Assembly (NCBI GenBank): GCA_963805085.1
Contig: CAWDTA010000002.1
Location: 448,001 to 512,000 of the forward strand
Direction: 5' to 3'
Length of the DNA: 64,000 nucleotides
Source: an uncultured Veillonellaceae bacterium
GTDB lineage: Bacteria; Bacillota; Negativicutes; JARBTT01
Shown piece after piece: positions 1 through 64,000 of this stretch. The translations under genes were made by a program, and so were the position numbers. The notes below the pieces were generated by a model, which was given only the letters and a program-made list of their open reading frames with translations, had not been told where the DNA came from and made no database searches. Numbering within the stretch: the first letter of the stretch is position 1; each line of letters starts with the position of its first letter.

Positions 1-219
1 ACCAACCCCAATCACAATCCCTTGACTGCTATATTTACTGGTTAATTTTTTAATGATAGTAAGCACATCTGGAACCGCAAAAGGAAATTCCAAAGCTCTT
101 GCCCCACCAGCAATCGCCGCTTCAGCAATTTTATACGCATCTTCTGCATCGTCAGACCGAATAATTGCGATCATTCCACATTCATCAATCGCTTTTAAAT
201 TCTTTAATTTTTTCCACAT
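1..219 (-). CDS. eda: KHG/KDPG aldolase family protein (5' part; runs off the window start)
   Basis: Not in ORF track. Read manually from ATG at 219 with an AAGGAG RBS: MWKKLKNLKAIDECGMIAIIRSDDAEDAYKIAEAAIAGGARALEFPFAVPD...IVIGVG, the typical Eda N-terminus. Confidence 0.8.
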   Translation of the reverse strand, partial: MWKKLKNLKAIDECGMIAIIRSDDAEDAYKIAEAAIAGGARALEFPFAVPDVLTIIKKLTSKYSSQGIVIGVG

Positions 220-252
220 AATAAATTTCTCCTTATAATTTTATATCAGATT

Positions 253-1209
253 CTATTTTATTACAGAATATTTTGCTTTTTCTCCCGATAAGACCCTTAC
301 GATTTCCTCAGCTGCTATCACACCCGCATTGACAATCGCTTCTTTTGTATAAGCACCAGAATGTGCTGTCAATACAATATTGGATAAATCAACCAATTTC
401 GAATCCACTAGCGGTTCATTTTGGTATACATCTAATGCAGCACCCGCAATCACTTCTGTACTGAGCGCTTCATATAAATCATCTTCTACAACAAGCTCAC
501 CACGTGCTGTATTAACAATAAATGCTGTCTTTTTCATACTACGCAATCTATCTATGTTTACCATACCAATGGTATCTTTAATCGCTGGTGCATGTAAAGA
601 TACGAAATCTGATTTTGTAAAAATATCGTCTAGACTAACATAAGTCACACCATATTGATCAATAAAATCTTGACGAGGATAAACATCATATGCCAAAATT
701 TTCATCCCAAAAGCAAAGGCTCTCTTTGCGACTTCACCGCCGATATTCCCCATTCCCACAATACCGAGGACTTTACCTGCCAATTCAACGCCAGTATGAC
801 GATACCAGCTTTTTTCTCTAATTTTTCTATCCATTGCCGGAACATTTCTTGCAATCGATAACATGAGACCCATTGCTAAATCTGCGACTGATTTGCTATT
901 TGCACCTGGAGTGATGGTGACATCTATCTTTTGCTCTTTGGCTGCGACAACATCAATTGTATTGTACCCAACGCCTTGCTTTGCCACAATTTTTAAAGTC
1001 GGTGCTCCAGCCGTTAGAACAGCTGCCGTTACTTTATCACTACCTGCGATCATTCCATCAACACCTTGAATCATATCGATTAATTCAGCTTCTGTTAACG
1101 TTCGATCATAAGGATTTAAAATCAATTCATATCCTTGTTCATCCAAAATCTTCATTGCTTCTGGCGCTCTTGATCGTGCCCTTGAACCAATCAAAACTTT
1201 TTTCTTCAT
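253..1209 (-). CDS. D-2-hydroxyacid dehydrogenase (phosphoglycerate dehydrogenase-like, no ACT domain)
   Basis: GIVGMGNIG NAD motif, NTARGELV, ALDVYQNEP and TAHSGA catalytic motifs. Confidence 0.9.
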   Translation of the reverse strand: MKKKVLIGSRARSRAPEAMKILDEQGYELILNPYDRTLTEAELIDMIQGVDGMIAGSDKVTAAVLTAGAPTLKIVAKQGVGYNTIDVVAAKEQKIDVTITPGANSKSVADLAMGLMLSIARNVPAMDRKIREKSWYRHTGVELAGKVLGIVGMGNIGGEVAKRAFAFGMKILAYDVYPRQDFIDQYGVTYVSLDDIFTKSDFVSLHAPAIKDTIGMVNIDRLRSMKKTAFIVNTARGELVVEDDLYEALSTEVIAGAALDVYQNEPLVDSKLVDLSNIVLTAHSGAYTKEAIVNAGVIAAEEIVRVLSGEKAKYSVIK

Positions 1210-1279
1210 CGACTCAACCCCTTGCCATAATATTTCGATTTATTTCATTATTCTTAAAATTAATCTTGACTACTATAAA

Positions 1280-1295
1280 TGCAAGAAGCGTGCCA
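1280..1295 (-). promoter_or_regulatory. sigma54 (-24/-12) promoter
   Basis: Minus strand TGGCACGCTTCTTGCA matches TGGCAC-N5-TTGCA, about 70 bp upstream of the dehydrogenase start. Confidence 0.8.
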
Positions 1296-1565
1296 CTACA
1301 CTAAACGCCTATAACTAATAAGAAGTTACGCAAATTATCACAACACTACACAAAAAGTATTATTTTGATGATGCTATAAACAACACTTCTCATTATAAAT
1401 AAAGACCTAATTCAGATGACGTTTCAACACCACCTGAATTATAATTATCGGATAAAAAATAAAGACACTAGAAATTTAAATTCTAATGTCCTCAAATCCA
1501 AGTAAACTATTTTTTTATGATAAAAACACCTTACATAGAAATTTCTTTATAGATCAATGAAACTT

Positions 1566-2318
1566 TTAAACTGACATTCCTGACATGATAAATTTCACAC
1601 CCAGCACAAACACCACAATTGATAGTAAAATGATAATTGCTCGCGGTTTGGTTTTGCTCGCAATTTTTGCCCCAATTTGTGCCCCAAAGATTGCTCCAAT
1701 ACCGACACAAATTCCCGGAAGCCATAATACATGCCCCAAAATAAAATGTGAAATAACTCCAACAAAGCTAGATATCGCAAGTACACAAGTAGACGTTGCC
1801 GTTGCAACATGTGTAGGAAAGCCAAGCGCATAAATCATCATTGGTACGTGGATAATCCCACCCCCAATACCTAAAACGCTAGAAATAAAACCAACGCCGA
1901 CACTACTTATAATTCCTAAAGTACTATTATACTGAAACACTTTTTGATCAAAATGCTGCTGTTTTTCTTTCTTTGAAGATTTAGAGTACATCATGACCGA
2001 CATAAACACTAAAAAAAGACCAAAGGCCAGACTAAAGGTTGCCCCTGTAAAATAGTGTGCGACATAACTCCCCAAAAATGCCCCAGGAATAGTCGCTAAA
2101 CCAAACCGAATTGCTGCATGATAAAACACTTTTTTTTGCTTAATATAAGCCCAAGTTCCAGATATTGCATTGAATAAAACAATAAACAAGGAGGTCCCTA
2201 TTGTTTGTGCGGCTGAATACTCAAATCCCCATAAAAATACCGGGATCAAGATCAATCCGCCCCCGACACCTACCAATGTTCCAAAAGCACCTACCACACT
2301 ACCAAGTAAAAAAAACAT
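1566..2318 (-). CDS. TauE/SafE (TSUP) family membrane exporter
   Basis: Duplicated GxGGG motifs (GVGGGLIL, GIGGGIIHVP) and many TM helices; the true start may be an ATT at 2336. Confidence 0.85.
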   Translation of the reverse strand: MFFLLGSVVGAFGTLVGVGGGLILIPVFLWGFEYSAAQTIGTSLFIVLFNAISGTWAYIKQKKVFYHAAIRFGLATIPGAFLGSYVAHYFTGATFSLAFGLFLVFMSVMMYSKSSKKEKQQHFDQKVFQYNSTLGIISSVGVGFISSVLGIGGGIIHVPMMIYALGFPTHVATATSTCVLAISSFVGVISHFILGHVLWLPGICVGIGAIFGAQIGAKIASKTKPRAIIILLSIVVFVLGVKFIMSGMSV

Positions 2319-2354
2319 AAATGCTGTTATAATAATAAAAATCTCCTCCGTTTT

Positions 2355-3053
2355 CTATACAAACATGGATACGAACAAAGCTATAACCACAGAAACTAAA
2401 CCTGTTACAACAACAGCAATTCCTGCTAAAGCACCTTCCGTTTCGCCGATTTCAACTGCCTTAGAACTACCTAACGCATGGCTCGATGTCCCAATCGCAA
2501 TGCCTACGGCAATACTTTGATTGATTTTAAAGAACTTTAAAGCAAAAGGAATCAACATCGTCCCTAATATGCCTGTACAAATCACAGAGGCAACAGTAAG
2601 AGCTGGAATTCCTCCTAAAATCGTAGAAATATCGATTGCGATTGCTGCTGTTGTCGTTTTGGGTGCCATCGATAAGGCAACTTGCCTGTCAATCCCCATT
2701 GCCGAGCACAGCATGTAAATGCTATACATACTTGTGATTGAGCCAACAACCGTACCAACAATAATGGGTACGATATTATTTCGAATGGTCTGCCGCTCCT
2801 TATACATTGGCAATGCAAACATAATCGTAGCTGGACATAGTAGAATATTAATCACCACCCCCCCCTTATTGAAGGTGTCTAAAGAAATATCAAATACCTG
2901 CATGCCAAAAACAATCAATACGATTGCAACAAATAATGGATTTAATAGTTGCACATTCGTCTTTTGATAAATATAAATTCCTATTTGATATGCCAAAATA
3001 CAAATACCCAGAATTGCTATGGGTAACATTGGACTGTCACTGATAACTTCCAC
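2355..3053 (-). CDS. lrgB: LrgB/CidB family membrane protein
   Basis: PKTTTAAIAI and GTSSHALGSSKA motifs; paired with the LrgA gene. Confidence 0.85.
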   Translation of the reverse strand: MEVISDSPMLPIAILGICILAYQIGIYIYQKTNVQLLNPLFVAIVLIVFGMQVFDISLDTFNKGGVVINILLCPATIMFALPMYKERQTIRNNIVPIIVGTVVGSITSMYSIYMLCSAMGIDRQVALSMAPKTTTAAIAIDISTILGGIPALTVASVICTGILGTMLIPFALKFFKINQSIAVGIAIGTSSHALGSSKAVEIGETEGALAGIAVVVTGLVSVVIALFVSMFV

Positions 3054-3054
3054 G

Positions 3055-3420
3055 TTAATTATTCTTCCTCATTTTATTTTGTAAGTGTAACACTAATTTC
3101 ACAGCAACTCCAGTCGTTGCAAACGTTAAGAGTGTTGAAATCAGCGTCACGATTGAATACTGAAACAAAATATTTTTGATCAAATCATATTTGCCAATAA
3201 TCGATACGCCCGCGGCGATAAAAAAGAATCCCATGTTGTGCATAAAAAAATTCGCGATATCTTCAATATAGCTTATTTTGATAATCCTTAGCATCAAACA
3301 GCTCATTAAAAGGATAATCCCGACCACACTCACTGGAATAGCAATCGGCAAAAGGCGTGAAAGAATATCAGCGCAAGCTACCAACAAAAAGACGATACCG
3401 ATTTGTACTAATATTTTCAT
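3055..3420 (-). CDS. lrgA: CidA/LrgA family holin-like membrane protein
   Basis: 121 aa, hydrophobic, PIAIPVSVVG and MGFFFIAAGV motifs; adjacent to LrgB. Confidence 0.85.
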   Translation of the reverse strand: MKILVQIGIVFLLVACADILSRLLPIAIPVSVVGIILLMSCLMLRIIKISYIEDIANFFMHNMGFFFIAAGVSIIGKYDLIKNILFQYSIVTLISTLLTFATTGVAVKLVLHLQNKMRKNN

Positions 3421-3447
3421 TTATATTCTTCCACTCCTGTTACCTGA

Positions 3448-4347
3448 TTAAAATTTAACTATAGATAAATCATACGATTCAATCATTTGTTCTAGATTTT
3501 TTATTTCTTCTTCGGTTGGTGTCGTGTACTCTTGTACACCAATACCAAGCGCTTCCATCTTATGCTGTCCTAACGTATGATATGGCAATAATTCAATTTG
3601 CTTAATGGTGGTTTGCGCTCTTAAAAATTCGCACATCGATCGAATATTCTTTTCAGTTGCATTGACTTCTCTAATCAAAGGGACACGGATGATGATATTT
3701 TGATGTAGCTTAGAAATCTGCTTAATGTTTTCTAAAATTTTTTGATTACTAACACCCGTAAGCGCCTGATGCATCTCATCATCCATATGCTTGATATCAA
3801 TGAAAATTGCATTTAATGCAACGATAATGTCTTGGTTTTCAGCAAAATCAAAATAAGCGCTTGTTTCTACGGCTGTATCAATTCCCATAGCATGACACTG
3901 TGAAACCAATTGACGTAAATAACTGCCTTGCATAAAGGGCTCACCGCCAGAAAAGGTAACACCACCACCAGATTCTTGATAAAAAATGCAATCTTTACGA
4001 ATCATGTGCATAACATCTTCGACGGTGACAGCTTCACCAATCTGCTTTCTCGCCCCATGCATGCATACCGCCAAACATTTTTGGCAATACACACATTTCG
4101 CATGGTCAAACTGTATTTTCCCCGATGCACTTTGCGTAATTGCGCCATGCTCACATACTGCCAAACAACTCTTACAATTTGTGCATTTTTGCTCATACAC
4201 CATGATTTCTAACTTCTGATACCAAGATTCTGGATTCGCACACCATTTGCACCTGAGCGGACACCCTTTAAAAAACGCGGTACTCCTGATTCCATCACCA
4301 TCATGAATCGACCAGCGTTGCAGTTGAAAAATATTAAAGGTTTTCAT
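3448..4347 (-). CDS. Glycyl-radical enzyme activating protein (radical SAM with ferredoxin insert)
   Basis: HDGDGIRS, GCPLRCKWC (CxxxCxxC), two CxxCxxC ferredoxin motifs, GGVTFSGGEP; likely start MKTFNIF at 4347. Confidence 0.92.
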   Translation of the reverse strand: MKTFNIFQLQRWSIHDGDGIRSTAFFKGCPLRCKWCANPESWYQKLEIMVYEQKCTNCKSCLAVCEHGAITQSASGKIQFDHAKCVYCQKCLAVCMHGARKQIGEAVTVEDVMHMIRKDCIFYQESGGGVTFSGGEPFMQGSYLRQLVSQCHAMGIDTAVETSAYFDFAENQDIIVALNAIFIDIKHMDDEMHQALTGVSNQKILENIKQISKLHQNIIIRVPLIREVNATEKNIRSMCEFLRAQTTIKQIELLPYHTLGQHKMEALGIGVQEYTTPTEEEIKNLEQMIESYDLSIVKF

Positions 4348-6709
4348 ATGTGGTACGCTCGATGATCGCTTCTTGTGCATCACGCGACAAGTTGACGAAT
4401 TGCGTGCTGTAACCAGCCACCCGTACTAATAAATCTTTATAGTTTTCTGGCTCCGCTTGCGCTTTTCTTAATAGCTCGGTCGAAATTACATTGAACTGTA
4501 CATGGAATGCACCTAAAGCAAAATAGGCTCTGATCATCGAAGCAAGATTTCTCAGATTACGCTCTGATTTTAATAGTTCTGGTGAAAATTTAATATTGAG
4601 TAGTGTTCCGCCACTGTGAATATCATGGTTGATTTTTGCTGCAGAACGCATTGCTGCCGTTGGGCTCGTTAAATCTGTACCAGCATGTGGGGAAACACCT
4701 TCGGTTAGAGGCGACCCAGATTTTCTGCCATCCGGGGTTGCTCCAATCACAGCACCAGCGGGAATATAATTGGAGATTCCCATAAAGGCTGAATTGAATG
4801 GTGAGCCAAAGAAATCCTTATACGCAACAATTTCTTTATGATAAAAATCGGTAATTTCAATTGCAATCATATCTACATAATCATCGTCATTACCATATTT
4901 CGGACAAGTAATTGCATCTTGACGCATTGCTTCGTAGCCAACCCAATCTGCTTTCATTGCTTCGCGAATCTCGGCTAACGTATATTTCTTTTCTTCGAAT
5001 ACCAATTTTTTAATCATCGCTAGCGAATTGGCTACATCTGCTACCCCAATCCCAGTAAGCACTGGACCGAGGTTGTATTTTGCTCCGCCGCGGCTTAAAT
5101 CTTTGCCCTTTTCCATACAACCATCCACTACCATTGACAAATATGGACGTGGCACCATTTCAGCATGAATTTGTTGTGCGGTAACACTACCGATTACCGA
5201 ATGCTTAATCAGGTTTGCTAATTGGTCAAAGAAGGCTGTCTTCACCGCTTGATAACTTGTAAGATCCTCTAATGGGGTTTCTAATCCCATCACCTGACCT
5301 GTGATATTCCCCTTACCTTGATTTAAGGTATATTCAATTGCCGCTGCTAAATTGATGTTTACCGCAGACGTCCATTCGCCAATCTTTCTAAAATGTGGCA
5401 CTACACAACCGCAGTTGCTCCAATCACGGGCATCTTCTACTGAAAGACCTGCTGCCATGAGCATTTCTGATCCTACGCGATCATTATGTACCGCGGGGAA
5501 TCCTGTACCTGCACTGATTAATTTACAAACGGCCATTAAAAATTCTGGTGGACAATCAGGATGAATGCGCACACTGAGGCCTGGTTGATGGGTTTTTACA
5601 TTCTCGCTTGCTTTTAAGCACATATAGGAGATTGCATTCGTTCCGTCACGACCATCACGGCGTCTGCCACCAACGGTTAAATTTTGGAATGAATTGTAAC
5701 CAGCAAAAAACTTCGCTGTATTACTAGAGATTGCCCATACCCATTCTGACAACTTAATCCAAAGCGCTTCAATCAATTCTTGTGCTTTTTCGGCCGTGAT
5801 TTTTCCATTTTGCAAATCTGCTTCATAAAACGGATACATATATTGATCAAAACGTCCCAAATTCAGCGCCAAAGAGTTTTCTGAAAGGATAGAGCCAATT
5901 TGCGTAAACCAAACCGTTTGTATCGCTTCAGCAAAAGTAGTTGGCGGTTTTTCTGGTACGTTTTCACAAATCGCGGCGATCGCTAACAATTCAGCTTTTC
6001 TCGCTGGATTTTGTTCTGTTTCAGCAAGTTCTGCTGCTTTTTTCGCATATCGCCCGGCTAAACAAACGATGCCTTCGCAGACTAAAACTGCACTTTGGTA
6101 GAACTCAATTTTTTCAAGATTCTCTGCCGAGGTCGGCTCTAACTCTGCTAATTTTGCGCTTGCATCTTTCCGTAAGCCACCAAAGCCTTTTTTGAAAATT
6201 ACATCTTGATAATCCGCAGTGACTTCGCCAACGGCACTACGCCATTTGGAGTCATTATCGATAATTCCTGTATCGATTAAAAGTTTCGCTGTTTTTTTGT
6301 CTAAGCGGGAGAGAAAAGTTTCCTCAAGCGATTTCCCCTTCCAGTAAGGGAACACCTCGTTTCTTAAGGCTTCTTTGGCAGCCTCATCAATCACATAAGG
6401 ATCTTGGTTACGGCTTTCAAACGTATCCATCTCTTGCTCAACCCATTGCCACGAATATTCTGGACATACAATCCCATTTCTTCTGAATTCACCAATCGAA
6501 CCAACAATCAATTCTTGATCAAATATCGTAACCGGAATCGTCTGGCAAACTTCGCCAAAAGCTTTCGCTCTTCTGATAATGACCGCTTCACCCTCTGTTT
6601 TTTTATGCGATTCAGTAAAGGTGATTGCTCTTTGTACACTAATGGATGGTTTTGAGTTTACATAAATATCTTTAAATTCGTCAATCCTACTACTCATGAT
6701 GTTGTTCAT
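4334..6709 (-). CDS. Glycyl-radical enzyme of unknown substrate (PFL2/eliminase-like fold)
   Basis: C-terminal RVAGYS glycyl loop, GRFDQY, Cys loop SNCGCVVP; adjacent activase. Confidence 0.9.
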   Translation of the reverse strand: MNNIMSSRIDEFKDIYVNSKPSISVQRAITFTESHKKTEGEAVIIRRAKAFGEVCQTIPVTIFDQELIVGSIGEFRRNGIVCPEYSWQWVEQEMDTFESRNQDPYVIDEAAKEALRNEVFPYWKGKSLEETFLSRLDKKTAKLLIDTGIIDNDSKWRSAVGEVTADYQDVIFKKGFGGLRKDASAKLAELEPTSAENLEKIEFYQSAVLVCEGIVCLAGRYAKKAAELAETEQNPARKAELLAIAAICENVPEKPPTTFAEAIQTVWFTQIGSILSENSLALNLGRFDQYMYPFYEADLQNGKITAEKAQELIEALWIKLSEWVWAISSNTAKFFAGYNSFQNLTVGGRRRDGRDGTNAISYMCLKASENVKTHQPGLSVRIHPDCPPEFLMAVCKLISAGTGFPAVHNDRVGSEMLMAAGLSVEDARDWSNCGCVVPHFRKIGEWTSAVNINLAAAIEYTLNQGKGNITGQVMGLETPLEDLTSYQAVKTAFFDQLANLIKHSVIGSVTAQQIHAEMVPRPYLSMVVDGCMEKGKDLSRGGAKYNLGPVLTGIGVADVANSLAMIKKLVFEEKKYTLAEIREAMKADWVGYEAMRQDAITCPKYGNDDDYVDMIAIEITDFYHKEIVAYKDFFGSPFNSAFMGISNYIPAGAVIGATPDGRKSGSPLTEGVSPHAGTDLTSPTAAMRSAAKINHDIHSGGTLLNIKFSPELLKSERNLRNLASMIRAYFALGAFHVQFNVISTELLRKAQAEPENYKDLLVRVAGYSTQFVNLSRDAQEAIIERTTYENL

Positions 6710-7394
6710 CCTTTCTTTTTTGTTGCTTAGCGTCCAGCAAATAATTATGTAACGTTTTGCTGGCTGATTCCATATGCATTTTCAGTATCTTCTTGGCTCT
6801 CTTTATATCTTTTTGTGTGCACGCTTCCAAAAGATCCCGATGTTCCTTCTGCGACTGTGTTTGGTAGTGCATCTCTTCTAAATAAATCCGCATATAACGT
6901 TCTACATTGTTATGCAGTACTCGAATCATATCTAGTAATTTTGTTTTTCCTGAAGCTTCATAAAGATATTCATGAAACAAACAGTTGAGTTCACTCCAGC
7001 GATTGGAGTCTTCCTCTCTTTCTAATGCTTCTAAAACATGCTCCGCTTTTTGAATCCCTTCTTCAGTAATCGCTGGTATCGCAAATTCCAAAGCGCCAAG
7101 TTCGAGCAACATACGAATTTCAAAAATTTCTTGTGCTTCCTCTGCGGATAACTCGGTTACAATTGCACCTCGATTCGGATAAAACTTCACTAGTCCTTCT
7201 GACTCTAACGTTTTTAAGGCTTCACGCAACGCACTCATACTTACATTGAACTCTTGTGCGAGTACCTCTTGTTTTAACGGCATCCCACCGACAAACGTAC
7301 CTGATAATATCAATTGCCGTAATTGGTTACTGATTTTAATCGGTATCGTCATTCTTCCTAATTTCTCTGTTTGTTTAAAATAATTTGTTTTCAT
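6690..7394 (-). CDS. GntR (FadR/FCD) family transcriptional regulator
   Basis: N-terminal wHTH LAQEFNVSMSALREALKTLESEGLV and C-terminal FCD domain. Confidence 0.9.
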   Translation of the reverse strand: MKTNYFKQTEKLGRMTIPIKISNQLRQLILSGTFVGGMPLKQEVLAQEFNVSMSALREALKTLESEGLVKFYPNRGAIVTELSAEEAQEIFEIRMLLELGALEFAIPAITEEGIQKAEHVLEALEREEDSNRWSELNCLFHEYLYEASGKTKLLDMIRVLHNNVERYMRIYLEEMHYQTQSQKEHRDLLEACTQKDIKRAKKILKMHMESASKTLHNYLLDAKQQKRKDEQHHE

Positions 7395-7436
7395 GGTTTT
7401 TAATATACTACAACTATTTTAAAAATCACAGACGAT

Positions 7437-7501
7437 TTTCGAAAGTATACAGTATTCACTTTCACCTTTGCTTTATTTGACAAATTTCGAAAGTATACAG
7501 T
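7437..7501. repeat. Two identical 17-bp copies of TTTCGAAAGTATACAGT (7437-7453, 7485-7501); candidate GntR operators
   Basis: Exact repeat read from the sequence, upstream of the gntR-GRE operon. Confidence 0.6.
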
Positions 7502-7718
7502 GTACAACCTTGCTTTCATATTGACACCATAAAATTTATCATATATTATGTGTCCATGAATCAAAATCATTTGTGCCGAACAAACGCACAATCAACCAAT
7601 AGTTTACATTAAAATCTCATATGATAAAAAGCACTGACGCTATTGTATCTAAAAAGATATAGTAGCGCCTTTTTTATTCCTATGAAAAAGCAAAATAAAT
7701 GAAAGAGAGATTACAAAA

Positions 7719-8879
7719 ATGGTCTACGATAAACAAAAAGCATTCAATTTCATCGATCTGAATAAAGCTGAAATGATCAATTTATGGGAACAGTTAGTGA
7801 ATCTAGAATGTGGCGCTCTAAATAAAGTCGGTGTTGATATCGTCGGTAAAAAAATTGAAACTATCTTAAAAGAAGTCGGCTGCAAAACACGTTTTGTCGA
7901 ATTTGAGAAATCAGGCAATATGTTAATTGCCGAATATGGTGATACCGAAAATAAACCTTGTGTTATTTTTACCGGTCACATGGATACCGTTTTTGCCGAT
8001 GGCACTGCCGCTCAGCGCCCCTTTACAATAAAAGAGGATAAAGCCTACGGCCCTGGCGTACTTGATATGAAGGGCGGCATCGTAATTCTGCTCTATGCAT
8101 TAAAAGCACTCAACGAAATCGGCTATAAAACTTTGCCAATCAAAATCGTTCTTCTTGGTGATGAAGAAAATGGCCATCTACTTTCAAATGCCGGTGATTT
8201 TATTGTGAAAGAGTCTAAAGGAGCTTTAGCGGCATTTAATTTTGAAACGGGTTTTATGGACGACGGTATCGTTGTTGCCCGAAAAGGCATGTTCCAATTT
8301 TGCCTTGAAGTATTTGGCGTAGCAGCCCACGTCGGCAATGATCCTGAAAATGGGCGTAGCGCGATCCTCGAAATCGCCCATAAAATTATTGATATCGAGA
8401 AATTAACCGATTTTGAAAAAGGCAATACCTTTAATGTCGGCGTCATTGAAGGCGGCACTGTTGCAAACGCGACTCCTGACTATGCAAAAATCACAGTTGA
8501 CCTAAGATTTCTAGATTCAGCTCACTTGCCAGATGTGATGAAACAAATTGAGAAAATCGTCAATAAAACTTATATTGATGGCACGACAACCAAATTCTCG
8601 AAAAAAGTTGAACTCAATGCGATGAAAAAAACCGATGGCTCGCTTAACTTATTTGAAGTTGTTAAAGATGTTTATGAAGAAGAAAACCTTGGCCTTCCTT
8701 ATCCTAGAACAGTTGGCGGAGCTTCCGATTCGGCTTATACCGTTTTAGCTGGTGTCCCAACAGTTTGTGCCATGGGAGTCAAAGGCGGACGCAATCATAG
8801 CAAAGATGAATTCGCCGTCGTTGAAACCTTATTTGAAAGAGCCAAGTTAACCATCGCAACTGTCCTTAAATTAAAATAA
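7719..8879 (+). CDS. M20 family metallopeptidase (glutamate carboxypeptidase-like)
   Basis: GHMDTVF, GPGVLDMKGG, DEENG, GGASD and NHSKDE metal-binding motifs. Confidence 0.9.
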   Translation: MVYDKQKAFNFIDLNKAEMINLWEQLVNLECGALNKVGVDIVGKKIETILKEVGCKTRFVEFEKSGNMLIAEYGDTENKPCVIFTGHMDTVFADGTAAQRPFTIKEDKAYGPGVLDMKGGIVILLYALKALNEIGYKTLPIKIVLLGDEENGHLLSNAGDFIVKESKGALAAFNFETGFMDDGIVVARKGMFQFCLEVFGVAAHVGNDPENGRSAILEIAHKIIDIEKLTDFEKGNTFNVGVIEGGTVANATPDYAKITVDLRFLDSAHLPDVMKQIEKIVNKTYIDGTTTKFSKKVELNAMKKTDGSLNLFEVVKDVYEEENLGLPYPRTVGGASDSAYTVLAGVPTVCAMGVKGGRNHSKDEFAVVETLFERAKLTIATVLKLK

Positions 8880-8907
8880 ATAAAATCATGTATGAGGAGT
8901 GTTTACT

Positions 8908-9576
8908 ATGACAGACGTCGAACACAATTTAACTTGGCGAGGTTGGTTATCCTTCGCATTTATTGCTATCTCGTTTTCTGGTGTTTTAGCAAGTGCTGGT
9001 GTTTGGAGTGCATTTGATTTCCAAACGCTCATCGGTAACTTTGGTAAAATCGGTGATTTAGGTCCCTTCTCTGGCAAAGGTGGCACAGGGGCAAGAGAAG
9101 GATTTTTATTTGGTTTAACGTTGGTTCCAACCGTTATGTTTGCTTTAGGAATGATTCGTGTTGTTGAATCTTTAGGCGCACTCTTGGCTGCTGAAAAACT
9201 AATTCGTCCGATTTTAAAACCTTTAATGGGTCTTCCTGGCGTAACCGGACTTGCCCTTGTCAGTAGTATGACAAGTTCTGATGTTGGCTCAGCCATGACG
9301 AAGCAACTCCACGATAGTGGTAAACTAACAGACGATGAACGCACTATTTTTGTATCTTATCAATATGCAGCTTCTGCAACACTTACCAATACAATCGACT
9401 GTGGTGCCCCATTATTAGGTATCGCTTTATTACCGATTGGCGCAGTTTTGGCAATTGAAATATTTGTAAAAATCTTAGGTGCTAATGTTGTAAGATTTAT
9501 TCTTGCCCGTCAAGCCGCAAAAACCCCCACAGCACAAGAAAGCGAAACAGATATTTCCATAGGAGGTGCAGCATAA
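8908..9576 (+). CDS. YjiH-like nucleoside-recognition (Gate) membrane protein
   Basis: GTGAREGFLF and LKPLMGLPG motifs; GAGGAG RBS before ATG at 8908. Confidence 0.75.
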   Translation: MTDVEHNLTWRGWLSFAFIAISFSGVLASAGVWSAFDFQTLIGNFGKIGDLGPFSGKGGTGAREGFLFGLTLVPTVMFALGMIRVVESLGALLAAEKLIRPILKPLMGLPGVTGLALVSSMTSSDVGSAMTKQLHDSGKLTDDERTIFVSYQYAASATLTNTIDCGAPLLGIALLPIGAVLAIEIFVKILGANVVRFILARQAAKTPTAQESETDISIGGAA

Positions 9577-10073
9577 TGTCAACGGAAACTTTAGCAATTA
9601 CCCCAAAAAGAACCTTAATTGAAGAATTTTGTTTTGGTGCTAAAAATGGTTTTTATCTCGGTGTAGAGAGAATTATTCCAGCAATGATTCTCGCTTATGT
9701 CTTAATTATGTGTTTAAAAATAACGGGTCTAATGACAATTGTTGGTACTGTTGTCGGTCCAGTTATGGCTATTTTCGGGCTACCTGGTGAAGCTGTTGTT
9801 TCCCTTGTTGCTGCTTTCTTTGCCAAGGCAGCTGGCGCTTCAACCGCGGCCTCCCTTTATGCCGAAGGCGTAATCAACGCTGCGCAAGTAACCATTCTGT
9901 TTCCTGCAACGATCACGATGGGAACACTCGTGGGTCACTTCGTTCGCGTCGTTGTTGCTTCTGGCGCAAATGCAAGATGGCATCCTTTACTTCTTTTTAT
10001 TCCGCTCTTCGATGCCGTTGTATCCATGCTTTTAGTCCGTGTCATATTAAACCTAATGGGCGTAGCTGCATAA
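9576..10073 (+). CDS. YjiG-like membrane protein
   Basis: GAKNGFYLG and PVMAIFGLPGEA motifs; overlaps the stop of the YjiH-like gene. Confidence 0.75.
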   Translation: MSTETLAITPKRTLIEEFCFGAKNGFYLGVERIIPAMILAYVLIMCLKITGLMTIVGTVVGPVMAIFGLPGEAVVSLVAAFFAKAAGASTAASLYAEGVINAAQVTILFPATITMGTLVGHFVRVVVASGANARWHPLLLFIPLFDAVVSMLLVRVILNLMGVAA

Positions 10074-10147
10074 ACTTAACTTTATAAAAACCTTTCAATT
10101 TATCTATATATCTACTTAATATTCCATTCTAACTTTTAAATAGATAA

Positions 10148-10196
10148 AAAACCCTCGTATCGAAATGTAAATTAACCATTTCGATACGAGGGTTTT
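10148..10196. terminator. Bidirectional rho-independent terminator
   Basis: AAAACCCTCGTATCGAAATG...CATTTCGATACGAGGGTTTT inverted repeat between convergent genes. Confidence 0.8.
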
Positions 10197-10237
10197 GTGT
10201 TTTAACTCAAATATAAAAATCTTTATATGAATTGATT

Positions 10238-11527
10238 TTAAACCGCTGTTTTATCTACTTCAATATGCTTAACTTTTCCAAGTAAAAACGCATAGTTTAA
10301 AATACCAATAATCAGGAGTCCCGAAGAAAGAAGCAGTGCCATGTTAAACGAACCAGTCGCTTGCAAAATTGCCCCAGTAACAATCGGACCTACTACCCCA
10401 CCCATATTAGAAACCGAGTTTTGTAATCCAGCAACCACCGAAGTCATATTTTTCGGTGCAACGTCACCAGGAAGTGCCCACACTTGCGATGCTGCCACCG
10501 TTGTTCCCGATTTAGCAATACATAAAAGAATAACTGCCGTAATTGGGGACTCAGCAAAAGCAGCCAGACCAATACAAGATGCCATTAATAAGCCGCCAAC
10601 TAAAAACGCTTTGCGCGTTGCAGTTAAAGACAACCAACCTTTTGAATATACCTTGTCAGATGCCCACCCAGCAGCAACTTCTACAATCATAGAAATTAAC
10701 AGTGGCATCATAGCCGCGAATCCCATTGCGAGCATTCCCATTCCTTTTTCTTTAACGAGATAGGTTGGAAGCCAAGTAATAAAGAAGTAAGAAGTATAGT
10801 TAATCATAAAAAAGCCAATGCACATTGCCCAAATGTTTCTATACTTTAAGAGTTCGTACCATTTCATTGGCTGCTCATTATCAAGACCTTCTTTTTTACT
10901 CTGTCCGTCGCGAATATACTTCAGTTCAGCAGCATTCACACCCTTATGTTCTTCTGGAATATTCCGATAATACATAAACCATACAACAGACCAAACAACA
11001 CCTAAAGCACCAATAATGACAAACGTCATCTTCCAGCCAAACATGGAAATAAGCCAAACAATAAGTGGCATTGCAACTGCTCCGCCAAATTTAGAACCAC
11101 TGTCAAAAAGTCCGCCAACCGTAGCCCGCTCTTTATCCGGGAACCATTTAGACGAAATTCCGGCATTACTTGGATATGCAGCAGCTTCACCAACCCCAAG
11201 TGCTACACGAAAGCCTAAGATTGATTTAAAACCTGTGCCAAGTCCAGTCAACGCTGTAGCCACAGACCACCAAGCTACGGCAAAACCCAAAGTTATTTTC
11301 TGGCCTAGCTTATCAGCAACTATACCTGCTGGAATCTGTAGTAAAGCATAGGACCAGAAAAAGCCCGACATGATAATCCCCATCTCGCTTGGTGTGATAC
11401 TAAAATCTTTGGTCATATAAGGAGCCGAGGCAGCAAGTACAGTACGGTCAATATAATTAATGGCAATTGCTGTCCACATTAACGCAGCAACAACCCAACG
11501 TACATTTGTTTTTTTCTCATTCAACAT
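10238..11527 (-). CDS. MFS transporter, anion:cation symporter (sugar acid) family
   Basis: INYIDRT, FFWSYALLQIPAG and GEAAAYP motifs. Confidence 0.9.
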   Translation of the reverse strand: MLNEKKTNVRWVVAALMWTAIAINYIDRTVLAASAPYMTKDFSITPSEMGIIMSGFFWSYALLQIPAGIVADKLGQKITLGFAVAWWSVATALTGLGTGFKSILGFRVALGVGEAAAYPSNAGISSKWFPDKERATVGGLFDSGSKFGGAVAMPLIVWLISMFGWKMTFVIIGALGVVWSVVWFMYYRNIPEEHKGVNAAELKYIRDGQSKKEGLDNEQPMKWYELLKYRNIWAMCIGFFMINYTSYFFITWLPTYLVKEKGMGMLAMGFAAMMPLLISMIVEVAAGWASDKVYSKGWLSLTATRKAFLVGGLLMASCIGLAAFAESPITAVILLCIAKSGTTVAASQVWALPGDVAPKNMTSVVAGLQNSVSNMGGVVGPIVTGAILQATGSFNMALLLSSGLLIIGILNYAFLLGKVKHIEVDKTAV

Positions 11528-11735
11528 GGTAATACCTCCACTTTTTATTATGCATTAAAATAATTGGATGATAGACAAGTGCTTTTGTTGGCGAAATAAT
11601 AATTCCTTTAGTAAAATTTAGAATATTTTCACTTTTCTATTTAAATTCATAAATCAAACAATTCTAACTTTTATCTTGTTGAAATAATCGGATTACTTAG
11701 TGCAACCCGATTATTTCTATTTTTTCATTGTAGCC

Positions 11736-12896
11736 TTATAATAATTTTTTATAAATAGCCCGCATATCTTCTTTGGTAACCACTTTAGGATTGTTATCTA
11801 ATAACCGCGTTACTTTCGCCGCAGCATCAATCAAATCATCAAGAACGTCTTCATTGATTCCTTTTTCTCTTAAATCACATTTTACATTCATATCTTCAAT
11901 CATCGAATATAAATTTTCAATCATTTTTTCTGCAGCTTGTCTCGTCGTGCAATCTGTCAAATCAAGTTCCATTGCCACCGCAATGTCTTTGAATTTATCT
12001 TCACAAACGTCTAAATTAAACTTCATAACATCAGGAAGCAAAATCGCATTGGATAAACCATGTGGAATATGATATTTCCCGCCCAATGGATACGACAAGG
12101 CATGCACAGCCGTTGTACTAGATGTCGCGATAGAAATACCGCCGAAGCAGGCACCCAAAAGCATATCTTCACGTGCTTGTAGGTTTTTACCATCATTATA
12201 CGCTGTACGAATACTGCGAGAAATTAAGTTAATTGCTTTTAGTGCAAAAGTATCACTGAATGGATTTGCTTTTTTCGAAATATAACATTCTATTGCATGG
12301 CATAAAGCATCCATCCCTGTATTGGCAGTAATGTGTTTTGGCAATCCTACTGTCATTTCTGGATCTAATATTACACAATCGCAGACCATTTTTTCGCTGA
12401 CAATCCCTACTTTTAGTTCTTCTTCTGGCACTAAGACAATCGCATTTGGTGTTGCTTCTGAACCAGTTCCTGCCGTCGTCGGAACCATAAGGGTTGGTAC
12501 CCCACGACGTTTAAACTCAGCTTTTCCTTTGACTAGGTCATATAAAGTTACATCATTGGTTAATAATAATGATACTAATTTTGCAGTATCCATGGAGCTA
12601 CCGCCACCAATACCAATGATCATCTGACATTCAAAGTTTTTTGCAGCATTGAAAATAGCATTGACTTGCTCTAATGCTGGTTCTGGGGGTGTATCATTCA
12701 TAATATGAACATTAACGCCAGCATCTTCAAGGATTTTCTTTGGTTTATCAATTAAACCTGTTTGCCAAACGCCTTGATCCGTAATAACAACAACATTTTT
12801 TGCTTCAAAACTTTCTACAACATCTTTTATCTGTGCAATAGAGCCCGCACCGGCTACAATTTTTCCTATGTTTAATAACGAATATAGTTTACTCAT
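11736..12896 (-). CDS. Iron-containing alcohol dehydrogenase
   Basis: GGGSSMD, PTTAGTGSEAT, DALCHAIE, HALSY and PHGLSNA motifs. Confidence 0.9.
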   Translation of the reverse strand: MSKLYSLLNIGKIVAGAGSIAQIKDVVESFEAKNVVVITDQGVWQTGLIDKPKKILEDAGVNVHIMNDTPPEPALEQVNAIFNAAKNFECQMIIGIGGGSSMDTAKLVSLLLTNDVTLYDLVKGKAEFKRRGVPTLMVPTTAGTGSEATPNAIVLVPEEELKVGIVSEKMVCDCVILDPEMTVGLPKHITANTGMDALCHAIECYISKKANPFSDTFALKAINLISRSIRTAYNDGKNLQAREDMLLGACFGGISIATSSTTAVHALSYPLGGKYHIPHGLSNAILLPDVMKFNLDVCEDKFKDIAVAMELDLTDCTTRQAAEKMIENLYSMIEDMNVKCDLREKGINEDVLDDLIDAAAKVTRLLDNNPKVVTKEDMRAIYKKLL

Positions 12897-13003
12897 GCTA
12901 CTCTCTTCTTTCTACCATTATATTCACGATATATGTTTAAACAATCATTTTACTTAATTAGAACTATCATTTTTAACTTTCATGAAAATGTACAATGCAT
13001 TTA

Positions 13004-13981
13004 TTATTTATTCCAGCGTGGATGTTCATAAGCTTTTGGATTGCAAACTTTTGGCCAACGCTCACCGTTCATTACCGCGATAACTCCTTCAGCTGCCATC
13101 GTTGCTACACCAGAAGCTGCTTCTTTGGTTTGTCCTGCCATATGTGGAGATACGATAATATTGTCATATTGGAATAACGGTTCCTCTGCAGTCACTGGCT
13201 CATTACTAAATACATCTGTTGCGGCAGTGTGTATTTGATTATTTTTCAATGCTTTTGCTAACGCAATTTCATCGATAATACCGCCACGGGAACAGTTAAT
13301 TAAAATCGCATTAGATTTCATCACACCTAGCTCAGCCGCACCAATAATATGCTTAGTTTTTGGTGTTAACGGTACATGCAAAGAAATTACATCAGCTATT
13401 TTTAAAACAGCATTCAGATCTGTTTCATGTTGATAGCCTTCTTTTTCAATCACTTCTGGTTTAACAAATGGATCATAGACAACCACTTTCATTCCAATAC
13501 TCGCTGACATTTTTGCAAGTATGCTGCCAATATTTCCATAACCGACTAGCCCTAGCGTTTTACCATATAATTCAAACGCTTTATAACTGCTTCTGATATT
13601 AAAATTGCCTTTACGAAGTTCTTTATCACTACGCACCATATCTTTCGCTGCCGCAAACATAAAAGCAAAAGCATGCTCTGCTACCGAACGGGTATTAGCT
13701 CCTGGAGCGATAACCACAGGGATTCCAAGATCCGTTGCCGCTTCTACATCAACATCATCAACCCCAACGCCAGGGCGACCAATCACTTTTAAATTTTTTG
13801 CCGCCAGCATCGTTTCCCTATCAATTGATCCAATACGAATAATAAGACCTTCTGCATCAAGCAATTCTGGTAGCATTGCCTTTGGATCACCATTATTCGT
13901 AATCGCCACTTTTACATTGGCTTTTTCTAAAACAGCCATTCCATCATCATGTAATCTATGAGAAATAACAACTTTTTTCAT
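13004..13981 (-). CDS. D-2-hydroxyacid dehydrogenase
   Basis: GLVGYGNIG, NCSRGGII and SPHMAG motifs. Confidence 0.9.
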   Translation of the reverse strand: MKKVVISHRLHDDGMAVLEKANVKVAITNNGDPKAMLPELLDAEGLIIRIGSIDRETMLAAKNLKVIGRPGVGVDDVDVEAATDLGIPVVIAPGANTRSVAEHAFAFMFAAAKDMVRSDKELRKGNFNIRSSYKAFELYGKTLGLVGYGNIGSILAKMSASIGMKVVVYDPFVKPEVIEKEGYQHETDLNAVLKIADVISLHVPLTPKTKHIIGAAELGVMKSNAILINCSRGGIIDEIALAKALKNNQIHTAATDVFSNEPVTAEEPLFQYDNIIVSPHMAGQTKEAASGVATMAAEGVIAVMNGERWPKVCNPKAYEHPRWNK

Positions 13982-14120
13982 TTAAAGCGCTCCTTATTTA
14001 AAAATCGAGAAAACCGAGAAATTCGAGCTATGAACATAGGGTGCATGTGTTTCCCTATGAATTCACCCTATGTTTTTGCTCTTCTATACAAAACTAAGGG
14101 GTAGTATTGCTCGCTATGAT

Positions 14121-14996
14121 TTATTTATATAGTTTAAAAACTTCTTGCAGCGCTGCATCGATTTCAGGTTTTGCACAGTTCGATGGTTCACGTGCTGGGC
14201 CAACTGGATAGCCAAGTAAATTCACTGCACGTTTTACAACGGAGTTTGGATTGCCCATTTGCATTACATTACGGAACGGTCTAATTTTCTTTTGTGCTTC
14301 ATTTGCTTCAGCAATTTTGCCTTCTGACCATAACTTATAAATGCTTACCATAAGTTCTGGGAATACGTTGGAACAACCGGAAATTGCCCCGCTGCCACCT
14401 GCCATTAAAGTCCAAAGAATTAAAGAATCACTGCCTGCAAGTACACTTAAACGTTCATCCGTATTTTCGATATATTTTAAGCTGTTATCAAAGTTCCCGC
14501 TGCTGTCTTTGATACCTATGATATTTTTATATTTCGCTAACTTTGCTACTGTTTTATAGTCAATGTTATTGCCTGTTCTCGCTGGGATGTTATAAAGAAG
14601 TATTGGTAAATCAACAGCTTCAGCAACCGCACTGTAATGACGATAAATATCATCTTGTGAAACGCCGACAAAATATGGGGAGATGATGGATAAAACATCT
14701 ACACCTAAATCTTTGGCAATCTTAGATAATTCAATGGTTTCTTTTGTCGTAATACAACCAGTACCTGCATATACAGGTACTCTGCCATTTACTTCCTCGA
14801 CTGCCACTTTAATAATTTCGATTTTTTCTTCTTTTGAAAACGCATAAAATTCACCATTTGTTCCTAAAGGGAAAATGCCGCTAACGCCCGCATTGATTAA
14901 GCGATTGATCTGTACACGATATTCTTTTTCATTGAATTTTTCGTCCTCAGTTAATGTAGTAAGAATTGGAGTAATAATACCTTCTGGTTTAAACAT
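14121..14996 (-). CDS. DapA/NAL family aldolase (probably catabolic)
   Basis: GTNGE, LYNIPARTG and GIKDSSG (Schiff-base Lys); located in a sugar-acid operon. Confidence 0.85.
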   Translation of the reverse strand: MFKPEGIITPILTTLTEDEKFNEKEYRVQINRLINAGVSGIFPLGTNGEFYAFSKEEKIEIIKVAVEEVNGRVPVYAGTGCITTKETIELSKIAKDLGVDVLSIISPYFVGVSQDDIYRHYSAVAEAVDLPILLYNIPARTGNNIDYKTVAKLAKYKNIIGIKDSSGNFDNSLKYIENTDERLSVLAGSDSLILWTLMAGGSGAISGCSNVFPELMVSIYKLWSEGKIAEANEAQKKIRPFRNVMQMGNPNSVVKRAVNLLGYPVGPAREPSNCAKPEIDAALQEVFKLYK

Positions 14997-15030
14997 AAAT
15001 AATCATCCCTTCAATTTATCATAATTTATT

Positions 15031-16041
15031 TTATTTATTTAAAAGATCAGCAAATTTTACAGTTGCCATCTGTGCACCAAGTAATAAAGATTCCGTCATA
15101 CTCCTACTGTCAGCAATACCCTGTCCAGCAACAGGGAATGCTGTCCCATGATCGACAGAAGTACGAATACAAGGTAAACCAACTGTTACATTCACGCCTG
15201 TTTCAAAGCCCAATACCTTAATTGGAATATGACCTTGGTCGTGATACATCACTACAACAATGTCAAATTCATTTTTGATAGCCGCGCGATAAAATACGCT
15301 ATCTGGTGGCACTGGACCTGTTACATCCATCCCCGCTTTTTTGGCTTCTTCCACCGCTGGCAGGATTTCAGTTTCATCTTCACTGCCAAAAAGCCCACTC
15401 TCGCCTGAATGAGGATTTAAGCCCGCAACTGCAATACGCGGTTTATCAACGCCCATCATTTTTACCGTTTCATTGGCCAAATTGATTACTTTTAAGACGC
15501 GTTCTTTTTTTACCAAGTCACAAGCTTTTCTAAGCGGCACATGTGTCGATACATGAATAACTTTTAATGCGCCACTGACAAGCATCATCGAATAATCTTT
15601 TTGCCCTGATAACGTACCCAATATTTCTGTATGACCCGGGTAGTGATTGCCACCCAGGTTTAGCGCTTCTTTGTTGAGCGGGGCAGTTACAATTGCATGA
15701 ATTTCATGCTTAAGTGCATATTTAACTGCCATTTCAATGTATTCATAAGCAGCTTTTCCCGCTCTCGCATCTACCTGCGCAAAAGGTAAATCTGCTGGTA
15801 AATTATCTAAATCAAGGATGTCAATTGTTCCATATGCATTGCCGCCAAAACTTGGATGATCAATTACATTACATTTTAACTCTGCACCAACAATTTTTAC
15901 TGCACGTTCCATTATTTTTTTATCGCCAAACACCACTGGCCTGCCGATTTCATAAATCGCACGATCAGCCAATGCTTTTACGATAATTTCAGGACCAACA
16001 CCTGCAGCATCGCCCATCGTAATTCCCAAAATTGGTTTCAT
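15031..16041 (-). CDS. pdxA2: PdxA2-type 4-phospho-D-threonate/erythronate dehydrogenase
   Basis: GDAAGVGPEI, PGHTE, NPHSGE, MYHDQGHIP and RTSVDHGTA motifs; next to a DUF1537 kinase. Confidence 0.85.
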   Translation of the reverse strand: MKPILGITMGDAAGVGPEIIVKALADRAIYEIGRPVVFGDKKIMERAVKIVGAELKCNVIDHPSFGGNAYGTIDILDLDNLPADLPFAQVDARAGKAAYEYIEMAVKYALKHEIHAIVTAPLNKEALNLGGNHYPGHTEILGTLSGQKDYSMMLVSGALKVIHVSTHVPLRKACDLVKKERVLKVINLANETVKMMGVDKPRIAVAGLNPHSGESGLFGSEDETEILPAVEEAKKAGMDVTGPVPPDSVFYRAAIKNEFDIVVVMYHDQGHIPIKVLGFETGVNVTVGLPCIRTSVDHGTAFPVAGQGIADSRSMTESLLLGAQMATVKFADLLNK

Positions 16042-16055
16042 CTCTTTTTCCTCCT

Positions 16056-17381
16056 TTAATGTTTCTCTTGTATGTTATCCTCTATTTTAAATGAATTTAC
16101 TTGACGAATCGCTTTGATTGCCTGGACAAAACTTTGCTTAGTTCCGAAAGCTCCAGCTTTCGTTACAACCTGTAGTCCATCACAAACGCCACCTACTAAT
16201 TTCCCTAGCGGAATTCCAATTGCAACTTCAGCAATCACTTCTATTGCCTCCGCTTTCAGTGATCTACAAACATGAATTGCAGTATCTCCACCAGTCAGTA
16301 CCATTCCCGCTATTTTAAAAACTACCAACGACTCGGTAATTTTCCCTAGAGAAACTGCAATAACCTCGCTGACTTTTTCACTACTCATGCCATGCTTCTT
16401 ACCCGTTTCTAAGGCAACATTTACATCCTCATCATCAAGTGCACTGGCAATCAATATATCTTTATTTTCGTGTAACAATGCTTTTGCTGCTTTTATACAC
16501 CGCTCAATTTCGTCTTCCTTCTGGTTCACCAAATGAACTACATCCATTTTTATCAACGACATATTTGGCAGTTTTAACGCTTCCCCTACTTGAGCTTGGG
16601 TAGTTTTACTGACGCTGCCAGCAATAACAAGAACCGAACCTTTTGTGTCTAATATTTGCCGCTGTTCTTTTTTTTGCCACTGATAAATTGCTGGTAAACA
16701 ATCCGCTAAAGCTGCTGATCCTACGAATAAGACTTCTTGGTAGCATTTTGTTGCTTCAACGATAGCGGTTAAATGTCCATTCTCGATACTATCAAATACA
16801 ATCCATTTTTCGCCATTTGCTACACATGCTTTGATTGCTTCTTTGATTGCGTCTACCCCTTTTACAATCGTCGGCAAGGTAATCAGCCCAATTTCTCTAT
16901 TCGGTGTTTGTTTTTTCAACAACTCAATAATGCGCGATTCTTTAACTGGACTTTTAGGCGCATAGGCGATTTCTGTTAATTCAATTGGTATTCCATCCAA
17001 TAGGTGAAAACCGCCAACCGTTGTTCGCTTATTGCTAGGAAAAGCTGGAGCAATCACAGTAACTTCCGGCTGAAACACGTTCGTAATTGCTTCAATTTCA
17101 GCCCCTAAATTTCCCCGTAATGTAGAATCTACTTTTTTATAAACATGCGCAACGCCACTGTCTTGTAAAGCTTCGCATAGTTTTTTTACTTTATCATAAG
17201 CAAGTTTTGCATCAATATCTCGGCTATCTGTATCAAAAACAACCACTTCTGATGTTTCACGCAATAAATTCTTTTGATCAAAATTAATTCTCACACAGCT
17301 GCTAATATTATTTTTAGCAAATTGAACTGCCGTATCATTTGCGCCTGTAAGATCATCTGCAATGACCGCTAACTTTATCAT
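16056..17381 (-). CDS. Four-carbon acid sugar kinase (DUF1537, DtnK/DenK-like)
   Basis: IADDLTGAND, KKVDSTLRGN, PAFP, TGGDTA and TKAGAFG motifs. Confidence 0.9.
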   Translation of the reverse strand: MIKLAVIADDLTGANDTAVQFAKNNISSCVRINFDQKNLLRETSEVVVFDTDSRDIDAKLAYDKVKKLCEALQDSGVAHVYKKVDSTLRGNLGAEIEAITNVFQPEVTVIAPAFPSNKRTTVGGFHLLDGIPIELTEIAYAPKSPVKESRIIELLKKQTPNREIGLITLPTIVKGVDAIKEAIKACVANGEKWIVFDSIENGHLTAIVEATKCYQEVLFVGSAALADCLPAIYQWQKKEQRQILDTKGSVLVIAGSVSKTTQAQVGEALKLPNMSLIKMDVVHLVNQKEDEIERCIKAAKALLHENKDILIASALDDEDVNVALETGKKHGMSSEKVSEVIAVSLGKITESLVVFKIAGMVLTGGDTAIHVCRSLKAEAIEVIAEVAIGIPLGKLVGGVCDGLQVVTKAGAFGTKQSFVQAIKAIRQVNSFKIEDNIQEKH

Positions 17382-17423
17382 CGATGTGTCACCTTCTCTC
17401 CTTGGTCATTTGCCTAATTATAA

Positions 17424-17439
17424 TGCAAGCAGCATGCCA
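17424..17439 (-). promoter_or_regulatory. sigma54 (-24/-12) promoter of the kinase-pdxA2 operon
   Basis: Minus strand TGGCATGCTGCTTGCA, directly downstream of a sigma54 activator gene. Confidence 0.85.
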
Positions 17440-17487
17440 ACTTGTTTTTGTGCAAATATACTGAATCTTTTATTTTTTCAAATAAAA

Positions 17488-17510
17488 ATACGTTGCATAG
17501 TGCAACGTAT
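17488..17510. promoter_or_regulatory. Palindromic upstream activator site (candidate enhancer-binding site)
   Basis: ATACGTTGCA-TAG-TGCAACGTAT perfect 10-bp inverted repeat about 50-70 bp upstream of the -24 box. Confidence 0.6.
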
Positions 17511-17543
17511 TCAGTGTTATTTGCATCAAATAATACAATTTGA

Positions 17544-19430
17544 TTATTTTGCATTTAGTTTTCGCCACAATGTCGTACGATGAATTCCTAAGCGTATTGC
17601 CGCACGTCCATAATTAAAGTTCTCTTCCTCTAAAACTCGCCGCAAAGTATTTTTTTCTATTTCTGCCAAATTATCTTTAGCACTATTCTCATTTCTTTGT
17701 TCTTCCTTTATTTCTATTTCTTGCTCTTCCTCATCGCGCGCTTCAATAATATCTTGTTTTGTTATCATCGGTCCATCACTGAGTAGCATCACACGCTCTA
17801 TCGTATTCGCAAGTTGTCTAATATTACCCGGCCAAGCGCATTTTTTCAAATATTCTCTTGCTTCTATACTAATACCAGTAATCTGTGAATTAACTGCATG
17901 CATTTGTTTTACTATTTTTTTTGCCAAAAGTGGAATATCATCTGCTCTTTCCTGTAATGTCGGCATATGAATTCTCAAGATATTCAAGCGATAATAAAGA
18001 TCTTGACGAAATTGCTTTTCTTCCACCATTTTGGCTAAATTCTGATTGGTAGCTGCAATAATTCTAACATCAACGGGAATCACGCTATCTCCACCTAAAT
18101 GCATCACTGCTTTTTCCTGCAATACTCTAAGAAGTCTCGATTGGAGTGCCATTGGCATTTCCCCAATTTCATCAAGAAAAATCGTTCCCCCATGTGCAAG
18201 CTCAAACAAGCCCTGCCTGCCACCTCGCTTGGCACCAGTAAACGCCCCTTCGGCGTAACCAAACAATTCACTCTCTAATAAATTTTCTGGCAATGCTGCA
18301 CAATTCACGGCAACAAACGGTCCATTAGAACGCGTGCTTATATTATGAATACTCTGTACGAGCATTTCCTTACCAGTACCAGATTCACCAGTGATTAATA
18401 TCGTCGACTGCGTCAATGCATACTTCGTAGCCTTGCGCTTCATCGCCGTACAAACTGGCGAAGTTCCTACGATATCTTCCATTTTCACACGGGCAATAAG
18501 CCCTTTTGCATGCAATTTTTTACGCACATTTTGTTCTAATTGTTGTAATTGTGATACATTTTGGAAGGTATAGATATTACCGATTGTTTCATCTTTTACC
18601 TTAATTCGGCTTTCTTTTACGGTTAATGTTTTATCCCCAATTTTTTGCACATCGTCTTCTACATTTTTTTTTGAAATCAACAGCTCGGGAATCACCTTTT
18701 TCAAAGAGTGTCCCATCACTTCTAAATGAGATAGTTTAAACATTTTTTCTGCCATCGGATTGAAAATTGTAATTTTAGCCTCCGGATCTGTGGCGATGAT
18801 CCCTTCGGCAGACTGGTCAATTACCGTGCGAAGTAGTTCTGATTTTTCTTGTTCTTCGCGACGAATCCGCGCAATAAGTTCCGCTTCCTTCATCGCTTTA
18901 TAAATAGCTTCACGCCCTGAATGAATCAACGCACCTGGTATTCCTAAATTCGTTGCAATTTTTGTTGAAATCGCATCCCCGACGATAAGTTCTACACCAT
19001 TTTTTATCGCAGTTTCAATTTTTTCCGCCGCTTCCGCTTCATCTCGCAGAGTAATTTCGCAAAACGTAATGCCAAGTAGTTTCGCCAAATCTTCACAACC
19101 ATAGATCACATTTTCAAAACCAGCAATTCCTACTTTTTCAGGATATTTACCATTTTTCATCATTGCTCGCAAAATATCGATGACTGTAACTTGAATTGGT
19201 ACAATCGGAATATTCACATTTTTTTCGATTAAAGTTGCTGTACCACCGCGACTGATGATAACCTCTACCCCATCTTCGACTTCCTGTTTTACCATTGCAA
19301 TACACTCTTGCAAATCACCTTTTACAATTTTAATGTGTTCAGCAGAATCAGCAAATTGTTCTTTTACAACTTTTTCTGCCGCTTCAACCAAATCGGTAAA
19401 AGGTGCTACAAATAGAATCCTTGCATCCAC
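17544..19430 (-). CDS. PrpR-like sigma54-dependent enhancer-binding protein (PrpR_N, PAS, AAA+, HTH)
   Basis: GESGTGKE, GAFTGA, FLDEIGE and WPGNIRQL motifs, C-terminal Fis HTH; GTG start after GAGGTG. Confidence 0.92.
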   Translation of the reverse strand: MDARILFVAPFTDLVEAAEKVVKEQFADSAEHIKIVKGDLQECIAMVKQEVEDGVEVIISRGGTATLIEKNVNIPIVPIQVTVIDILRAMMKNGKYPEKVGIAGFENVIYGCEDLAKLLGITFCEITLRDEAEAAEKIETAIKNGVELIVGDAISTKIATNLGIPGALIHSGREAIYKAMKEAELIARIRREEQEKSELLRTVIDQSAEGIIATDPEAKITIFNPMAEKMFKLSHLEVMGHSLKKVIPELLISKKNVEDDVQKIGDKTLTVKESRIKVKDETIGNIYTFQNVSQLQQLEQNVRKKLHAKGLIARVKMEDIVGTSPVCTAMKRKATKYALTQSTILITGESGTGKEMLVQSIHNISTRSNGPFVAVNCAALPENLLESELFGYAEGAFTGAKRGGRQGLFELAHGGTIFLDEIGEMPMALQSRLLRVLQEKAVMHLGGDSVIPVDVRIIAATNQNLAKMVEEKQFRQDLYYRLNILRIHMPTLQERADDIPLLAKKIVKQMHAVNSQITGISIEAREYLKKCAWPGNIRQLANTIERVMLLSDGPMITKQDIIEARDEEEQEIEIKEEQRNENSAKDNLAEIEKNTLRRVLEEENFNYGRAAIRLGIHRTTLWRKLNAK

Positions 19431-19534
19431 ACGAATCACCTCTATTTAAAAATGAATTCATTGTTTTTTCATCATACTAAAATTCATTCTACCACAAATA
19501 CAATAAAATTTTTAACAATTCAATTTGACTGTGT

Positions 19535-19585
19535 AAAAAAAACAGGAGTTCAAACCTTCTAACTAAAGGGTTGAACTCCTATTTT
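19535..19585 (-). terminator. Terminator after serA
   Basis: AGGAGTTCAA...TTGAACTCCT stem with a flanking A/T run. Confidence 0.7.
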
Positions 19586-19629
19586 ATCGCGCATTTTCAT
19601 TACGCAAACTGCAGTTTTCTTCTATAGTA

Positions 19630-21216
19630 TTATATAGCGTAAAAATTTACTAATTTAGCACCAAATATTCCGTCAATCGCAATGACTTCATTTAAGATAT
19701 TGCTTGGAATATCATTATCTACGGTAAGTACCATAATATTTGTTCCAGATACATCTGTTTTACCAACTTGCATTCCGGAGATGTTGATACCAGCAGCACC
19801 CATTAACGAACCCACTTTACCGATGATACCAGGGCAATTGATATGTGGGCAAATTAAGATTCTTGCATGTGGATCAACGTCTACTCTGTAATCATTGATC
19901 GCTACGATACGAGCATCTTCACCAAATAGTGTACCTTGAATCGTAATCACTTGATCTTTTTTTGCTGTAATGCGAACGGTAAGTAGATTCGCAAAGTTTT
20001 CTGATTCTTTATTTTTTACTTCTTTTACTTTAATACTACGAGATTTTGCAATAGCAGGCGCATTTACATAGTTTACAACGTCTTGCAGAATCGGATTTAA
20101 GATTCCTTTTAATACTGCAGTTGTCACCATTTTTGTGTCTAATTCAGAAATTTCACCGTTGTATGCTACTTCGACTTCACTGATCGCGCCATCTGCTAAA
20201 GAGCGCGCTGTACACCCCATTCGTTCAGCAAGCGTAAAATAAGGTTTGATCATTTTCATCACTTGCGCAGAAACTGGAGCCATATTGACTGCCGTTAAAA
20301 CAGGTTCGCCTTTTAACGCTGCGACAACACCGTGGGCAACATCAACCGCTACACCAACTTGCGCTTCTACTGTCGATGCACCAAGATGAGGCGTTAATAC
20401 GATGTTTTTCACACCAACTAATGGATGATCAAGACCAAGTGGTTCACTCGTAAACACGTCAATTGCAGCGCCGGCTACAACGCCTTCTTTCAACGCTTTA
20501 GCAAGATCTGCTTCATCAATGATTCCACCACGTGCACAGTTAACCAAACGAACACCTTTTTTCATTTTACCCATAACTTCTTTATTGATCATACCCTTGG
20601 TTTGTTGGTTAAGTGGCATATGAACCGTAATAAAGTCTGCTTTTTCATAAATTTCATCTAAAGAAACAACCTCGATACCCATACTTTTTGCTCGTTCTTC
20701 ATTAACATATGGATCATAACCAATAACATTCATATCAAAAGCAATTGCACGTGTCGCAACACCGCTACCAATACGACCTAAACCGATAACGCCAAGTGTT
20801 TTGCCCCGTAATTCTACCCCAACATATTTATTACGGTTCCATTCTCCTTGTTGCATTGTTTCATTGGCAATAGGAATATTTCTCGACATTGCCAGCATCA
20901 TTGCCATGGTGTGCTCCGTTGCCGCAATGGTATTTCCTTCTGGCGCATTGAGCACAATAACTCCCTTATCGGTTGCAGCCTGCACATCAATATTATCTAC
21001 GCCAACACCAGCGCGACCAATTACTTTTAAATTTTTAGCAACTGCTAAAACTTCTTTGGTTACCTTACTGGCACTACGTATAATTAAACCATCAAATTGA
21101 GGGATGATTTCCAACAATTCTTCGGCCGGTAATTTAGGTTTTACAACAACTTCAAACTCCTTACTTAAAATATCAATACCTTTTTGGGATACACCATCAG
21201 CAATTAAAACTTTCAT
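19630..21216 (-). CDS. serA: D-3-phosphoglycerate dehydrogenase (ASB and ACT domains)
   Basis: GRAGVGVDN, GLGRIG and TPHLGAST motifs, C-terminal ACT domain; divergent from serC; Ser T-box upstream. Confidence 0.95.
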   Translation of the reverse strand: MKVLIADGVSQKGIDILSKEFEVVVKPKLPAEELLEIIPQFDGLIIRSASKVTKEVLAVAKNLKVIGRAGVGVDNIDVQAATDKGVIVLNAPEGNTIAATEHTMAMMLAMSRNIPIANETMQQGEWNRNKYVGVELRGKTLGVIGLGRIGSGVATRAIAFDMNVIGYDPYVNEERAKSMGIEVVSLDEIYEKADFITVHMPLNQQTKGMINKEVMGKMKKGVRLVNCARGGIIDEADLAKALKEGVVAGAAIDVFTSEPLGLDHPLVGVKNIVLTPHLGASTVEAQVGVAVDVAHGVVAALKGEPVLTAVNMAPVSAQVMKMIKPYFTLAERMGCTARSLADGAISEVEVAYNGEISELDTKMVTTAVLKGILNPILQDVVNYVNAPAIAKSRSIKVKEVKNKESENFANLLTVRITAKKDQVITIQGTLFGEDARIVAINDYRVDVDPHARILICPHINCPGIIGKVGSLMGAAGINISGMQVGKTDVSGTNIMVLTVDNDIPSNILNEVIAIDGIFGAKLVNFYAI

Positions 21217-21283
21217 CAATCATTCTCTCCTTTTTATTTTAAAATGTTAAATTTTGTGCAAACTATGCATAAACAGACAAAAT

Positions 21284-21505
21284 AAAAAAGTTTCGCCCCA
21301 AAATCAATTGGGGCGAAACTTATAGTTCGCGGTACCACCCAGTTTGAGCGCTTTCGCGCCAACTCTAGTTCGCTGTATCGGGCGATCCCGTCATAATTCA
21401 TCATTAGCCATTCTAGGGTGGAACAAATTATCTTTTCTATCGACTTGCAGCAACCGTCGACTCTCTAAAAGACGAAAATAACTCGATTCCCTATCATCAT
21501 GTTTT
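21284..21505 (-). ncRNA. T-box riboswitch leader (likely Ser, UCC specifier)
   Basis: Minus strand AACTGGGTGGTACCGCG T-box (21328-21344), AGAGA/GCTG stem I motifs, GTTCCACCC specifier region, terminator AGTTTCGCCCCA...TGGGGCGAAACTTTTTT. Confidence 0.9.
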
Positions 21506-21555
21506 TATCAGCCTGTTTACAGGTCAATTTTTAATTTGTCATATTACTCTAGTAA

Positions 21556-21584
21556 ATTATATTTTATCCGTCATCAAACGTCAA
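21556..21584 (-). promoter_or_regulatory. sigmaA promoter for the T-box/serA transcript
   Basis: TTGACG-N17-TATAAT on the minus strand. Confidence 0.75.
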
Positions 21585-21619
21585 GTGTATTTCACAAAAA
21601 AACATTTTTAAAATTTTTC

Positions 21620-21649
21620 TTGACGTTTAGCGAAATTCAGCGTTAGAAT
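21620..21649 (+). promoter_or_regulatory. sigmaA promoter for serC
   Basis: TTGACG-N18-TAGAAT. Confidence 0.55.
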
Positions 21650-21727
21650 ATAACACAATCACCTAATAAATGATCCAGCACCCAAATAGCTGGAAAATAA
21701 TAAAATAAATTTTTGGAGGCTATTATC

Positions 21728-22816
21728 TTGGAAAATCGTATTTTTAACTTCAATGCAGGTCCTGCCGTATTACCACTTGACGTACTAAGAGAAGCACAAG
21801 CTGAATTATTAAACTTCAAAAACAGCGGTATGTCAATTATGGAAATCAGTCATCGTTCCAAGCCTTATGAAGAAGTACACAACAACGCCATCAGAACAGT
21901 AAAAGAACTCATGGGACTTGGCGATGAGTACGAGGTATTATTCATCCAAGGCGGCGGAAGCATGCAATTTGATATGATTCCGATGAATTTCTTAACTGAG
22001 GGCAAAGTTGGCAACTATGTTGTTTCTGGTTCCTTCGCGAAAAAAGCACTAAAAGAAGGTAAATTAATTGGTGCTACCCACGTTGCTGCAACCAGTGAAG
22101 ACGAGAATTTCAATTACATTCCAAAAGCCGAAGATATCAAATTAAGCGAAAATGCCGCTTATCTTCATCTCTGTTACAACAACACTATTTTCGGAACAGA
22201 ATGGAACTACATTCCTGAAACCAACGGTGTGCCTTTAATCGCCGATATGTCTTCTGATATACTTTCCAGACCAATAGATTTCTCTAAATTTGACATGATT
22301 TACGCAGGTGTTCAAAAAAATCTTGGTCCAGCTGGCGTATGCATTGTCGTCATTCGTAAATCTATGCTGGAAAACCTACCAGAAGGTCTACCTACAATGC
22401 TTCGTTATGATACGTACTCCCAAAATAATTCCCTATACAATACCCCACCAGCTTTCAGTATCTATATCGTAGGCAAAGTTGTCAACTGGATCAAAAATAA
22501 CGGCGGTTTAGTTGCCATGGAAAAACGAAATAAAGAAAAAGCAGCCATCGTTTATGATGCAATCGATAGCAGCAACGGCTTCTATCGTGGACATGCTCAA
22601 TTGGGCAGTCGTTCTAACATGAATGTGACTTTCCGTTTACCTAGTGAAGAATTAGAAAAACAATTCATCGCTGAAGCTACCGCTGATGGACTTGGTGGTT
22701 TAAAAGGACATCGCTCAGTAGGCGGACTTCGTGCTTCAATTTATAATGCAATGCCAAAAGAAGGCTGCCAAAAATTAGCGAACTTTATGGCAGAATTTCA
22801 ACGTAAAAACAGCTAA
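21728..22816 (+). CDS. serC: Phosphoserine aminotransferase
   Basis: FNFNAGPA, EISHRS, QKNLGPAG, NTPP and GHRSVGG motifs; TTG start after GGAGG. Confidence 0.95.
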   Translation: MENRIFNFNAGPAVLPLDVLREAQAELLNFKNSGMSIMEISHRSKPYEEVHNNAIRTVKELMGLGDEYEVLFIQGGGSMQFDMIPMNFLTEGKVGNYVVSGSFAKKALKEGKLIGATHVAATSEDENFNYIPKAEDIKLSENAAYLHLCYNNTIFGTEWNYIPETNGVPLIADMSSDILSRPIDFSKFDMIYAGVQKNLGPAGVCIVVIRKSMLENLPEGLPTMLRYDTYSQNNSLYNTPPAFSIYIVGKVVNWIKNNGGLVAMEKRNKEKAAIVYDAIDSSNGFYRGHAQLGSRSNMNVTFRLPSEELEKQFIAEATADGLGGLKGHRSVGGLRASIYNAMPKEGCQKLANFMAEFQRKNS

Positions 22817-22883
22817 ACTAATTAACATTATGTAAAGCAAATAGGATTATGACATTGTAATTTTGTCATAGTCCTATTCGTTT

Positions 22884-23111
22884 TTATCCGTCCCCTTCTT
22901 CGCAAAAATAGTGTGGAATAATATAATAGGGTATCGCGAGTCCTACAAGCATTCCCAGCCAAAAAGAGAATGTACTACCCATGATAAGCACAAATGCTAG
23001 GATAATGACAGCACCCCAAATCGTCCAATTACTCATACATTCATCAATCGTAAAATTTACCACTTCGGCAATTTCAGCGCGATCTAACTCTTGCACTTTT
23101 TTCACCTCCAC
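22884..23111 (-). CDS. Small hypothetical membrane protein
   Basis: 75-aa ORF with two hydrophobic segments. Confidence 0.5.
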   Translation of the reverse strand: MEVKKVQELDRAEIAEVVNFTIDECMSNWTIWGAVIILAFVLIMGSTFSFWLGMLVGLAIPYYIIPHYFCEEGDG

Positions 23112-23237
23112 TATGAATCTATATTACATAATATGTTTGAAATTCCAGCATCGTACCATTCAAAGAATAATACATGCACAGTTTGATAAAATAGAGTATA
23201 ATGACTTTTAAGTTCATCTTAGGAGGTTATCAATTTT

Positions 23238-23741
23238 ATGATTAAAGAAATTACTTACTCTGATTACGCTACAAAAGCAGTTGAAATTTTAAGCAAAGGC
23301 GCATTCTTAAATACAGCAGCGGCTGGCAAAGACAATACCATGACAATTGCTTGGGGTTCTATCGGGTTCATGTGGGGAAAACCAGTACTAACCATCATGG
23401 TGAGAAAATCCCGTCATAGTTTTGAACTACTAGAAAAAAATCCTGAATTCACCGTAAGTATTCCAGTAAACGAGATGAAAGCGGCTCTTGGTATCTGCGG
23501 ATCTAAATCTGGTCGTGATACGGATAAATTCGCTGCCGCTGGGCTCGAAAAATTAGCTGGTCAAAAAGTTTCTACTCCATCAATCAAAGGCGCGGGCTTA
23601 CATTTCGAATGTAAAGTCGTTTACAAACAAGTCATGAGCACTGCTAACCTTGATCAAACGTTTGCCGACAAATGTTATTCCGACAACGATTGGCACACCC
23701 TCTACTACGGCGAAATCGTTTCGGCCTACGTCGAAGAATAA
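23238..23741 (+). CDS. Flavin reductase family (flavoredoxin-like) protein
   Basis: NTMTIAWG, CGSKSGRDTDK and HTLYYGEI motifs; AGGAGG RBS. Confidence 0.85.
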   Translation: MIKEITYSDYATKAVEILSKGAFLNTAAAGKDNTMTIAWGSIGFMWGKPVLTIMVRKSRHSFELLEKNPEFTVSIPVNEMKAALGICGSKSGRDTDKFAAAGLEKLAGQKVSTPSIKGAGLHFECKVVYKQVMSTANLDQTFADKCYSDNDWHTLYYGEIVSAYVEE

Positions 23742-23810
23742 TTTACTAGCAATACAAAAACCACAATACACACGCATATTACTGTGTATTGTGGTTTTTT
23801 CTTTTAGGAA

Positions 23811-24713
23811 CTAAAAAGAGCACACTAATCCATTTTGCAAAAATACTTCGTGATATGCTACGAGATCCTCTTCGTGAAGTTGTTTTAGATTCTTACATTG
23901 ATATTCCTTGCCTAGCAAGGAATATTTTTTTTGGCCAAATTGATGAAATGGCAGTAAATTCACTTTCTTCGCTCCTATTTTTTTCAGTAAATCGCAAAAT
24001 CCTTGCGCATCCTTTAATGCATCGTTAATCCCTGGAATCACCGGGATACGAATCACAATTTCCTTCCCTTTTGCTAAAGCTAATTTTAAATTACGAAGAA
24101 TTGGCTCGTTCGATACTTTCGTTACTGCAACATGCTTTTCATTATCATAATGTTTGAGATCAAAGAGTATTAAATCGATGTGCTCGATCAAGCTAGTGAA
24201 TGTTCCTTCATCGGCATAGCCTGTCGTTTCACACGCTGTATGAATCTGTCTCGCTTGCAGTTCTTTTAATAATGCGATAGCAAACTCGGCTTGGTCTAAT
24301 ACCTCACCACCAGACAACGTAACACCACCACCAGATTCTTCATAGAAATCTATATCTTTCATGATTTCTTCTAAAACTTTTGTTAGGGTCATCAACTCCC
24401 CTTGTACTAAAAGCGCCCCCTGCGGACAAGCTTTTACGCATTGAAAACAGCCCACACAAATTTTTTCATCAAAAATCATTCTATCCTCAAGGTATTTAAC
24501 GGCACTCTGTTTACAAGCGTGTACACAACGCATACAACGGACACACTTTTCCTCTTCCCAAGCCGCTTGCTGCGAAACGCTTTGCGACTCGGGATTGGAG
24601 CACCATAAACAAGCTAAGGGACAGCCTTTAAAAAAGACTACCGTCCGAATTCCCGGCCCATCATTTAAACTAAATTTTTGTATATTGAAAATACACGCCT
24701 GTAAATTTTCCAT
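23811..24713 (-). CDS. ybiY: Glycyl-radical enzyme activase (YbiY/PflE-like)
   Basis: DGPGIRTVVFFKGCPLACLWC, ferredoxin insert, GGVTLSGGE; divergent from deoR-ybiW-fsa. Confidence 0.85.
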   Translation of the reverse strand: MENLQACIFNIQKFSLNDGPGIRTVVFFKGCPLACLWCSNPESQSVSQQAAWEEEKCVRCMRCVHACKQSAVKYLEDRMIFDEKICVGCFQCVKACPQGALLVQGELMTLTKVLEEIMKDIDFYEESGGGVTLSGGEVLDQAEFAIALLKELQARQIHTACETTGYADEGTFTSLIEHIDLILFDLKHYDNEKHVAVTKVSNEPILRNLKLALAKGKEIVIRIPVIPGINDALKDAQGFCDLLKKIGAKKVNLLPFHQFGQKKYSLLGKEYQCKNLKQLHEEDLVAYHEVFLQNGLVCSF

Positions 24714-24821
24714 ACGACACCTCAACTCTTTTTTATTATTTCCATAATATCATGGAACTATATTTTTCAAAACATAATTATTCATTTAAAGCCGAAATGA
24801 GTTTCGAATGAAATTTTTTTA

Positions 24822-24849
24822 TTGACTTTAACCGCGTATATTTTATAAT
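24822..24849 (+). promoter_or_regulatory. sigmaA promoter for deoR-ybiW-fsa with nearby CGAAA-N4-TTTCG palindrome (24793-24806)
   Basis: TTGACT-N16-TATAAT. Confidence 0.55.
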
Positions 24850-24950
24850 ATAACTATAAGTGAAGAGCTTTTATTTTCATTTGAAACTTATTTATTTTGT
24901 TTTAAAATGTCATTATGCTATAATAAAATTAAAATTTAATTGATATAGGA

Positions 24951-25718
24951 ATGATGATAATGCTAAACAGACATGCAAAGATACTTGATCTTGTAAATAC
25001 CAATAAAAAAATTGAAGTTACAAAGCTTGCTGAAGAAATCAAAATATCCCAAGTAACGATTCGTAAAGATTTGGATATGCTCGAAAAAATAGGCTTGTTA
25101 AAGCGTGAGCACGGTTTTGCTGTCATGGTTGCCAGTGACGATATCAATAACCATCTGGCTTTTAATTATAACCTAAAACGTGAAATTGCAACAAAAGCAG
25201 CGCAGCTTGTGAGCAATGGTGAGACGATTATCATTGAATCGGGAGCATCTTGCGCACTATTAGCAGAGGAAATTGCCCTGCATAAACATGATGTTACGAT
25301 CATTACCAATTCCGCTTTTATCGCTTCTTTCATCCGCAAAGCCCCTTTTGTAAAAATCGTATTACTAGGCGGCGATTATCAAAATGAATCTCAGGTCGTT
25401 GTCGGCCCGATGGTGAAAAAATGTATCGAAAATTTCTATGTGGATAAAATGTTTGTCGGCACTGATGGCTTTCATGAAAAAATTGGGTTCACTGGAAACA
25501 ATCATATGCGTGTAGAAACACTAAAGGCTATGGCAGAACAAGCAAATAAAATTATTATCCTTACAGAGTCGTCAAAATTTGTCCAACAAGGCGTTGTGGC
25601 GCAATTTAAGCCCAATGAAGTTAACTATGTCTTTACTGACAGTAATATTCCTGAGGAAACATTAAATTTTCTTCAAGCGCAGCACGTAGACGTGCAAACG
25701 GTAGATGTTGACGCTTAA
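24951..25718 (+). CDS. DeoR/GlpR family transcriptional regulator
   Basis: HTH SQVTIRKDL and sensor-domain ITNS, LLGG and ESSKF motifs. Confidence 0.92.
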   Translation: MMIMLNRHAKILDLVNTNKKIEVTKLAEEIKISQVTIRKDLDMLEKIGLLKREHGFAVMVASDDINNHLAFNYNLKREIATKAAQLVSNGETIIIESGASCALLAEEIALHKHDVTIITNSAFIASFIRKAPFVKIVLLGGDYQNESQVVVGPMVKKCIENFYVDKMFVGTDGFHEKIGFTGNNHMRVETLKAMAEQANKIIILTESSKFVQQGVVAQFKPNEVNYVFTDSNIPEETLNFLQAQHVDVQTVDVDA

Positions 25719-25741
25719 TTCAAAAAGGAGGCGTTTTATCT

Positions 25742-28147
25742 ATGAGCCATTTCGGCGACCTCGCGCCCAGAATGAATAAATTACGTGAACAATTATTAAC
25801 TGCCCATCCCATGGTTTGTGCCGAAAGAGCTCTTCTTACCACCCAAAGTTACCAAGAGCATTTTGCTGAGCCACTCGCACTGCGCCGAGCTTACATGTTA
25901 GAAAATATTCTTAGCAACATGAGCATCTATATTGAACCAGAAACCATGCTAGCAGGTAACCAAGCAAGTTCTAATCGTTCTGCTCCGATCTTTCCTGAAT
26001 ATGCGATGGATTGGGTCATCGATGAATTAGATCAATTCGAGGAACGTGATGGGGACGTATTTTACATCACAGAGAAAACCAAAAAAGAGCTAAAAAGCAT
26101 TGCGCCGTTTTGGAAAAACAATACGCTCAAAGACCGTGGCTTGGCGGCGATGCCAGCCGCTAGTAAGGTGTTTTACGATTTGGGCATCATCAAAGCCGAA
26201 GGCAATATTACCTCCGGCGACGCTCATATCGCAGTTAATTATGAACGCGTACTAAAATATGGTTTAGTCGATGCCAAAGAACGCGCAATGAAAAAATTAA
26301 ACGAATTGGATTTAACCGATTACAAAAACTTAAAAAAATCTTACTTTTATCGCGCGATTGAAATTGTAGTAGATGCAGTTGCCACTTTTGCCAAGCGCTA
26401 TGCTGAACTGGCACGTAAACAAGCGGAAACAGAAACAAATGTCACCCGCAAAGCAGAATTGTTTGAAATGAGTCGCATCTTAAATAAAGTTCCTTATGAA
26501 CCAGCCGAAACCTTTCAAGAAGCTCTACAATCCACTTGGCTTGTGCATCTCGTTCTACAAATAGAATCCAATGGTCATTCACTATCTTACGGACGTGCCG
26601 ACCAATTCTTATATCTCTACTATAAAAACGATTTAGCCACAGGTAAAATTACTGAAGATATCGCTTGCGAACTCTTAACCAATCTTTGGTTGAAAACCTT
26701 CACCATCAATAAAATCCGTAGCTGGTCACACACGAAATTCAGTGCTGGCAGTCCGCTTTATCAAAATGTTACCATCGGCGGTCAAACGACGGATAAAAGA
26801 GATGCTGTAAATCCTTTATCTTATCTCATCCTTCGCTCTGTTGCCCAAACAAAATTACCGCAACCAAACCTAACCGTTCGTTATCATCGCGGCCTAGATG
26901 ATCGCTTTATGCAAGAATGCATTGAAGTTGTCCGCCTCGGCACAGGTATGCCAGCCTTCAACAGCGATGAAATCATCATCCCTTCATTCATCGAAAAAGG
27001 AGTAGCCGAAGAGGATGCTTACAACTATAGCGCTATCGGCTGCGTAGAAGTTGCCGTCCCTGGCAAATGGGGTTACCGCTGCACTGGCATGAGTTTCTTG
27101 AACTTTCCAAAATCGTTAATGATTGCGTTAAATAATGGGACTGATCTTGATTCTGGTACTAAAGTTTGCGAAGGGGTTGGCCACTTTAAAACGATGACTT
27201 CTTTCCAGGACGTTATGGCAGCTTGGGATAAGATTATTCGTGAATTTACTCGTCACAGTGTAATTATTGACACTTGCTGCGATATGGTGCTTGAGCAAGA
27301 TACCACCGATATTCTTTGTTCTGCCCTCACCGATGACTGTATTGAGCGCGGGCTAAACCTAAAAGAAGGTGGTGCTGTCTATGACTTCATCAGCGATTTA
27401 CAAGTAGGAATCGCCAACCTCGGTGACTCGCTAGCTGCGATTAAAAAATGCGTATTTGAAGACAAACGCTTTACTACGACTGAACTTTGGGATGCCTTAG
27501 TGAACGACTTTGCTGGCGAAAACGGCCAACGCATACAAAACGTTCTGCTAAACGAGGTTCCCAAATACGGCAATGATGAAGACTATATTGACCTATTGAT
27601 TAGAGAAGCCTATGACATCTACATTGACGAAATCAGCAAATATCACAACACACGTTATGGGCGTGGCCCGATTGGCGGCACTTATTATGCTGGCACTTCC
27701 TCCATTTCAGCTAATGTGCCCCAAGGGGCTTCCACACCGGCTACTCCAGACGGCAGAAATGCCCATACGCCACTCGCCGAAGGTTGCTCCCCATCACATG
27801 CCATGGATAAAAACGGTCCAACGGCCGTATTTAAATCCGTTGCTAAATTACCAACGGACAAAATCACCGGAGGCGTACTACTCAATCAAAAAATAACACC
27901 ACAAATTCTTGCTAAAGAAGAAAACCGCAAGAAATTAATCATGCTATTGCGAACATTTTTTAACCGTTTAAAGGGCTTCCACGTGCAATACAACGTCGTA
28001 TCTCGAGAAACACTACTAGATGCTCAACTTCATCCAGAAAAGCATCGTGATTTAATCGTCCGCGTCGCTGGTTACAGTGCCTTCTTTAATGTGCTATCGA
28101 AAGAAACGCAAGATGATATCATCGAACGCACTGAACACATTTTATAA
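25742..28147 (+). CDS. ybiW: Glycyl-radical enzyme, YbiW/PflF type (1,5-anhydroglucitol-6-phosphate isomerase-like)
   Basis: KAEGNITSGDAH, ESNGHSLSYGR, AIGCVEVAVPGKWGYRCTG and RVAGYSAFF, as in E. coli YbiW; followed by fsa. Confidence 0.85.
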   Translation: MSHFGDLAPRMNKLREQLLTAHPMVCAERALLTTQSYQEHFAEPLALRRAYMLENILSNMSIYIEPETMLAGNQASSNRSAPIFPEYAMDWVIDELDQFEERDGDVFYITEKTKKELKSIAPFWKNNTLKDRGLAAMPAASKVFYDLGIIKAEGNITSGDAHIAVNYERVLKYGLVDAKERAMKKLNELDLTDYKNLKKSYFYRAIEIVVDAVATFAKRYAELARKQAETETNVTRKAELFEMSRILNKVPYEPAETFQEALQSTWLVHLVLQIESNGHSLSYGRADQFLYLYYKNDLATGKITEDIACELLTNLWLKTFTINKIRSWSHTKFSAGSPLYQNVTIGGQTTDKRDAVNPLSYLILRSVAQTKLPQPNLTVRYHRGLDDRFMQECIEVVRLGTGMPAFNSDEIIIPSFIEKGVAEEDAYNYSAIGCVEVAVPGKWGYRCTGMSFLNFPKSLMIALNNGTDLDSGTKVCEGVGHFKTMTSFQDVMAAWDKIIREFTRHSVIIDTCCDMVLEQDTTDILCSALTDDCIERGLNLKEGGAVYDFISDLQVGIANLGDSLAAIKKCVFEDKRFTTTELWDALVNDFAGENGQRIQNVLLNEVPKYGNDEDYIDLLIREAYDIYIDEISKYHNTRYGRGPIGGTYYAGTSSISANVPQGASTPATPDGRNAHTPLAEGCSPSHAMDKNGPTAVFKSVAKLPTDKITGGVLLNQKITPQILAKEENRKKLIMLLRTFFNRLKGFHVQYNVVSRETLLDAQLHPEKHRDLIVRVAGYSAFFNVLSKETQDDIIERTEHIL

Positions 28148-28177
28148 AAAATTTAAACTTGATTGGAGATTATGAAC

Positions 28178-28858
28178 ATGGAATATTTATTTGACACTGC
28201 CAATATTGAATCAATAAAAAAATATAGTGAACTTTTCCCGATTACTGGCGTTACAAGCAACCCAAGTATTATCAAACTCGAAGGTAACATCAACTTCTTT
28301 CAACATTTCAGAGAAATTCGTCAAATAATCGGCATGGATAAAACACTCCATATCCAAGTATTAGCCGAAGATGCCGAGGGCATGATTGCCGAAGCAAACG
28401 CAATCCTTGCGAATGTTGACGATAAAGTATTTATCAAAATTCCTACCACACCACAGGGTTTAAAAGCAATGCGACTGCTAAAAGCCAAAGGCGTTGGCAT
28501 CACGGCAACTGCAATCTATACAAAAATGCAAGGACTCCTCGCAATGGAAGCTGGTGCCGATTTTATCGCCCCATATTTTAACCGCATGCAAAACCTAGAT
28601 ATCAATCCTTGCGAGGTAATCACTACATTCGCCCAAATGATTGCAGAGTATCACTATTCCACCAAAATCTTAGCAGCCAGCTTTAAAAACATTGGGCAAG
28701 TAAATACAGCCTTTGAATGCGGCGCCCAAACAGTAACACTTTCCCCAGCTTTACTCGTTGATGCTTTCAAAATGCCATCCATCCAAAAAGCCGTCGATGA
28801 CTTTGCTGCCGACTGGGAAAAAATCTTTGGAAAAGTATCAATTGCTGATTTAAAATAA
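28178..28858 (+). CDS. fsaA: Fructose-6-phosphate aldolase (FsaA/transaldolase family)
   Basis: DTAN, GVTSNPSI, IKIP, APYFNR (Tyr of FSA type) and ILAASFKN motifs. Confidence 0.85.
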   Translation: MEYLFDTANIESIKKYSELFPITGVTSNPSIIKLEGNINFFQHFREIRQIIGMDKTLHIQVLAEDAEGMIAEANAILANVDDKVFIKIPTTPQGLKAMRLLKAKGVGITATAIYTKMQGLLAMEAGADFIAPYFNRMQNLDINPCEVITTFAQMIAEYHYSTKILAASFKNIGQVNTAFECGAQTVTLSPALLVDAFKMPSIQKAVDDFAADWEKIFGKVSIADLK

Positions 28859-28888
28859 GGTTAATAAGAAAATAAGTATTTAAATTAT

Positions 28889-28937
28889 AAAAGCAACTAG
28901 GCGTACAGATTTTCTGCTACACTTAGTTGCTTTTTTT
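28889..28937 (+). terminator. Terminator after fsa
   Basis: AAAAGCAACTA...TAGTTGCTTTTTTT. Confidence 0.7.
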
Positions 28938-28983
28938 GGTATACTATAGCTATGAATGATTACAAAATAAAGGGGCGTTTTCT

Positions 28984-29589
28984 ATGTGTAGAAGTAGCTT
29001 AATTCTCTATTTTATACTTAGTACTTTTCTCATTTTTACTACGACTTGTTTTGCTAGCGATAGGGTTCCCAAACGAATTGCAATACTACCAGTTATCAAT
29101 GAAACCGGCAATGCGCAGCCTGAAATCGAACAGTATATCAAAGCTGAGCTGGAAGATAAACTTCATATTCCCTTGAATGGCATACTAAACATCTACGAAT
29201 ACATTCCGAAAACCGATATTTTAAAAGTTCTCCCAGAACTAAATGGGCCCAATAAAGCTAGCAAATTCGATATGAATCGTCTAAAGGTTGCATCCGAAGA
29301 GCTATCGGCCGATTTGATTGTCGGGATTACGATAACGTCCCTCTATGAACATCAGTACCCGCATTGGGAAGAAACCATTTTAGACAGCAATGTAACCCTG
29401 CACCTAATTGGCTATGATAAAACAAAAGATGAATTCATCAACCTAAAATCCCAAGAATCCTACAATGGTGAATACATCCTCTCTGGTACAATTGATACAC
29501 TCTCCCACGAAGCACTAAACAAAGTATTCAACAAAATCGACTTTAAAAAGGATGTTTTTCCAATTATACCAACGGAAAAACTCACATAA
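28984..29589 (+). CDS. Hypothetical exported protein
   Basis: N-terminal signal peptide (TTTCFA-S) followed by RIAILPVINETG. Confidence 0.7.
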   Translation: MCRSSLILYFILSTFLIFTTTCFASDRVPKRIAILPVINETGNAQPEIEQYIKAELEDKLHIPLNGILNIYEYIPKTDILKVLPELNGPNKASKFDMNRLKVASEELSADLIVGITITSLYEHQYPHWEETILDSNVTLHLIGYDKTKDEFINLKSQESYNGEYILSGTIDTLSHEALNKVFNKIDFKKDVFPIIPTEKLT

Positions 29590-29888
29590 AATAGCTACCT
29601 CTTCTTTTCCTATACCCATTTTTATCTGTTTATATCTTTTGCACTGGATATTGCTAGCAACAATGATTTCGTTGCTGTCTTTTTGCCGGTTGCAGTAGTG
29701 ACCGCCTCAATTTCCTACAGAGGCGTCTGTTTCAGCGTTATCTTTATCAGCGGTAATGTTAACGTTTTTTACTCTTTAATTATAGTTTAATCAAGACAAA
29801 AAAACCATAACCTCGTCTATTCTATTAATTATCAAAAAAAAACCTTCTAGCGAAATCGCTAGAAAGCTAAAAATACTCCATTTATAAA

Positions 29889-30635
29889 TTACTTTGTATC
29901 GCCTGTCCACATGTCGAAAACTAAGTCTTTACTCCAAAAAGAATATGGCAGATAAAAATAGCCCTTATCGCCCCATTCTTTGCCCCATGAATTACGGCAA
30001 ATAACAACACTATTAGCGTTATCATAACCAACGGCTAAAACTGCATGATTACCCAACAATTTTTCTCCTTCTTCAGGGAGCGGAGCCCATCCTGTATTGG
30101 TTACATCATCCGATTCAAAAGATTCGTACACAGCAAAACCAAATACAACCGGGATATCTTCCGACAAAGACGCCTTGAGCTTTGTTAAACTAAGTATACG
30201 GCTGTATTGGCTTATTTTATACTCTGCTGCATCAGTTTCGGCTTTTGCACTTGGCTTATTAGTAAATTTGCTTATGTCATACGGAAAGTCAACCTCCGGA
30301 CATACACCAATGTTTTTCAATACTTTCATGCCGTCACGAATAGAAGCTCCTGCATCCGTGCTTACAGTCCCTTCTAAATAACGCTCATGCCAATATAAGA
30401 ATAATCTTGATAATGCTGTATAAGATACATTGTCTCTTAGTTCAAGAAATTCTCGTAACCCACTTGCCATTGCATTTGCTGTACAAGAACCTAAATCTCC
30501 CTGATCTACAACGTCAGACATTTCATCACGAAGATCAATCTTGCTAGCTAAGACTTCCTTTATTACTTCTGTCTTATAAATATAATCTCGTAAATCAGGC
30601 TCGTCCTTTTTAAGTCCATAAATTCTTTTTCCCAT
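29889..30635 (-). CDS. C1 (papain-like) cysteine peptidase, no signal peptide
   Basis: DQGDLGSCTA (Cys), NHAVLAVGY (His), RNSWGKEWGDKGY (Asn). Confidence 0.92.
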   Translation of the reverse strand: MGKRIYGLKKDEPDLRDYIYKTEVIKEVLASKIDLRDEMSDVVDQGDLGSCTANAMASGLREFLELRDNVSYTALSRLFLYWHERYLEGTVSTDAGASIRDGMKVLKNIGVCPEVDFPYDISKFTNKPSAKAETDAAEYKISQYSRILSLTKLKASLSEDIPVVFGFAVYESFESDDVTNTGWAPLPEEGEKLLGNHAVLAVGYDNANSVVICRNSWGKEWGDKGYFYLPYSFWSKDLVFDMWTGDTK

Positions 30636-30726
30636 TTTGTATTTCCTCCAAATTTTTATTTGAAAATCGAAATAGCCAAGGACCTCTTTTTGCTATCTGT
30701 GTATCCTGCATCTCGACCCTCATATA

Positions 30727-30777
30727 TATATACATTTATTCAAGCTTAATTTTTAAATGGGTAAAACTAAAAATCTA
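30727..30777. repeat. 51-bp direct repeat, copy 1
   Basis: TATATACATTTATTCAAGCTTAATTTTTAAATGGGTAAAACTAAAAATCTA, identical to 32275-32325. Confidence 0.95.
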
Positions 30778-30983
30778 AAAATCTAAGAAGGCACCTACCT
30801 CAAAAATTAGATAAATGCCCTTTGATCTGATTATATATTATTTTTGTTTAACTATTTAACTTAAAAATGTTAGCTTGATTATGCATCATGAAGTTCAAAG
30901 TAATACGCATATTAATACACAGTTAGGTAAAGATTTTGTAAGTCAGCAATGGAAGGGGCGGCTAAAAGCAACTATAAATTTGA

Positions 30984-32165
30984 TTAGCTTTTTGGAGTTA
31001 GTTTCCCCCCATCGGTCAAGGTATGGCTCTTATTCCCAAGCCAGCCGTTTGCCGTGAGGCTAGAATCGTAATAGATCGTGTATCCATTGTCATCGATGTT
31101 GGCAAGGGTGGAGTCCCCATCGGTCAGACTCGTCAAATACGAAGTCCCTGTCACACTCCAGATGCTGGTTGAATCAAGAGTTAATGCCGCCGAATTGATT
31201 GTACCTGTCAGTTTTGTACAATTTTTGATTGTAGCCGTGATTGAGCTGATGCTATCACAGATCAGATCACCAGTAAGGATTTCACCATTAGCCGTGAAGA
31301 CCGCGTTACCACCATTTTTCCCTGTATTACCCCATCTTTCAGTAGCAGCAGCTTGGATAAGTATTGCCGAAGGGAAAGTGAGCTCCACACCAGTCAGATT
31401 GATTTCCGCTGTCGTGTTTGTAACAAAGAACAAGGGTCCAGATTGCGCTGTGAGCGATCCACTGTTCATCGTAAAGGTTCCTTTTTTACCTTCAGCATCA
31501 CCAGAATCACTTTGATATATCATCACCCCCCGGTTTTTTGCGCCCAACAGGGTAGTGTCAGTCAAGGTTATAAAGTTTTCCCCTTCTATCACGGCAGCTT
31601 CTGCCCCCAAGGCTTTAATTGTGGAACTAGAAATCGTAATATCTCCCGTTGAATAAACACCTGGGGAGTCTGTCCCTGATGTCGTCGCTACAGAATTATT
31701 AGCGGTTATCACCCCATTCCCCCTGTCTGTAGCAAAAGCTGCGCAATGGGCTCCCTCAGTGCTGATACTTATGCTGTTGGCAGTTACGGTGCCGGTTAAA
31801 GTCGCATCCAAACCACGGGCAGAATCGCCTGTTGTCTTAATGTTAACGTTAGACAGAGTAATCGCCGAGTCGGCACCTGTTGCGAAAAGTGCATTGGCTC
31901 CATTGCCACTTGTAATTACCGAACAATTGGAGATGGATATTTGACTAGCCGCTTCTGCCAGCACACCAGCGTTAAGACCATAAAAATTGCTATTGTCCTC
32001 TGAAGTAGTGTGACCTGTCGTCGTCACGGATGAATCCGACAAATTTAAAATACCGCCATTGGTGACTTTAACCCCGGACTCATCGGTATTAGAAGTAGTA
32101 TATGCCTGATTCTTCACGGTTGTAGCCCCGCCACTTTGATAGTACGCCATAGATTCTGTACTCAT
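30984..32165 (-). CDS. Ser/Thr/Gly-rich predicted parallel beta-helix protein
   Basis: Repeating (I/V)xTxG..(A/S).G(L/V) turns (SNFYGLNAGVLA, ATDRGNG, DSPGVYSTG); AGGAGG RBS. Confidence 0.7.
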   Translation of the reverse strand: MSTESMAYYQSGGATTVKNQAYTTSNTDESGVKVTNGGILNLSDSSVTTTGHTTSEDNSNFYGLNAGVLAEAASQISISNCSVITSGNGANALFATGADSAITLSNVNIKTTGDSARGLDATLTGTVTANSISISTEGAHCAAFATDRGNGVITANNSVATTSGTDSPGVYSTGDITISSSTIKALGAEAAVIEGENFITLTDTTLLGAKNRGVMIYQSDSGDAEGKKGTFTMNSGSLTAQSGPLFFVTNTTAEINLTGVELTFPSAILIQAAATERWGNTGKNGGNAVFTANGEILTGDLICDSISSITATIKNCTKLTGTINSAALTLDSTSIWSVTGTSYLTSLTDGDSTLANIDDNGYTIYYDSSLTANGWLGNKSHTLTDGGKLTPKS

Positions 32166-32274
32166 TATTCTCTCCTCCTAATTCTAATAATATTTGTCTG
32201 AAAAATTCAGAAAACCAATATAACCAAGAAACTCATCTTATTTACCATGTGTTTTCTGTATATTGACTTTCACT

Positions 32275-32325
32275 TATATACATTTATTCAAGCTTAATTT
32301 TTAAATGGGTAAAACTAAAAATCTA
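32275..32325. repeat. 51-bp direct repeat, copy 2
   Basis: Identical to 30727-30777. Confidence 0.95.
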
Positions 32326-32568
32326 TAGATTCATTGATAAAACAAAAATATTAGAAATAAAAATTACGCATTAGCACATATAAAATAAACGATATTTAAG
32401 ACAGATAAAAGCTCTCCTTTCGGTAGCTGGTTATTATGATTTAACCTGCCTGCCATAGGGGAGCTATTAATTAGCTGCTAGTTGTGCCTTTTTCCGCGAA
32501 ATATTTCCAATCGAACTTTAGAGACTCCATATTCCTTGGTTTGCTTTCCTCCTCTAATGATTCCTTTT

Positions 32569-32793
32569 TTAATTCGCATAGATAATGTCTCTAAATTCTT
32601 CAAATGGAATCTCGTCAGCTATTTCAGTGACTTGACCAACTAGCGAAAAATTATATATATTAACTGCATCTTTCCACTTGATCATCACATATTCTTTGCA
32701 ATTTAAATCTATAATGAGTTTAACTGTAAAATCAGCGTTCTTTGTTTCTTCAGCAATAATTGTGTCTTTTGTTGTTCTATAGATTTTATACAT
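32569..32793 (-). CDS. Small hypothetical protein
   Basis: 74-aa ORF with an AGAGG RBS. Confidence 0.5.
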   Translation of the reverse strand: MYKIYRTTKDTIIAEETKNADFTVKLIIDLNCKEYVMIKWKDAVNIYNFSLVGQVTEIADEIPFEEFRDIIYAN

Positions 32794-32941
32794 TTACAAA
32801 ACCTCTATTTCCCAAAAAGACATATCTTGTCCCTTGTAAATAGAATGAACCTCTCCCTTTGGTTGTGGCGAGGAGGCTTCCTCGCCACACGCTGGTGCGA
32901 TACTTTGACCACAGCTTTTTACTACTTTGTACTGATACCAA
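32786..32941 (-). CDS. Possible 51-aa basic small ORF (MVSVQSSKKLWSKY...GFVNV)
   Basis: TTG start after AAGGGGG; stop overlaps the start of the next gene; not in ORF track. Confidence 0.3.
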   Translation of the reverse strand: MVSVQSSKKLWSKYRTSVWRGSLLATTKGRGSFYLQGTRYVFLGNRGFVNV

Positions 32942-33034
32942 TTTTATATCCCCCTTCATCATTCTGTAGGAGGTTTCTTCTATCCGCTGACACAGATAGA
33001 AAAAACCAGCATACAGTTTGTTTCAGGGGAAATT

Positions 33035-33299
33035 AAAAAAGCGCATGCGAGGTTATTCCAACCTACACATGCGCTATACTTCATCTTGATTGCATGCAGA
33101 CGCTAAGCCTCTGCCAAAACTCCAATCGTATTATACCGGACGAACGGACTATCTCCCTTGTAATCAAGGGAAAAGCACGGTATAATAAATTGTCGTCGTA
33201 GACAGCTAGCTGTTACGTGTAGGTGCCAACACACCTGCTCGTGCCTGTGAGTGCTCTAACACTCTCAGGACACGGCGACTTTCTTAATTTCCACCTTAT
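33035..33299 (-). ncRNA. Candidate structured non-coding RNA
   Basis: TTGCAA-N16-TATAAT promoter (33306-33333), multi-hairpin domain 33192-33279, second stem 33129-33187, terminator 33035-33075; no long ORF. Confidence 0.55.
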
Positions 33300-33368
33300 T
33301 CCTTAATTATAATCCATTTTTTAATGATTGCAAGTAAAAGTAAGTCGAAAATATGATTTTTTTATATA

Positions 33369-33416
33369 GAAAAAGCGAGGTTAGCGGATTTTTACGTCCG
33401 TCGACCTCGCTTTTTC
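33369..33416. terminator. Terminator downstream of ABC-F
   Basis: GAAAAAGCGAGGT...ACCTCGCTTTTTC. Confidence 0.7.
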
Positions 33417-33483
33417 TTTATCAACTTACCATGAATCTAGGAACACTTCAAAGCGTTTAAGAAGCTTCATGTAGATGTTATTA

Positions 33484-33512
33484 GGGTGTACCCCTGACTT
33501 TGTGCAAACTCC
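33484..33512. mobile_element. Possible isolated IS terminal inverted-repeat remnant (IS256-like end)
   Basis: GGGTGTACCCCTGACTTTGTGCAAACTCC resembles IS256-family ends from memory; no transposase or partner end is visible. Confidence 0.3.
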
Positions 33513-33518
33513 AATTGG

Positions 33519-33560
33519 CATAGGAAAGCTTGAGGATATAGCGAGTCCAGACAATTTATT
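33519..33560. repeat. 42-bp direct repeat, copy 1 (duplicated fragment of the Cof gene)
   Basis: CATAGGAAAGCTTGAGGATATAGCGAGTCCAGACAATTTATT, identical to 40225-40266. Confidence 0.95.
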
Positions 33561-33595
33561 TAATCAATAATATTTGCAAGAATAAAAATTAGAAG

Positions 33596-35515
33596 CTAGG
33601 AACCGTTTATTTTTAGCCATTCCTGATACAGTGCCCCCTTAGTATCTTCCCATTCTTTTTTTTGCAAAAGTAAAGGTTCCATCGTAAGAAAATCGCTGCC
33701 ACATAATTGCATTCGAGTTTCTAGAGCAGCAAGTGCTGATTCTAGTTCCTGAATAGCGTTTTCAATTTTTTCAATTTCTACAATAGCCTTTTTAGAAATA
33801 GTTTCTGTATGTACGGAAACAGGTAGTTTTGTAACAATTCTGGAACTTTTATGAACATCAGTTATTTTGCCTTCCGTATGCCTAGTCTGATATTCTAACT
33901 GCTCATTTCTTATTTTTTTTTGTAGGTAATAATCATAATTACCATCATATTTAGTTAATTTACCATTCTTTAATTCCCAAATTCGAGAAGCAAATTTGTT
34001 AATAAAATATCGGTCATGAGATACAAACAACACAGTGCCTTTAAAATCATCTAATGCTTTTTCTAGCCATTCTCGTGAATCGATATCCAGATGGTTGGTC
34101 GGTTCATCGAGCAATAGCAGATTAACGTTGTTTTGCATCATTAAGCAAAGCCGCAGTCTACTCTTCTCTCCTCCAGAAAGTTTACCTGTCGTCCTATATA
34201 CGCCTTCACCTTTAAAACAATATCTTGCTAGTATGTGGCGGGCATCATTTTCGCTTATATCTAACTCATAGCTTACTGTTTCCAGTACACTAAGCATGGG
34301 GTGTGAAAAAGTAACTATTTGTGGCAAATAAGCATACTTGATACTATTGCCAAGTTTAACTTCGCCAGCGTCAGGAATTATTTCGCCAGTAATTATTTTT
34401 AATAATGTAGATTTTCCAGAGCCGTTTATACCCAACAAGACAGTCCTTTCACCTCTATACAAGGTAAAGTCGAGACTGTTAAGAATATTATGATCGTCAA
34501 AGTTTTTACTTAGATTCTTGGCAACAAGAACTTCCTGCCCTGAGAAAGTATGTTCGTTAAATTTCGTTTGCATTCGTTGCTCATATTGTGGTCGCTCGAC
34601 TTTTTCCATCCGCTCAATGCGTTTTTCCATGTTTAAGGCTCTTTTGTGCAGAGACGGACTATCGCCACGTTGTGCCCACTCATGCAATTGTTTGGCTGAA
34701 TTTTGCATTCGCTTAATTTTTTTTTGTTCTTGATTAAATTCCTCTTGACGCTGTAGACATCGAGCTTTTTTTTCAGCCACAAAGTATGAATAGTTACCTT
34801 CATATAGATCGATTTTTCCGTCAGATAATTCAACAATACGAGTTACTACTTGATTAAGAAAATATCGATCATGAGATATGACAACGACAGTCCCCTTATA
34901 TTCGTGTAAGAATTTTTCCAACCATTCGATAGCAGTAACATCCAGATGATTTGTTGGTTCGTCGAGCAGGAGAATTTGCGAATTATTAATCAATAATCTG
35001 CCTAACATAACCCTTGTTTTTTCCCCACCGCTCAACATAGAAAAATTAGTCGCTAATAGTTCGGAACTGAATCCAAGACCAGTACACACCTTCTTAATGT
35101 TTTCTTCCATTTCATAGCCATGCCTAGCTTCAAAGTTTTGTTGCAGGTGCCCGTACTTTTCCAAGGTATTATCAATATCGGTGACATCAGTCATTGTTTG
35201 TTCCAATGCGATCATTTGAGCTTTAATTTCAAGTAAATCACTATAAGCTGAACAAAGGGCTTCATATGCAGTATAATCCTCAGGAAAGTCGGTGAATTGT
35301 TCCAAAACGCTCACGAGAGATCCTTTTCGAATCATTACCTCTCCGTTGTCACTTGGAATAACACCTGCCAATATATTTAATAAGGTTGTTTTCCCTGTCC
35401 CATTTTTACCTAATAAACCAATTCGTTCACCTATTTGTATTTCAAAAGTAACTCCCTTGATCAAATGGTCGGCACCATAGTATTTTTCAATGTCACGCAA
35501 AGCTATTTCAATCAT
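33596..35515 (-). CDS. ABC-F family ATPase (ribosome-associated, ribosomal-protection-like)
   Basis: Two ABC domains (GKNGTGKT/LSGGEK/DEPTNHLD; GINGSGKS/LSGGEK/DEPTNHLD), no TM segments, helical linker and C-terminal coiled coil. Confidence 0.92.
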   Translation of the reverse strand: MIEIALRDIEKYYGADHLIKGVTFEIQIGERIGLLGKNGTGKTTLLNILAGVIPSDNGEVMIRKGSLVSVLEQFTDFPEDYTAYEALCSAYSDLLEIKAQMIALEQTMTDVTDIDNTLEKYGHLQQNFEARHGYEMEENIKKVCTGLGFSSELLATNFSMLSGGEKTRVMLGRLLINNSQILLLDEPTNHLDVTAIEWLEKFLHEYKGTVVVISHDRYFLNQVVTRIVELSDGKIDLYEGNYSYFVAEKKARCLQRQEEFNQEQKKIKRMQNSAKQLHEWAQRGDSPSLHKRALNMEKRIERMEKVERPQYEQRMQTKFNEHTFSGQEVLVAKNLSKNFDDHNILNSLDFTLYRGERTVLLGINGSGKSTLLKIITGEIIPDAGEVKLGNSIKYAYLPQIVTFSHPMLSVLETVSYELDISENDARHILARYCFKGEGVYRTTGKLSGGEKSRLRLCLMMQNNVNLLLLDEPTNHLDIDSREWLEKALDDFKGTVLFVSHDRYFINKFASRIWELKNGKLTKYDGNYDYYLQKKIRNEQLEYQTRHTEGKITDVHKSSRIVTKLPVSVHTETISKKAIVEIEKIENAIQELESALAALETRMQLCGSDFLTMEPLLLQKKEWEDTKGALYQEWLKINGS

Positions 35516-35787
35516 GAAACATACCTACATAAAGCAGCACTATTCGTTGCTTTGCATATATTTTTGCTTCCAACATGCATTCCCCCTTAATCAAGACATT
35601 GCGTTAACAAGCAAATTTTACATTACATTTAAGCTACGAATATTTTTATTTCAACTAAATTGTCCACTGCTCATCTTCCTTATTTATTCCTATTTACATT
35701 AAAATACCATAATATCCAATAAAGAACAACAGGTTTATATGAGCCATTAATCAATGAATATTTTTATAACTTTAATAAAAATATTTA

Positions 35788-35816
35788 TTGATTAAAATTG
35801 TAAATAATGGTAAATT
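35788..35816 (+). promoter_or_regulatory. sigmaA-like promoter for the RiPP operon
   Basis: TTGATT-N17-TAAATT with extended TGn. Confidence 0.5.
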
Positions 35817-35842
35817 AAATATAAACATATATGTTTATATTT
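35817..35842. promoter_or_regulatory. Perfect 26-bp palindrome over the predicted transcription start (candidate operator)
   Basis: AAATATAAACATATATGTTTATATTT is its own reverse complement. Confidence 0.55.
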
Positions 35843-35861
35843 GTAAAAGGAGGAATAAAAG

Positions 35862-35921
35862 ATGTCTATTAAAAAAATTGCTAAAACATCTACAATTGCA
35901 TCAATTACTCATAGAAGCTAA
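35862..35921 (+). CDS. Putative RiPP precursor peptide MSIKKIAKTSTIASITHRS (19 aa)
   Basis: Perfect AAGGAGG RBS, ATG at 35862, TAA at 35919-35921, directly upstream of the ThiF gene; below the ORF-track size cutoff. Confidence 0.8.
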   Translation: MSIKKIAKTSTIASITHRS

Positions 35922-35982
35922 TTCCTTGGTGGAAGCATCATAGTGCTTCTATCCATTTTGTTTGTTAAATAATAACAATAAT

Positions 35983-36023
35983 TTGCAAAAAGGACTAGCA
36001 TAAAATGCTAGTCCTTTTTGCAA
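35983..36023 (+). terminator. Stem-loop/terminator between precursor and ThiF genes
   Basis: TTGCAAAAAGGACTAGCAT-AAA-ATGCTAGTCCTTTTTGCAA perfect 19-bp inverted repeat. Confidence 0.8.
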
Positions 36024-36049
36024 GCATATCAATATGAGGAGAGTTGAAA

Positions 36050-37084
36050 ATGAGATATACCTTTTCACCATTAGCTCTTTTTTTTCAAAATGTAGAAGAT
36101 GTATTTATTATATATAACGACGAAATTTTATGTATTGAAAATTGTACTGATGATATTTTAAAGGGTATTGCATTAATTAAAAGAGGATGTACTGATACAC
36201 AACTAATACAAGAATTAGGTAAAGAAGAGACAACTAAATTAATAAATTCAATGCAAGATTTTGATTTAATAAGAATTAACTATAAAAACGAATTTTCAGA
36301 AAATATAGTAGAACGACAAATTTACTTTTTCGATACCCTATCACAAAACCCAAATGAAATACAAAAGAATCTTCAATCAAAAAGAATTTGTATTTTAGGA
36401 ATGGGTGGTGTAGGATCAATTGTATTCCAACACTTAATTGGAGCTGGTATCAAGTCGTTCATTATTATTGATAGCGATATTATTGAGGTATCTAATTTAA
36501 ATAGACAATTTATGTTTAACTCAACACAAATAAATCAATTAAAAGTTGAAGCAGCAAAAGAATATGCAAAAAACATAGATGCTAATATTGATGTTAGTGG
36601 ATATGCTAAATTTATTAATTCAATAGAAGATTTATATTTTTTAAAAGAGAATAAAATTGATTTTTTTGTTTGTGCTGCTGATTTACCGCCTGGCAAGATT
36701 CAAAATATTGTTGGCGAATTTTGCAAAGAAAATAAGATTCCATTTTCTTTTGGGTCTGTAGGAATAAACTTTGGTTCATGGGGACCATTGATTATACCAG
36801 ACAAAAGCATATGTTGCTACGATTGTTTTCGCCGCGAAGAAGAAAGGTTAATGTCAGATGTGGAAAAAAGGATATTAAAATGTGCAAATGAAGTTATAAA
36901 AGCTTCATTTGGGCCAACTAATACTGTGATTTCTGCTTTTTTAGCAAAAGATATTATTATGTTTCTATCTGGAAGTAAAGATATTCAAACAATGAATACT
37001 CGAACTTATTTAAACTTCCAAACAATGGAAACTACAAGAGTTTCAGGAAAATCATGCAAATGTAAAACTGCTATAAATTTTTAG
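36050..37084 (+). CDS. ThiF/MccB-like adenylyltransferase with an N-terminal extension (possible RiPP recognition element)
   Basis: ILGMGGVG, DSDIIEVSNLNRQ, GPLIIP, CCYDC and C-terminal CKC; about 90-aa N-terminal domain; GAGGAG RBS before ATG at 36050. Confidence 0.88.
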   Translation: MRYTFSPLALFFQNVEDVFIIYNDEILCIENCTDDILKGIALIKRGCTDTQLIQELGKEETTKLINSMQDFDLIRINYKNEFSENIVERQIYFFDTLSQNPNEIQKNLQSKRICILGMGGVGSIVFQHLIGAGIKSFIIIDSDIIEVSNLNRQFMFNSTQINQLKVEAAKEYAKNIDANIDVSGYAKFINSIEDLYFLKENKIDFFVCAADLPPGKIQNIVGEFCKENKIPFSFGSVGINFGSWGPLIIPDKSICCYDCFRREEERLMSDVEKRILKCANEVIKASFGPTNTVISAFLAKDIIMFLSGSKDIQTMNTRTYLNFQTMETTRVSGKSCKCKTAINF

Positions 37085-37087
37085 ATA

Positions 37088-38350
37088 ATGGAGAATCAAG
37101 TGAATAAAATGTTGGATTATTATAATAATTTAATTAGTATTAACAAAGATATAGTAAAATTAAATATATCTTCTTTTTTTTACAGTTTGTTTTTTGATAG
37201 GGCAATTTGGACATTATTTTTATTAGAAAAGGGATTAGATGGGTTACAGGTAGGTCTTGCAGAATCTTTGTTACACATATCAATTGTTTTATTCGAAGTA
37301 CCTACAGGGATCATAGCCGACATTTATGGGAGAAAAATAAGTTTAATTATTTCGAGGATAATTTCTATTATTTATGCTGTAGGATTAATGTCTGTGAATA
37401 ATATTTGGAGTATCTATTTTATATTTATTCTATTTGGATTAGGATCAACATTTTCCTCAGGGTCGGATACTGCGCTTCTATATGATTCTATAAAAGGTAA
37501 TAAAAAAGAAAAAGATAAACAATTCACAAAAATTAACGGTTACTATGGTGCATTTATTACAGCAGGTTTGACCTTAGGCATGTTTTGTGGCGGATTTTTA
37601 CAGTCTGTATCATGGAATACGGTATATCTTTATATAGCAGTAGTTCAAGTAATATCAATTATACCATTAATAAATATGACAGATAACTCTGGGCTAGTTA
37701 AGGCAAAACAGGGAAAAAACCAGGATTTTTCTTTCCTCGTTTGCTTAAAAAATTTAGTTATCAGTAATCTAATTGTTTTTAAAAATCGTTTATTTTTTAC
37801 TTTAGTAATAGGGATAGTTATTTTTACCGCGACAATTAATACACTTTATCTATTTATTCCAATCTGGTTTAAGGAGCAGGGATTTGATGAAATAATCATA
37901 TCTCAAATATTTACACTAGATTCTATTATTGGAATTATAGCTTATTCTTGTGCATATAAACTAGAAAAAAAAGTAAACATCTACACTTTATTGATAATAT
38001 TACCATTAATATCATTGATTGCTTTATTATTACTACCAATCACCAATAGTCTATCGCCTATATTATTCATCATTATTAACAATCTTGCAATTTTATTTTA
38101 TCCCTTATCCAGTGCCTTAATTAATAAATTAATAAAATCAGAAGAAAGAGCAACAATATTATCTTCAGTGAGTTTCTTAAGTTCAATAATTATAGCAATT
38201 CAGTTTCCTACCATTGGGTTTTTAACAAAATATATAGATACGGGATTTGTTTTATCAGGTCTTTCGATCTTTTGTTTATGTTCAATTATTTTACTTTGGC
38301 AAACCAATAGGAAGGGGATATTAAATTACAATGAAAAACGATATTCCTAA
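37088..38350 (+). CDS. MFS exporter
   Basis: FEVPTGIIADIYGRK and SGSDTALLYDS motifs, about 12 TM segments. Confidence 0.9.
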   Translation: MENQVNKMLDYYNNLISINKDIVKLNISSFFYSLFFDRAIWTLFLLEKGLDGLQVGLAESLLHISIVLFEVPTGIIADIYGRKISLIISRIISIIYAVGLMSVNNIWSIYFIFILFGLGSTFSSGSDTALLYDSIKGNKKEKDKQFTKINGYYGAFITAGLTLGMFCGGFLQSVSWNTVYLYIAVVQVISIIPLINMTDNSGLVKAKQGKNQDFSFLVCLKNLVISNLIVFKNRLFFTLVIGIVIFTATINTLYLFIPIWFKEQGFDEIIISQIFTLDSIIGIIAYSCAYKLEKKVNIYTLLIILPLISLIALLLLPITNSLSPILFIIINNLAILFYPLSSALINKLIKSEERATILSSVSFLSSIIIAIQFPTIGFLTKYIDTGFVLSGLSIFCLCSIILLWQTNRKGILNYNEKRYS

Positions 38351-39827
38351 TGATAATATTTTGGTGTTTAGCGTTGATACTGATTTTTTAACACTAGATC
38401 CTGCACTTGTCGATGATTATATCGGTTTAATTGTCTGTCAATCTTTATTCGAACCGTTGCTTATATTAGATCATAAAACTGGAGAAATCATTCCAGGTGC
38501 AGCAAAACATTATAAAATTTTGGATAATGAAAAAACATATATATTCTATTTAGACGAAAACAATAAATGGTCAAATGGCGAAACTGTAACAGCATTTGAT
38601 TTTGAATTTGCATTTAAAAGAATTATAGCTGCTAAAGAAAATTCTGGCGTCAGTTCATTAATTTTAGACATACTAAATTCTAATCAAATTATTAATAATA
38701 AAGTAAACGTAAATGAACTAGGAGTAAAAGCAATTGATGAATATATATTTGAAATAAAACTAAAAAGACCAGTTTCTCATTTTTGTGAATTACTTACTAA
38801 TCCTAATTTTGCGCCTGTTCCGCACAATGTTATCCGTATGCATGGCGATGCATGGATGCAACCGCAAAACTTTGTTTCAAATGGTCCGTTTATTCTAAAA
38901 GAATTAAAACGTAATAAATATATATTTGTTGAAAAAAATCCATATTATTTTAACAGTAACAATAAACAAATTCAAGGAATTAGGTTTTTAATTAATAACG
39001 ATTTCAATAAACAAATTAAATCTTATGAAGAAAATAATATTCACGTAACTTGCAATACGTTATTTCCGTATAATTTAATTGAGAATTATAAAAACTGTTT
39101 AGATTTTAATATAGAACCGTTTCTTTTATTATCATATATTAATATAAACTTTGCTAAAGGAGATTTCATAAATAAAAAAGTAAGACAGATGTTATATTAT
39201 GCAATCGATAAAGAATATATTGCTGATAAGTTATCGAATGGAATAAATTCAAATTATGATTTTGTTCCGTTAGGAATTAAAAATTATAAGCCAATTAATC
39301 CAATTTCTTATAATCCAGAAAAAGCAAGAAAAATATTATCCGAGTTCCCGAACATAAAGCGTACATATGAATTAATTTATGCAGATTTCTATCCTAATAA
39401 GGAAATCCTATCATACGTATCAAAATTCTGGGAAGAAGTATTAAATATTAAAGTAAATCTTCTCCCTGTATCATTTGACTGTCTTATAGATAAATTGTGT
39501 AATAATAATTTTGATTTATGTCTTTCATTAATAGCAGCAAGATATAATGAGCCATCAGCATATTTAGAAGATTTCGCCAAACCTAGTTTACTAATGAATA
39601 AGTATGACGAATATAATAAATTATTAGTAAAAGCAGTTGAGACACATAATGCAACTATAAAAAAAGATATCTACAAAGATATTAATAATATTCTTATTGA
39701 TATCTTACCTATATTTCCCTTGTTTTCTTTCAATAGTATATATTTGAAAAAACCCTATATAAAAAATTTTAAAATATTTCCTTGCGGTCATTTTTCATTT
39801 AGAGATTTAGATATAGAAAAAATTTAG
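38331..39827 (+). CDS. OppA-like family 5 peptide-binding protein lacking a signal peptide
   Basis: TLDPA, KWSNGETVTAFDFEFAFKR, SNGPFILKE, KNPYY and YNPEKARKIL motifs; no lipobox or hydrophobic leader. Confidence 0.85.
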   Translation: MKNDIPNDNILVFSVDTDFLTLDPALVDDYIGLIVCQSLFEPLLILDHKTGEIIPGAAKHYKILDNEKTYIFYLDENNKWSNGETVTAFDFEFAFKRIIAAKENSGVSSLILDILNSNQIINNKVNVNELGVKAIDEYIFEIKLKRPVSHFCELLTNPNFAPVPHNVIRMHGDAWMQPQNFVSNGPFILKELKRNKYIFVEKNPYYFNSNNKQIQGIRFLINNDFNKQIKSYEENNIHVTCNTLFPYNLIENYKNCLDFNIEPFLLLSYININFAKGDFINKKVRQMLYYAIDKEYIADKLSNGINSNYDFVPLGIKNYKPINPISYNPEKARKILSEFPNIKRTYELIYADFYPNKEILSYVSKFWEEVLNIKVNLLPVSFDCLIDKLCNNNFDLCLSLIAARYNEPSAYLEDFAKPSLLMNKYDEYNKLLVKAVETHNATIKKDIYKDINNILIDILPIFPLFSFNSIYLKKPYIKNFKIFPCGHFSFRDLDIEKI

Positions 39828-39969
39828 CAACCGATATTAGCAGGTAAAAACATCTGCTGAATTTCATGACAAAAAAATGGTAACAGCCTACATGCACTCA
39901 CATCAGTTCCAATTCCGCCTCCTATCATCACCACAAGTATTCTGTAATTGCGTGATACGAAGACACATA

Positions 39970-40833
39970 TCAATCCTCCAATATGCGATAAATCGCCTTT
40001 GCTACACCATGTTCTGCATTACTTGCAGTTATATATTTTGCCACTTTTTTAATTTCCGGTATTGCATTTCCCATAGCAAATGAATTTGGAAACTCTACAA
40101 ACATTGAATAATCATTGGAACTATCACCTAAAACAGCGACTTCTTCTTTTCTTATCCCTATTTTTTCTGCAACTTTAGCTAATATGCGTCCTTTGGTGGC
40201 ATTAACATCATTCACTTCAATATTCATAGGAAAGCTTGAGGATATAGCGAGTCCAGACAATTTATTCAGCGCTTGCTTAAGCACATTGATCTCATCAATT
40301 GACCCTGCAAAAGAAACAAATTTACCTATATTTATATCACTTTTCAAGAACTCCTGCAAATTTGTTATGTATTTCATCTTAGCAAAATGAGGATGCGTTA
40401 TCGCATGTTGATAAATTTCATCTGAATCTATAAGCGCGGGATAAAAAGCTTTTACTCTTTCTATCATTCCTTTTAAGGTTTTTTCCTTTGTATTCGTTGT
40501 ATAATATCCATCATCGGTATATATTTCAGCAGCTGCATCATAATTTGCCATTATATTTAAAATTTGAACTGCTATACTTTTATCAATATAGATCCCTGCA
40601 ACGATCTCACCGGCAATATCCCTATATTCTCCGCCATTTAAGACAACGCATTCACATGTTAAGCCACACTCATCTAAGAATGGTTTAACATCTTCATATG
40701 CTCTGCCGGTTGCAATCGCAAAGACAATACCTTTTTCTTGTGCCATTTTTATAGCTGCTATATTTTCCTTTGATATTTTTCGATTCGTTCCTATTAAAGT
40801 TCCATCCATATCAGATGCAATCAATTTTATCAT
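39970..40833 (-). CDS. Cof-type HAD-IIB family hydrolase
   Basis: ASDMDGTL, ATGR, TKG, GDSSND and AMGNA motifs; ATG at 40833 after GAGGAG. Confidence 0.92.
   Translation of the reverse strand: MIKLIASDMDGTLIGTNRKISKENIAAIKMAQEKGIVFAIATGRAYEDVKPFLDECGLTCECVVLNGGEYRDIAGEIVAGIYIDKSIAVQILNIMANYDAAAEIYTDDGYYTTNTKEKTLKGMIERVKAFYPALIDSDEIYQHAITHPHFAKMKYITNLQEFLKSDINIGKFVSFAGSIDEINVLKQALNKLSGLAISSSFPMNIEVNDVNATKGRILAKVAEKIGIRKEEVAVLGDSSNDYSMFVEFPNSFAMGNAIPEIKKVAKYITASNAEHGVAKAIYRILED
40225..40266. repeat. 42-bp direct repeat, copy 2 (inside the Cof gene)
   Basis: Identical to 33519-33560. Confidence 0.95.
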
Positions 40834-41015
40834 TTTAAAACTCCTCGTACACTTTCTTAAATTAATTACTTTTAACAATATACCTAATTATAAGTTTACC
40901 TATATTTTATTTACTACATATTTTTATAATGTAAAAGCTTAAATAACTGATTTATCACTTATATGAGCAATAAAAATCTGGTGTAACCCTTTATCGAGGC
41001 AGCACCAGATTTTTA

Positions 41016-41648
41016 TTATTCGCTTACTTTGGCTTGTTCCAATTCAGCAACATACGCTGTCATTACAGAATCTATTTTATCCAAAACAAAACTACGTGTG
41101 AAAATATCAATCTTAAAATTTTCATCTTCATCATCATTGCGAGATATCTTAAAGATAAGCGGCACGCTCGTACCTTCATAGGTTACATTAGCTTGACAAT
41201 TTTTATCAATGTCTTTTTCTGCCTTGCGAGCAGCATGAATAACACGTTCTTGCTCTATTGGATCAAGGTCCTTATCAAAAATCCCATTTAAACGTTCAAT
41301 AAACCCATTGATTTCAAGAATTGAGTCAAGCACAATTGTTGCTTGCTCGACCTCATACATTTTTTCGGGATAATACTCCTCAATAAAAGCACGCATATCA
41401 GGATTATCTTCATAATCTTCAAGCTCGTCTTTTTTTCCCAATAACGTTTTTCCCCAGCTAATGATTTGTAAGATCGGCAAGCAAATAAACATCAAAAAAA
41501 AGGCTATTTTAAGCATATTATCGTTCACCGGCATTTGCGAGTTCAAATAGCGTTCTAATACTGCCATATCTTTTCTATCTTTATAATATAGACCACCTGC
41601 AATGATAATATACAATGCTAGACTTAAACTAACTACCAAGCTATTCAC
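41016..41648 (-). CDS. Hypothetical membrane-anchored protein
   Basis: 210 aa, two N-terminal TM segments and an acidic soluble domain. Confidence 0.65.
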   Translation of the reverse strand: MNSLVVSLSLALYIIIAGGLYYKDRKDMAVLERYLNSQMPVNDNMLKIAFFLMFICLPILQIISWGKTLLGKKDELEDYEDNPDMRAFIEEYYPEKMYEVEQATIVLDSILEINGFIERLNGIFDKDLDPIEQERVIHAARKAEKDIDKNCQANVTYEGTSVPLIFKISRNDDEDENFKIDIFTRSFVLDKIDSVMTAYVAELEQAKVSE

Positions 41649-41869
41649 CCCAAACTATCGCATCGAACAAACTGTCCCTTTGATATTAATTTATATAATA
41701 AATTCTATTATAGCATATTTTTAAATCCAACTGCTTTTTGCTATAACGATTATTCAATATTATACTTCGTTTCTTTGTATACATGAAACCTACAAAATAA
41801 AACTAGGCTACGCGAGGCGATTCATCCATGCGTAGCCTAGTTTAGTTTATTTATCTTAGTAATTACTGT

Positions 41870-43438
41870 TTATTTTTCTATTTCTACACTTGCCTCAAAC
41901 ATTCTATTCCATGGAAAATCTACGTTTACTTTCGTAAAATCGAACCCTTGTAGATGGTCCTTGGCAAAGGCATTCATTTTCTCATTGGCGGATTTTACAA
42001 TTGTCGGTTTTGCTAAATCGAGCTTGCTATAGTTGCCACCTTTTAAGTGATTTAGCTCCCCAGCAAGTGTTTGACGAATATTAGCTTGATAAGCCCAGTC
42101 ATCCATAAGTCTAACACTAAGCAGGCGATTTTTATCTTCCAACTTCATCTTATCTACTAAAATGCCTTGACCAATAGCAAAACCAGCACTATTGTTCGCA
42201 GTATTCCAACCAGAATATGCCGCTAATTTATTTAATAATCCCTGTTTCTCAAGCTCTGACATCAACGCATTATCTGCTCCATTTGCAAAAGAGATATCCG
42301 CAATGGCAACAGGATAGCCACAATTTAAATACCGCTTGACTTCATTAACAAAAGCTTTGGTATTAGCATGTACTGCGGTTGTATTCGTTGGATAGTTAGC
42401 CTCAGATGTCACTCCATCCTTAGCGGTATTTACCAACAATACCAAATCAGCACGTTCCGTCGTTGGAACAGGAATTGCCCCACTAGCAAATAAATGTGAT
42501 TGAATGGACTTTCCGATTGCCTCGTCAGAATAAGTCGGCACCGTATCAGCGCCAACCCCCTCAGCGTAACGCACCGCGACAAGCGGAATATGCCAATTTA
42601 AATCATTACTTGCCCGTGTTAACAGAACCATCCCCATTTCATCAATACCAGCTAAAGCCTGGAACTTTGACACGCCCAGCTCCTCGCCTTGACTACTGAG
42701 CAAACGACTTTCTTTATGGGTCTGTGAAAACGGCGCGTTGTCATCGCGACCAAGCGCTAGATATTGAAATACATTGCTTTTTGCAAGTTCTACCAATTTT
42801 GTATTGGCTGCAAAATTTTTGCTTCGACGATCCATCCAGTCGCTAACTGCCTCTTTTGGAACACTTTTTTCTAATTTTGCAACTTGTCTCTTTTCCGCTC
42901 TTGTTAGACGATCGCTTTCTTCTTTATCTTGCAAAGAAGTTAAGGTAAAAATATCTGGTCCATATTTAGCATAATAGCTAGGTTCTTCACCGCCGTCACT
43001 GCTCCTTGGCGAACGCATAATGGAACCAAATACATAGATTTTTAAATTAGGGTTTTCTGCGTGCAGCTTTTCAAAATTATCTACACGTTTTAAAACAGCT
43101 TCACTCGTTAACGTATGTTTACGAGAAGCAACTAAACTGCCATAAAGGAGGGAATCCGACGATAAAACAACAGCATCCGTCTTCTTTGCATTGGTAAATA
43201 ACCATTGCCAAAGTTCCTCTGGTTTTCCTAAGGAGGTTCGGCTACCTAACAATTCTGTGGGTGGCACGAGTACATCATAGTCAAGTTTCTTTACCGTATC
43301 CAATGTTTGCGCAAACGAAATTGGACGGTCATCATGCGGAATAAAGATGATTTGTGGCCTAATTGCCGCGAATACTGGCACCTCAGCAAAAGCCGTATAA
43401 AAACACAAAACAAAAACCATAAGTACTTTTTTATACAA
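41870..43438 (-). CDS. DUF4127 family exported protein
   Basis: Signal peptide; IPHDDRP, LYGSLVASR, GRDDN, GIDE, NGAD, YSGWNTANN and FPWNRMFE motifs. Confidence 0.8.
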   Translation of the reverse strand: MYKKVLMVFVLCFYTAFAEVPVFAAIRPQIIFIPHDDRPISFAQTLDTVKKLDYDVLVPPTELLGSRTSLGKPEELWQWLFTNAKKTDAVVLSSDSLLYGSLVASRKHTLTSEAVLKRVDNFEKLHAENPNLKIYVFGSIMRSPRSSDGGEEPSYYAKYGPDIFTLTSLQDKEESDRLTRAEKRQVAKLEKSVPKEAVSDWMDRRSKNFAANTKLVELAKSNVFQYLALGRDDNAPFSQTHKESRLLSSQGEELGVSKFQALAGIDEMGMVLLTRASNDLNWHIPLVAVRYAEGVGADTVPTYSDEAIGKSIQSHLFASGAIPVPTTERADLVLLVNTAKDGVTSEANYPTNTTAVHANTKAFVNEVKRYLNCGYPVAIADISFANGADNALMSELEKQGLLNKLAAYSGWNTANNSAGFAIGQGILVDKMKLEDKNRLLSVRLMDDWAYQANIRQTLAGELNHLKGGNYSKLDLAKPTIVKSANEKMNAFAKDHLQGFDFTKVNVDFPWNRMFEASVEIEK

Positions 43439-43456
43439 AAGCTAACTCCTCCTTCT

Positions 43457-44134
43457 TCACTTAAGAATATTTTGCAACATATTTTTAACTGTATCAGGTA
43501 AGTTAAGAGCAGTTTTAAATTCTACATACCCATCTTTAGGCACAGCTTGTTCAATAACAACAGCATCACTCAGGGAATAACCAAATAACTCTGCCTGACC
43601 AAAACTTGACTCTTTCAATGCATCTTGAAAATCTACCGTTACAGTATTGCCAGAGATCTTCGTCTTAACCGTATCGCCAAGATTTACTTTGCCAACAAAT
43701 TTTTCCGCCATTGATAAACTTATCCGCGAAAAAATCCAGGACATGGTCCCATTGTCAGGTAAATCTTTTTCTAACACTTTAAACTTTAAAACTGAAGTAT
43801 CTTTACTATGCTCAAATTGTTCAATCCGGCATAATAATATCACCTTGCCAATTTTTTTCGTATCCGCTGTTAGCTTCATTTTACCATCACCAACAGAAGT
43901 AACTTGCAGCGACTTAATAGCTGAATTCTCATCAATTGTTTTAGCAATGGATTCATTAATGGTCTCATCTGGAACTGAAAGTTTACCTTCTTTGAGCTGC
44001 TCTAACGTTTGCGTATCCCAAGTCTGACGAACAACATTAATCACGGGTGTTAAATTGTCAATCTGCCCGCTAAGATCACTAAGATTGATATTACCAAGCA
44101 TTTCACTTGATAGATCAATTGGCATATCTATCAT
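43457..44134 (-). CDS. Hypothetical protein
   Basis: 225-aa ORF with a GGGAGG RBS, co-oriented with its neighbours. Confidence 0.7.
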   Translation of the reverse strand: MIDMPIDLSSEMLGNINLSDLSGQIDNLTPVINVVRQTWDTQTLEQLKEGKLSVPDETINESIAKTIDENSAIKSLQVTSVGDGKMKLTADTKKIGKVILLCRIEQFEHSKDTSVLKFKVLEKDLPDNGTMSWIFSRISLSMAEKFVGKVNLGDTVKTKISGNTVTVDFQDALKESSFGQAELFGYSLSDAVVIEQAVPKDGYVEFKTALNLPDTVKNMLQNILK

Positions 44135-44240
44135 ATTCTATGGCCTCCCTAATTTGTCCTAACTAATATTAGCATCTGTTTGCCAATTCATTATACACCA
44201 ACCATGAGGCAATTTCTATTTCCTTATTTTACAGACAACT

Positions 44241-44942
44241 CTAAACGGATTCTTTCCGCATATCTTGCCATAAATCACGGGCCAAATTATAAATAGCTGG
44301 CTCCATTTTTGAACGTTTTTCACCAATCACTCGGCTCAGATATTGAACTGCTTTTTCCGTATTGCCCGTTCTTCTATAGAGTTCACCAATCAAATACGTA
44401 GCCGCTGTATCGGTCATACTGCCGATTGGAAAACGTTCTGTTGTCAACGCTCTATCATATCCTTCTAAAGCTCTTATTAATACCTCTTGTTCTTTTTCCT
44501 TTGCCTCAGTGCTTGCATCGCTATCTTCCTCGCCAGCTTCACGATATAACCAAGCTAATTTCAAATACAGCCCTGCCTTGCGACTCTCTGGTGATTCAAT
44601 TAAATCTGCATAATAAAGTGCTAATTTAAATGCATTAATCGCATCACCTCTTGTTCTTACTTCCTTGTATTCAATTTTCACTTTTCTATCTTTTAAAAAC
44701 TGGATGATTTTCTCTTTTTCTTTTTCTCTCAATGTATCAAAATGCTTTTCATCTGAAGCATAACCACAATGCGAACATACCCAAATATCATAGTAATATG
44801 GATTAAACTCCTTGTAATGTACACAAAAATCGCTATCCTGTTTTATTTTAATCAATCGCGACCGTGTTTTAGTCACTTGAAACTTTTCCCCACAAATGGG
44901 GCATTCTCTCTCTACCGAATATGTAAAGCCTACTGCCATCAA
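44241..44942 (-). CDS. DUF2225 family protein (Zn ribbon plus TPR-like)
   Basis: CPIC...DSDFC...NPYYY...CSHCGYA, LKLAWLYR and YLIGELYRR motifs. Confidence 0.85.
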   Translation of the reverse strand: MMAVGFTYSVERECPICGEKFQVTKTRSRLIKIKQDSDFCVHYKEFNPYYYDIWVCSHCGYASDEKHFDTLREKEKEKIIQFLKDRKVKIEYKEVRTRGDAINAFKLALYYADLIESPESRKAGLYLKLAWLYREAGEEDSDASTEAKEKEQEVLIRALEGYDRALTTERFPIGSMTDTAATYLIGELYRRTGNTEKAVQYLSRVIGEKRSKMEPAIYNLARDLWQDMRKESV

Positions 44943-45394
44943 AGTTCATCTCCCTATTATAATCAACACCCATGTTAAATCTATTTCTTATCTACCCATG
45001 AATCTCCTAGTCGTTTCTCCCCCTCTTTTTCACGCCCAGCAGCAAATCACGTTGTCAACTTCATTTCTATATGAATAAAAATAAACCTTATGAACTATTC
45101 ACACTTGGACTATTGCTCTAATGATTGGTCACTATTATATATATCGAATAAAGTGCCAATTTCATAAACACAAACTTATAGAATACTCATTTTATTTTTC
45201 ATGTAAAAATCACCTAATTTTCCATTTTATCAGTAAAGAATATAATGTTTTACAATCAGAACCCACTTTTTTTATTTTTTTCTTCCAGAAAAAATGTTAT
45301 GATAATATTATCAAACATGTTAAAAGGATTTTACTCTTTTCTCAGTTTTATTGTAATCATCCAATTTTTAGCATATGAAAAAGGAGTATTTACG

Positions 45395-46048
45395 ATGGCA
45401 AAGATACGGCGCAAAGATATCAAAGAACAGCTTTTATCTGTTTGCAAGCCGGAAAAAAATCATATTATTTTTATTCCCCATGAACCGATCTTATCTGAAA
45501 TAAAAGGCTATGATAAAACAGAACTACACAATCTCCATAAAAAAGGGCTTATGTTATTACCACGAAGTTATATTGTTGCCAACGAATCTATCCCTGTTTA
45601 CGAAGAATATGATACCGTTTTCGATCATATTGATCAAGCGGTAAACTATATTGCCGACACCTGGAAGGTCGTCCCACTAAAAACAACTACCATTCTCCCA
45701 GTACACAGCTACCAATTTATGAACTTTATCAAAAAGCAATACCGTATCAATCTAAGCATCAAAGCCGCCAAGGATCAGCTTCTCACCCTTACGCTAGATT
45801 ACGATGCTGATAGAATCCTGGCGCTAGAGAAGCAGATTTCTTACAACCAAGGCAAAGCTCAAGTCCTTATGGATTGGTTCTGTGAGTGGATGAATGCAAA
45901 ATCCTTCCCACTGATTGATTACAGTGCAGAGTTTCGTGATGTCTTATTTGAAACCTGCGTAAAAGAATTTGAAACACTATTAGAGCAAGGCCTAATTTAC
46001 AAAGACGAATACGATACCTTCCATTACCTGTGGTTGGATGATAAATAA
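45395..46048 (+). CDS. Hypothetical protein
   Basis: AAGGAG RBS before ATG at 45395 (MAKIRRK); followed by a terminator. Confidence 0.7.
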   Translation: MAKIRRKDIKEQLLSVCKPEKNHIIFIPHEPILSEIKGYDKTELHNLHKKGLMLLPRSYIVANESIPVYEEYDTVFDHIDQAVNYIADTWKVVPLKTTTILPVHSYQFMNFIKKQYRINLSIKAAKDQLLTLTLDYDADRILALEKQISYNQGKAQVLMDWFCEWMNAKSFPLIDYSAEFRDVLFETCVKEFETLLEQGLIYKDEYDTFHYLWLDDK

Positions 46049-46096
46049 TCTAAAGACACGACACGGATTCCATACGATCCGTTTGTCGTGTCTTTT

Positions 46097-46423
46097 CTAT
46101 TCTTCTTTAAATCGATCCAACATCGAAATGGTATCGACCAGATGATTATTAAAGATTTGTTTGGCCACTTCTAGCAGTTCAAGAATCATCGGATCACGTA
46201 ATGAATAGGTTACTTTATTGCCGTCTTTCGTTCCATGCACAATATTTTTATTACGTAATATTGATAGCTGTTGAGAAACTGCACTACCTTCACTACCAAC
46301 TAAAGTCTGGAGTTCATTGACATTTTTATCCCCTTGCGCCAATAGTTCCAAAATACGAATGCGGAGCGGATGTGCCAAGGCTTTAAAAAATTCCGCTTTA
46401 AACTTTTGTAATTCTAAATTCAC
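46097..46423 (-). CDS. ArsR/SmtB family regulator
   Basis: FFKALAHPLRIRILELL and SAVSQQLSILR motifs; last gene of the hydrogenase operon. Confidence 0.9.
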   Translation of the reverse strand: MNLELQKFKAEFFKALAHPLRIRILELLAQGDKNVNELQTLVGSEGSAVSQQLSILRNKNIVHGTKDGNKVTYSLRDPMILELLEVAKQIFNNHLVDTISMLDRFKEE

Positions 46424-46424
46424 C

Positions 46425-46892
46425 TTACTCACCTCGTTTAAGAACTTCCTCATATTGATCAAGCGCAAGTAGAATTCCTTGTATCAACGCTTGTGGCCTT
46501 GGCGGACAGCCTGGTACATAAACATAGACCGGAACAAAGGGATCAATCCCACCTGCATTGGCATACGTTTCGCCAAATACACCACCGCCACAGGCGCAGG
46601 CCCCAATCGCTAGCACAATTTTCGGTTTAGGTGTTGCCTCATAGGTAATGTGAAGTGCTTTTTCCAGATTACTGGTCACCCCACCAGTCACCATCAACAT
46701 ATCTGCTTGTCGCGGTGATGGAACAAAGCTCACGCCAAAACGGCTAATATCATAGATCGGATTGGATAATGTCGACATTTCGAAATCGCAACCATTGCAA
46801 GAACCCGTATCGACATGACGAATATGAAGTGAACCGCTCAAAACTTCCTTGATCCGCTTTTTTAGATCAGTTCCTAATTCTTCTTCATTCAC
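46425..46892 (-). CDS. Group 4 hydrogenase small subunit (HyfI/NuoB-like)
   Basis: GSCNGC, SPRQAD, GACACGGG and PGCPPRP motifs. Confidence 0.9.
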   Translation of the reverse strand: MNEEELGTDLKKRIKEVLSGSLHIRHVDTGSCNGCDFEMSTLSNPIYDISRFGVSFVPSPRQADMLMVTGGVTSNLEKALHITYEATPKPKIVLAIGACACGGGVFGETYANAGGIDPFVPVYVYVPGCPPRPQALIQGILLALDQYEEVLKRGE

Positions 46893-46907
46893 GCAGCTAT
46901 CTCCTCC

Positions 46908-47234
46908 TTATTTTTCCTCATCTTTATCAACAGATATAAATAAATCTTTTTTCGCATTGACAGCTTGGTAGCAATCTGTCGTTTGCGTAAACGCGTCGGT
47001 ATTACAAATTTTAACGCAGTTACCACATTGGATACAATTGCCGTAAAACAATCTTATTTTATTCACATTCATACAAAGCGCCCCAGTTGGACAAGCGGCA
47101 ATGCATTCTTCCCAATTCGTGTTTTTCTGCGCAGTTAACTCAATCTTACCTCTATATTTTTTTGGTGCTGGTTCAAACGGTTGTTTTTCTGTCACCGTAC
47201 CAACTTGCCAAATCTTTCTAAGCATGTCAAACAT
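46908..47234 (-). CDS. 4Fe-4S ferredoxin-like subunit (HyfH/NuoI-like)
   Basis: CIAACPTGA and CIQCGNCVKIC; the first cluster motif is degenerate (KNTNWEEC). Confidence 0.8.
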   Translation of the reverse strand: MFDMLRKIWQVGTVTEKQPFEPAPKKYRGKIELTAQKNTNWEECIAACPTGALCMNVNKIRLFYGNCIQCGNCVKICNTDAFTQTTDCYQAVNAKKDLFISVDKDEEK

Positions 47235-47260
47235 GATGGATTCCTCTCTTTGTCTGCTAT

Positions 47261-48844
47261 TTAACGGTCACAGCAAGAATAACACAACTCAAAACTTTTA
47301 TTAATCAACGGGAAATCAGGAACGATGTTGCCAGGCACCGCAACTGCCACCACTGGCCAATTACTATACGCTGCGGAACGAATGCGATACCGATAGATTT
47401 TATTATCTTGGTCAACCATCAGCCAATGGCAGTTTTCCCCCCGCGCCGATTCCGTCCAGCCCAAACTTGTTTTATATGGTTGAATTTTAGGAATATCCGT
47501 AATAATATCGCCTTCGGGTAAGTCTTGAAAAATTTGCCGGATTAATAAAATAGAGTTGAACACTTCTAAAATACGCACCCTAATTCTGGCGAGTACATCC
47601 CCTTCTTCTTGAACAATCACGGTAAAATTCAATTGATCATACGCCGCATAAGGCAAATCGCGCCGACAATCGATATCACGCCCCGAGGCTCTTGCCGCCA
47701 CCCCGACTGCTTCTAACTCTGTCACTTGTTTCAAATTTAATCGTCCGGTTGTTTCCATTCGATCAACGGCAATTTCATGGTTGAGTAAAATATCCGCCAA
47801 ATCTTGAAAATCTGTATCTAACTCGTTTAAGTGATTTGTGATCCGATCAATTTCATCTTTTCTGATATCTTGTCGTATACCACCGAGCGCAATCACACCG
47901 CGTAAATAACGATGGCCTGTTAGTTCTTCATTTAAGCGCAAGAGCAATTCCCGCATTCGTGCCCCTTGGCTATTGCCTACAGCAAAGCCATAACCAGCAC
48001 AGATATTACCGACATCGCCAACATGATTATACAGGCGTTCTAGCTCCATATATAACGTTCTAATATAAGCTGCGCGCCTAGGAATCGTAACATTTGCCGC
48101 TGTTTCAACCGCCTGTGCAAAAGCTACCGCATGAGAAACATTGCATACACAGCAAATGCGTTCGATTAAAAACATCGCTTGCTCCAAGGTTTTGCCTTCG
48201 AGCTCTTTTTCAATTCCCCGATGCGTATAAAAAAGGCGAGCATCCAAATGAAGTACCGTATCGCCTACCGCCCCAAACCGAAAATGCCCAGGTTCAATAA
48301 TTCCTGCATGAATCGGCCCTACCGGTATCTCTGTCACATCTGCACCAGTATACTCGACAAAGTGAAGAGCTTCGTTTTCACAATGTAGCATACCAGTCTC
48401 TATATAATCCTTACGTAGCGGATACACAGCTTCCATTTGGTCTCCATGAAAAATCAAAGGAATCCGATTGGGATGTCCAATTGCTCTAAGCCCAAGTAAG
48501 TCATTGACTTCCCTTTCATACCAATTGAAGGCTGGCATATGCGCAGCAAGCGATGGAAAGGTAGGATCATTTTCTTCTACAAATATTTTAATCGTGATAA
48601 AATGCCGAATTTCATCGAAAACAAATACATAATAAAGTGCAAACATAGTATTGATTTGCCGCTCATCATTGCCTACCATCGTAAACAACCTTGCCCCTTG
48701 CTCCTGATACAGATACTGACAAACCTCGGGCAAATCTTTTTTATCAATATGGAGTACCGTTTCATTTGCTTGCTCTTCTGCATCTAGCAAACGAGTTCCT
48801 AACTGTTGTACTATCTTTTTGATCATCCGTCTTTTACTGTCCAA
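47261..48844 (-). CDS. Group 4 hydrogenase large subunit (HyfG/HycE-like, NuoC+NuoD fusion)
   Basis: WYEREVNDLLG, GPIHAGIIEPGHFRF, ERICCVCNVSH, C-terminal SFELCYSCCDR; TTG start at 48844 after GGAGGTG. Confidence 0.88.
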   Translation of the reverse strand: MDSKRRMIKKIVQQLGTRLLDAEEQANETVLHIDKKDLPEVCQYLYQEQGARLFTMVGNDERQINTMFALYYVFVFDEIRHFITIKIFVEENDPTFPSLAAHMPAFNWYEREVNDLLGLRAIGHPNRIPLIFHGDQMEAVYPLRKDYIETGMLHCENEALHFVEYTGADVTEIPVGPIHAGIIEPGHFRFGAVGDTVLHLDARLFYTHRGIEKELEGKTLEQAMFLIERICCVCNVSHAVAFAQAVETAANVTIPRRAAYIRTLYMELERLYNHVGDVGNICAGYGFAVGNSQGARMRELLLRLNEELTGHRYLRGVIALGGIRQDIRKDEIDRITNHLNELDTDFQDLADILLNHEIAVDRMETTGRLNLKQVTELEAVGVAARASGRDIDCRRDLPYAAYDQLNFTVIVQEEGDVLARIRVRILEVFNSILLIRQIFQDLPEGDIITDIPKIQPYKTSLGWTESARGENCHWLMVDQDNKIYRYRIRSAAYSNWPVVAVAVPGNIVPDFPLINKSFELCYSCCDR

Positions 48845-50318
48845 ATCCTTCACCTCCACCTTGCAATACACTGGCCGCCGTGTGAATTGCTTTCTCCAAA
48901 AACTCTGGCACATAAAGACCACATAATAGGATCAACGACAACGGAATACACATCGCAACACGCATCCACCAATCCGTTGGTTTCTTGCCAATACGAGCTG
49001 GCAGTTCACCAAAGCTCATGCGAATAACATAATAACTCATCCCAGCAAAAATCAAGACGATCAGCGCAGCAAATATGCAAGCCGCCCAGAGTTTTCCTGC
49101 ATCTGCCCCCGCTAGCATGATCGTAAATTCACTCATAAAAATACTAAACGGCGGTGCCCCGGCGACTGCAAAAGCTGCTAGCAGAAATATGATTCCGGTA
49201 AATGGCATCGCTTTTACTACCCCAGAGATGCGATCTATATATTTCGAATGGTATTTTTGCGCGATATTACCCGCCGAAAAAAATAGCAATGACTTAGTCA
49301 TCGAATGATTAAACATGTGTAAAAACGCCCCATAAAGGCCGAGTGGGCCACCGATTCCCACCGCAAGCGTAATAATCCCCATATGCTCAACGCTAGAAAA
49401 TGCCAGCATCCGTTTCAAATCATGCTGCACCATGATAAAGGGTACGGTTACACTAATCGAAAATAACCCAAATGCAATGAGGTAATCACCAGCATGCCCT
49501 TGTAATGTCACATTGGCAATTGCATAAACGCGAAAAATTCCATAAAGTGCGGTATTTAATAAAACACCCGATAAAACAGCACTCACTGGCGCAGGCGCTT
49601 GGCTATGCGCATCGGGAAGCCAAAAATGCATTGGCGCAAGCCCAGCTTTGGTACCAAACCCAATGAGAATAAAAATAAAACCAAATTCCACCCAGCGTGG
49701 ATTAAGCTTCTCTGCGACTTGAACCAACTGTGTCCATTGCAATGCCGCAGCTGGTTGTTCAGCGATGGCATTCAGTCCCGATAAGTAGAAAAAGACAATG
49801 CCGAGCAAAGCAAATGCAATCCCAACAACTCCCATGATTAAATACTTCCAAGCCGCTTCCAGTGAATGCTGCGTTCCATAAAAAGCAACCAGCATTGCCG
49901 AAACCAACGTAGTAAGCTCAATCCCAACCCATAATAAACCTAAGTTGTCTACAGCACTAACGATGAGCATTGTTAAAATAAAAAAGTGTAGAAAAAAATA
50001 ATAGCGACCAAGTTGTTTTCTTGTAATCACTTTTTCCTGTACTTCATAGCGCATATAACTAACAGAATAAATTGCCGCCGTCAAACCAACGATCGCAATG
50101 AGCATCATATTGAAAGACCCCAATGCATCAATATAAATCAAGCCATCCAAGGCATGAATGACATTCCCAGAAAATACGTGCAAGGCAATTAGCCCCGTTA
50201 GACAAAGTGTAACAAACGAACCAATTACCTGCAAAAGATCAGCAAACTTATATTTACTGCATAAGCCAGCTAACACACCTGTCAGTAATGGTGAGATTAA
50301 TAATCCTATCGCTAACAT
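48834..50318 (-). CDS. hyfF: Hydrogenase-4 component F (antiporter-like membrane subunit)
   Basis: LEAAWKY, GFGTKAGLAPMHFWLPDAHSQAP and KRMLAFSSVEH motifs. Confidence 0.88.
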   Translation of the reverse strand: MLAIGLLISPLLTGVLAGLCSKYKFADLLQVIGSFVTLCLTGLIALHVFSGNVIHALDGLIYIDALGSFNMMLIAIVGLTAAIYSVSYMRYEVQEKVITRKQLGRYYFFLHFFILTMLIVSAVDNLGLLWVGIELTTLVSAMLVAFYGTQHSLEAAWKYLIMGVVGIAFALLGIVFFYLSGLNAIAEQPAAALQWTQLVQVAEKLNPRWVEFGFIFILIGFGTKAGLAPMHFWLPDAHSQAPAPVSAVLSGVLLNTALYGIFRVYAIANVTLQGHAGDYLIAFGLFSISVTVPFIMVQHDLKRMLAFSSVEHMGIITLAVGIGGPLGLYGAFLHMFNHSMTKSLLFFSAGNIAQKYHSKYIDRISGVVKAMPFTGIIFLLAAFAVAGAPPFSIFMSEFTIMLAGADAGKLWAACIFAALIVLIFAGMSYYVIRMSFGELPARIGKKPTDWWMRVAMCIPLSLILLCGLYVPEFLEKAIHTAASVLQGGGEGFGQ

Positions 50319-50320
50319 AC

Positions 50321-50956
50321 CTATCCCCTTAAATCTTGCATTTTTTCTGTATTTAAACTATGAAAGGCCGTATGAATTCTAAATGACAAGCTAGCAATGA
50401 TAATCACCGCTACAAATAAATCGAAGAATATTCCAAGTTCTACAGCAAGCGGCATACCATAACTAATCGCCTGAGTAAGCAAAAATAAACCATTTTCAAT
50501 CACAATCACGCCGATGCCTTGCATCAGGACTTGTTTATTATTAATAATCGTAAAAGTTCCTAAAAACACTAAAATAATTGCCGTTGATAAGTACCGCATC
50601 CCGTGTTCCGCCCCTGGTAAACTTAGATGCGACGCTACATATTGCCCTGTAACAACAAGCATTAATGCAACAAACAGTGAACCAAATTGTCCCATTGTCC
50701 GTTCTACATTCCGTTTCGCTTCTGTCTTTTTTACCGTGTAAAATAAAATATAGGGGATGATGATTGTTTTAACAACAATTGTTAAAATAGCAGCGATCAA
50801 CAAATGTACCATCCCAGTTTTGTGCCACATCAATAAAGCGATGATTGCCAGTCCCGCTGACTGCACCGCAATGATCACAACTGCATCTATTGCCTTTCTT
50901 GTTCTAAATAATAGCAATGTACTAAGCAACAATATCGCGATAACTAAACTATCCAT
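50321..50956 (-). CDS. hyfE: Hydrogenase-4 component E
   Basis: K..IIP, ENG and MPLAVELGIFFD motifs; operon position. Confidence 0.85.
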   Translation of the reverse strand: MDSLVIAILLLSTLLLFRTRKAIDAVVIIAVQSAGLAIIALLMWHKTGMVHLLIAAILTIVVKTIIIPYILFYTVKKTEAKRNVERTMGQFGSLFVALMLVVTGQYVASHLSLPGAEHGMRYLSTAIILVFLGTFTIINNKQVLMQGIGVIVIENGLFLLTQAISYGMPLAVELGIFFDLFVAVIIIASLSFRIHTAFHSLNTEKMQDLRG

Positions 50957-50968
50957 AACATTCTCCTT

Positions 50969-51910
50969 CTATTTAGCAATCTGCAAAACTATTGCTAACA
51001 TTGATAACGCAATCGACGAAGCCAACAGTTTTGGAATTTTAAAGATACGAATTTTTGCATACGCTGTTTCAATACAAGCCAATAGCACGCCTACGGCGAT
51101 TACTTTGACAACATAAAACGCTAGACCAACTAGCAAAGCTTCCGCTGTAAAATCCACAGCAATCCCCCAGGGAATAAATAAATTGACAAACATACTAAAT
51201 AAAATCGTTTGTTTCGCGAGAATCGCCCACTGCAAGACTCCCCAATAACGACCAGAATACTCTAGCATCATCGCTTCATGCAACATCGTAAGTTCTAAGT
51301 GGGTATCGGGATTGTCATACGGAATCCGCCCTGTCTCAGTAATGATGACAATCAAAAATGCCAGGCAAGAAAGCCAATGTCCATAGTCAAACAAATCCCA
51401 ATCTAGTTGAATCAGCGTACCAACAATCTCGCCAACATTGGTCGTTCCCACACTCAGCAAGACTGAAATCACGGATAGTAATAAAGCCGGCTCACAAATT
51501 GCTGACATAACCATTTCACGACTAGACCCCATACCGCCAAACGCACTACCTGCATCTAATGCCGTAATCGCGAGAAAAAATCTTACCACCGCAAACAAGT
51601 AGATAATAACGATGATATCACCCGTCATGCCTAGCGGTGCTTTGACAAATAGCGTTGGGATTAGTAACCCCACACAAAGCGTTACCGCGAAACAAATATA
51701 CGGTGTTGCGCGCGTTAGCCAAGAAGCATCTTTGGCGATCACCGCATCTTTTCGTAAATATTTAAAAATATCACGATATGGTTGCACAATATCCGCACCA
51801 ATACGATTTTGCAATCGCGCTTTTGTCTTTTTTATCATGCCTTGTACTAAAGGTGCTAACAACAATACGATCAAGAGTTGCACCAAACCGAAAAGCAATT
51901 GTTTTATCAT
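50969..51910 (-). CDS. hyfC: Hydrogenase-4 component C (NuoH-like)
   Basis: ARLQNRIG, QPYRD, FGGMGSSRE and ETGRIPYDNPDTHLELTMLHE motifs. Confidence 0.88.
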   Translation of the reverse strand: MIKQLLFGLVQLLIVLLLAPLVQGMIKKTKARLQNRIGADIVQPYRDIFKYLRKDAVIAKDASWLTRATPYICFAVTLCVGLLIPTLFVKAPLGMTGDIIVIIYLFAVVRFFLAITALDAGSAFGGMGSSREMVMSAICEPALLLSVISVLLSVGTTNVGEIVGTLIQLDWDLFDYGHWLSCLAFLIVIITETGRIPYDNPDTHLELTMLHEAMMLEYSGRYWGVLQWAILAKQTILFSMFVNLFIPWGIAVDFTAEALLVGLAFYVVKVIAVGVLLACIETAYAKIRIFKIPKLLASSIALSMLAIVLQIAK

Positions 51911-51917
51911 ACTACAC

Positions 51918-53945
51918 CTACCTACTCCAAAGCAGGGTTAAAATTAACGCTGCTACCATATAAGATAAATACGCTTGTAAATTACCACTTTGAATAATTT
52001 TGATGCGTTTAAATACTTGCACAATAATCCCAACCGAAGGTTTATAAACATTATCACCCACCCGAGCACTGATATCGAGCGTATGATGAATTCGTTTTGG
52101 ATAATATTCATATTCTTTTTCCACCGTTACTTTGCGTGATAACCCAAGTACTCCATGAAAAATCCGCAAAATCGGATGGGAATAAGAGGTTGCTGTATAT
52201 TCCATTTCGGGCACATGCGCTCCCCCACAAGTCCAAGTATCTTGAAGAACATAGTCACTTTTGCCATAGTTCAATCGGATACACAAAAACGCACCAATCA
52301 ATAGTAGGGCAAAAACTACCCCAATCAATCCCACTGATACGGTTTGTGAAATTTGCGGTGTAAATGGCACATAAAGCATCATATCGCCATCAATCTTCGC
52401 AGAAAAGTAACGTGACGTAACCGCATTGGTTAAAGTCACTACTCCACCTGGATACAAACCGAGCACCAAGGATAGGATCGATAGTAAGCCCATCCCCAGA
52501 CGCATGCTAAGATTTACTTCTTTTGCATTTGCTGCCACTTCAGTTCTCGGCTTTGCTAAAAAGGCGATACCGAAATGTTTTACTACCGCCACAGCGGCAA
52601 GCGCACCACTAAACCCTACAATTGCAACGACCAATGCCGCAAATAATTTCACTGCACCACCCTCACAATCAAAAATCATATGAAATAGCGATTGCAGTAA
52701 GGCCCATTCACTCATAAACCCATTGAACGGTGGTAGTGATGCCAGCGACATACCGCCCACCAAGAATGCTGCTGCCGTCCACGGCATCCGATGAATCAGC
52801 CCCCCCAATTTACTCACGTCACAAGTACCAGTTGCTTTTAATACCGCCCCAGCCCCCATGAATAGCAAACTTTTAAATACCGAGTGATTGAATACATGGT
52901 ACAACGTTGCCGTCATCGCCAATGCCCCTAACACAACTTGATCTACCGCTTGAAAATATAAACTTGCCCCAATACCGACGCAAATGATTCCCATATTTTC
53001 TACACTACTATACGCAAGAAAACGTTTCGTATCATTTTGAATCACCCCAAGCATAATTCCCACAATGGCAGAAACCGTTCCGATTGCCATAACCGTAATT
53101 CCCCACCAAGTAGGGCCAGCACCTAAGAAATCAAAACTAACGCGTAAAAATGCATACACCGCAGTCTTAATCATCGCCGAAGACATCAACGCAGTCGCAC
53201 TGGATGGTGCTACTGGATAAGCCCGTGGCAGCCATACATTGATCGGAAACAATCCCATTTTCGCCCCAAACCCGATAAAGAAAAAGAAAAAAACCGCACT
53301 CTTTACCGTCTCTGGTAAAACTGCCCCAATATTTTTATAAGCAGCAAATTCTAGACTGCCCGTGTAGACATACAAGATTAAAAATGCAAAGCTCAAAAAA
53401 ACACCGCAGACATGCGTCATAATCAAATACATATACCCACCCGAACGAACTTTTGCTTGTTCATGCTCAAACATCACCAAACAAAAGGATGACAATGCCA
53501 TAAACTCCCAAAAAATAAGGAAGGTCACCGAACTATCGACACCCACGACCCCGATGAGCGATAAAGTAAAAATATTCATCAACGCCCCGAGATATCCAGC
53601 TACCCCTTTTTCATAATACTTGGCAGCATACCCTTGGGCATAAAGCGAACAAGCAATGCTCATAACGCCAATCACCAATAAAAACAAAGCCGCTAAGGTA
53701 TCAAAATGAACTTTGAGCACTATATTGCTCATCATCCGCCAAGCAGTCGCTGCAAACTCTTCCTGAAATAACAGTAACCTACCAGCGATGATGGTAATAA
53801 GACTCCCACCCACGAAAGAACACCCATTAGCAAACGTATTGGCGAGCTTCTGCTTGCCATTCATCAAAGCAGGCAGTATCCCACCGGCAATAAAACAAAG
53901 TAAACTCACCTGAAATAAACTCAAATATAAATCCGCTGTTTCCAT
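51918..53945 (-). CDS. hyfB: Hydrogenase-4 component B (NuoL/M-like)
   Basis: FWEFMALSS, WLPRAYPVAPS, KRFLAYSSVEN, NHSVFKSLLF and LPPFNGFMSEW motifs. Confidence 0.88.
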   Translation of the reverse strand: METADLYLSLFQVSLLCFIAGGILPALMNGKQKLANTFANGCSFVGGSLITIIAGRLLLFQEEFAATAWRMMSNIVLKVHFDTLAALFLLVIGVMSIACSLYAQGYAAKYYEKGVAGYLGALMNIFTLSLIGVVGVDSSVTFLIFWEFMALSSFCLVMFEHEQAKVRSGGYMYLIMTHVCGVFLSFAFLILYVYTGSLEFAAYKNIGAVLPETVKSAVFFFFFIGFGAKMGLFPINVWLPRAYPVAPSSATALMSSAMIKTAVYAFLRVSFDFLGAGPTWWGITVMAIGTVSAIVGIMLGVIQNDTKRFLAYSSVENMGIICVGIGASLYFQAVDQVVLGALAMTATLYHVFNHSVFKSLLFMGAGAVLKATGTCDVSKLGGLIHRMPWTAAAFLVGGMSLASLPPFNGFMSEWALLQSLFHMIFDCEGGAVKLFAALVVAIVGFSGALAAVAVVKHFGIAFLAKPRTEVAANAKEVNLSMRLGMGLLSILSLVLGLYPGGVVTLTNAVTSRYFSAKIDGDMMLYVPFTPQISQTVSVGLIGVVFALLLIGAFLCIRLNYGKSDYVLQDTWTCGGAHVPEMEYTATSYSHPILRIFHGVLGLSRKVTVEKEYEYYPKRIHHTLDISARVGDNVYKPSVGIIVQVFKRIKIIQSGNLQAYLSYMVAALILTLLWSR

Positions 53946-54519
53946 TCCAACCTCCGAACATAACTATTGTTGAATATCTGATTATTTAAATATACTAAAA
54001 TAGATAAAAATACACAAAGAGTATTCTTATGCTCATTCTCTTAAAAAAGCAGATAAAACCTATCTAAGTTCTCCTTATTGCAAAATCAACCTACATATCT
54101 CTTTATTTCTCGTGTTTTCGACATAATTTGATTTTACAATGATTTTCTTGACCAAATAATATGAAAAGCGAGCATTGCAAACTCAAATTTACACCCCACT
54201 AAACTACACCGCAGATAATTTGCATAAGAAAATCTTCCAACCAAGGCAATACAGACCAATCTTACTATATAGCTTTGAAGGCTTTCTGTCTGACCGCAGG
54301 GAGTTTAGCCTTCATTGCGATATTCGAATCAGTACGCACTAGCGATTGGTCTTTTGCCGACTTGTCGATTTTCGTTGCAACTGATCTGCCTCATACGCAT
54401 AAAAAAATGAGCATCGCAAACTTTAATTTGCAATGCTCAGACTGTAGACAAAATAAAAATATTTATGTCAGTGAACAGGCAATATCGAATCCCGTTTCAC
54501 TTATAAACTAGTACGAAGA

Positions 54520-54655
54520 TAGGTTGCCGGTTGGCAAGAAGTGCTCAGATGCGAGGCACAGCGAGAGGGTGTGAAGGAGTCGTACTTCCGTACGTCGACG
54601 AACAGCATCTTGCTGTAACGATGCAGATGAGTGCTTATCGCCAACCCGCGGCCTA
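54520..54655. repeat. Long imperfect hairpin, REP/MITE-like intergenic element
   Basis: Ends TAGGTTGCCGGTTGGC..AAGTGCTCA and TGAGTGCTT..GCCAACCCGCGGCCTA pair; inner CGTAC-TTCC-GTACG loop; GC-rich against an AT-rich background. Confidence 0.55.
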
Positions 54656-54671
54656 ACTGTCCATAGTTTGT

Positions 54672-55691
54672 CTATATGCTACAAACCCCTACACTCTCAC
54701 GCTCGACTAACGAATTCTCTAGCATAACTCTTTTACTTGTTTGATTATCCGAATCTATTTTTTCTAATAGCAACTGCGCTGCTTGACTGCCTAATAAAAA
54801 CATATTTTGCTCTACTGTTGTCAACTTTGGTTCAATAAATCGACTGAGCGCTATATTGTCATACCCAACAATCGACAATTCTTCAGGTATAGCAATATTT
54901 AGCTTCTTACAGGCGTTTACTACGCCGGCTGCCATTAAATCATTACAAGCAAATACAGCAGTAGCCTCACTGGACGGCAAAATTTCTAATACTTTTTGCA
55001 TCGTATTGTCGACTGTCTCATTACTATTACCATCACCGATATTGATCATATACTTTTCATGGAAATAGTGCCTGCGTTTCATGATATCAACATAAACTTG
55101 TTCTTTGATGTCATAAGAATCACTATGCTCCCCGCGAATAAACAAAATATCTCTATGCTTATGTTCCAATAAATAGTTGATTGCCAATCTCGCTCCAGCA
55201 TCTTGATCATTTGAAACATACGATATGTTCGGATGTTTTTCATAACTATTAATAAACACTAAAGGGATTTGTCTAGCAATTCGCTCATAAAATGTATTTT
55301 GCAGATTTTCTGTATGGGGACTGACGACAATAATTCCCGATACATTTCTGGCCATAAAGTCATTGATGCATCGCATTTCTAATTTTGAATCATTTTTAGA
55401 ACAGCAAAGCATCAACGAATAGGACTCATTGGTAAAATGCTCCTCTACTCCATTCATCACTTCTGCAAAAAACATATTGTAGATACTCGGTACTACGACC
55501 CCGACAATGGTTGATTTTTGCCGATTAAATTCGCGCGCCTGCATATTGGGAACGTATTTTAAGGACCGAATCACCGCTAAAACTTTTTCCCTCGTTGCTT
55601 CTTTTACAGGATAATTGCCATTGATCACCCTAGAAACTGTAGCAATTGATACCTTTGCTTTCTTAGCAACATCTACAATTGTTGTTTTCAT
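54672..55691 (-). CDS. LacI family regulator (GalR-like)
   Basis: TIVDVAKKAKVSIATVSRVIN HTH; last gene of the gal operon. Confidence 0.92.
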   Translation of the reverse strand: MKTTIVDVAKKAKVSIATVSRVINGNYPVKEATREKVLAVIRSLKYVPNMQAREFNRQKSTIVGVVVPSIYNMFFAEVMNGVEEHFTNESYSLMLCCSKNDSKLEMRCINDFMARNVSGIIVVSPHTENLQNTFYERIARQIPLVFINSYEKHPNISYVSNDQDAGARLAINYLLEHKHRDILFIRGEHSDSYDIKEQVYVDIMKRRHYFHEKYMINIGDGNSNETVDNTMQKVLEILPSSEATAVFACNDLMAAGVVNACKKLNIAIPEELSIVGYDNIALSRFIEPKLTTVEQNMFLLGSQAAQLLLEKIDSDNQTSKRVMLENSLVERESVGVCSI

Positions 55692-55700
55692 AGCCGCCTC

Positions 55701-57194
55701 CTACAATGAACCAACAAAATTATTGAAAGCTTGCATTCCTATTCCATCTCTTTTAAATACACCCGCATGAGACAGCACCGTTAAGAATTTTAACCCAACT
55801 TCTTTTTGTACTATTTCATCAACATTTTGCGCAGTAATTTTTTTATGTTTGCTTCGTATTTCCTGATACCAAGTTGCATGTTTTGCAATGCTTTCCTCTT
55901 CTGAAATATCTTGAATCGCTTCGATCAGCGCTTTACGGATAAGTTTTAGTTCCTGCTCTAGTCTTGCCGGCAAAATTGCCAATCCCAACACTTCGATCAG
56001 ACCGATATTTTCCTTTTTGATATGATGCACTTCACTATGCGGATGAAAGATTCCGAGTGGATGCTGTTCACTACTACGATTATTTCGCAGTACCAAGTCA
56101 AGCTCATAGGCACCGCCCCGCATTCTGGCAATTGGTGTAATCGTATTATGTGGTTCACCCTTGCTATTTGCTAAAATTTCAACAGTTTCATCAGAATAAT
56201 TGCGCCATGCGGTTAACATATGATCAGCCAATACAATGAGTTTTTCTTTGTTCGTGCTACGTAACCGCAGTACGGAAAGTGGCCATTTTACCCTGCCTAC
56301 ACTGATATCTTCATAGCCTTTGATGCAGTAGGTTTCTTCCACTGCTGCTGCTTCCATTGCAAATGTATATCGACCACCTTGGTAATGGTCATGCGATAGA
56401 ATCGAACCGCCAACAATCGGTAAATCTGCGTTAGAACCGATAATATAATGTGGCAAAACATCCAAAAAAGCCAGTAAATTTTCAAAAGTTTCTTTGGATA
56501 TTTTCATGGGACTGTGTTCACTACTCAGCACGATACAATGCTCATTGTAATAAACATACGGAGAGTACTGCAAAAACCAAGCTTTATTATTAAAATCTAA
56601 CGGAATGATACGATGTGTCTGACGCGCTGGATGATTCAGATGACCAAAGAAACCTTCATTTTCCTTGCAGAGCAAACATTTCGGATACGCTGTCGACTTG
56701 ATAAGTTTTGCTTTCGCAATATCTCTAGGATCTTTTTCTGGTTTCGATAAATTAATCGTAATATCCAAATCACCGTATTCAGTCGCTGTTTTCCAAGCGA
56801 TATTCTTATCAGTCCGAGCTTTTCGCACATAATTAGAAGCAATACTTAAACCATAATAAAAATCAGTAGCTGCTTGCGGGGAACTCGCATACAGCGCATT
56901 AAATTTGCCAATGACTTCAGACGGGCGTGGCATGATACAATTCATAATTTTCGTATCAAATAAATCACGCTCCAAAATTGTGTCTTCGATCATATTTTTT
57001 TCTACAGCATACGCTAGCATCTCTTCTAAAATTGGCGTTGCTGTTTCTAAGGTTTCTTCAATTAGAATTGGTAGAAACTCTGGTACATCTAACGTGCCAA
57101 GTAATAGGTTTGTAGCGTAAACCTGATCTAGTTCAGTGATTAATCCTTTTTGTAAGCCAAAATGAATCAAACGGTTAATTTGCTTCACAATCAT
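55701..57194 (-). CDS. galT: Galactose-1-phosphate uridylyltransferase (type II)
   Basis: TINLSKPEKDP, YPKCLLC, GGSILSHDHYQGG and HHIKKENIGLIEV motifs. Confidence 0.95.
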   Translation of the reverse strand: MIVKQINRLIHFGLQKGLITELDQVYATNLLLGTLDVPEFLPILIEETLETATPILEEMLAYAVEKNMIEDTILERDLFDTKIMNCIMPRPSEVIGKFNALYASSPQAATDFYYGLSIASNYVRKARTDKNIAWKTATEYGDLDITINLSKPEKDPRDIAKAKLIKSTAYPKCLLCKENEGFFGHLNHPARQTHRIIPLDFNNKAWFLQYSPYVYYNEHCIVLSSEHSPMKISKETFENLLAFLDVLPHYIIGSNADLPIVGGSILSHDHYQGGRYTFAMEAAAVEETYCIKGYEDISVGRVKWPLSVLRLRSTNKEKLIVLADHMLTAWRNYSDETVEILANSKGEPHNTITPIARMRGGAYELDLVLRNNRSSEQHPLGIFHPHSEVHHIKKENIGLIEVLGLAILPARLEQELKLIRKALIEAIQDISEEESIAKHATWYQEIRSKHKKITAQNVDEIVQKEVGLKFLTVLSHAGVFKRDGIGMQAFNNFVGSL

Positions 57195-57205
57195 TGTTCT
57201 TCCCT

Positions 57206-58195
57206 CTATTCAGCAAAACCATTTGGATGACGTTTATGCCAAACCCAAGCAGTTTTTATGATTTCTTCCACACTAACATAGTTTGGTTTCCATCCAAGTA
57301 AATGTTGGGCTTTTTCGCTAGAAGCAATCAATTGTGCCGGATCGCCAGCGCGTCTTTCGCCCAATACCACTTTGATTCCTTCCCCTGTTGCCGCTTTTGC
57401 CGCAGTAATCATTTCCTTTATTGAAAAACCTGTTCCACTCCCAAGATTAAAAATATTGCTTGCGTTGCCAGCGCGCAAATAGTTTAGCGCCTTAATATGT
57501 GCATCTGCCAAATCAATTACATGAATATAATCACGGATACAGGTACCGTCAGGCGTTGCATAATCTTCACCAAATACAGTGATAAATTCACGTTTCTTTA
57601 GCGGCACTTGCAAAATTAACGGAATCAAATGGGTTTCTGGTGCATGATCTTCGCCGATACTACCGTCTTCTAATGCACCAGCAACGTTAAAATAACGCAA
57701 GGATACATAGTTGATGCCATTTGCGGCACTGACCCATTTCATCATTTTTTCCATCGCCAATTTTGTTTCTCCATATGGATTGGTCGGGTTGGTTTCATCA
57801 TCTTCTACGATTGGTACATGTTTTGGCTCGCCATAGACAGCCGCAGTAGAAGAGAACACGATCTTTTTAACATCATGTTTTACCATACTTTCTAGTAACA
57901 CCTGCATGCCATAAACATTATTGTTAAAATACTTCAAGGGATTGGTCATGCTTTCGCCAACCAAAGAGTTGGCAGCAAAATGCATCACCGCTTCAATTTT
58001 GTTTTCCGTAAAGATCTGATCTAAAACCACGTTATCGCGAATATCACCTAAATAAAACTTTGCCGCTGGATTGATTGCCGCTTTATGTCCTGTTTGTAAA
58101 TTATCGACAATGACTACATTTTCATTTTTCTCTACCAATTGATATACTGCATGGGAACCGATATAACCGGCACCACCACAAACTAAAATTGCCAT
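57206..58195 (-). CDS. galE: UDP-glucose 4-epimerase
   Basis: GGAGYIGSH, SSTAAVYG, YGETK and DGTCIRDYIHV motifs. Confidence 0.95.
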   Translation of the reverse strand: MAILVCGGAGYIGSHAVYQLVEKNENVVIVDNLQTGHKAAINPAAKFYLGDIRDNVVLDQIFTENKIEAVMHFAANSLVGESMTNPLKYFNNNVYGMQVLLESMVKHDVKKIVFSSTAAVYGEPKHVPIVEDDETNPTNPYGETKLAMEKMMKWVSAANGINYVSLRYFNVAGALEDGSIGEDHAPETHLIPLILQVPLKKREFITVFGEDYATPDGTCIRDYIHVIDLADAHIKALNYLRAGNASNIFNLGSGTGFSIKEMITAAKAATGEGIKVVLGERRAGDPAQLIASSEKAQHLLGWKPNYVSVEEIIKTAWVWHKRHPNGFAE

Positions 58196-58207
58196 ATCAA
58201 CTACTCC

Positions 58208-59377
58208 TCACTCTAATTTTCCTGCACCATTTACGATACTTGCCACGTAAAAGCTTGGCGCATAACCAATTTTCTTTGTATATACCGGGGTAATATTTTC
58301 AATAAATGCAGTTACATCAGCCTCTGCTACAATGCTAACCGTACAGCCACCAAAGCCCGCTCCCGTCATTCTAGAACCAATCACACCTTTTTGCTCCCAC
58401 GCCAATTCTGCCAAAGTATCCAGTTCAACACCTGTTACTTCATATAAATCTCTTAACGACACATGGGAATCATTCATCAGTTTACCAAACTGTTTTAAAT
58501 CATTCTCTTCTAACGCCTTAACTGCATTTAAGGTTCTCTGATTTTCATAAACAGCATGACGGGCACGTTTTACATCTACCTCATGTTCAATAACATCTTT
58601 GCTTGCTTCAAATTCAACTTCCGTCAATTCTCCCAAGGAATCAATTGCTCGTTTCGTCTGTAAATCTTTCAAGGCACGTTCGCATTCAAAGCGTCGTTCA
58701 TTATATTTCGAATCACCTAAGCCACGTCTTTTATTAGTATTGCCAATGACAATTTTATAGCCATCCATTGCAATTTTGCTATAACGAAACTTTAAGGTAT
58801 TACAATCTAACATGATAGCACAATTTTCCTTGCCCATCCCAACAGCGAATTGATCCATAATCCCACAATTCACACCAATAAATTGATTCTCGGTTTGCTG
58901 ACACATTTTCACCATTTCGACCATATCAATTTTAAACTGAAAAAGTTCATTTAGGATAACTGCCATCAAGACCTCTAGCGAAGCTGAAGAAGACAAACCA
59001 GCACCGTTTGGTAATGTTCCATAAACGAGCAAATCAAATCCGCTTGTGATAGTAAAGCCATGTTTGCTAAAGGTATCAATAACGCCTTTCGGGTAATTTA
59101 CCCAATTATGTTTTTCCTCATAACGAAGTCCCGCTAAATCAAACTCTATTATACCGATTTCTTTGAAATTTGTTGAATACATCCGTATTTTTTGATCCGT
59201 ACGCTTTGAAACCAAGCCATAGGTTCCCAAGGATATCGCACAAGGAAAAACATGTCCACCATTATAATCGGTATGTTCACCAATCAAATTTACCCGACCT
59301 GGTGAAAAAAAAGTATTCTCGGGTTTTTCACCAAATAAACTTTCAAACTCTTTTGCTAACGCAGCAATACTATCCAT
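58208..59377 (-). CDS. galK: Galactokinase
   Basis: GRVNLIGEHTDYN, PNGAGLSSSAS, CGIMDQF and RMTGAGFGG motifs. Confidence 0.96.
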   Translation of the reverse strand: MDSIAALAKEFESLFGEKPENTFFSPGRVNLIGEHTDYNGGHVFPCAISLGTYGLVSKRTDQKIRMYSTNFKEIGIIEFDLAGLRYEEKHNWVNYPKGVIDTFSKHGFTITSGFDLLVYGTLPNGAGLSSSASLEVLMAVILNELFQFKIDMVEMVKMCQQTENQFIGVNCGIMDQFAVGMGKENCAIMLDCNTLKFRYSKIAMDGYKIVIGNTNKRRGLGDSKYNERRFECERALKDLQTKRAIDSLGELTEVEFEASKDVIEHEVDVKRARHAVYENQRTLNAVKALEENDLKQFGKLMNDSHVSLRDLYEVTGVELDTLAELAWEQKGVIGSRMTGAGFGGCTVSIVAEADVTAFIENITPVYTKKIGYAPSFYVASIVNGAGKLE

Positions 59378-59465
59378 CTACTACACTTCCTTTATATATT
59401 TTTACAAATAAAACAAGGTTTTATTTGCACCTACATAGGATAACCTTCTATGATTACTTCGAAAC

Positions 59466-59479
59466 AGTAAACGTTTACT
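59466..59479. promoter_or_regulatory. LacI-type operator upstream of galK
   Basis: Perfect palindrome AGTAAACGTTTACT with the LacI-family AAACGTTT core. Confidence 0.7.
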
Positions 59480-59712
59480 ATTTTTATATAAAAAAAAGAG
59501 CACTTCGCAGAACTGATCACTTTGTAGTTATAAATTAACTCCATTTTAGTCCTTAAAAGCAAAACTTTCAATATCTTTAAATAAATTTCTCTAAAAATAT
59601 CGTAATAATTTTTTCTAAATTCATTTCAGTTATAAAACGTTTTTATCGAACGATGCCCCTAAAAAGAAAACAAAGCTATTGCATGTCCCATTGCAACAGC
59701 TTTGTTTTCTTT

Positions 59713-60474
59713 TTAGGCTCTCGAAATCACACTTTGGCTAAAGCCACTGACTCTTGATAGTTGACAAGTAGAAATACTATCGATGTTTTTCAATTCGTGC
59801 AGCATTTCGTTCCGCTTAACTTTCGCAATACCAGTCAACTCTTCTAGCGTTTTTACTCCAGCCATGCGCAAAATCAATAGTTTCAACTCAGCGTCGATCA
59901 TCTTTTCACGCGTCGACTCTAAACATTTTTCTTCCGTTGGCTCGTTCATATATTTTTTAAAAGCAATATTCGCTTTTGCTGTCGTATTACCCATTAAGTT
60001 TAAGCAATAGTTACTATCCACCAATACTGATTTTGCTACATATTCGCCATAACTACTATAGGTATACTTACTAACTTCTGTAGCAATCCCCAGCCTAACT
60101 GGCTCTTGATGGATATACCTTAGTACGGTGAATAGATAGTCATCATCCTCGACAACTTCACTCTTAAATCGGTCATGGAAAAGCTGCCCGGTGCGGCTGT
60201 ATTTGCCGTTATACCAAGCTACATATTTCACGCCGATCCGCTTCATCATATTACCGATTTTCGTCGTACCTTCTTTTATTAATAAGTGCAAATGATCATC
60301 CAATAAACAATACCCATAAACTTGATATTGACAGACATCAACATACTCTGACAACAGTTCCAAAAATTTATCCTTATCACTATGATCGGCAAAAATTGAT
60401 TGATGATCAATTCCCCGTATAATAATATGATAAATACCTGTTGCGCTATAGACTCTAGCTTTTCTTGCCACCAA
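59713..60474 (-). mobile_element. REP-associated tyrosine transposase (RAYT, IS200-like Y1 HUH)
   Basis: RKARVYSATGIYHIIIRG, YCLLDDHLHLL (HUH), GQLFHDRFKS, RYIHQEP, YSSY; C-terminal HTH-like tail. Confidence 0.85.
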
Positions 60475-60748
60475 AATTCACCTCGTCAAATATTTTAAAC
60501 TAACCAAGCCACCGCTGGCTATAAACCATCATTATTTTGCAATTTTGATACGCTGATAGAGTGTGTTTCAAAAAACACACAACCTTAAAATTCAAATTTT
60601 AATATTCCTATAGTACCACATTTAAACACGACAGACTAGAAAAGTCTGAAATATCCGCTAAATTACACAGATAACTTACGTAAAAAGTAAAAGGCACTTT
60701 ACCCGATCCAATGCGATTTGGTAAAATGCCTCCTATGGTACATTGAAA

Positions 60749-61246
60749 TTATAAATTTTTGGCTGGAATAGGTCCACGCGAAAGTGCAATTGCACCAGTA
60801 CGGGCAATTTCGATAATTTCATAATCAGCTAAAACTTCACAAAGTGCATCAATTTTACTTAGTTCACCAGTCAGTTCAATCACCATCGTTTCACGATTGA
60901 CATCAACGATTTTTGCCCTGAAGATTTCCACTACATTGATAATATCTGAACGCGTCGCGGGATTGGCTTTCACTTTGATCATCACCAATTCACGTTGAAT
61001 AGAATCAATTCTCGTTAAGTTAACGATCTTGATCACATCAATCAGTTTATTTAACTGATTCACAACTTGTTCTAACTCGATTTCATCATCAACAGATACC
61101 ACGATGTTAATTCGCGTAACATCAGGTTCTTCTGTATAGCCAGCCGCGATACTTTCAATATTAAAAGCACGTCGACTAATAAGCCCTGCTACATGCGTCA
61201 ATACGCCTGGTCTATTGTCTACTAAAACCGCTAAAATATATTTCAT
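60749..61246 (-). CDS. ilvN: Acetolactate synthase small subunit
   Basis: VDNRPGVL, RRAFNIESI, QLNKLIDVI and EIARTG motifs. Confidence 0.95.
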   Translation of the reverse strand: MKYILAVLVDNRPGVLTHVAGLISRRAFNIESIAAGYTEEPDVTRINIVVSVDDEIELEQVVNQLNKLIDVIKIVNLTRIDSIQRELVMIKVKANPATRSDIINVVEIFRAKIVDVNRETMVIELTGELSKIDALCEVLADYEIIEIARTGAIALSRGPIPAKNL

Positions 61247-62940
61247 TCTTTGCTAGCCCCCAATACCATTTGATCTAATCTACCACCAGCCGGTACCATC
61301 GGTAGTACATCCTCCACTTCTGGTAATAAAACATCAACTAACACTGGACCATCAATCGCAAGTGCTTGCTTTAACACTTCTTCCAATTTTTCAGGTTCTG
61401 TAACGCGAAGTCCATGTACCCCCATAGCCTCAGCCAATTTCACATAATCAGTTTTGCCATTTAACTTGGACTGAGAATACCGTTCTCCATAGAACATTCT
61501 TTGCCATTGCGATACCATCCCAAGTACATGGTTATTCATCACAATGACTTTTACATTGATTCCATAATCAGCTGCTGTCGCAAGCTCTTGGCAATTCATC
61601 ATAATACTACCATCACCGCTAAATAATACAACTGTTCTTTCTGGTTTTGCAAGTTTCGCCCCAATGGCTGCTGGCAGACCATAGCCCATCGTACCTAAGC
61701 CACCAGACGTTAAAAACGACCGTGATTTTAAGAATTGGTAAAACTGCGCCGTCCACATCTGATGTTGCCCCACATCAGTTACGACAATGGTGTCATCATC
61801 CGTCAATTTACTAACTACCTCAATAACCTGCTGTGGCATAATACAGGCTGCTTCCTTATTATAAGAAAGTGGCGTTTTTTTGTTCATTGCAATCACATAA
61901 TCGTGCCACTGCCCATATTGTTCTTTTAAATCCGTTTTTATTTCTGCCAATTTTTCTGCCAATTCTGGCATTGACCAACGTAAATCGCCGATAACTTTAT
62001 AGTCAACGCGAATATTTTTATTAATTTCTGCTGCATCAATATCAAACTGAACAATTTTTGCCAGTGGAGCAAATTGTTCAACAATTCCAGTCACCCGATC
62101 ATCAAAACGCACACCAATCCCAATCAAAGCATCACATTCCATCGTTGCTATATTTGCTGCATACGTCCCGTGCATCCCCAACATGCCTAAATTGGCAGCA
62201 TACGTTGCTGGGATACAACCGAGTCCCATCAAGCTCGAAACTACGGGAATCCCGGTTTGCATAGCGATCTTTTGCAAGTACTCCGCTGTATCGGATAAGG
62301 TCACTCCGCCACCGACAAAGATTACTGGTTTTTTCGCATTTTTAAGCACTTCTAGCACCGCATCAATTTCACAGCTTTCACCTGTAAATTTACCAGTGTA
62401 CCCTTTTAAGTTCACAGTGTCTGGATATACATACGCAAGCTCTGCCGCAAAGACATCTTTTGCGATATCAATCACCACCGGACCTGGTCTGCCCGTGCGC
62501 GCGATATAGAACGCTTCTTTTAAGACCCGTGGCAGGTCCGCTACTTTTTTAACTAAATAATTATGTTTCGTAATCGGTGTCGTAATTCCGCACATATCTG
62601 CTTCCTGAAAAGAGTCCTTCCCAATCAATGGTGTACCCACTTGACCCGTAATGCAAACGAGTGGAATCGAATCCATATTAGCCGTCGCAATACCGGTAAT
62701 CAGGTTTGTCGCCCCAGGGCCGGAAGTTGCAAAGCATACGCCAACCTTCCCCGTCGCCCGCGCATAGCCATCCGCTGCATGCACTGCACCTTGCTCATGT
62801 TTCGTTAAAATATGTGGAAATTCCGATTTATATAATGCATCATATAATGTAAGCACAGCCCCACCAGGATAACCAAACACTACATCCACATCTTCATTTT
62901 TTAAACTTTCTATTACTGCCTGAGCACCATTTATTTTCAA
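61243..62940 (-). CDS. ilvB: Acetolactate synthase large subunit
   Basis: FGYPGGA, HEQGA, TSGPGATN, DVGQHQMW, GGLGTMGYG and GDGS motifs. Confidence 0.96.
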   Translation of the reverse strand: MKINGAQAVIESLKNEDVDVVFGYPGGAVLTLYDALYKSEFPHILTKHEQGAVHAADGYARATGKVGVCFATSGPGATNLITGIATANMDSIPLVCITGQVGTPLIGKDSFQEADMCGITTPITKHNYLVKKVADLPRVLKEAFYIARTGRPGPVVIDIAKDVFAAELAYVYPDTVNLKGYTGKFTGESCEIDAVLEVLKNAKKPVIFVGGGVTLSDTAEYLQKIAMQTGIPVVSSLMGLGCIPATYAANLGMLGMHGTYAANIATMECDALIGIGVRFDDRVTGIVEQFAPLAKIVQFDIDAAEINKNIRVDYKVIGDLRWSMPELAEKLAEIKTDLKEQYGQWHDYVIAMNKKTPLSYNKEAACIMPQQVIEVVSKLTDDDTIVVTDVGQHQMWTAQFYQFLKSRSFLTSGGLGTMGYGLPAAIGAKLAKPERTVVLFSGDGSIMMNCQELATAADYGINVKVIVMNNHVLGMVSQWQRMFYGERYSQSKLNGKTDYVKLAEAMGVHGLRVTEPEKLEEVLKQALAIDGPVLVDVLLPEVEDVLPMVPAGGRLDQMVLGASKE

Positions 62941-63206
62941 AAGAATCTCTCCCCTTTACCACACGTTACAATGTTTTCATAATATTATATAACAAAGTGT
63001 ACACTTCTGTCATTAACTGTTTTTTCTGAAAACAACATTGTGTACATAAAACACATGTATTTTTGCAGAAGATTTTTTTAATTTTATATTGTAAACTTTA
63101 CAACGTTATGGTATTATGGCAATAATTACTTTAGTAATGAAGCTTATAAGGCTACCAAGCCTCTAAGCTTCATTTTTTTATTTTATTGCACTAAATCTTC
63201 TACATA

Positions 63207-63477
63207 GCAAGGGGACAGGTCCCATGTCCCACTACAATCTATCAATCACACTCTTAGAAATTCCTGTCATCTTTGCTAATTGCCATATCTTAATGCATCC
63301 TTTTCTTTTATCTTCCTAATTACGTCATCTCGTTGCTCTTTGTTTCATCGCTGCAATTGACTAATTATTGTTATTGTTATTCCTATTTCACTTTTTGCCC
63401 TAGCTTGTCTTGACATTGTATCACCATTAGTATATCGTCTTTTTATCAAAGGGACAACGAACCTGTCCCCTTGTCCC
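63207..63477 (-). pseudogene. Internally deleted RAYT remnant (63232-63416) between inverted REP-like ends
   Basis: ATG at 63416 gives MSRQARAKSEIGI (RAYT N-terminus) joined to a broken C-terminus ending QLAKMTGISKSVIDRL*; inverted ends CAAGGGGACAGGT..TGTCCC at 63208-63230 and 63451-63473. Confidence 0.7.
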
Positions 63478-63577
63478 TATTATATTTATATATTGTAATC
63501 ATTTTTTAACCAATGGTATAATCTATACGTGTGAGAATCTAAGGTTACTCAAAACGTAAAGGCGGGAATAAATTATA

Positions 63578-64000
63578 ATGAATGTTAAATTTTCTCCTTC
63601 GCTGATGTGTATGGACTTGATGAATATTGAAAGTGAGATCAAAAAGTTAGATACAAAAGCGGATTATTATCATGTGGATATTATCGATTGGCATTATTGC
63701 AAGAATATGTCGCTGGCACCTTGTTTCATAGAAGCCATTCACCGGATAACGAATGTACCACAGGAGGCGCATTTGTACGTAGATAACATTGATACTGATC
63801 TAATCGATTTATGCATTGAAAGCGGTGCTGAAATCATTACTATGCCACCAGAAGTTATTGAAAGGAACGCTTTTCGCCTAATACGTCAGATTAAAAAAGC
63901 AGGAAAGAAAGTGGGGATTTTTATCAATCCGGCTGTGAACCTGCAGGTTATAGAACCGTATATAGATTTAATAGATAGGCTTTTAATTATGACGGTAGAT
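63578..64000 (+). CDS. alsE: Ribulose-phosphate 3-epimerase family, D-allulose-6-phosphate 3-epimerase-like (partial; runs off the window end)
   Basis: Not in ORF track. Read manually: MNVKFSPSLMCMDL...YHVDIID...EAHLYV...INPA...LIMTVD. Confidence 0.75.
   Translation, partial: MNVKFSPSLMCMDLMNIESEIKKLDTKADYYHVDIIDWHYCKNMSLAPCFIEAIHRITNVPQEAHLYVDNIDTDLIDLCIESGAEIITMPPEVIERNAFRLIRQIKKAGKKVGIFINPAVNLQVIEPYIDLIDRLLIMTVD

Follow-up and report, generated by a model that had tools for sequence, protein, structure and literature searches.

Four open reading frames stand in a row on the plus strand at positions 35862-39827 of the window (the whole 64,000-nucleotide stretch of DNA that was analyzed): a 19-aa ORF, followed by genes for a ThiF enzyme, an MFS transporter and a leaderless OppA-like protein. 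Do they form a RiPP pathway, as a preliminary description proposed, and if so, what would that pathway make? We conclude that the segment is quite probably an intact, minimal RiPP biosynthetic operon from an uncharacterized ThiF-dependent family. The RiPP reading was supported by the enzyme, which was found to be MccB-like by profile and by fold, and by precursor ORFs with an Arg-[Cys/Ser/Thr] end that recur across loci. The proposal that the system is undescribed holds for the main text of openly readable papers, in which no description of an Arg-[Cys/Ser/Thr] family was found.

Organization and expression signals of the operon

The operon had been called visibly AT-rich, and its GC content was determined to be 0.24-0.29 over 35500-40000 versus 0.30-0.47 in the flanks. 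None of the four reading frames is disrupted, their ribosome-binding sites are good, and they are translationally coupled. Genes for a peptidase or another tailoring enzyme, for radical SAM enzymes and for a stand-alone RRE are missing from the window, whose ORF list and Pfam matches include no homologues of mccD, mccE or mccF.

The precursor peptide gene (35862..35921, plus strand) encodes the 19-residue sequence MSIKKIAKTSTIASITHRS and was assigned from the ORF, its Shine-Dalgarno site and homologous loci. The ribosome-binding site that had been noted for this ORF is the strong AAAGGAGG at 35846..35853 on the plus strand, 8 nt before the ATG. The promoter proposed upstream was not supported. 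The candidate (TTGATT, a 17 nt spacer and TAAATT; 35789..35817, plus strand) was read from the sequence and agrees with the consensus at 8 of 12 positions; a consensus promoter scan of the region returned 30 sites versus 35.7 expected from shuffles, which is not above chance, and this pair was not among them.

The strong hairpin of the preliminary description was resolved into two. Hairpin 1 (35928..35963, plus strand) is terminator-like, lies directly 3' of the precursor gene and consists of a stem-loop of 11 pairs at 35928-35953 with the T-rich tail CATTTTGTTT. Hairpin 2, found by folding at 35983..36023 on the plus strand, has a perfect 19-bp stem with no T tail on that strand, and may serve in RNA stabilization or processing, or as an attenuator. 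Folding of the intergenic RNA gave -51.5 kcal/mol (z -7.1), and none of 200 shuffles was equally stable. A hairpin was also predicted between the precursor and ThiF genes in 9/9 family loci folded, and Rfam gave no family match in 28000-46000. If hairpin 1 acts as a leaky terminator, transcripts of the precursor would outnumber those of the enzyme, as with mccA, for which the available text of PMC4231749 provides a precedent of termination control.

The ThiF enzyme and its family of precursors

The ThiF gene (36050..37084, plus strand) is preceded by GAGGAG at 36036-41 on the same strand and encodes a 344-aa protein that was identified as an MccB-like adenylyltransferase by using Pfam, a PDB profile search, AF2 and Foldseek. 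The preliminary description had recognized the ThiF enzyme and, at its N-terminus, an additional domain of about 90 aa; correspondingly, PF00899 spans residues 103-341 (E 3.4e-40), and residues 1-102 match no Pfam family. The motifs GMGGVG, SNLNRQ and CYDC are readable in the translation. With the ThiF family profile as the query, the PDB search returned MccB at 6.6e-46 over query positions 54-337 and, more weakly, PaaA (1.2e-21), MoeB (2e-19) and ThiF (2e-16). The AF2 model (pLDDT 93) was matched by Foldseek to full-length MccB with a TM score of 0.79-0.81 over ~345 columns that include the N-terminal domain, to PaaA with 0.73, and to MoeB/ThiF with 0.54-0.60. By profile and fold, then, the enzyme does not side with housekeeping MoeB, ThiF or TcdA. 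On the model, it is composed of an N-terminal peptide clamp of ~100 residues (RRE-like) followed by the ThiF adenylation domain. The ATP-site residues G117, G119, G120, G122, D141, D143, N149, N151, R152, K165 and D211 are invariant in 26/26 aligned sequences.

A word-indexed search gave 16 matches at E <= 1e-3 among 2493 candidates, and 10 of these besides the window's own cover at least 85% of the query at 36-51% identity. No full-length ThiF match was found in 40 related genomes, where the best hit reached E 6.9e-18 over residues 103-236. In the two trees, which were quickly built and have long branches and an unstable root, the enzymes associated with R-[CST] precursors are split by a branch (SH-aLRT 88-93) from MccB, IndF, the VEGR and GGR types, and the GrcB-like enzyme.

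The window 19-mer ends in Arg-Ser and contains no Asp or Glu. Counterpart short ORFs elsewhere, like that of the window, begin with Met-x-[Ile/Val/Leu] and finish with Arg-[Cys/Ser/Thr]. Precursor ORFs with a terminal Arg-Cys, Arg-Ser or Arg-Thr, either short or leader-bearing, were found at 24 loci in four phyla, the window and a Staphylococcus aureus plasmid included. Homologous loci were thus found to keep the short upstream ORF: all 17 listed loci, versus 0/54 other ThiF loci, have upstream of the ThiF gene, at a distance of at most 450 nt, an ORF that has a Shine-Dalgarno site and ends in R[CST], the list having been drawn up because such an ORF was already seen there. When loci were instead chosen by a neighboring SBP5-like gene, which is independent of the ORF, 15 of the 16 have it. 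It is this comparison with other loci, and not the window by itself, that marks the short ORF as more than chance. The precursor gene of Rummeliibacillus is present in three tandem copies, and 7/8 cyanobacterial loci have one to four tandem precursors with double-glycine leaders and Cys/Ser/Thr-rich cores ending in Arg-Thr. Many relatives have an Asp or Glu 4 to 10 residues from the precursor end; those of L012, L024 and L056 are, like the window peptide, without either.

Transporter, OppA-like protein and neighboring genes

The MFS transporter (37088..38350, plus strand, 420 aa) matches PF07690 with an E value of 3.1e-30, as had been claimed, and export by it is presumed. It is nearest to drug and tetracycline efflux families, with every score below cutoff. 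Its gene overlaps by 20 nt that of the OppA-like protein (38331..39827, plus strand, 498 aa), which was correctly described as a leaderless family 5 peptide-binding protein: it matches PF00496 (SBP_bac_5) with an E value of 6.4e-59, its alignment to OppA begins only at about profile position 40, and it therefore has no signal peptide; no upstream extension of the frame is possible. The AF2 model (pLDDT 94.4) has the closed, peptide-bound shape and was matched to peptide-bound OppA at a TM score of 0.86-0.87. Although it shares the Pfam family and fold of OppA/MppA of ABC importers, the window protein is presumably cytoplasmic, no OppBCDF permease genes were found within 33000-43000, and its operon partners are a biosynthetic enzyme and an exporter. 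A signal peptide or lipobox is absent from all 16 aligned SBP5-like family members, and the same alignment has no invariant Cys, Ser or His that would point to catalysis. This fits a binder, and a catalytic role for the OppA-like protein is improbable. The relatives nearest to it are all ~500 aa long, 33-55% identical and encoded in clusters of the same kind; beyond them, identity falls to <=30% and the matches are ordinary OppA proteins of 520-560 aa.

Signal-less SBP_bac_5-like genes were found at 16 loci outside the cyanobacteria, usually with an MFS exporter. Both genes adjoin ThiF in Bacillus, Rummeliibacillus, Thermoactinomyces, Streptococcus, Arthrobacter and Achromobacter, on a Staphylococcus plasmid and on metagenome contigs; the same cluster occurs on 19 S. 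aureus plasmids. At L016, one of the eight cyanobacterial loci, no SBP5-like gene is present among the genes examined, so that the ThiF reaction probably does not depend on the OppA-like protein. In some relatives there are JmjC genes and a gene for a B12 radical-SAM C-methyltransferase of the RiPP type (TIGR03975, 573 bits). In family member L055 the ThiF gene is paired with a nitroreductase (Pfam), and such a pairing is possible at L014.

Divergent from the operon lies a gene for a 639-aa, ribosomal-protection-like ABC-F ATPase (33596..35515, minus strand; NF000355, 529.6 bits versus a cutoff of 380). ABC-F genes are found inside the operon, after the MFS gene, at L011, L013 and L054. The window ABC-F is 37-39% identical to these copies and sits in higher-GC DNA; it may be associated with the cluster, or it may be a housekeeping gene. 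An allele from which the precursor and ThiF genes are deleted was found in a sister genome, which keeps the MFS gene intact, and in contigs from 4/4 metagenome runs. The cluster is thus dispensable in close relatives.

Predicted chemistry and alternative readings

In the reaction that we propose, the N-terminus of the 19-mer (Met-x-Ile-Lys-Lys-Ile) would dock in the clamp so that the Arg-Ser end reaches the ATP site, where the enzyme would adenylate the C-terminal alpha-carboxylate, the only group available for adenylation since the peptide contains no Asp or Glu. An intramolecular reaction would then trap the acyl-adenylate and release AMP (net -18 Da), a step that would need the beta-OH or beta-SH of the terminal residue and probably the neighboring Arg as well. 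Adenylation of a carboxylate by ThiF-like enzymes followed by attack of an internal nucleophile has precedent in the available text of PMC12150305 and PMC12596934. The capture product might be a C-terminal oxazolone, possibly dehydrated to an alkylidene-oxazolone, or, equally tentatively, a ring closed as a macrolactone or lactam onto a Thr, Ser or Lys further upstream. An acyl-guanidine with Arg18 seems somewhat less likely, as does, to the same degree, retention of the nucleotide on the peptide; a beta-lactone is less likely again, and the remaining probability falls to something else. The MFS transporter would export the product, and the OppA-like protein would bind its peptide part in the cytoplasm, either as an immunity or sequestration protein or to hand the product over to the transporter.

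The same closure of an adenylated C-terminal carboxylate onto a nucleophile of the same molecule is described for IndF, EnfB (indolylamide/enterofaecin) and OxzB in the portions of PMC12150305 and PMC12596934 that are available. IndA/EnfA need a Trp near a hydrophobic C-terminus, whereas the window peptide has none. OxzB, which is paired with a nitroreductase as noted above for L055 and possibly L014, acts on an N-acyl amino acid, and TcdA, which follows the same logic and like OxzB is an oxazolone-forming ThiF-like enzyme, acts on tRNA, rather than on a ribosomal peptide. The VEGR-type ThiF RiPPs, a bioinformatic class (PMC11256085), also have short, leaderless-looking precursors with an Arg at or beside the C-terminus, and the streptococcal precursor MSIKKIATPATVVEGR has the first seven residues of the window peptide. 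VEGR peptides end in Arg itself, however. The single VEGR locus inspected encodes an ABC transporter but nothing OppA-like, and its ThiF groups with IndF, apart from the clade of the window enzyme.

As far as the available text of the sources goes, the closest known systems are microcin C for the enzyme and the GRC peptides for the Arg-Cys end. MccB is the closest solved relative in sequence and fold (TM ~0.8, clamp included), and the mccA-mccB-mccC cluster of E. coli plasmids has the same order of short precursor, hairpin, ThiF and MFS exporter and, like the window, no leader peptidase gene. To this extent the mccA-hairpin-mccB-exporter analogy of the preliminary description stood. Together with the ribosomal-protection-like ABC-F genes in or beside four loci, these likenesses favor a microcin C-type peptidyl-nucleotide or, more loosely, a product in which AMP or another nucleotide stays attached to the C-terminal residue; it would act against translation as a Trojan horse. 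The microcin C precursor, in contrast, has 7 residues and ends in Asn, and no family precursor found does so. The window also lacks MccD, MccE and MccF, has the additional OppA-like protein, and its enzyme lies across a supported branch from MccB. An acyl-adenylate of Ser, Cys or Thr would, moreover, be labile. According to the available text of PMC12150305 and PMC12250964, MccB chemistry requires the C-terminal Asn, whose side-chain amide leads through a succinimide to the N-P bond. True microcin C chemistry is thus excluded by the Arg-Ser end, and a nucleotide-bearing product of this kind is unlikely.

The short ORF could alternatively be a regulatory leader peptide for ribosome-dependent attenuation through the two hairpins, with the ThiF, MFS and OppA-like proteins acting on another molecule. 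The layout, 19 codons and then a terminator-like hairpin, is that of a classical attenuator; bases 35911-35918 at the ORF end can base-pair with part of the 3' arm of hairpin 1 (35945-35952); and the MFS protein most resembles drug efflux pumps. Conservation across phyla, however, sits where a substrate needs it, at the start and at the Arg-[Cys/Ser/Thr] end; this pattern tracks one clade of clamp-bearing enzyme; and RiPP precursors typically show the tandem copies, double-glycine leaders and Cys/Ser/Thr-rich cores seen in some relatives. We consider a purely regulatory ORF quite improbable, and leader and substrate roles can coexist, as in mccA.

A third reading takes its chemistry from the GRC-type RaS-RiPPs of Streptococcus pneumoniae. 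GrcA is a 39-residue peptide named for its 'GRC' motif, in which the ThiF-like GrcB forms a Cys39-Glu35 thiolactone, so that the side chain of the last residue takes part (PMC12250964 and PMC12596934, available text). From the motif name and the position of Cys39 in a 39-mer we infer an Arg-Cys end like that of the family, and the ThiF-like enzyme has an RRE domain in both systems. Activation of an Asp/Glu side chain, with ring closure to a (thio)lactone by the terminal Cys, Ser or Thr, would suit the many relatives with an acidic residue 4 to 10 positions before the end. The window peptide and those of L012, L024 and L056 have none, and the window peptide ends in Ser and not Cys; compared with the GRC systems as described in the available text, the window also lacks the radical SAM enzymes, the stand-alone RRE and the Rgg regulator. 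The GrcB-like enzyme of the Macrococcus plasmid pMCCL1, which a review names, falls outside the R-[CST] clade, on a long branch. The peptide composition rules out GrcB-type chemistry for the window, and we give this reading very little weight. That the cluster is a silent or decaying remnant making no product in this organism is just as doubtful, since the intact, coupled frames and the conserved catalytic residues speak against it, in spite of the deletion alleles, the statistically unsupported promoter and our finding no RNA run containing the stretch.

Judged by its sequence, the cluster belongs to a widespread, uncharacterized family of modified-peptide pathways, and its product is, on slight grounds, more likely to be a translation-targeting antibiotic than a signal.

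Organization of the Cluster and Its Leader Region

The genes at 35862–39827 of the plus strand form a real and intact predicted RiPP cluster. The precursor gene (35862–35921, +) encodes a peptide of 19 residues, MSIKKIAKTSTIASITHRS, with the Shine–Dalgarno site AAAGGAGG located 8 nt 5′ of the ATG. It is followed by a terminator-like hairpin of 11 pairs with a CATTTTGTTT tail (hairpin 1, 35928–35953, +) and by a second hairpin with a perfect 19-bp stem and no T tail (hairpin 2, 35983–36023, +). The predicted fold of the intergenic RNA has an energy of −51.5 kcal/mol (z = −7.1), and 0 of 200 shuffled sequences were as stable. The remaining genes encode a ThiF protein of 344 residues (36050–37084, +; PF00899, E = 3.4e-40, residues 103–341), an MFS transporter of 420 residues (37088–38350, +), and an OppA-like SBP_bac_5 (SBP5-like) protein of 498 residues (38331–39827, +), the gene for which overlaps the MFS gene by 20 nt. 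The GC content is 0.24–0.29 over the operon, compared with 0.30–0.47 in the surroundings. A preliminary description, made from the sequence alone, is borne out in these features: an AT-rich operon, a 19-residue ORF with a good ribosome-binding site, a strong hairpin, and (by Pfam) a ThiF enzyme with an extra N-terminal domain, an MFS exporter, and a leaderless family 5 peptide-binding protein. The promoter placed in front of them found no support: a consensus scan returned 30 promoter-like sites against 35.7 in shuffled sequence, and the proposed pair was absent from its list. No Rfam family was matched in 28000–46000 at gathering thresholds. The divergent neighbor (33596–35515, −) encodes an ABC-F ATPase that scores 529.6 bits with an NCBIfam ribosomal-protection-like model (cutoff 380) and is a possible member of the cluster.

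A hairpin is found between the precursor and enzyme genes in all nine of the loci that were folded. Shuffled sequences were as stable in 0 of 200 trials for five loci and in 2 to 28 of 200 for the other four, and most of these hairpins carry U-rich tails. Partial termination is reported to produce a high ratio of precursor to enzyme at mccA (PMC4231749, abstract), and the hairpins fit partial termination that would set such a ratio here. The precursor gene ends in codons (35911–35918, ATAGAAGC) that can pair with the 3′ side of hairpin 1 (35945–35952, GCTTCTAT), so that translation could decide between an anti-terminator and the terminator. The leader could in this respect be likened to the proposal for attenuation at mccA.

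The ThiF Enzyme and the Precursor Rule

The enzyme is MccB-like, as judged from profile searches and a structural model. A profile built from the enzyme and ten relatives matched MccB, the microcin C enzyme, with an E value of 6.6e-46 over positions 54–337, compared with 1.2e-21 for PaaA (from pantocin A), 2e-19 for MoeB, and 2e-16 for ThiF. The AlphaFold2 model (pLDDT 93) superimposes on full-length MccB with TM scores of 0.79–0.81 over about 345 columns, versus 0.73 for PaaA and 0.54–0.60 for MoeB/ThiF. Residues 1–102 belong to no Pfam family; in the model, residues 1–100 form four strands and three helices, and the length of the superposition on MccB means that the match takes in the N-terminal peptide-clamp domain. 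The model thereby predicts an RRE, or peptide clamp, fused to a ThiF/E1 adenylation domain. The nucleotide site of the latter is intact, with GxGGxG, D141, NxNRQ, K165, and D211 invariant in 26 of 26 aligned sequences, and the cysteines of the CxxC...CxC motif are kept in at least 90% of the 11 closest sequences. A housekeeping ThiF, MoeB, or TcdA (about 240–270 residues, no clamp), the affiliation that would have refuted the preliminary description, is ruled out by the clamp domain and by scores far under cutoff with the NCBIfam models of all three (for example, 92.9 versus 275 for TIGR02356). Separate short housekeeping genes of the ThiF type are located on contig C5 of the same genome. The enzyme is rare. 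When 5.8 billion proteins were searched by a word index, 16 of the 2493 candidates matched with E ≤ 1e-3; ten of these, not counting the window's own, are full-length relatives with 36–51% identity, and no full-length match was found in 40 related genomes.

Further loci (designated L) came to light when Streptococcus genomes and collections of genomes, metagenomes, and plasmids were scanned. At the family loci, short ORFs with Shine–Dalgarno sites lie directly 5′ of the ThiF gene. Basic precursors with no Asp or Glu are encoded in the window (...THRS), in Rummeliibacillus (MRIVKVKPTTKRLIVNRS, in three tandem copies), in Thermoactinomyces (MKIKRIKPTSSRPMAVRS), and on a metagenome contig (MKLKKLRGSTARGLVKRC). 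Acidic or mixed precursors are encoded in Bacillus atrophaeus (...LVQRC), in B. changyiensis and the locus of a multispecies Bacillota protein (both ...LVHRC), in two streptococci (MVVTKDEARELTRRC and MIVTREEAREMHVRC), on the Staphylococcus aureus plasmid pF5 (MKVTKKTSREMVKRT), in Arthrobacter (...IVHRS), Achromobacter (...DTRRC), and Trinickia (...FVRRT), and on metagenome contigs (...FVRRT, ...LVRRT, ...LTYRT, and ...MVHRC). Seven of eight cyanobacterial loci (L015–L020 and L022, from Nostoc, Brasilonema, and Iphinoe; for example, L016, 3026–3726 and 3854–7899) have one to four tandem precursors of 62–71 residues, 2–3 kb upstream of ThiF, with a double-glycine leader and Cys/Ser/Thr-rich cores that end in ...SRT, ...PRT, or ...GRT. 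In the short and cyanobacterial precursors listed here, the last residue is thus always Cys, Ser, or Thr and the penultimate residue is always Arg. The short peptides begin with Met-x-[Ile/Val/Leu]; among precursors of 15–19 residues, 10 of 10 carry Ile, Leu, or Val at position 3.

As a control, we counted ORFs of 10–75 residues that have a Shine–Dalgarno site, end in R[CST], and lie no more than 450 nt upstream of a ThiF match. Such an ORF was present at all 17 of the listed family loci (19 of 41 ORFs), a count that is not blind because the loci were listed for an ORF already seen, and at none of the 54 other ThiF loci (0 of 84), which comprised housekeeping genes, MccB, IndF, VEGR, and GGR types, and others. 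When loci were chosen independently of the ORF, by the presence of an SBP5-like gene, 15 of 16 had an R[CST] ORF, and the sole exception (L051) is a short GC-rich contig. A precursor with an R-[CST] end was not found at L021 (Scytonema), at L025 (Lachnospiraceae), or at the metagenome loci L051 and L052, where an SBP5-like gene precedes ThiF. Loci L057, L058, L060, L061, and L063 form a separate clade with no R-[CST] ORFs, and L057 and L063 were included in the controls. In these sequences, a conserved precursor gene adjoins the predicted RRE–ThiF fusion.

A leaderless SBP5-like gene accompanies ThiF in 16 loci, with graded support: tblastn for the window, L011, L012, L013, L024, L051, L054, and L056; Pfam matches of 1e-9 to 8e-15 for L104 and L064; weak Pfam matches of 3e-5 to 3e-3 for L053, L055, L029, and L023; and similarity to another family member only for L100 and L014. 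None was seen at L059 or among the neighbors of L016, the only cyanobacterial locus whose neighbors were covered, and streptococcal loci of the VEGR and GGR types lack such a gene. At least 12 loci include an MFS gene. The condition that homologous loci should keep a short upstream ORF, on which the preliminary description made itself depend, thus did not refute it.

Other companions include JmjC/cupin hydroxylases (L012, L013, L024, and L029), a DUF5825 protein together with a RiPP-type B12 radical-SAM C-methyltransferase (TIGR03975, 573 bits) at L012 and L024, a nitroreductase at L055, and, at L104, a GNAT protein and an M3 peptidase that has a homologue at L100. ABC-F proteins pass the ribosomal protection-like model at L011 and L054 and are recognized by similarity at L013; in all three the gene lies inside the operon. 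Together with the divergent ABC-F neighbor of the window cluster, these genes hint at a target in translation, or they may be a coincidence. In Rummeliibacillus pycnus (L012), the three tandem precursor copies (5596–5834) are identical and adjoin a gene for an RNPP-family regulator of the quorum-sensing type (1862–2752, −), and this cluster may be under peptide-pheromone control. The ThiF gene of L016 has as neighbors two HopA1-family genes, a kinase-like gene that weakly matches APH (E = 0.009), a gene for a luciferase-like oxidoreductase, and an opposite-strand ORF of 824 residues, which we take to be a putative ABC transporter with a peptidase domain. The layout is presumably class V lanthipeptide-like, and L016 reads as a putative lanthipeptide-like hybrid. 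The ThiF query also matched 21 plasmid records, 19 of them from Staphylococcus. On pF5 (NZ_AB765928.1, L104), the interval 4642–8689 contains the precursor, ThiF, the SBP5-like gene, an M3 oligoendopeptidase-like gene, and the GNAT gene, with a divergent MFS gene; the S. aureus plasmids that carry a family member are mobilizable.

Relation to Known ThiF-Dependent Pathways

Two quick maximum-likelihood trees were built with 43 and 44 ThiF-type sequences. The enzymes with R-[CST] precursors all fall on one side of a branch with SH-aLRT support of 88–93, and MccB, IndF, VEGR, GGR, and the GrcB-like enzyme of Macrococcoides pMCCL1 fall on the other; the root position differed between the trees, and several branches are long. 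The window enzyme groups with six metagenome proteins (support 98–99).

Microcin C is among the closest known systems: the E. coli plasmid locus shares with the window an MccB-type enzyme and an MccC-type MFS exporter after a hairpin. However, its precursor ends in Asn, which the succinimide and the N–P bond require, whereas the window peptide ends in Arg-Ser, and no Asn-ending precursor was found among the family loci. In GRC, a Glu four residues before the C-terminal Cys is linked to it in a thiolactone, whereas Asp, Glu, and Cys are all missing from the window peptide; the two radical SAM enzymes and the stand-alone RRE of GRC have no counterpart among the ORFs in 33000–43000. A GrcB search of 251 Streptococcus genomes gave a match with E ≤ 1e-25 in 25, and none of the 29 loci returned had a 39-residue precursor ending in Gly-Arg-Cys, so the relation to GrcB rests on the Macrococcus plasmid cluster called GRC-like in a review. 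In that cluster (L106, Macrococcoides caseolyticum pMCCL1, about 5545–5631), the precursor ends in ...EPGRN, with Asn rather than Cys, and adjoins ThiF, two radical SAM genes, MFS, and GNAT. Pantocin A is formed from a Glu-Glu-Asn core with the PaaB oxygenase, whereas the window peptide contains no Glu or Asn and the window no oxygenase gene; PaaA also matches the enzyme less well than MccB. A link to the tiarins, defined by a TfxB/TfxC nitroreductase-like pair and a core Gln (bioRxiv 10.64898/2025.12.02.691738, section 5), was rejected, since the window has no TfxB/C-like or other nitroreductase gene and the peptide no Gln; the relative L055 does have a nitroreductase gene.

The VEGR precursor MSIKKIATPATVVEGR (L081/L099, Streptococcus G175:C3, about 4268–4318 of L099) has the same first seven residues as the window peptide. 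This identity, despite the different ThiF clade, suggests a common motif for recognition by the clamp.

The literature compared consisted of parts of PMC12250964, PMC12596934, PMC11256085, PMC12150305, PMC13361665, PMC4010828, PMC13381572, and the tiarin preprint. The classes described there are microcin C, pantocin A, GRC, enterofaecin/WWIII, and indolylamide/NWYFI, with VEGR, NICxxxK, CxxxC, and GxxQY as bioinformatic types, and none of them combines an Arg-[Cys/Ser/Thr] end with an OppA-like protein. In the main texts searched, neither an SBP_bac_5 protein in a RiPP cluster nor an Arg-[Cys/Ser/Thr] ThiF family is described. An SSN figure in PMC12150305 is said to display further candidate clusters. 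Section 16 of PMC12250964 includes among "GRC-like clusters" one from Clostridium tagluense "with proteins of unknown domains", which could be a member of the R-[CST] family. The earlier claim that the precursor and the OppA-like protein fit neither microcin C nor pantocin A stands: the peptide ends in Arg-Ser and has no Glu or Asn. The cluster is a previously uncharacterized variant within the ThiF-dependent kind of RiPP pathway and, with four genes and one enzyme, is the simplest representative found here of a broad, uncharacterized clade.

The OppA-like Protein and the Proposed Chemistry

The window protein has the SBP_bac_5 domain and the OppA fold in common with the binding proteins of OppA-type importers. 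Its model (AF2, pLDDT 94.4) matches peptide-bound OppA and MppA with TM scores of 0.86–0.87, compared with 0.75–0.77 for open MppA. Unlike those proteins, it has neither a secretion signal or lipobox nor companion permease and ATPase genes, and no OppBCDF-like ORFs were found in 33000–43000. OppA models match only from about their position 40, so that the signal peptide is missing, and the reading frame, which opens at residue 1, has no hydrophobic leader. No signal peptide or lipobox is found in any of 16 aligned family members, the invariant residues of which are one Gly, a Pro-Asn pair, one Pro, and nothing else. The closest relatives (about 500 residues) are 33–55% identical, and beyond them are ordinary OppA proteins of 520–560 residues with no more than 30% identity; two of the close relatives, P0018 and P0019, come from the same sources as ThiF relatives, and the longest contig of P0019 equals in length (9377) that of a ThiF relative. 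A protein-collection entry of 329 residues (P0017), flagged as the window's own, is identical to 66% of the OppA-like protein (38331–39827) and could be either a gene called too short or an incomplete copy. Given the fold, the missing leader, and the few invariant residues, we read the protein as a predicted intracellular oligopeptide binder and not an enzyme. A predicted complex with ThiF scored 0.00, which we count neither way. Because the gene accompanies MFS exporters and was not seen at L016, which appears to use a different exporter, we favor sequestration or immunity, or hand-over to the exporter, as its role.

A sister genome of the same genus (G001, contig C150; locus L069) is 96–99% identical over the aligned stretches of 33525–41746. 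It lacks 35831–37018, that is, the precursor, both hairpins, and all of ThiF except the last 22 codons, as well as about 38734–39636 within the OppA-like gene, beside a 14-bp near-repeat. The deletions measure 1188 bp and, for the second, which is in-frame, 903 bp, with joints at L069 2837/2838 and 4531–4556, and the MFS gene is intact. Metagenome contigs (four runs, four studies; groundwater and soil) contain the first joint in 4 of 4 runs and the second in 3 of 4. These joints mean that the intact operon was ancestral in this lineage and was lost in the sampled relatives while the exporter was kept. This suggests that the orphan exporter was retained, possibly for resistance.

The characterized ThiF-like enzymes of RiPP pathways all adenylate a carboxylate, which a group of the same peptide then attacks, as described in PMC12150305, PMC12596934, and PMC12250964. 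The sole carboxylate of the window peptide is its C-terminus, so the chemistry would start there if the peptide is the substrate. The interchange of Cys, Ser, and Thr at the end of basic and acidic peptides from four phyla points to a role for the β-heteroatom, and the invariant Arg points to recognition or participation. For the second step, one candidate is a C-terminal oxazolone, which a β-leaving group could convert to an alkylidene-oxazolone. OxzB and TcdA are precedents for the oxazolone. Further candidates are a β-(thio)lactone, a macrolactone or lactam to a conserved Thr/Ser 9–10 residues upstream or to Lys, an acyl-guanidine, and a nucleotide retained on the peptide. The sequence evidence singles out none of these.

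One speculative scheme, which we consider rather improbable, is that the MccB-like enzyme converts the Arg-[Cys/Ser/Thr] end to a new C-terminal warhead against the ribosome or translation while the OppA-like protein serves as a decoy until the MFS transporter expels the product. The warhead might be an alkylidene-oxazolone, a β-(thio)lactone, or a nucleotide-bearing end that would mimic the 3′ end of peptidyl-tRNA. For self-protection, the producer would hold the peptide on the cytoplasmic decoy, assisted in some clusters by an ABC-F ribosome-protection protein. If true, the scheme would establish a new class of RiPP and the first case in which a solute-binding protein has been recruited to serve an exporter as chaperone or immunity factor within the cell. 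The texts searched describe no counterpart of a conserved intracellular OppA-like protein in RiPP pathways.

The new peptide chemistry known from ThiF-like enzymes is growing fast and by now includes phosphoramidate, indolizidinone, thiolactone, imide, indolylamide, and oxazolone. The precursors of this clade obey a strict and as yet unexplained substrate rule: they end in Arg and then a β-OH or β-SH residue. With four genes and one enzyme, the window cluster offers a clean system in which to look for the reaction. Members of the family occur in soil Clostridia and Bacilli, in lanthipeptide-like clusters of cyanobacteria, and on mobilizable S. aureus plasmids of clinical isolates, a range that would make a product and its target of ecological, and possibly medical, interest.
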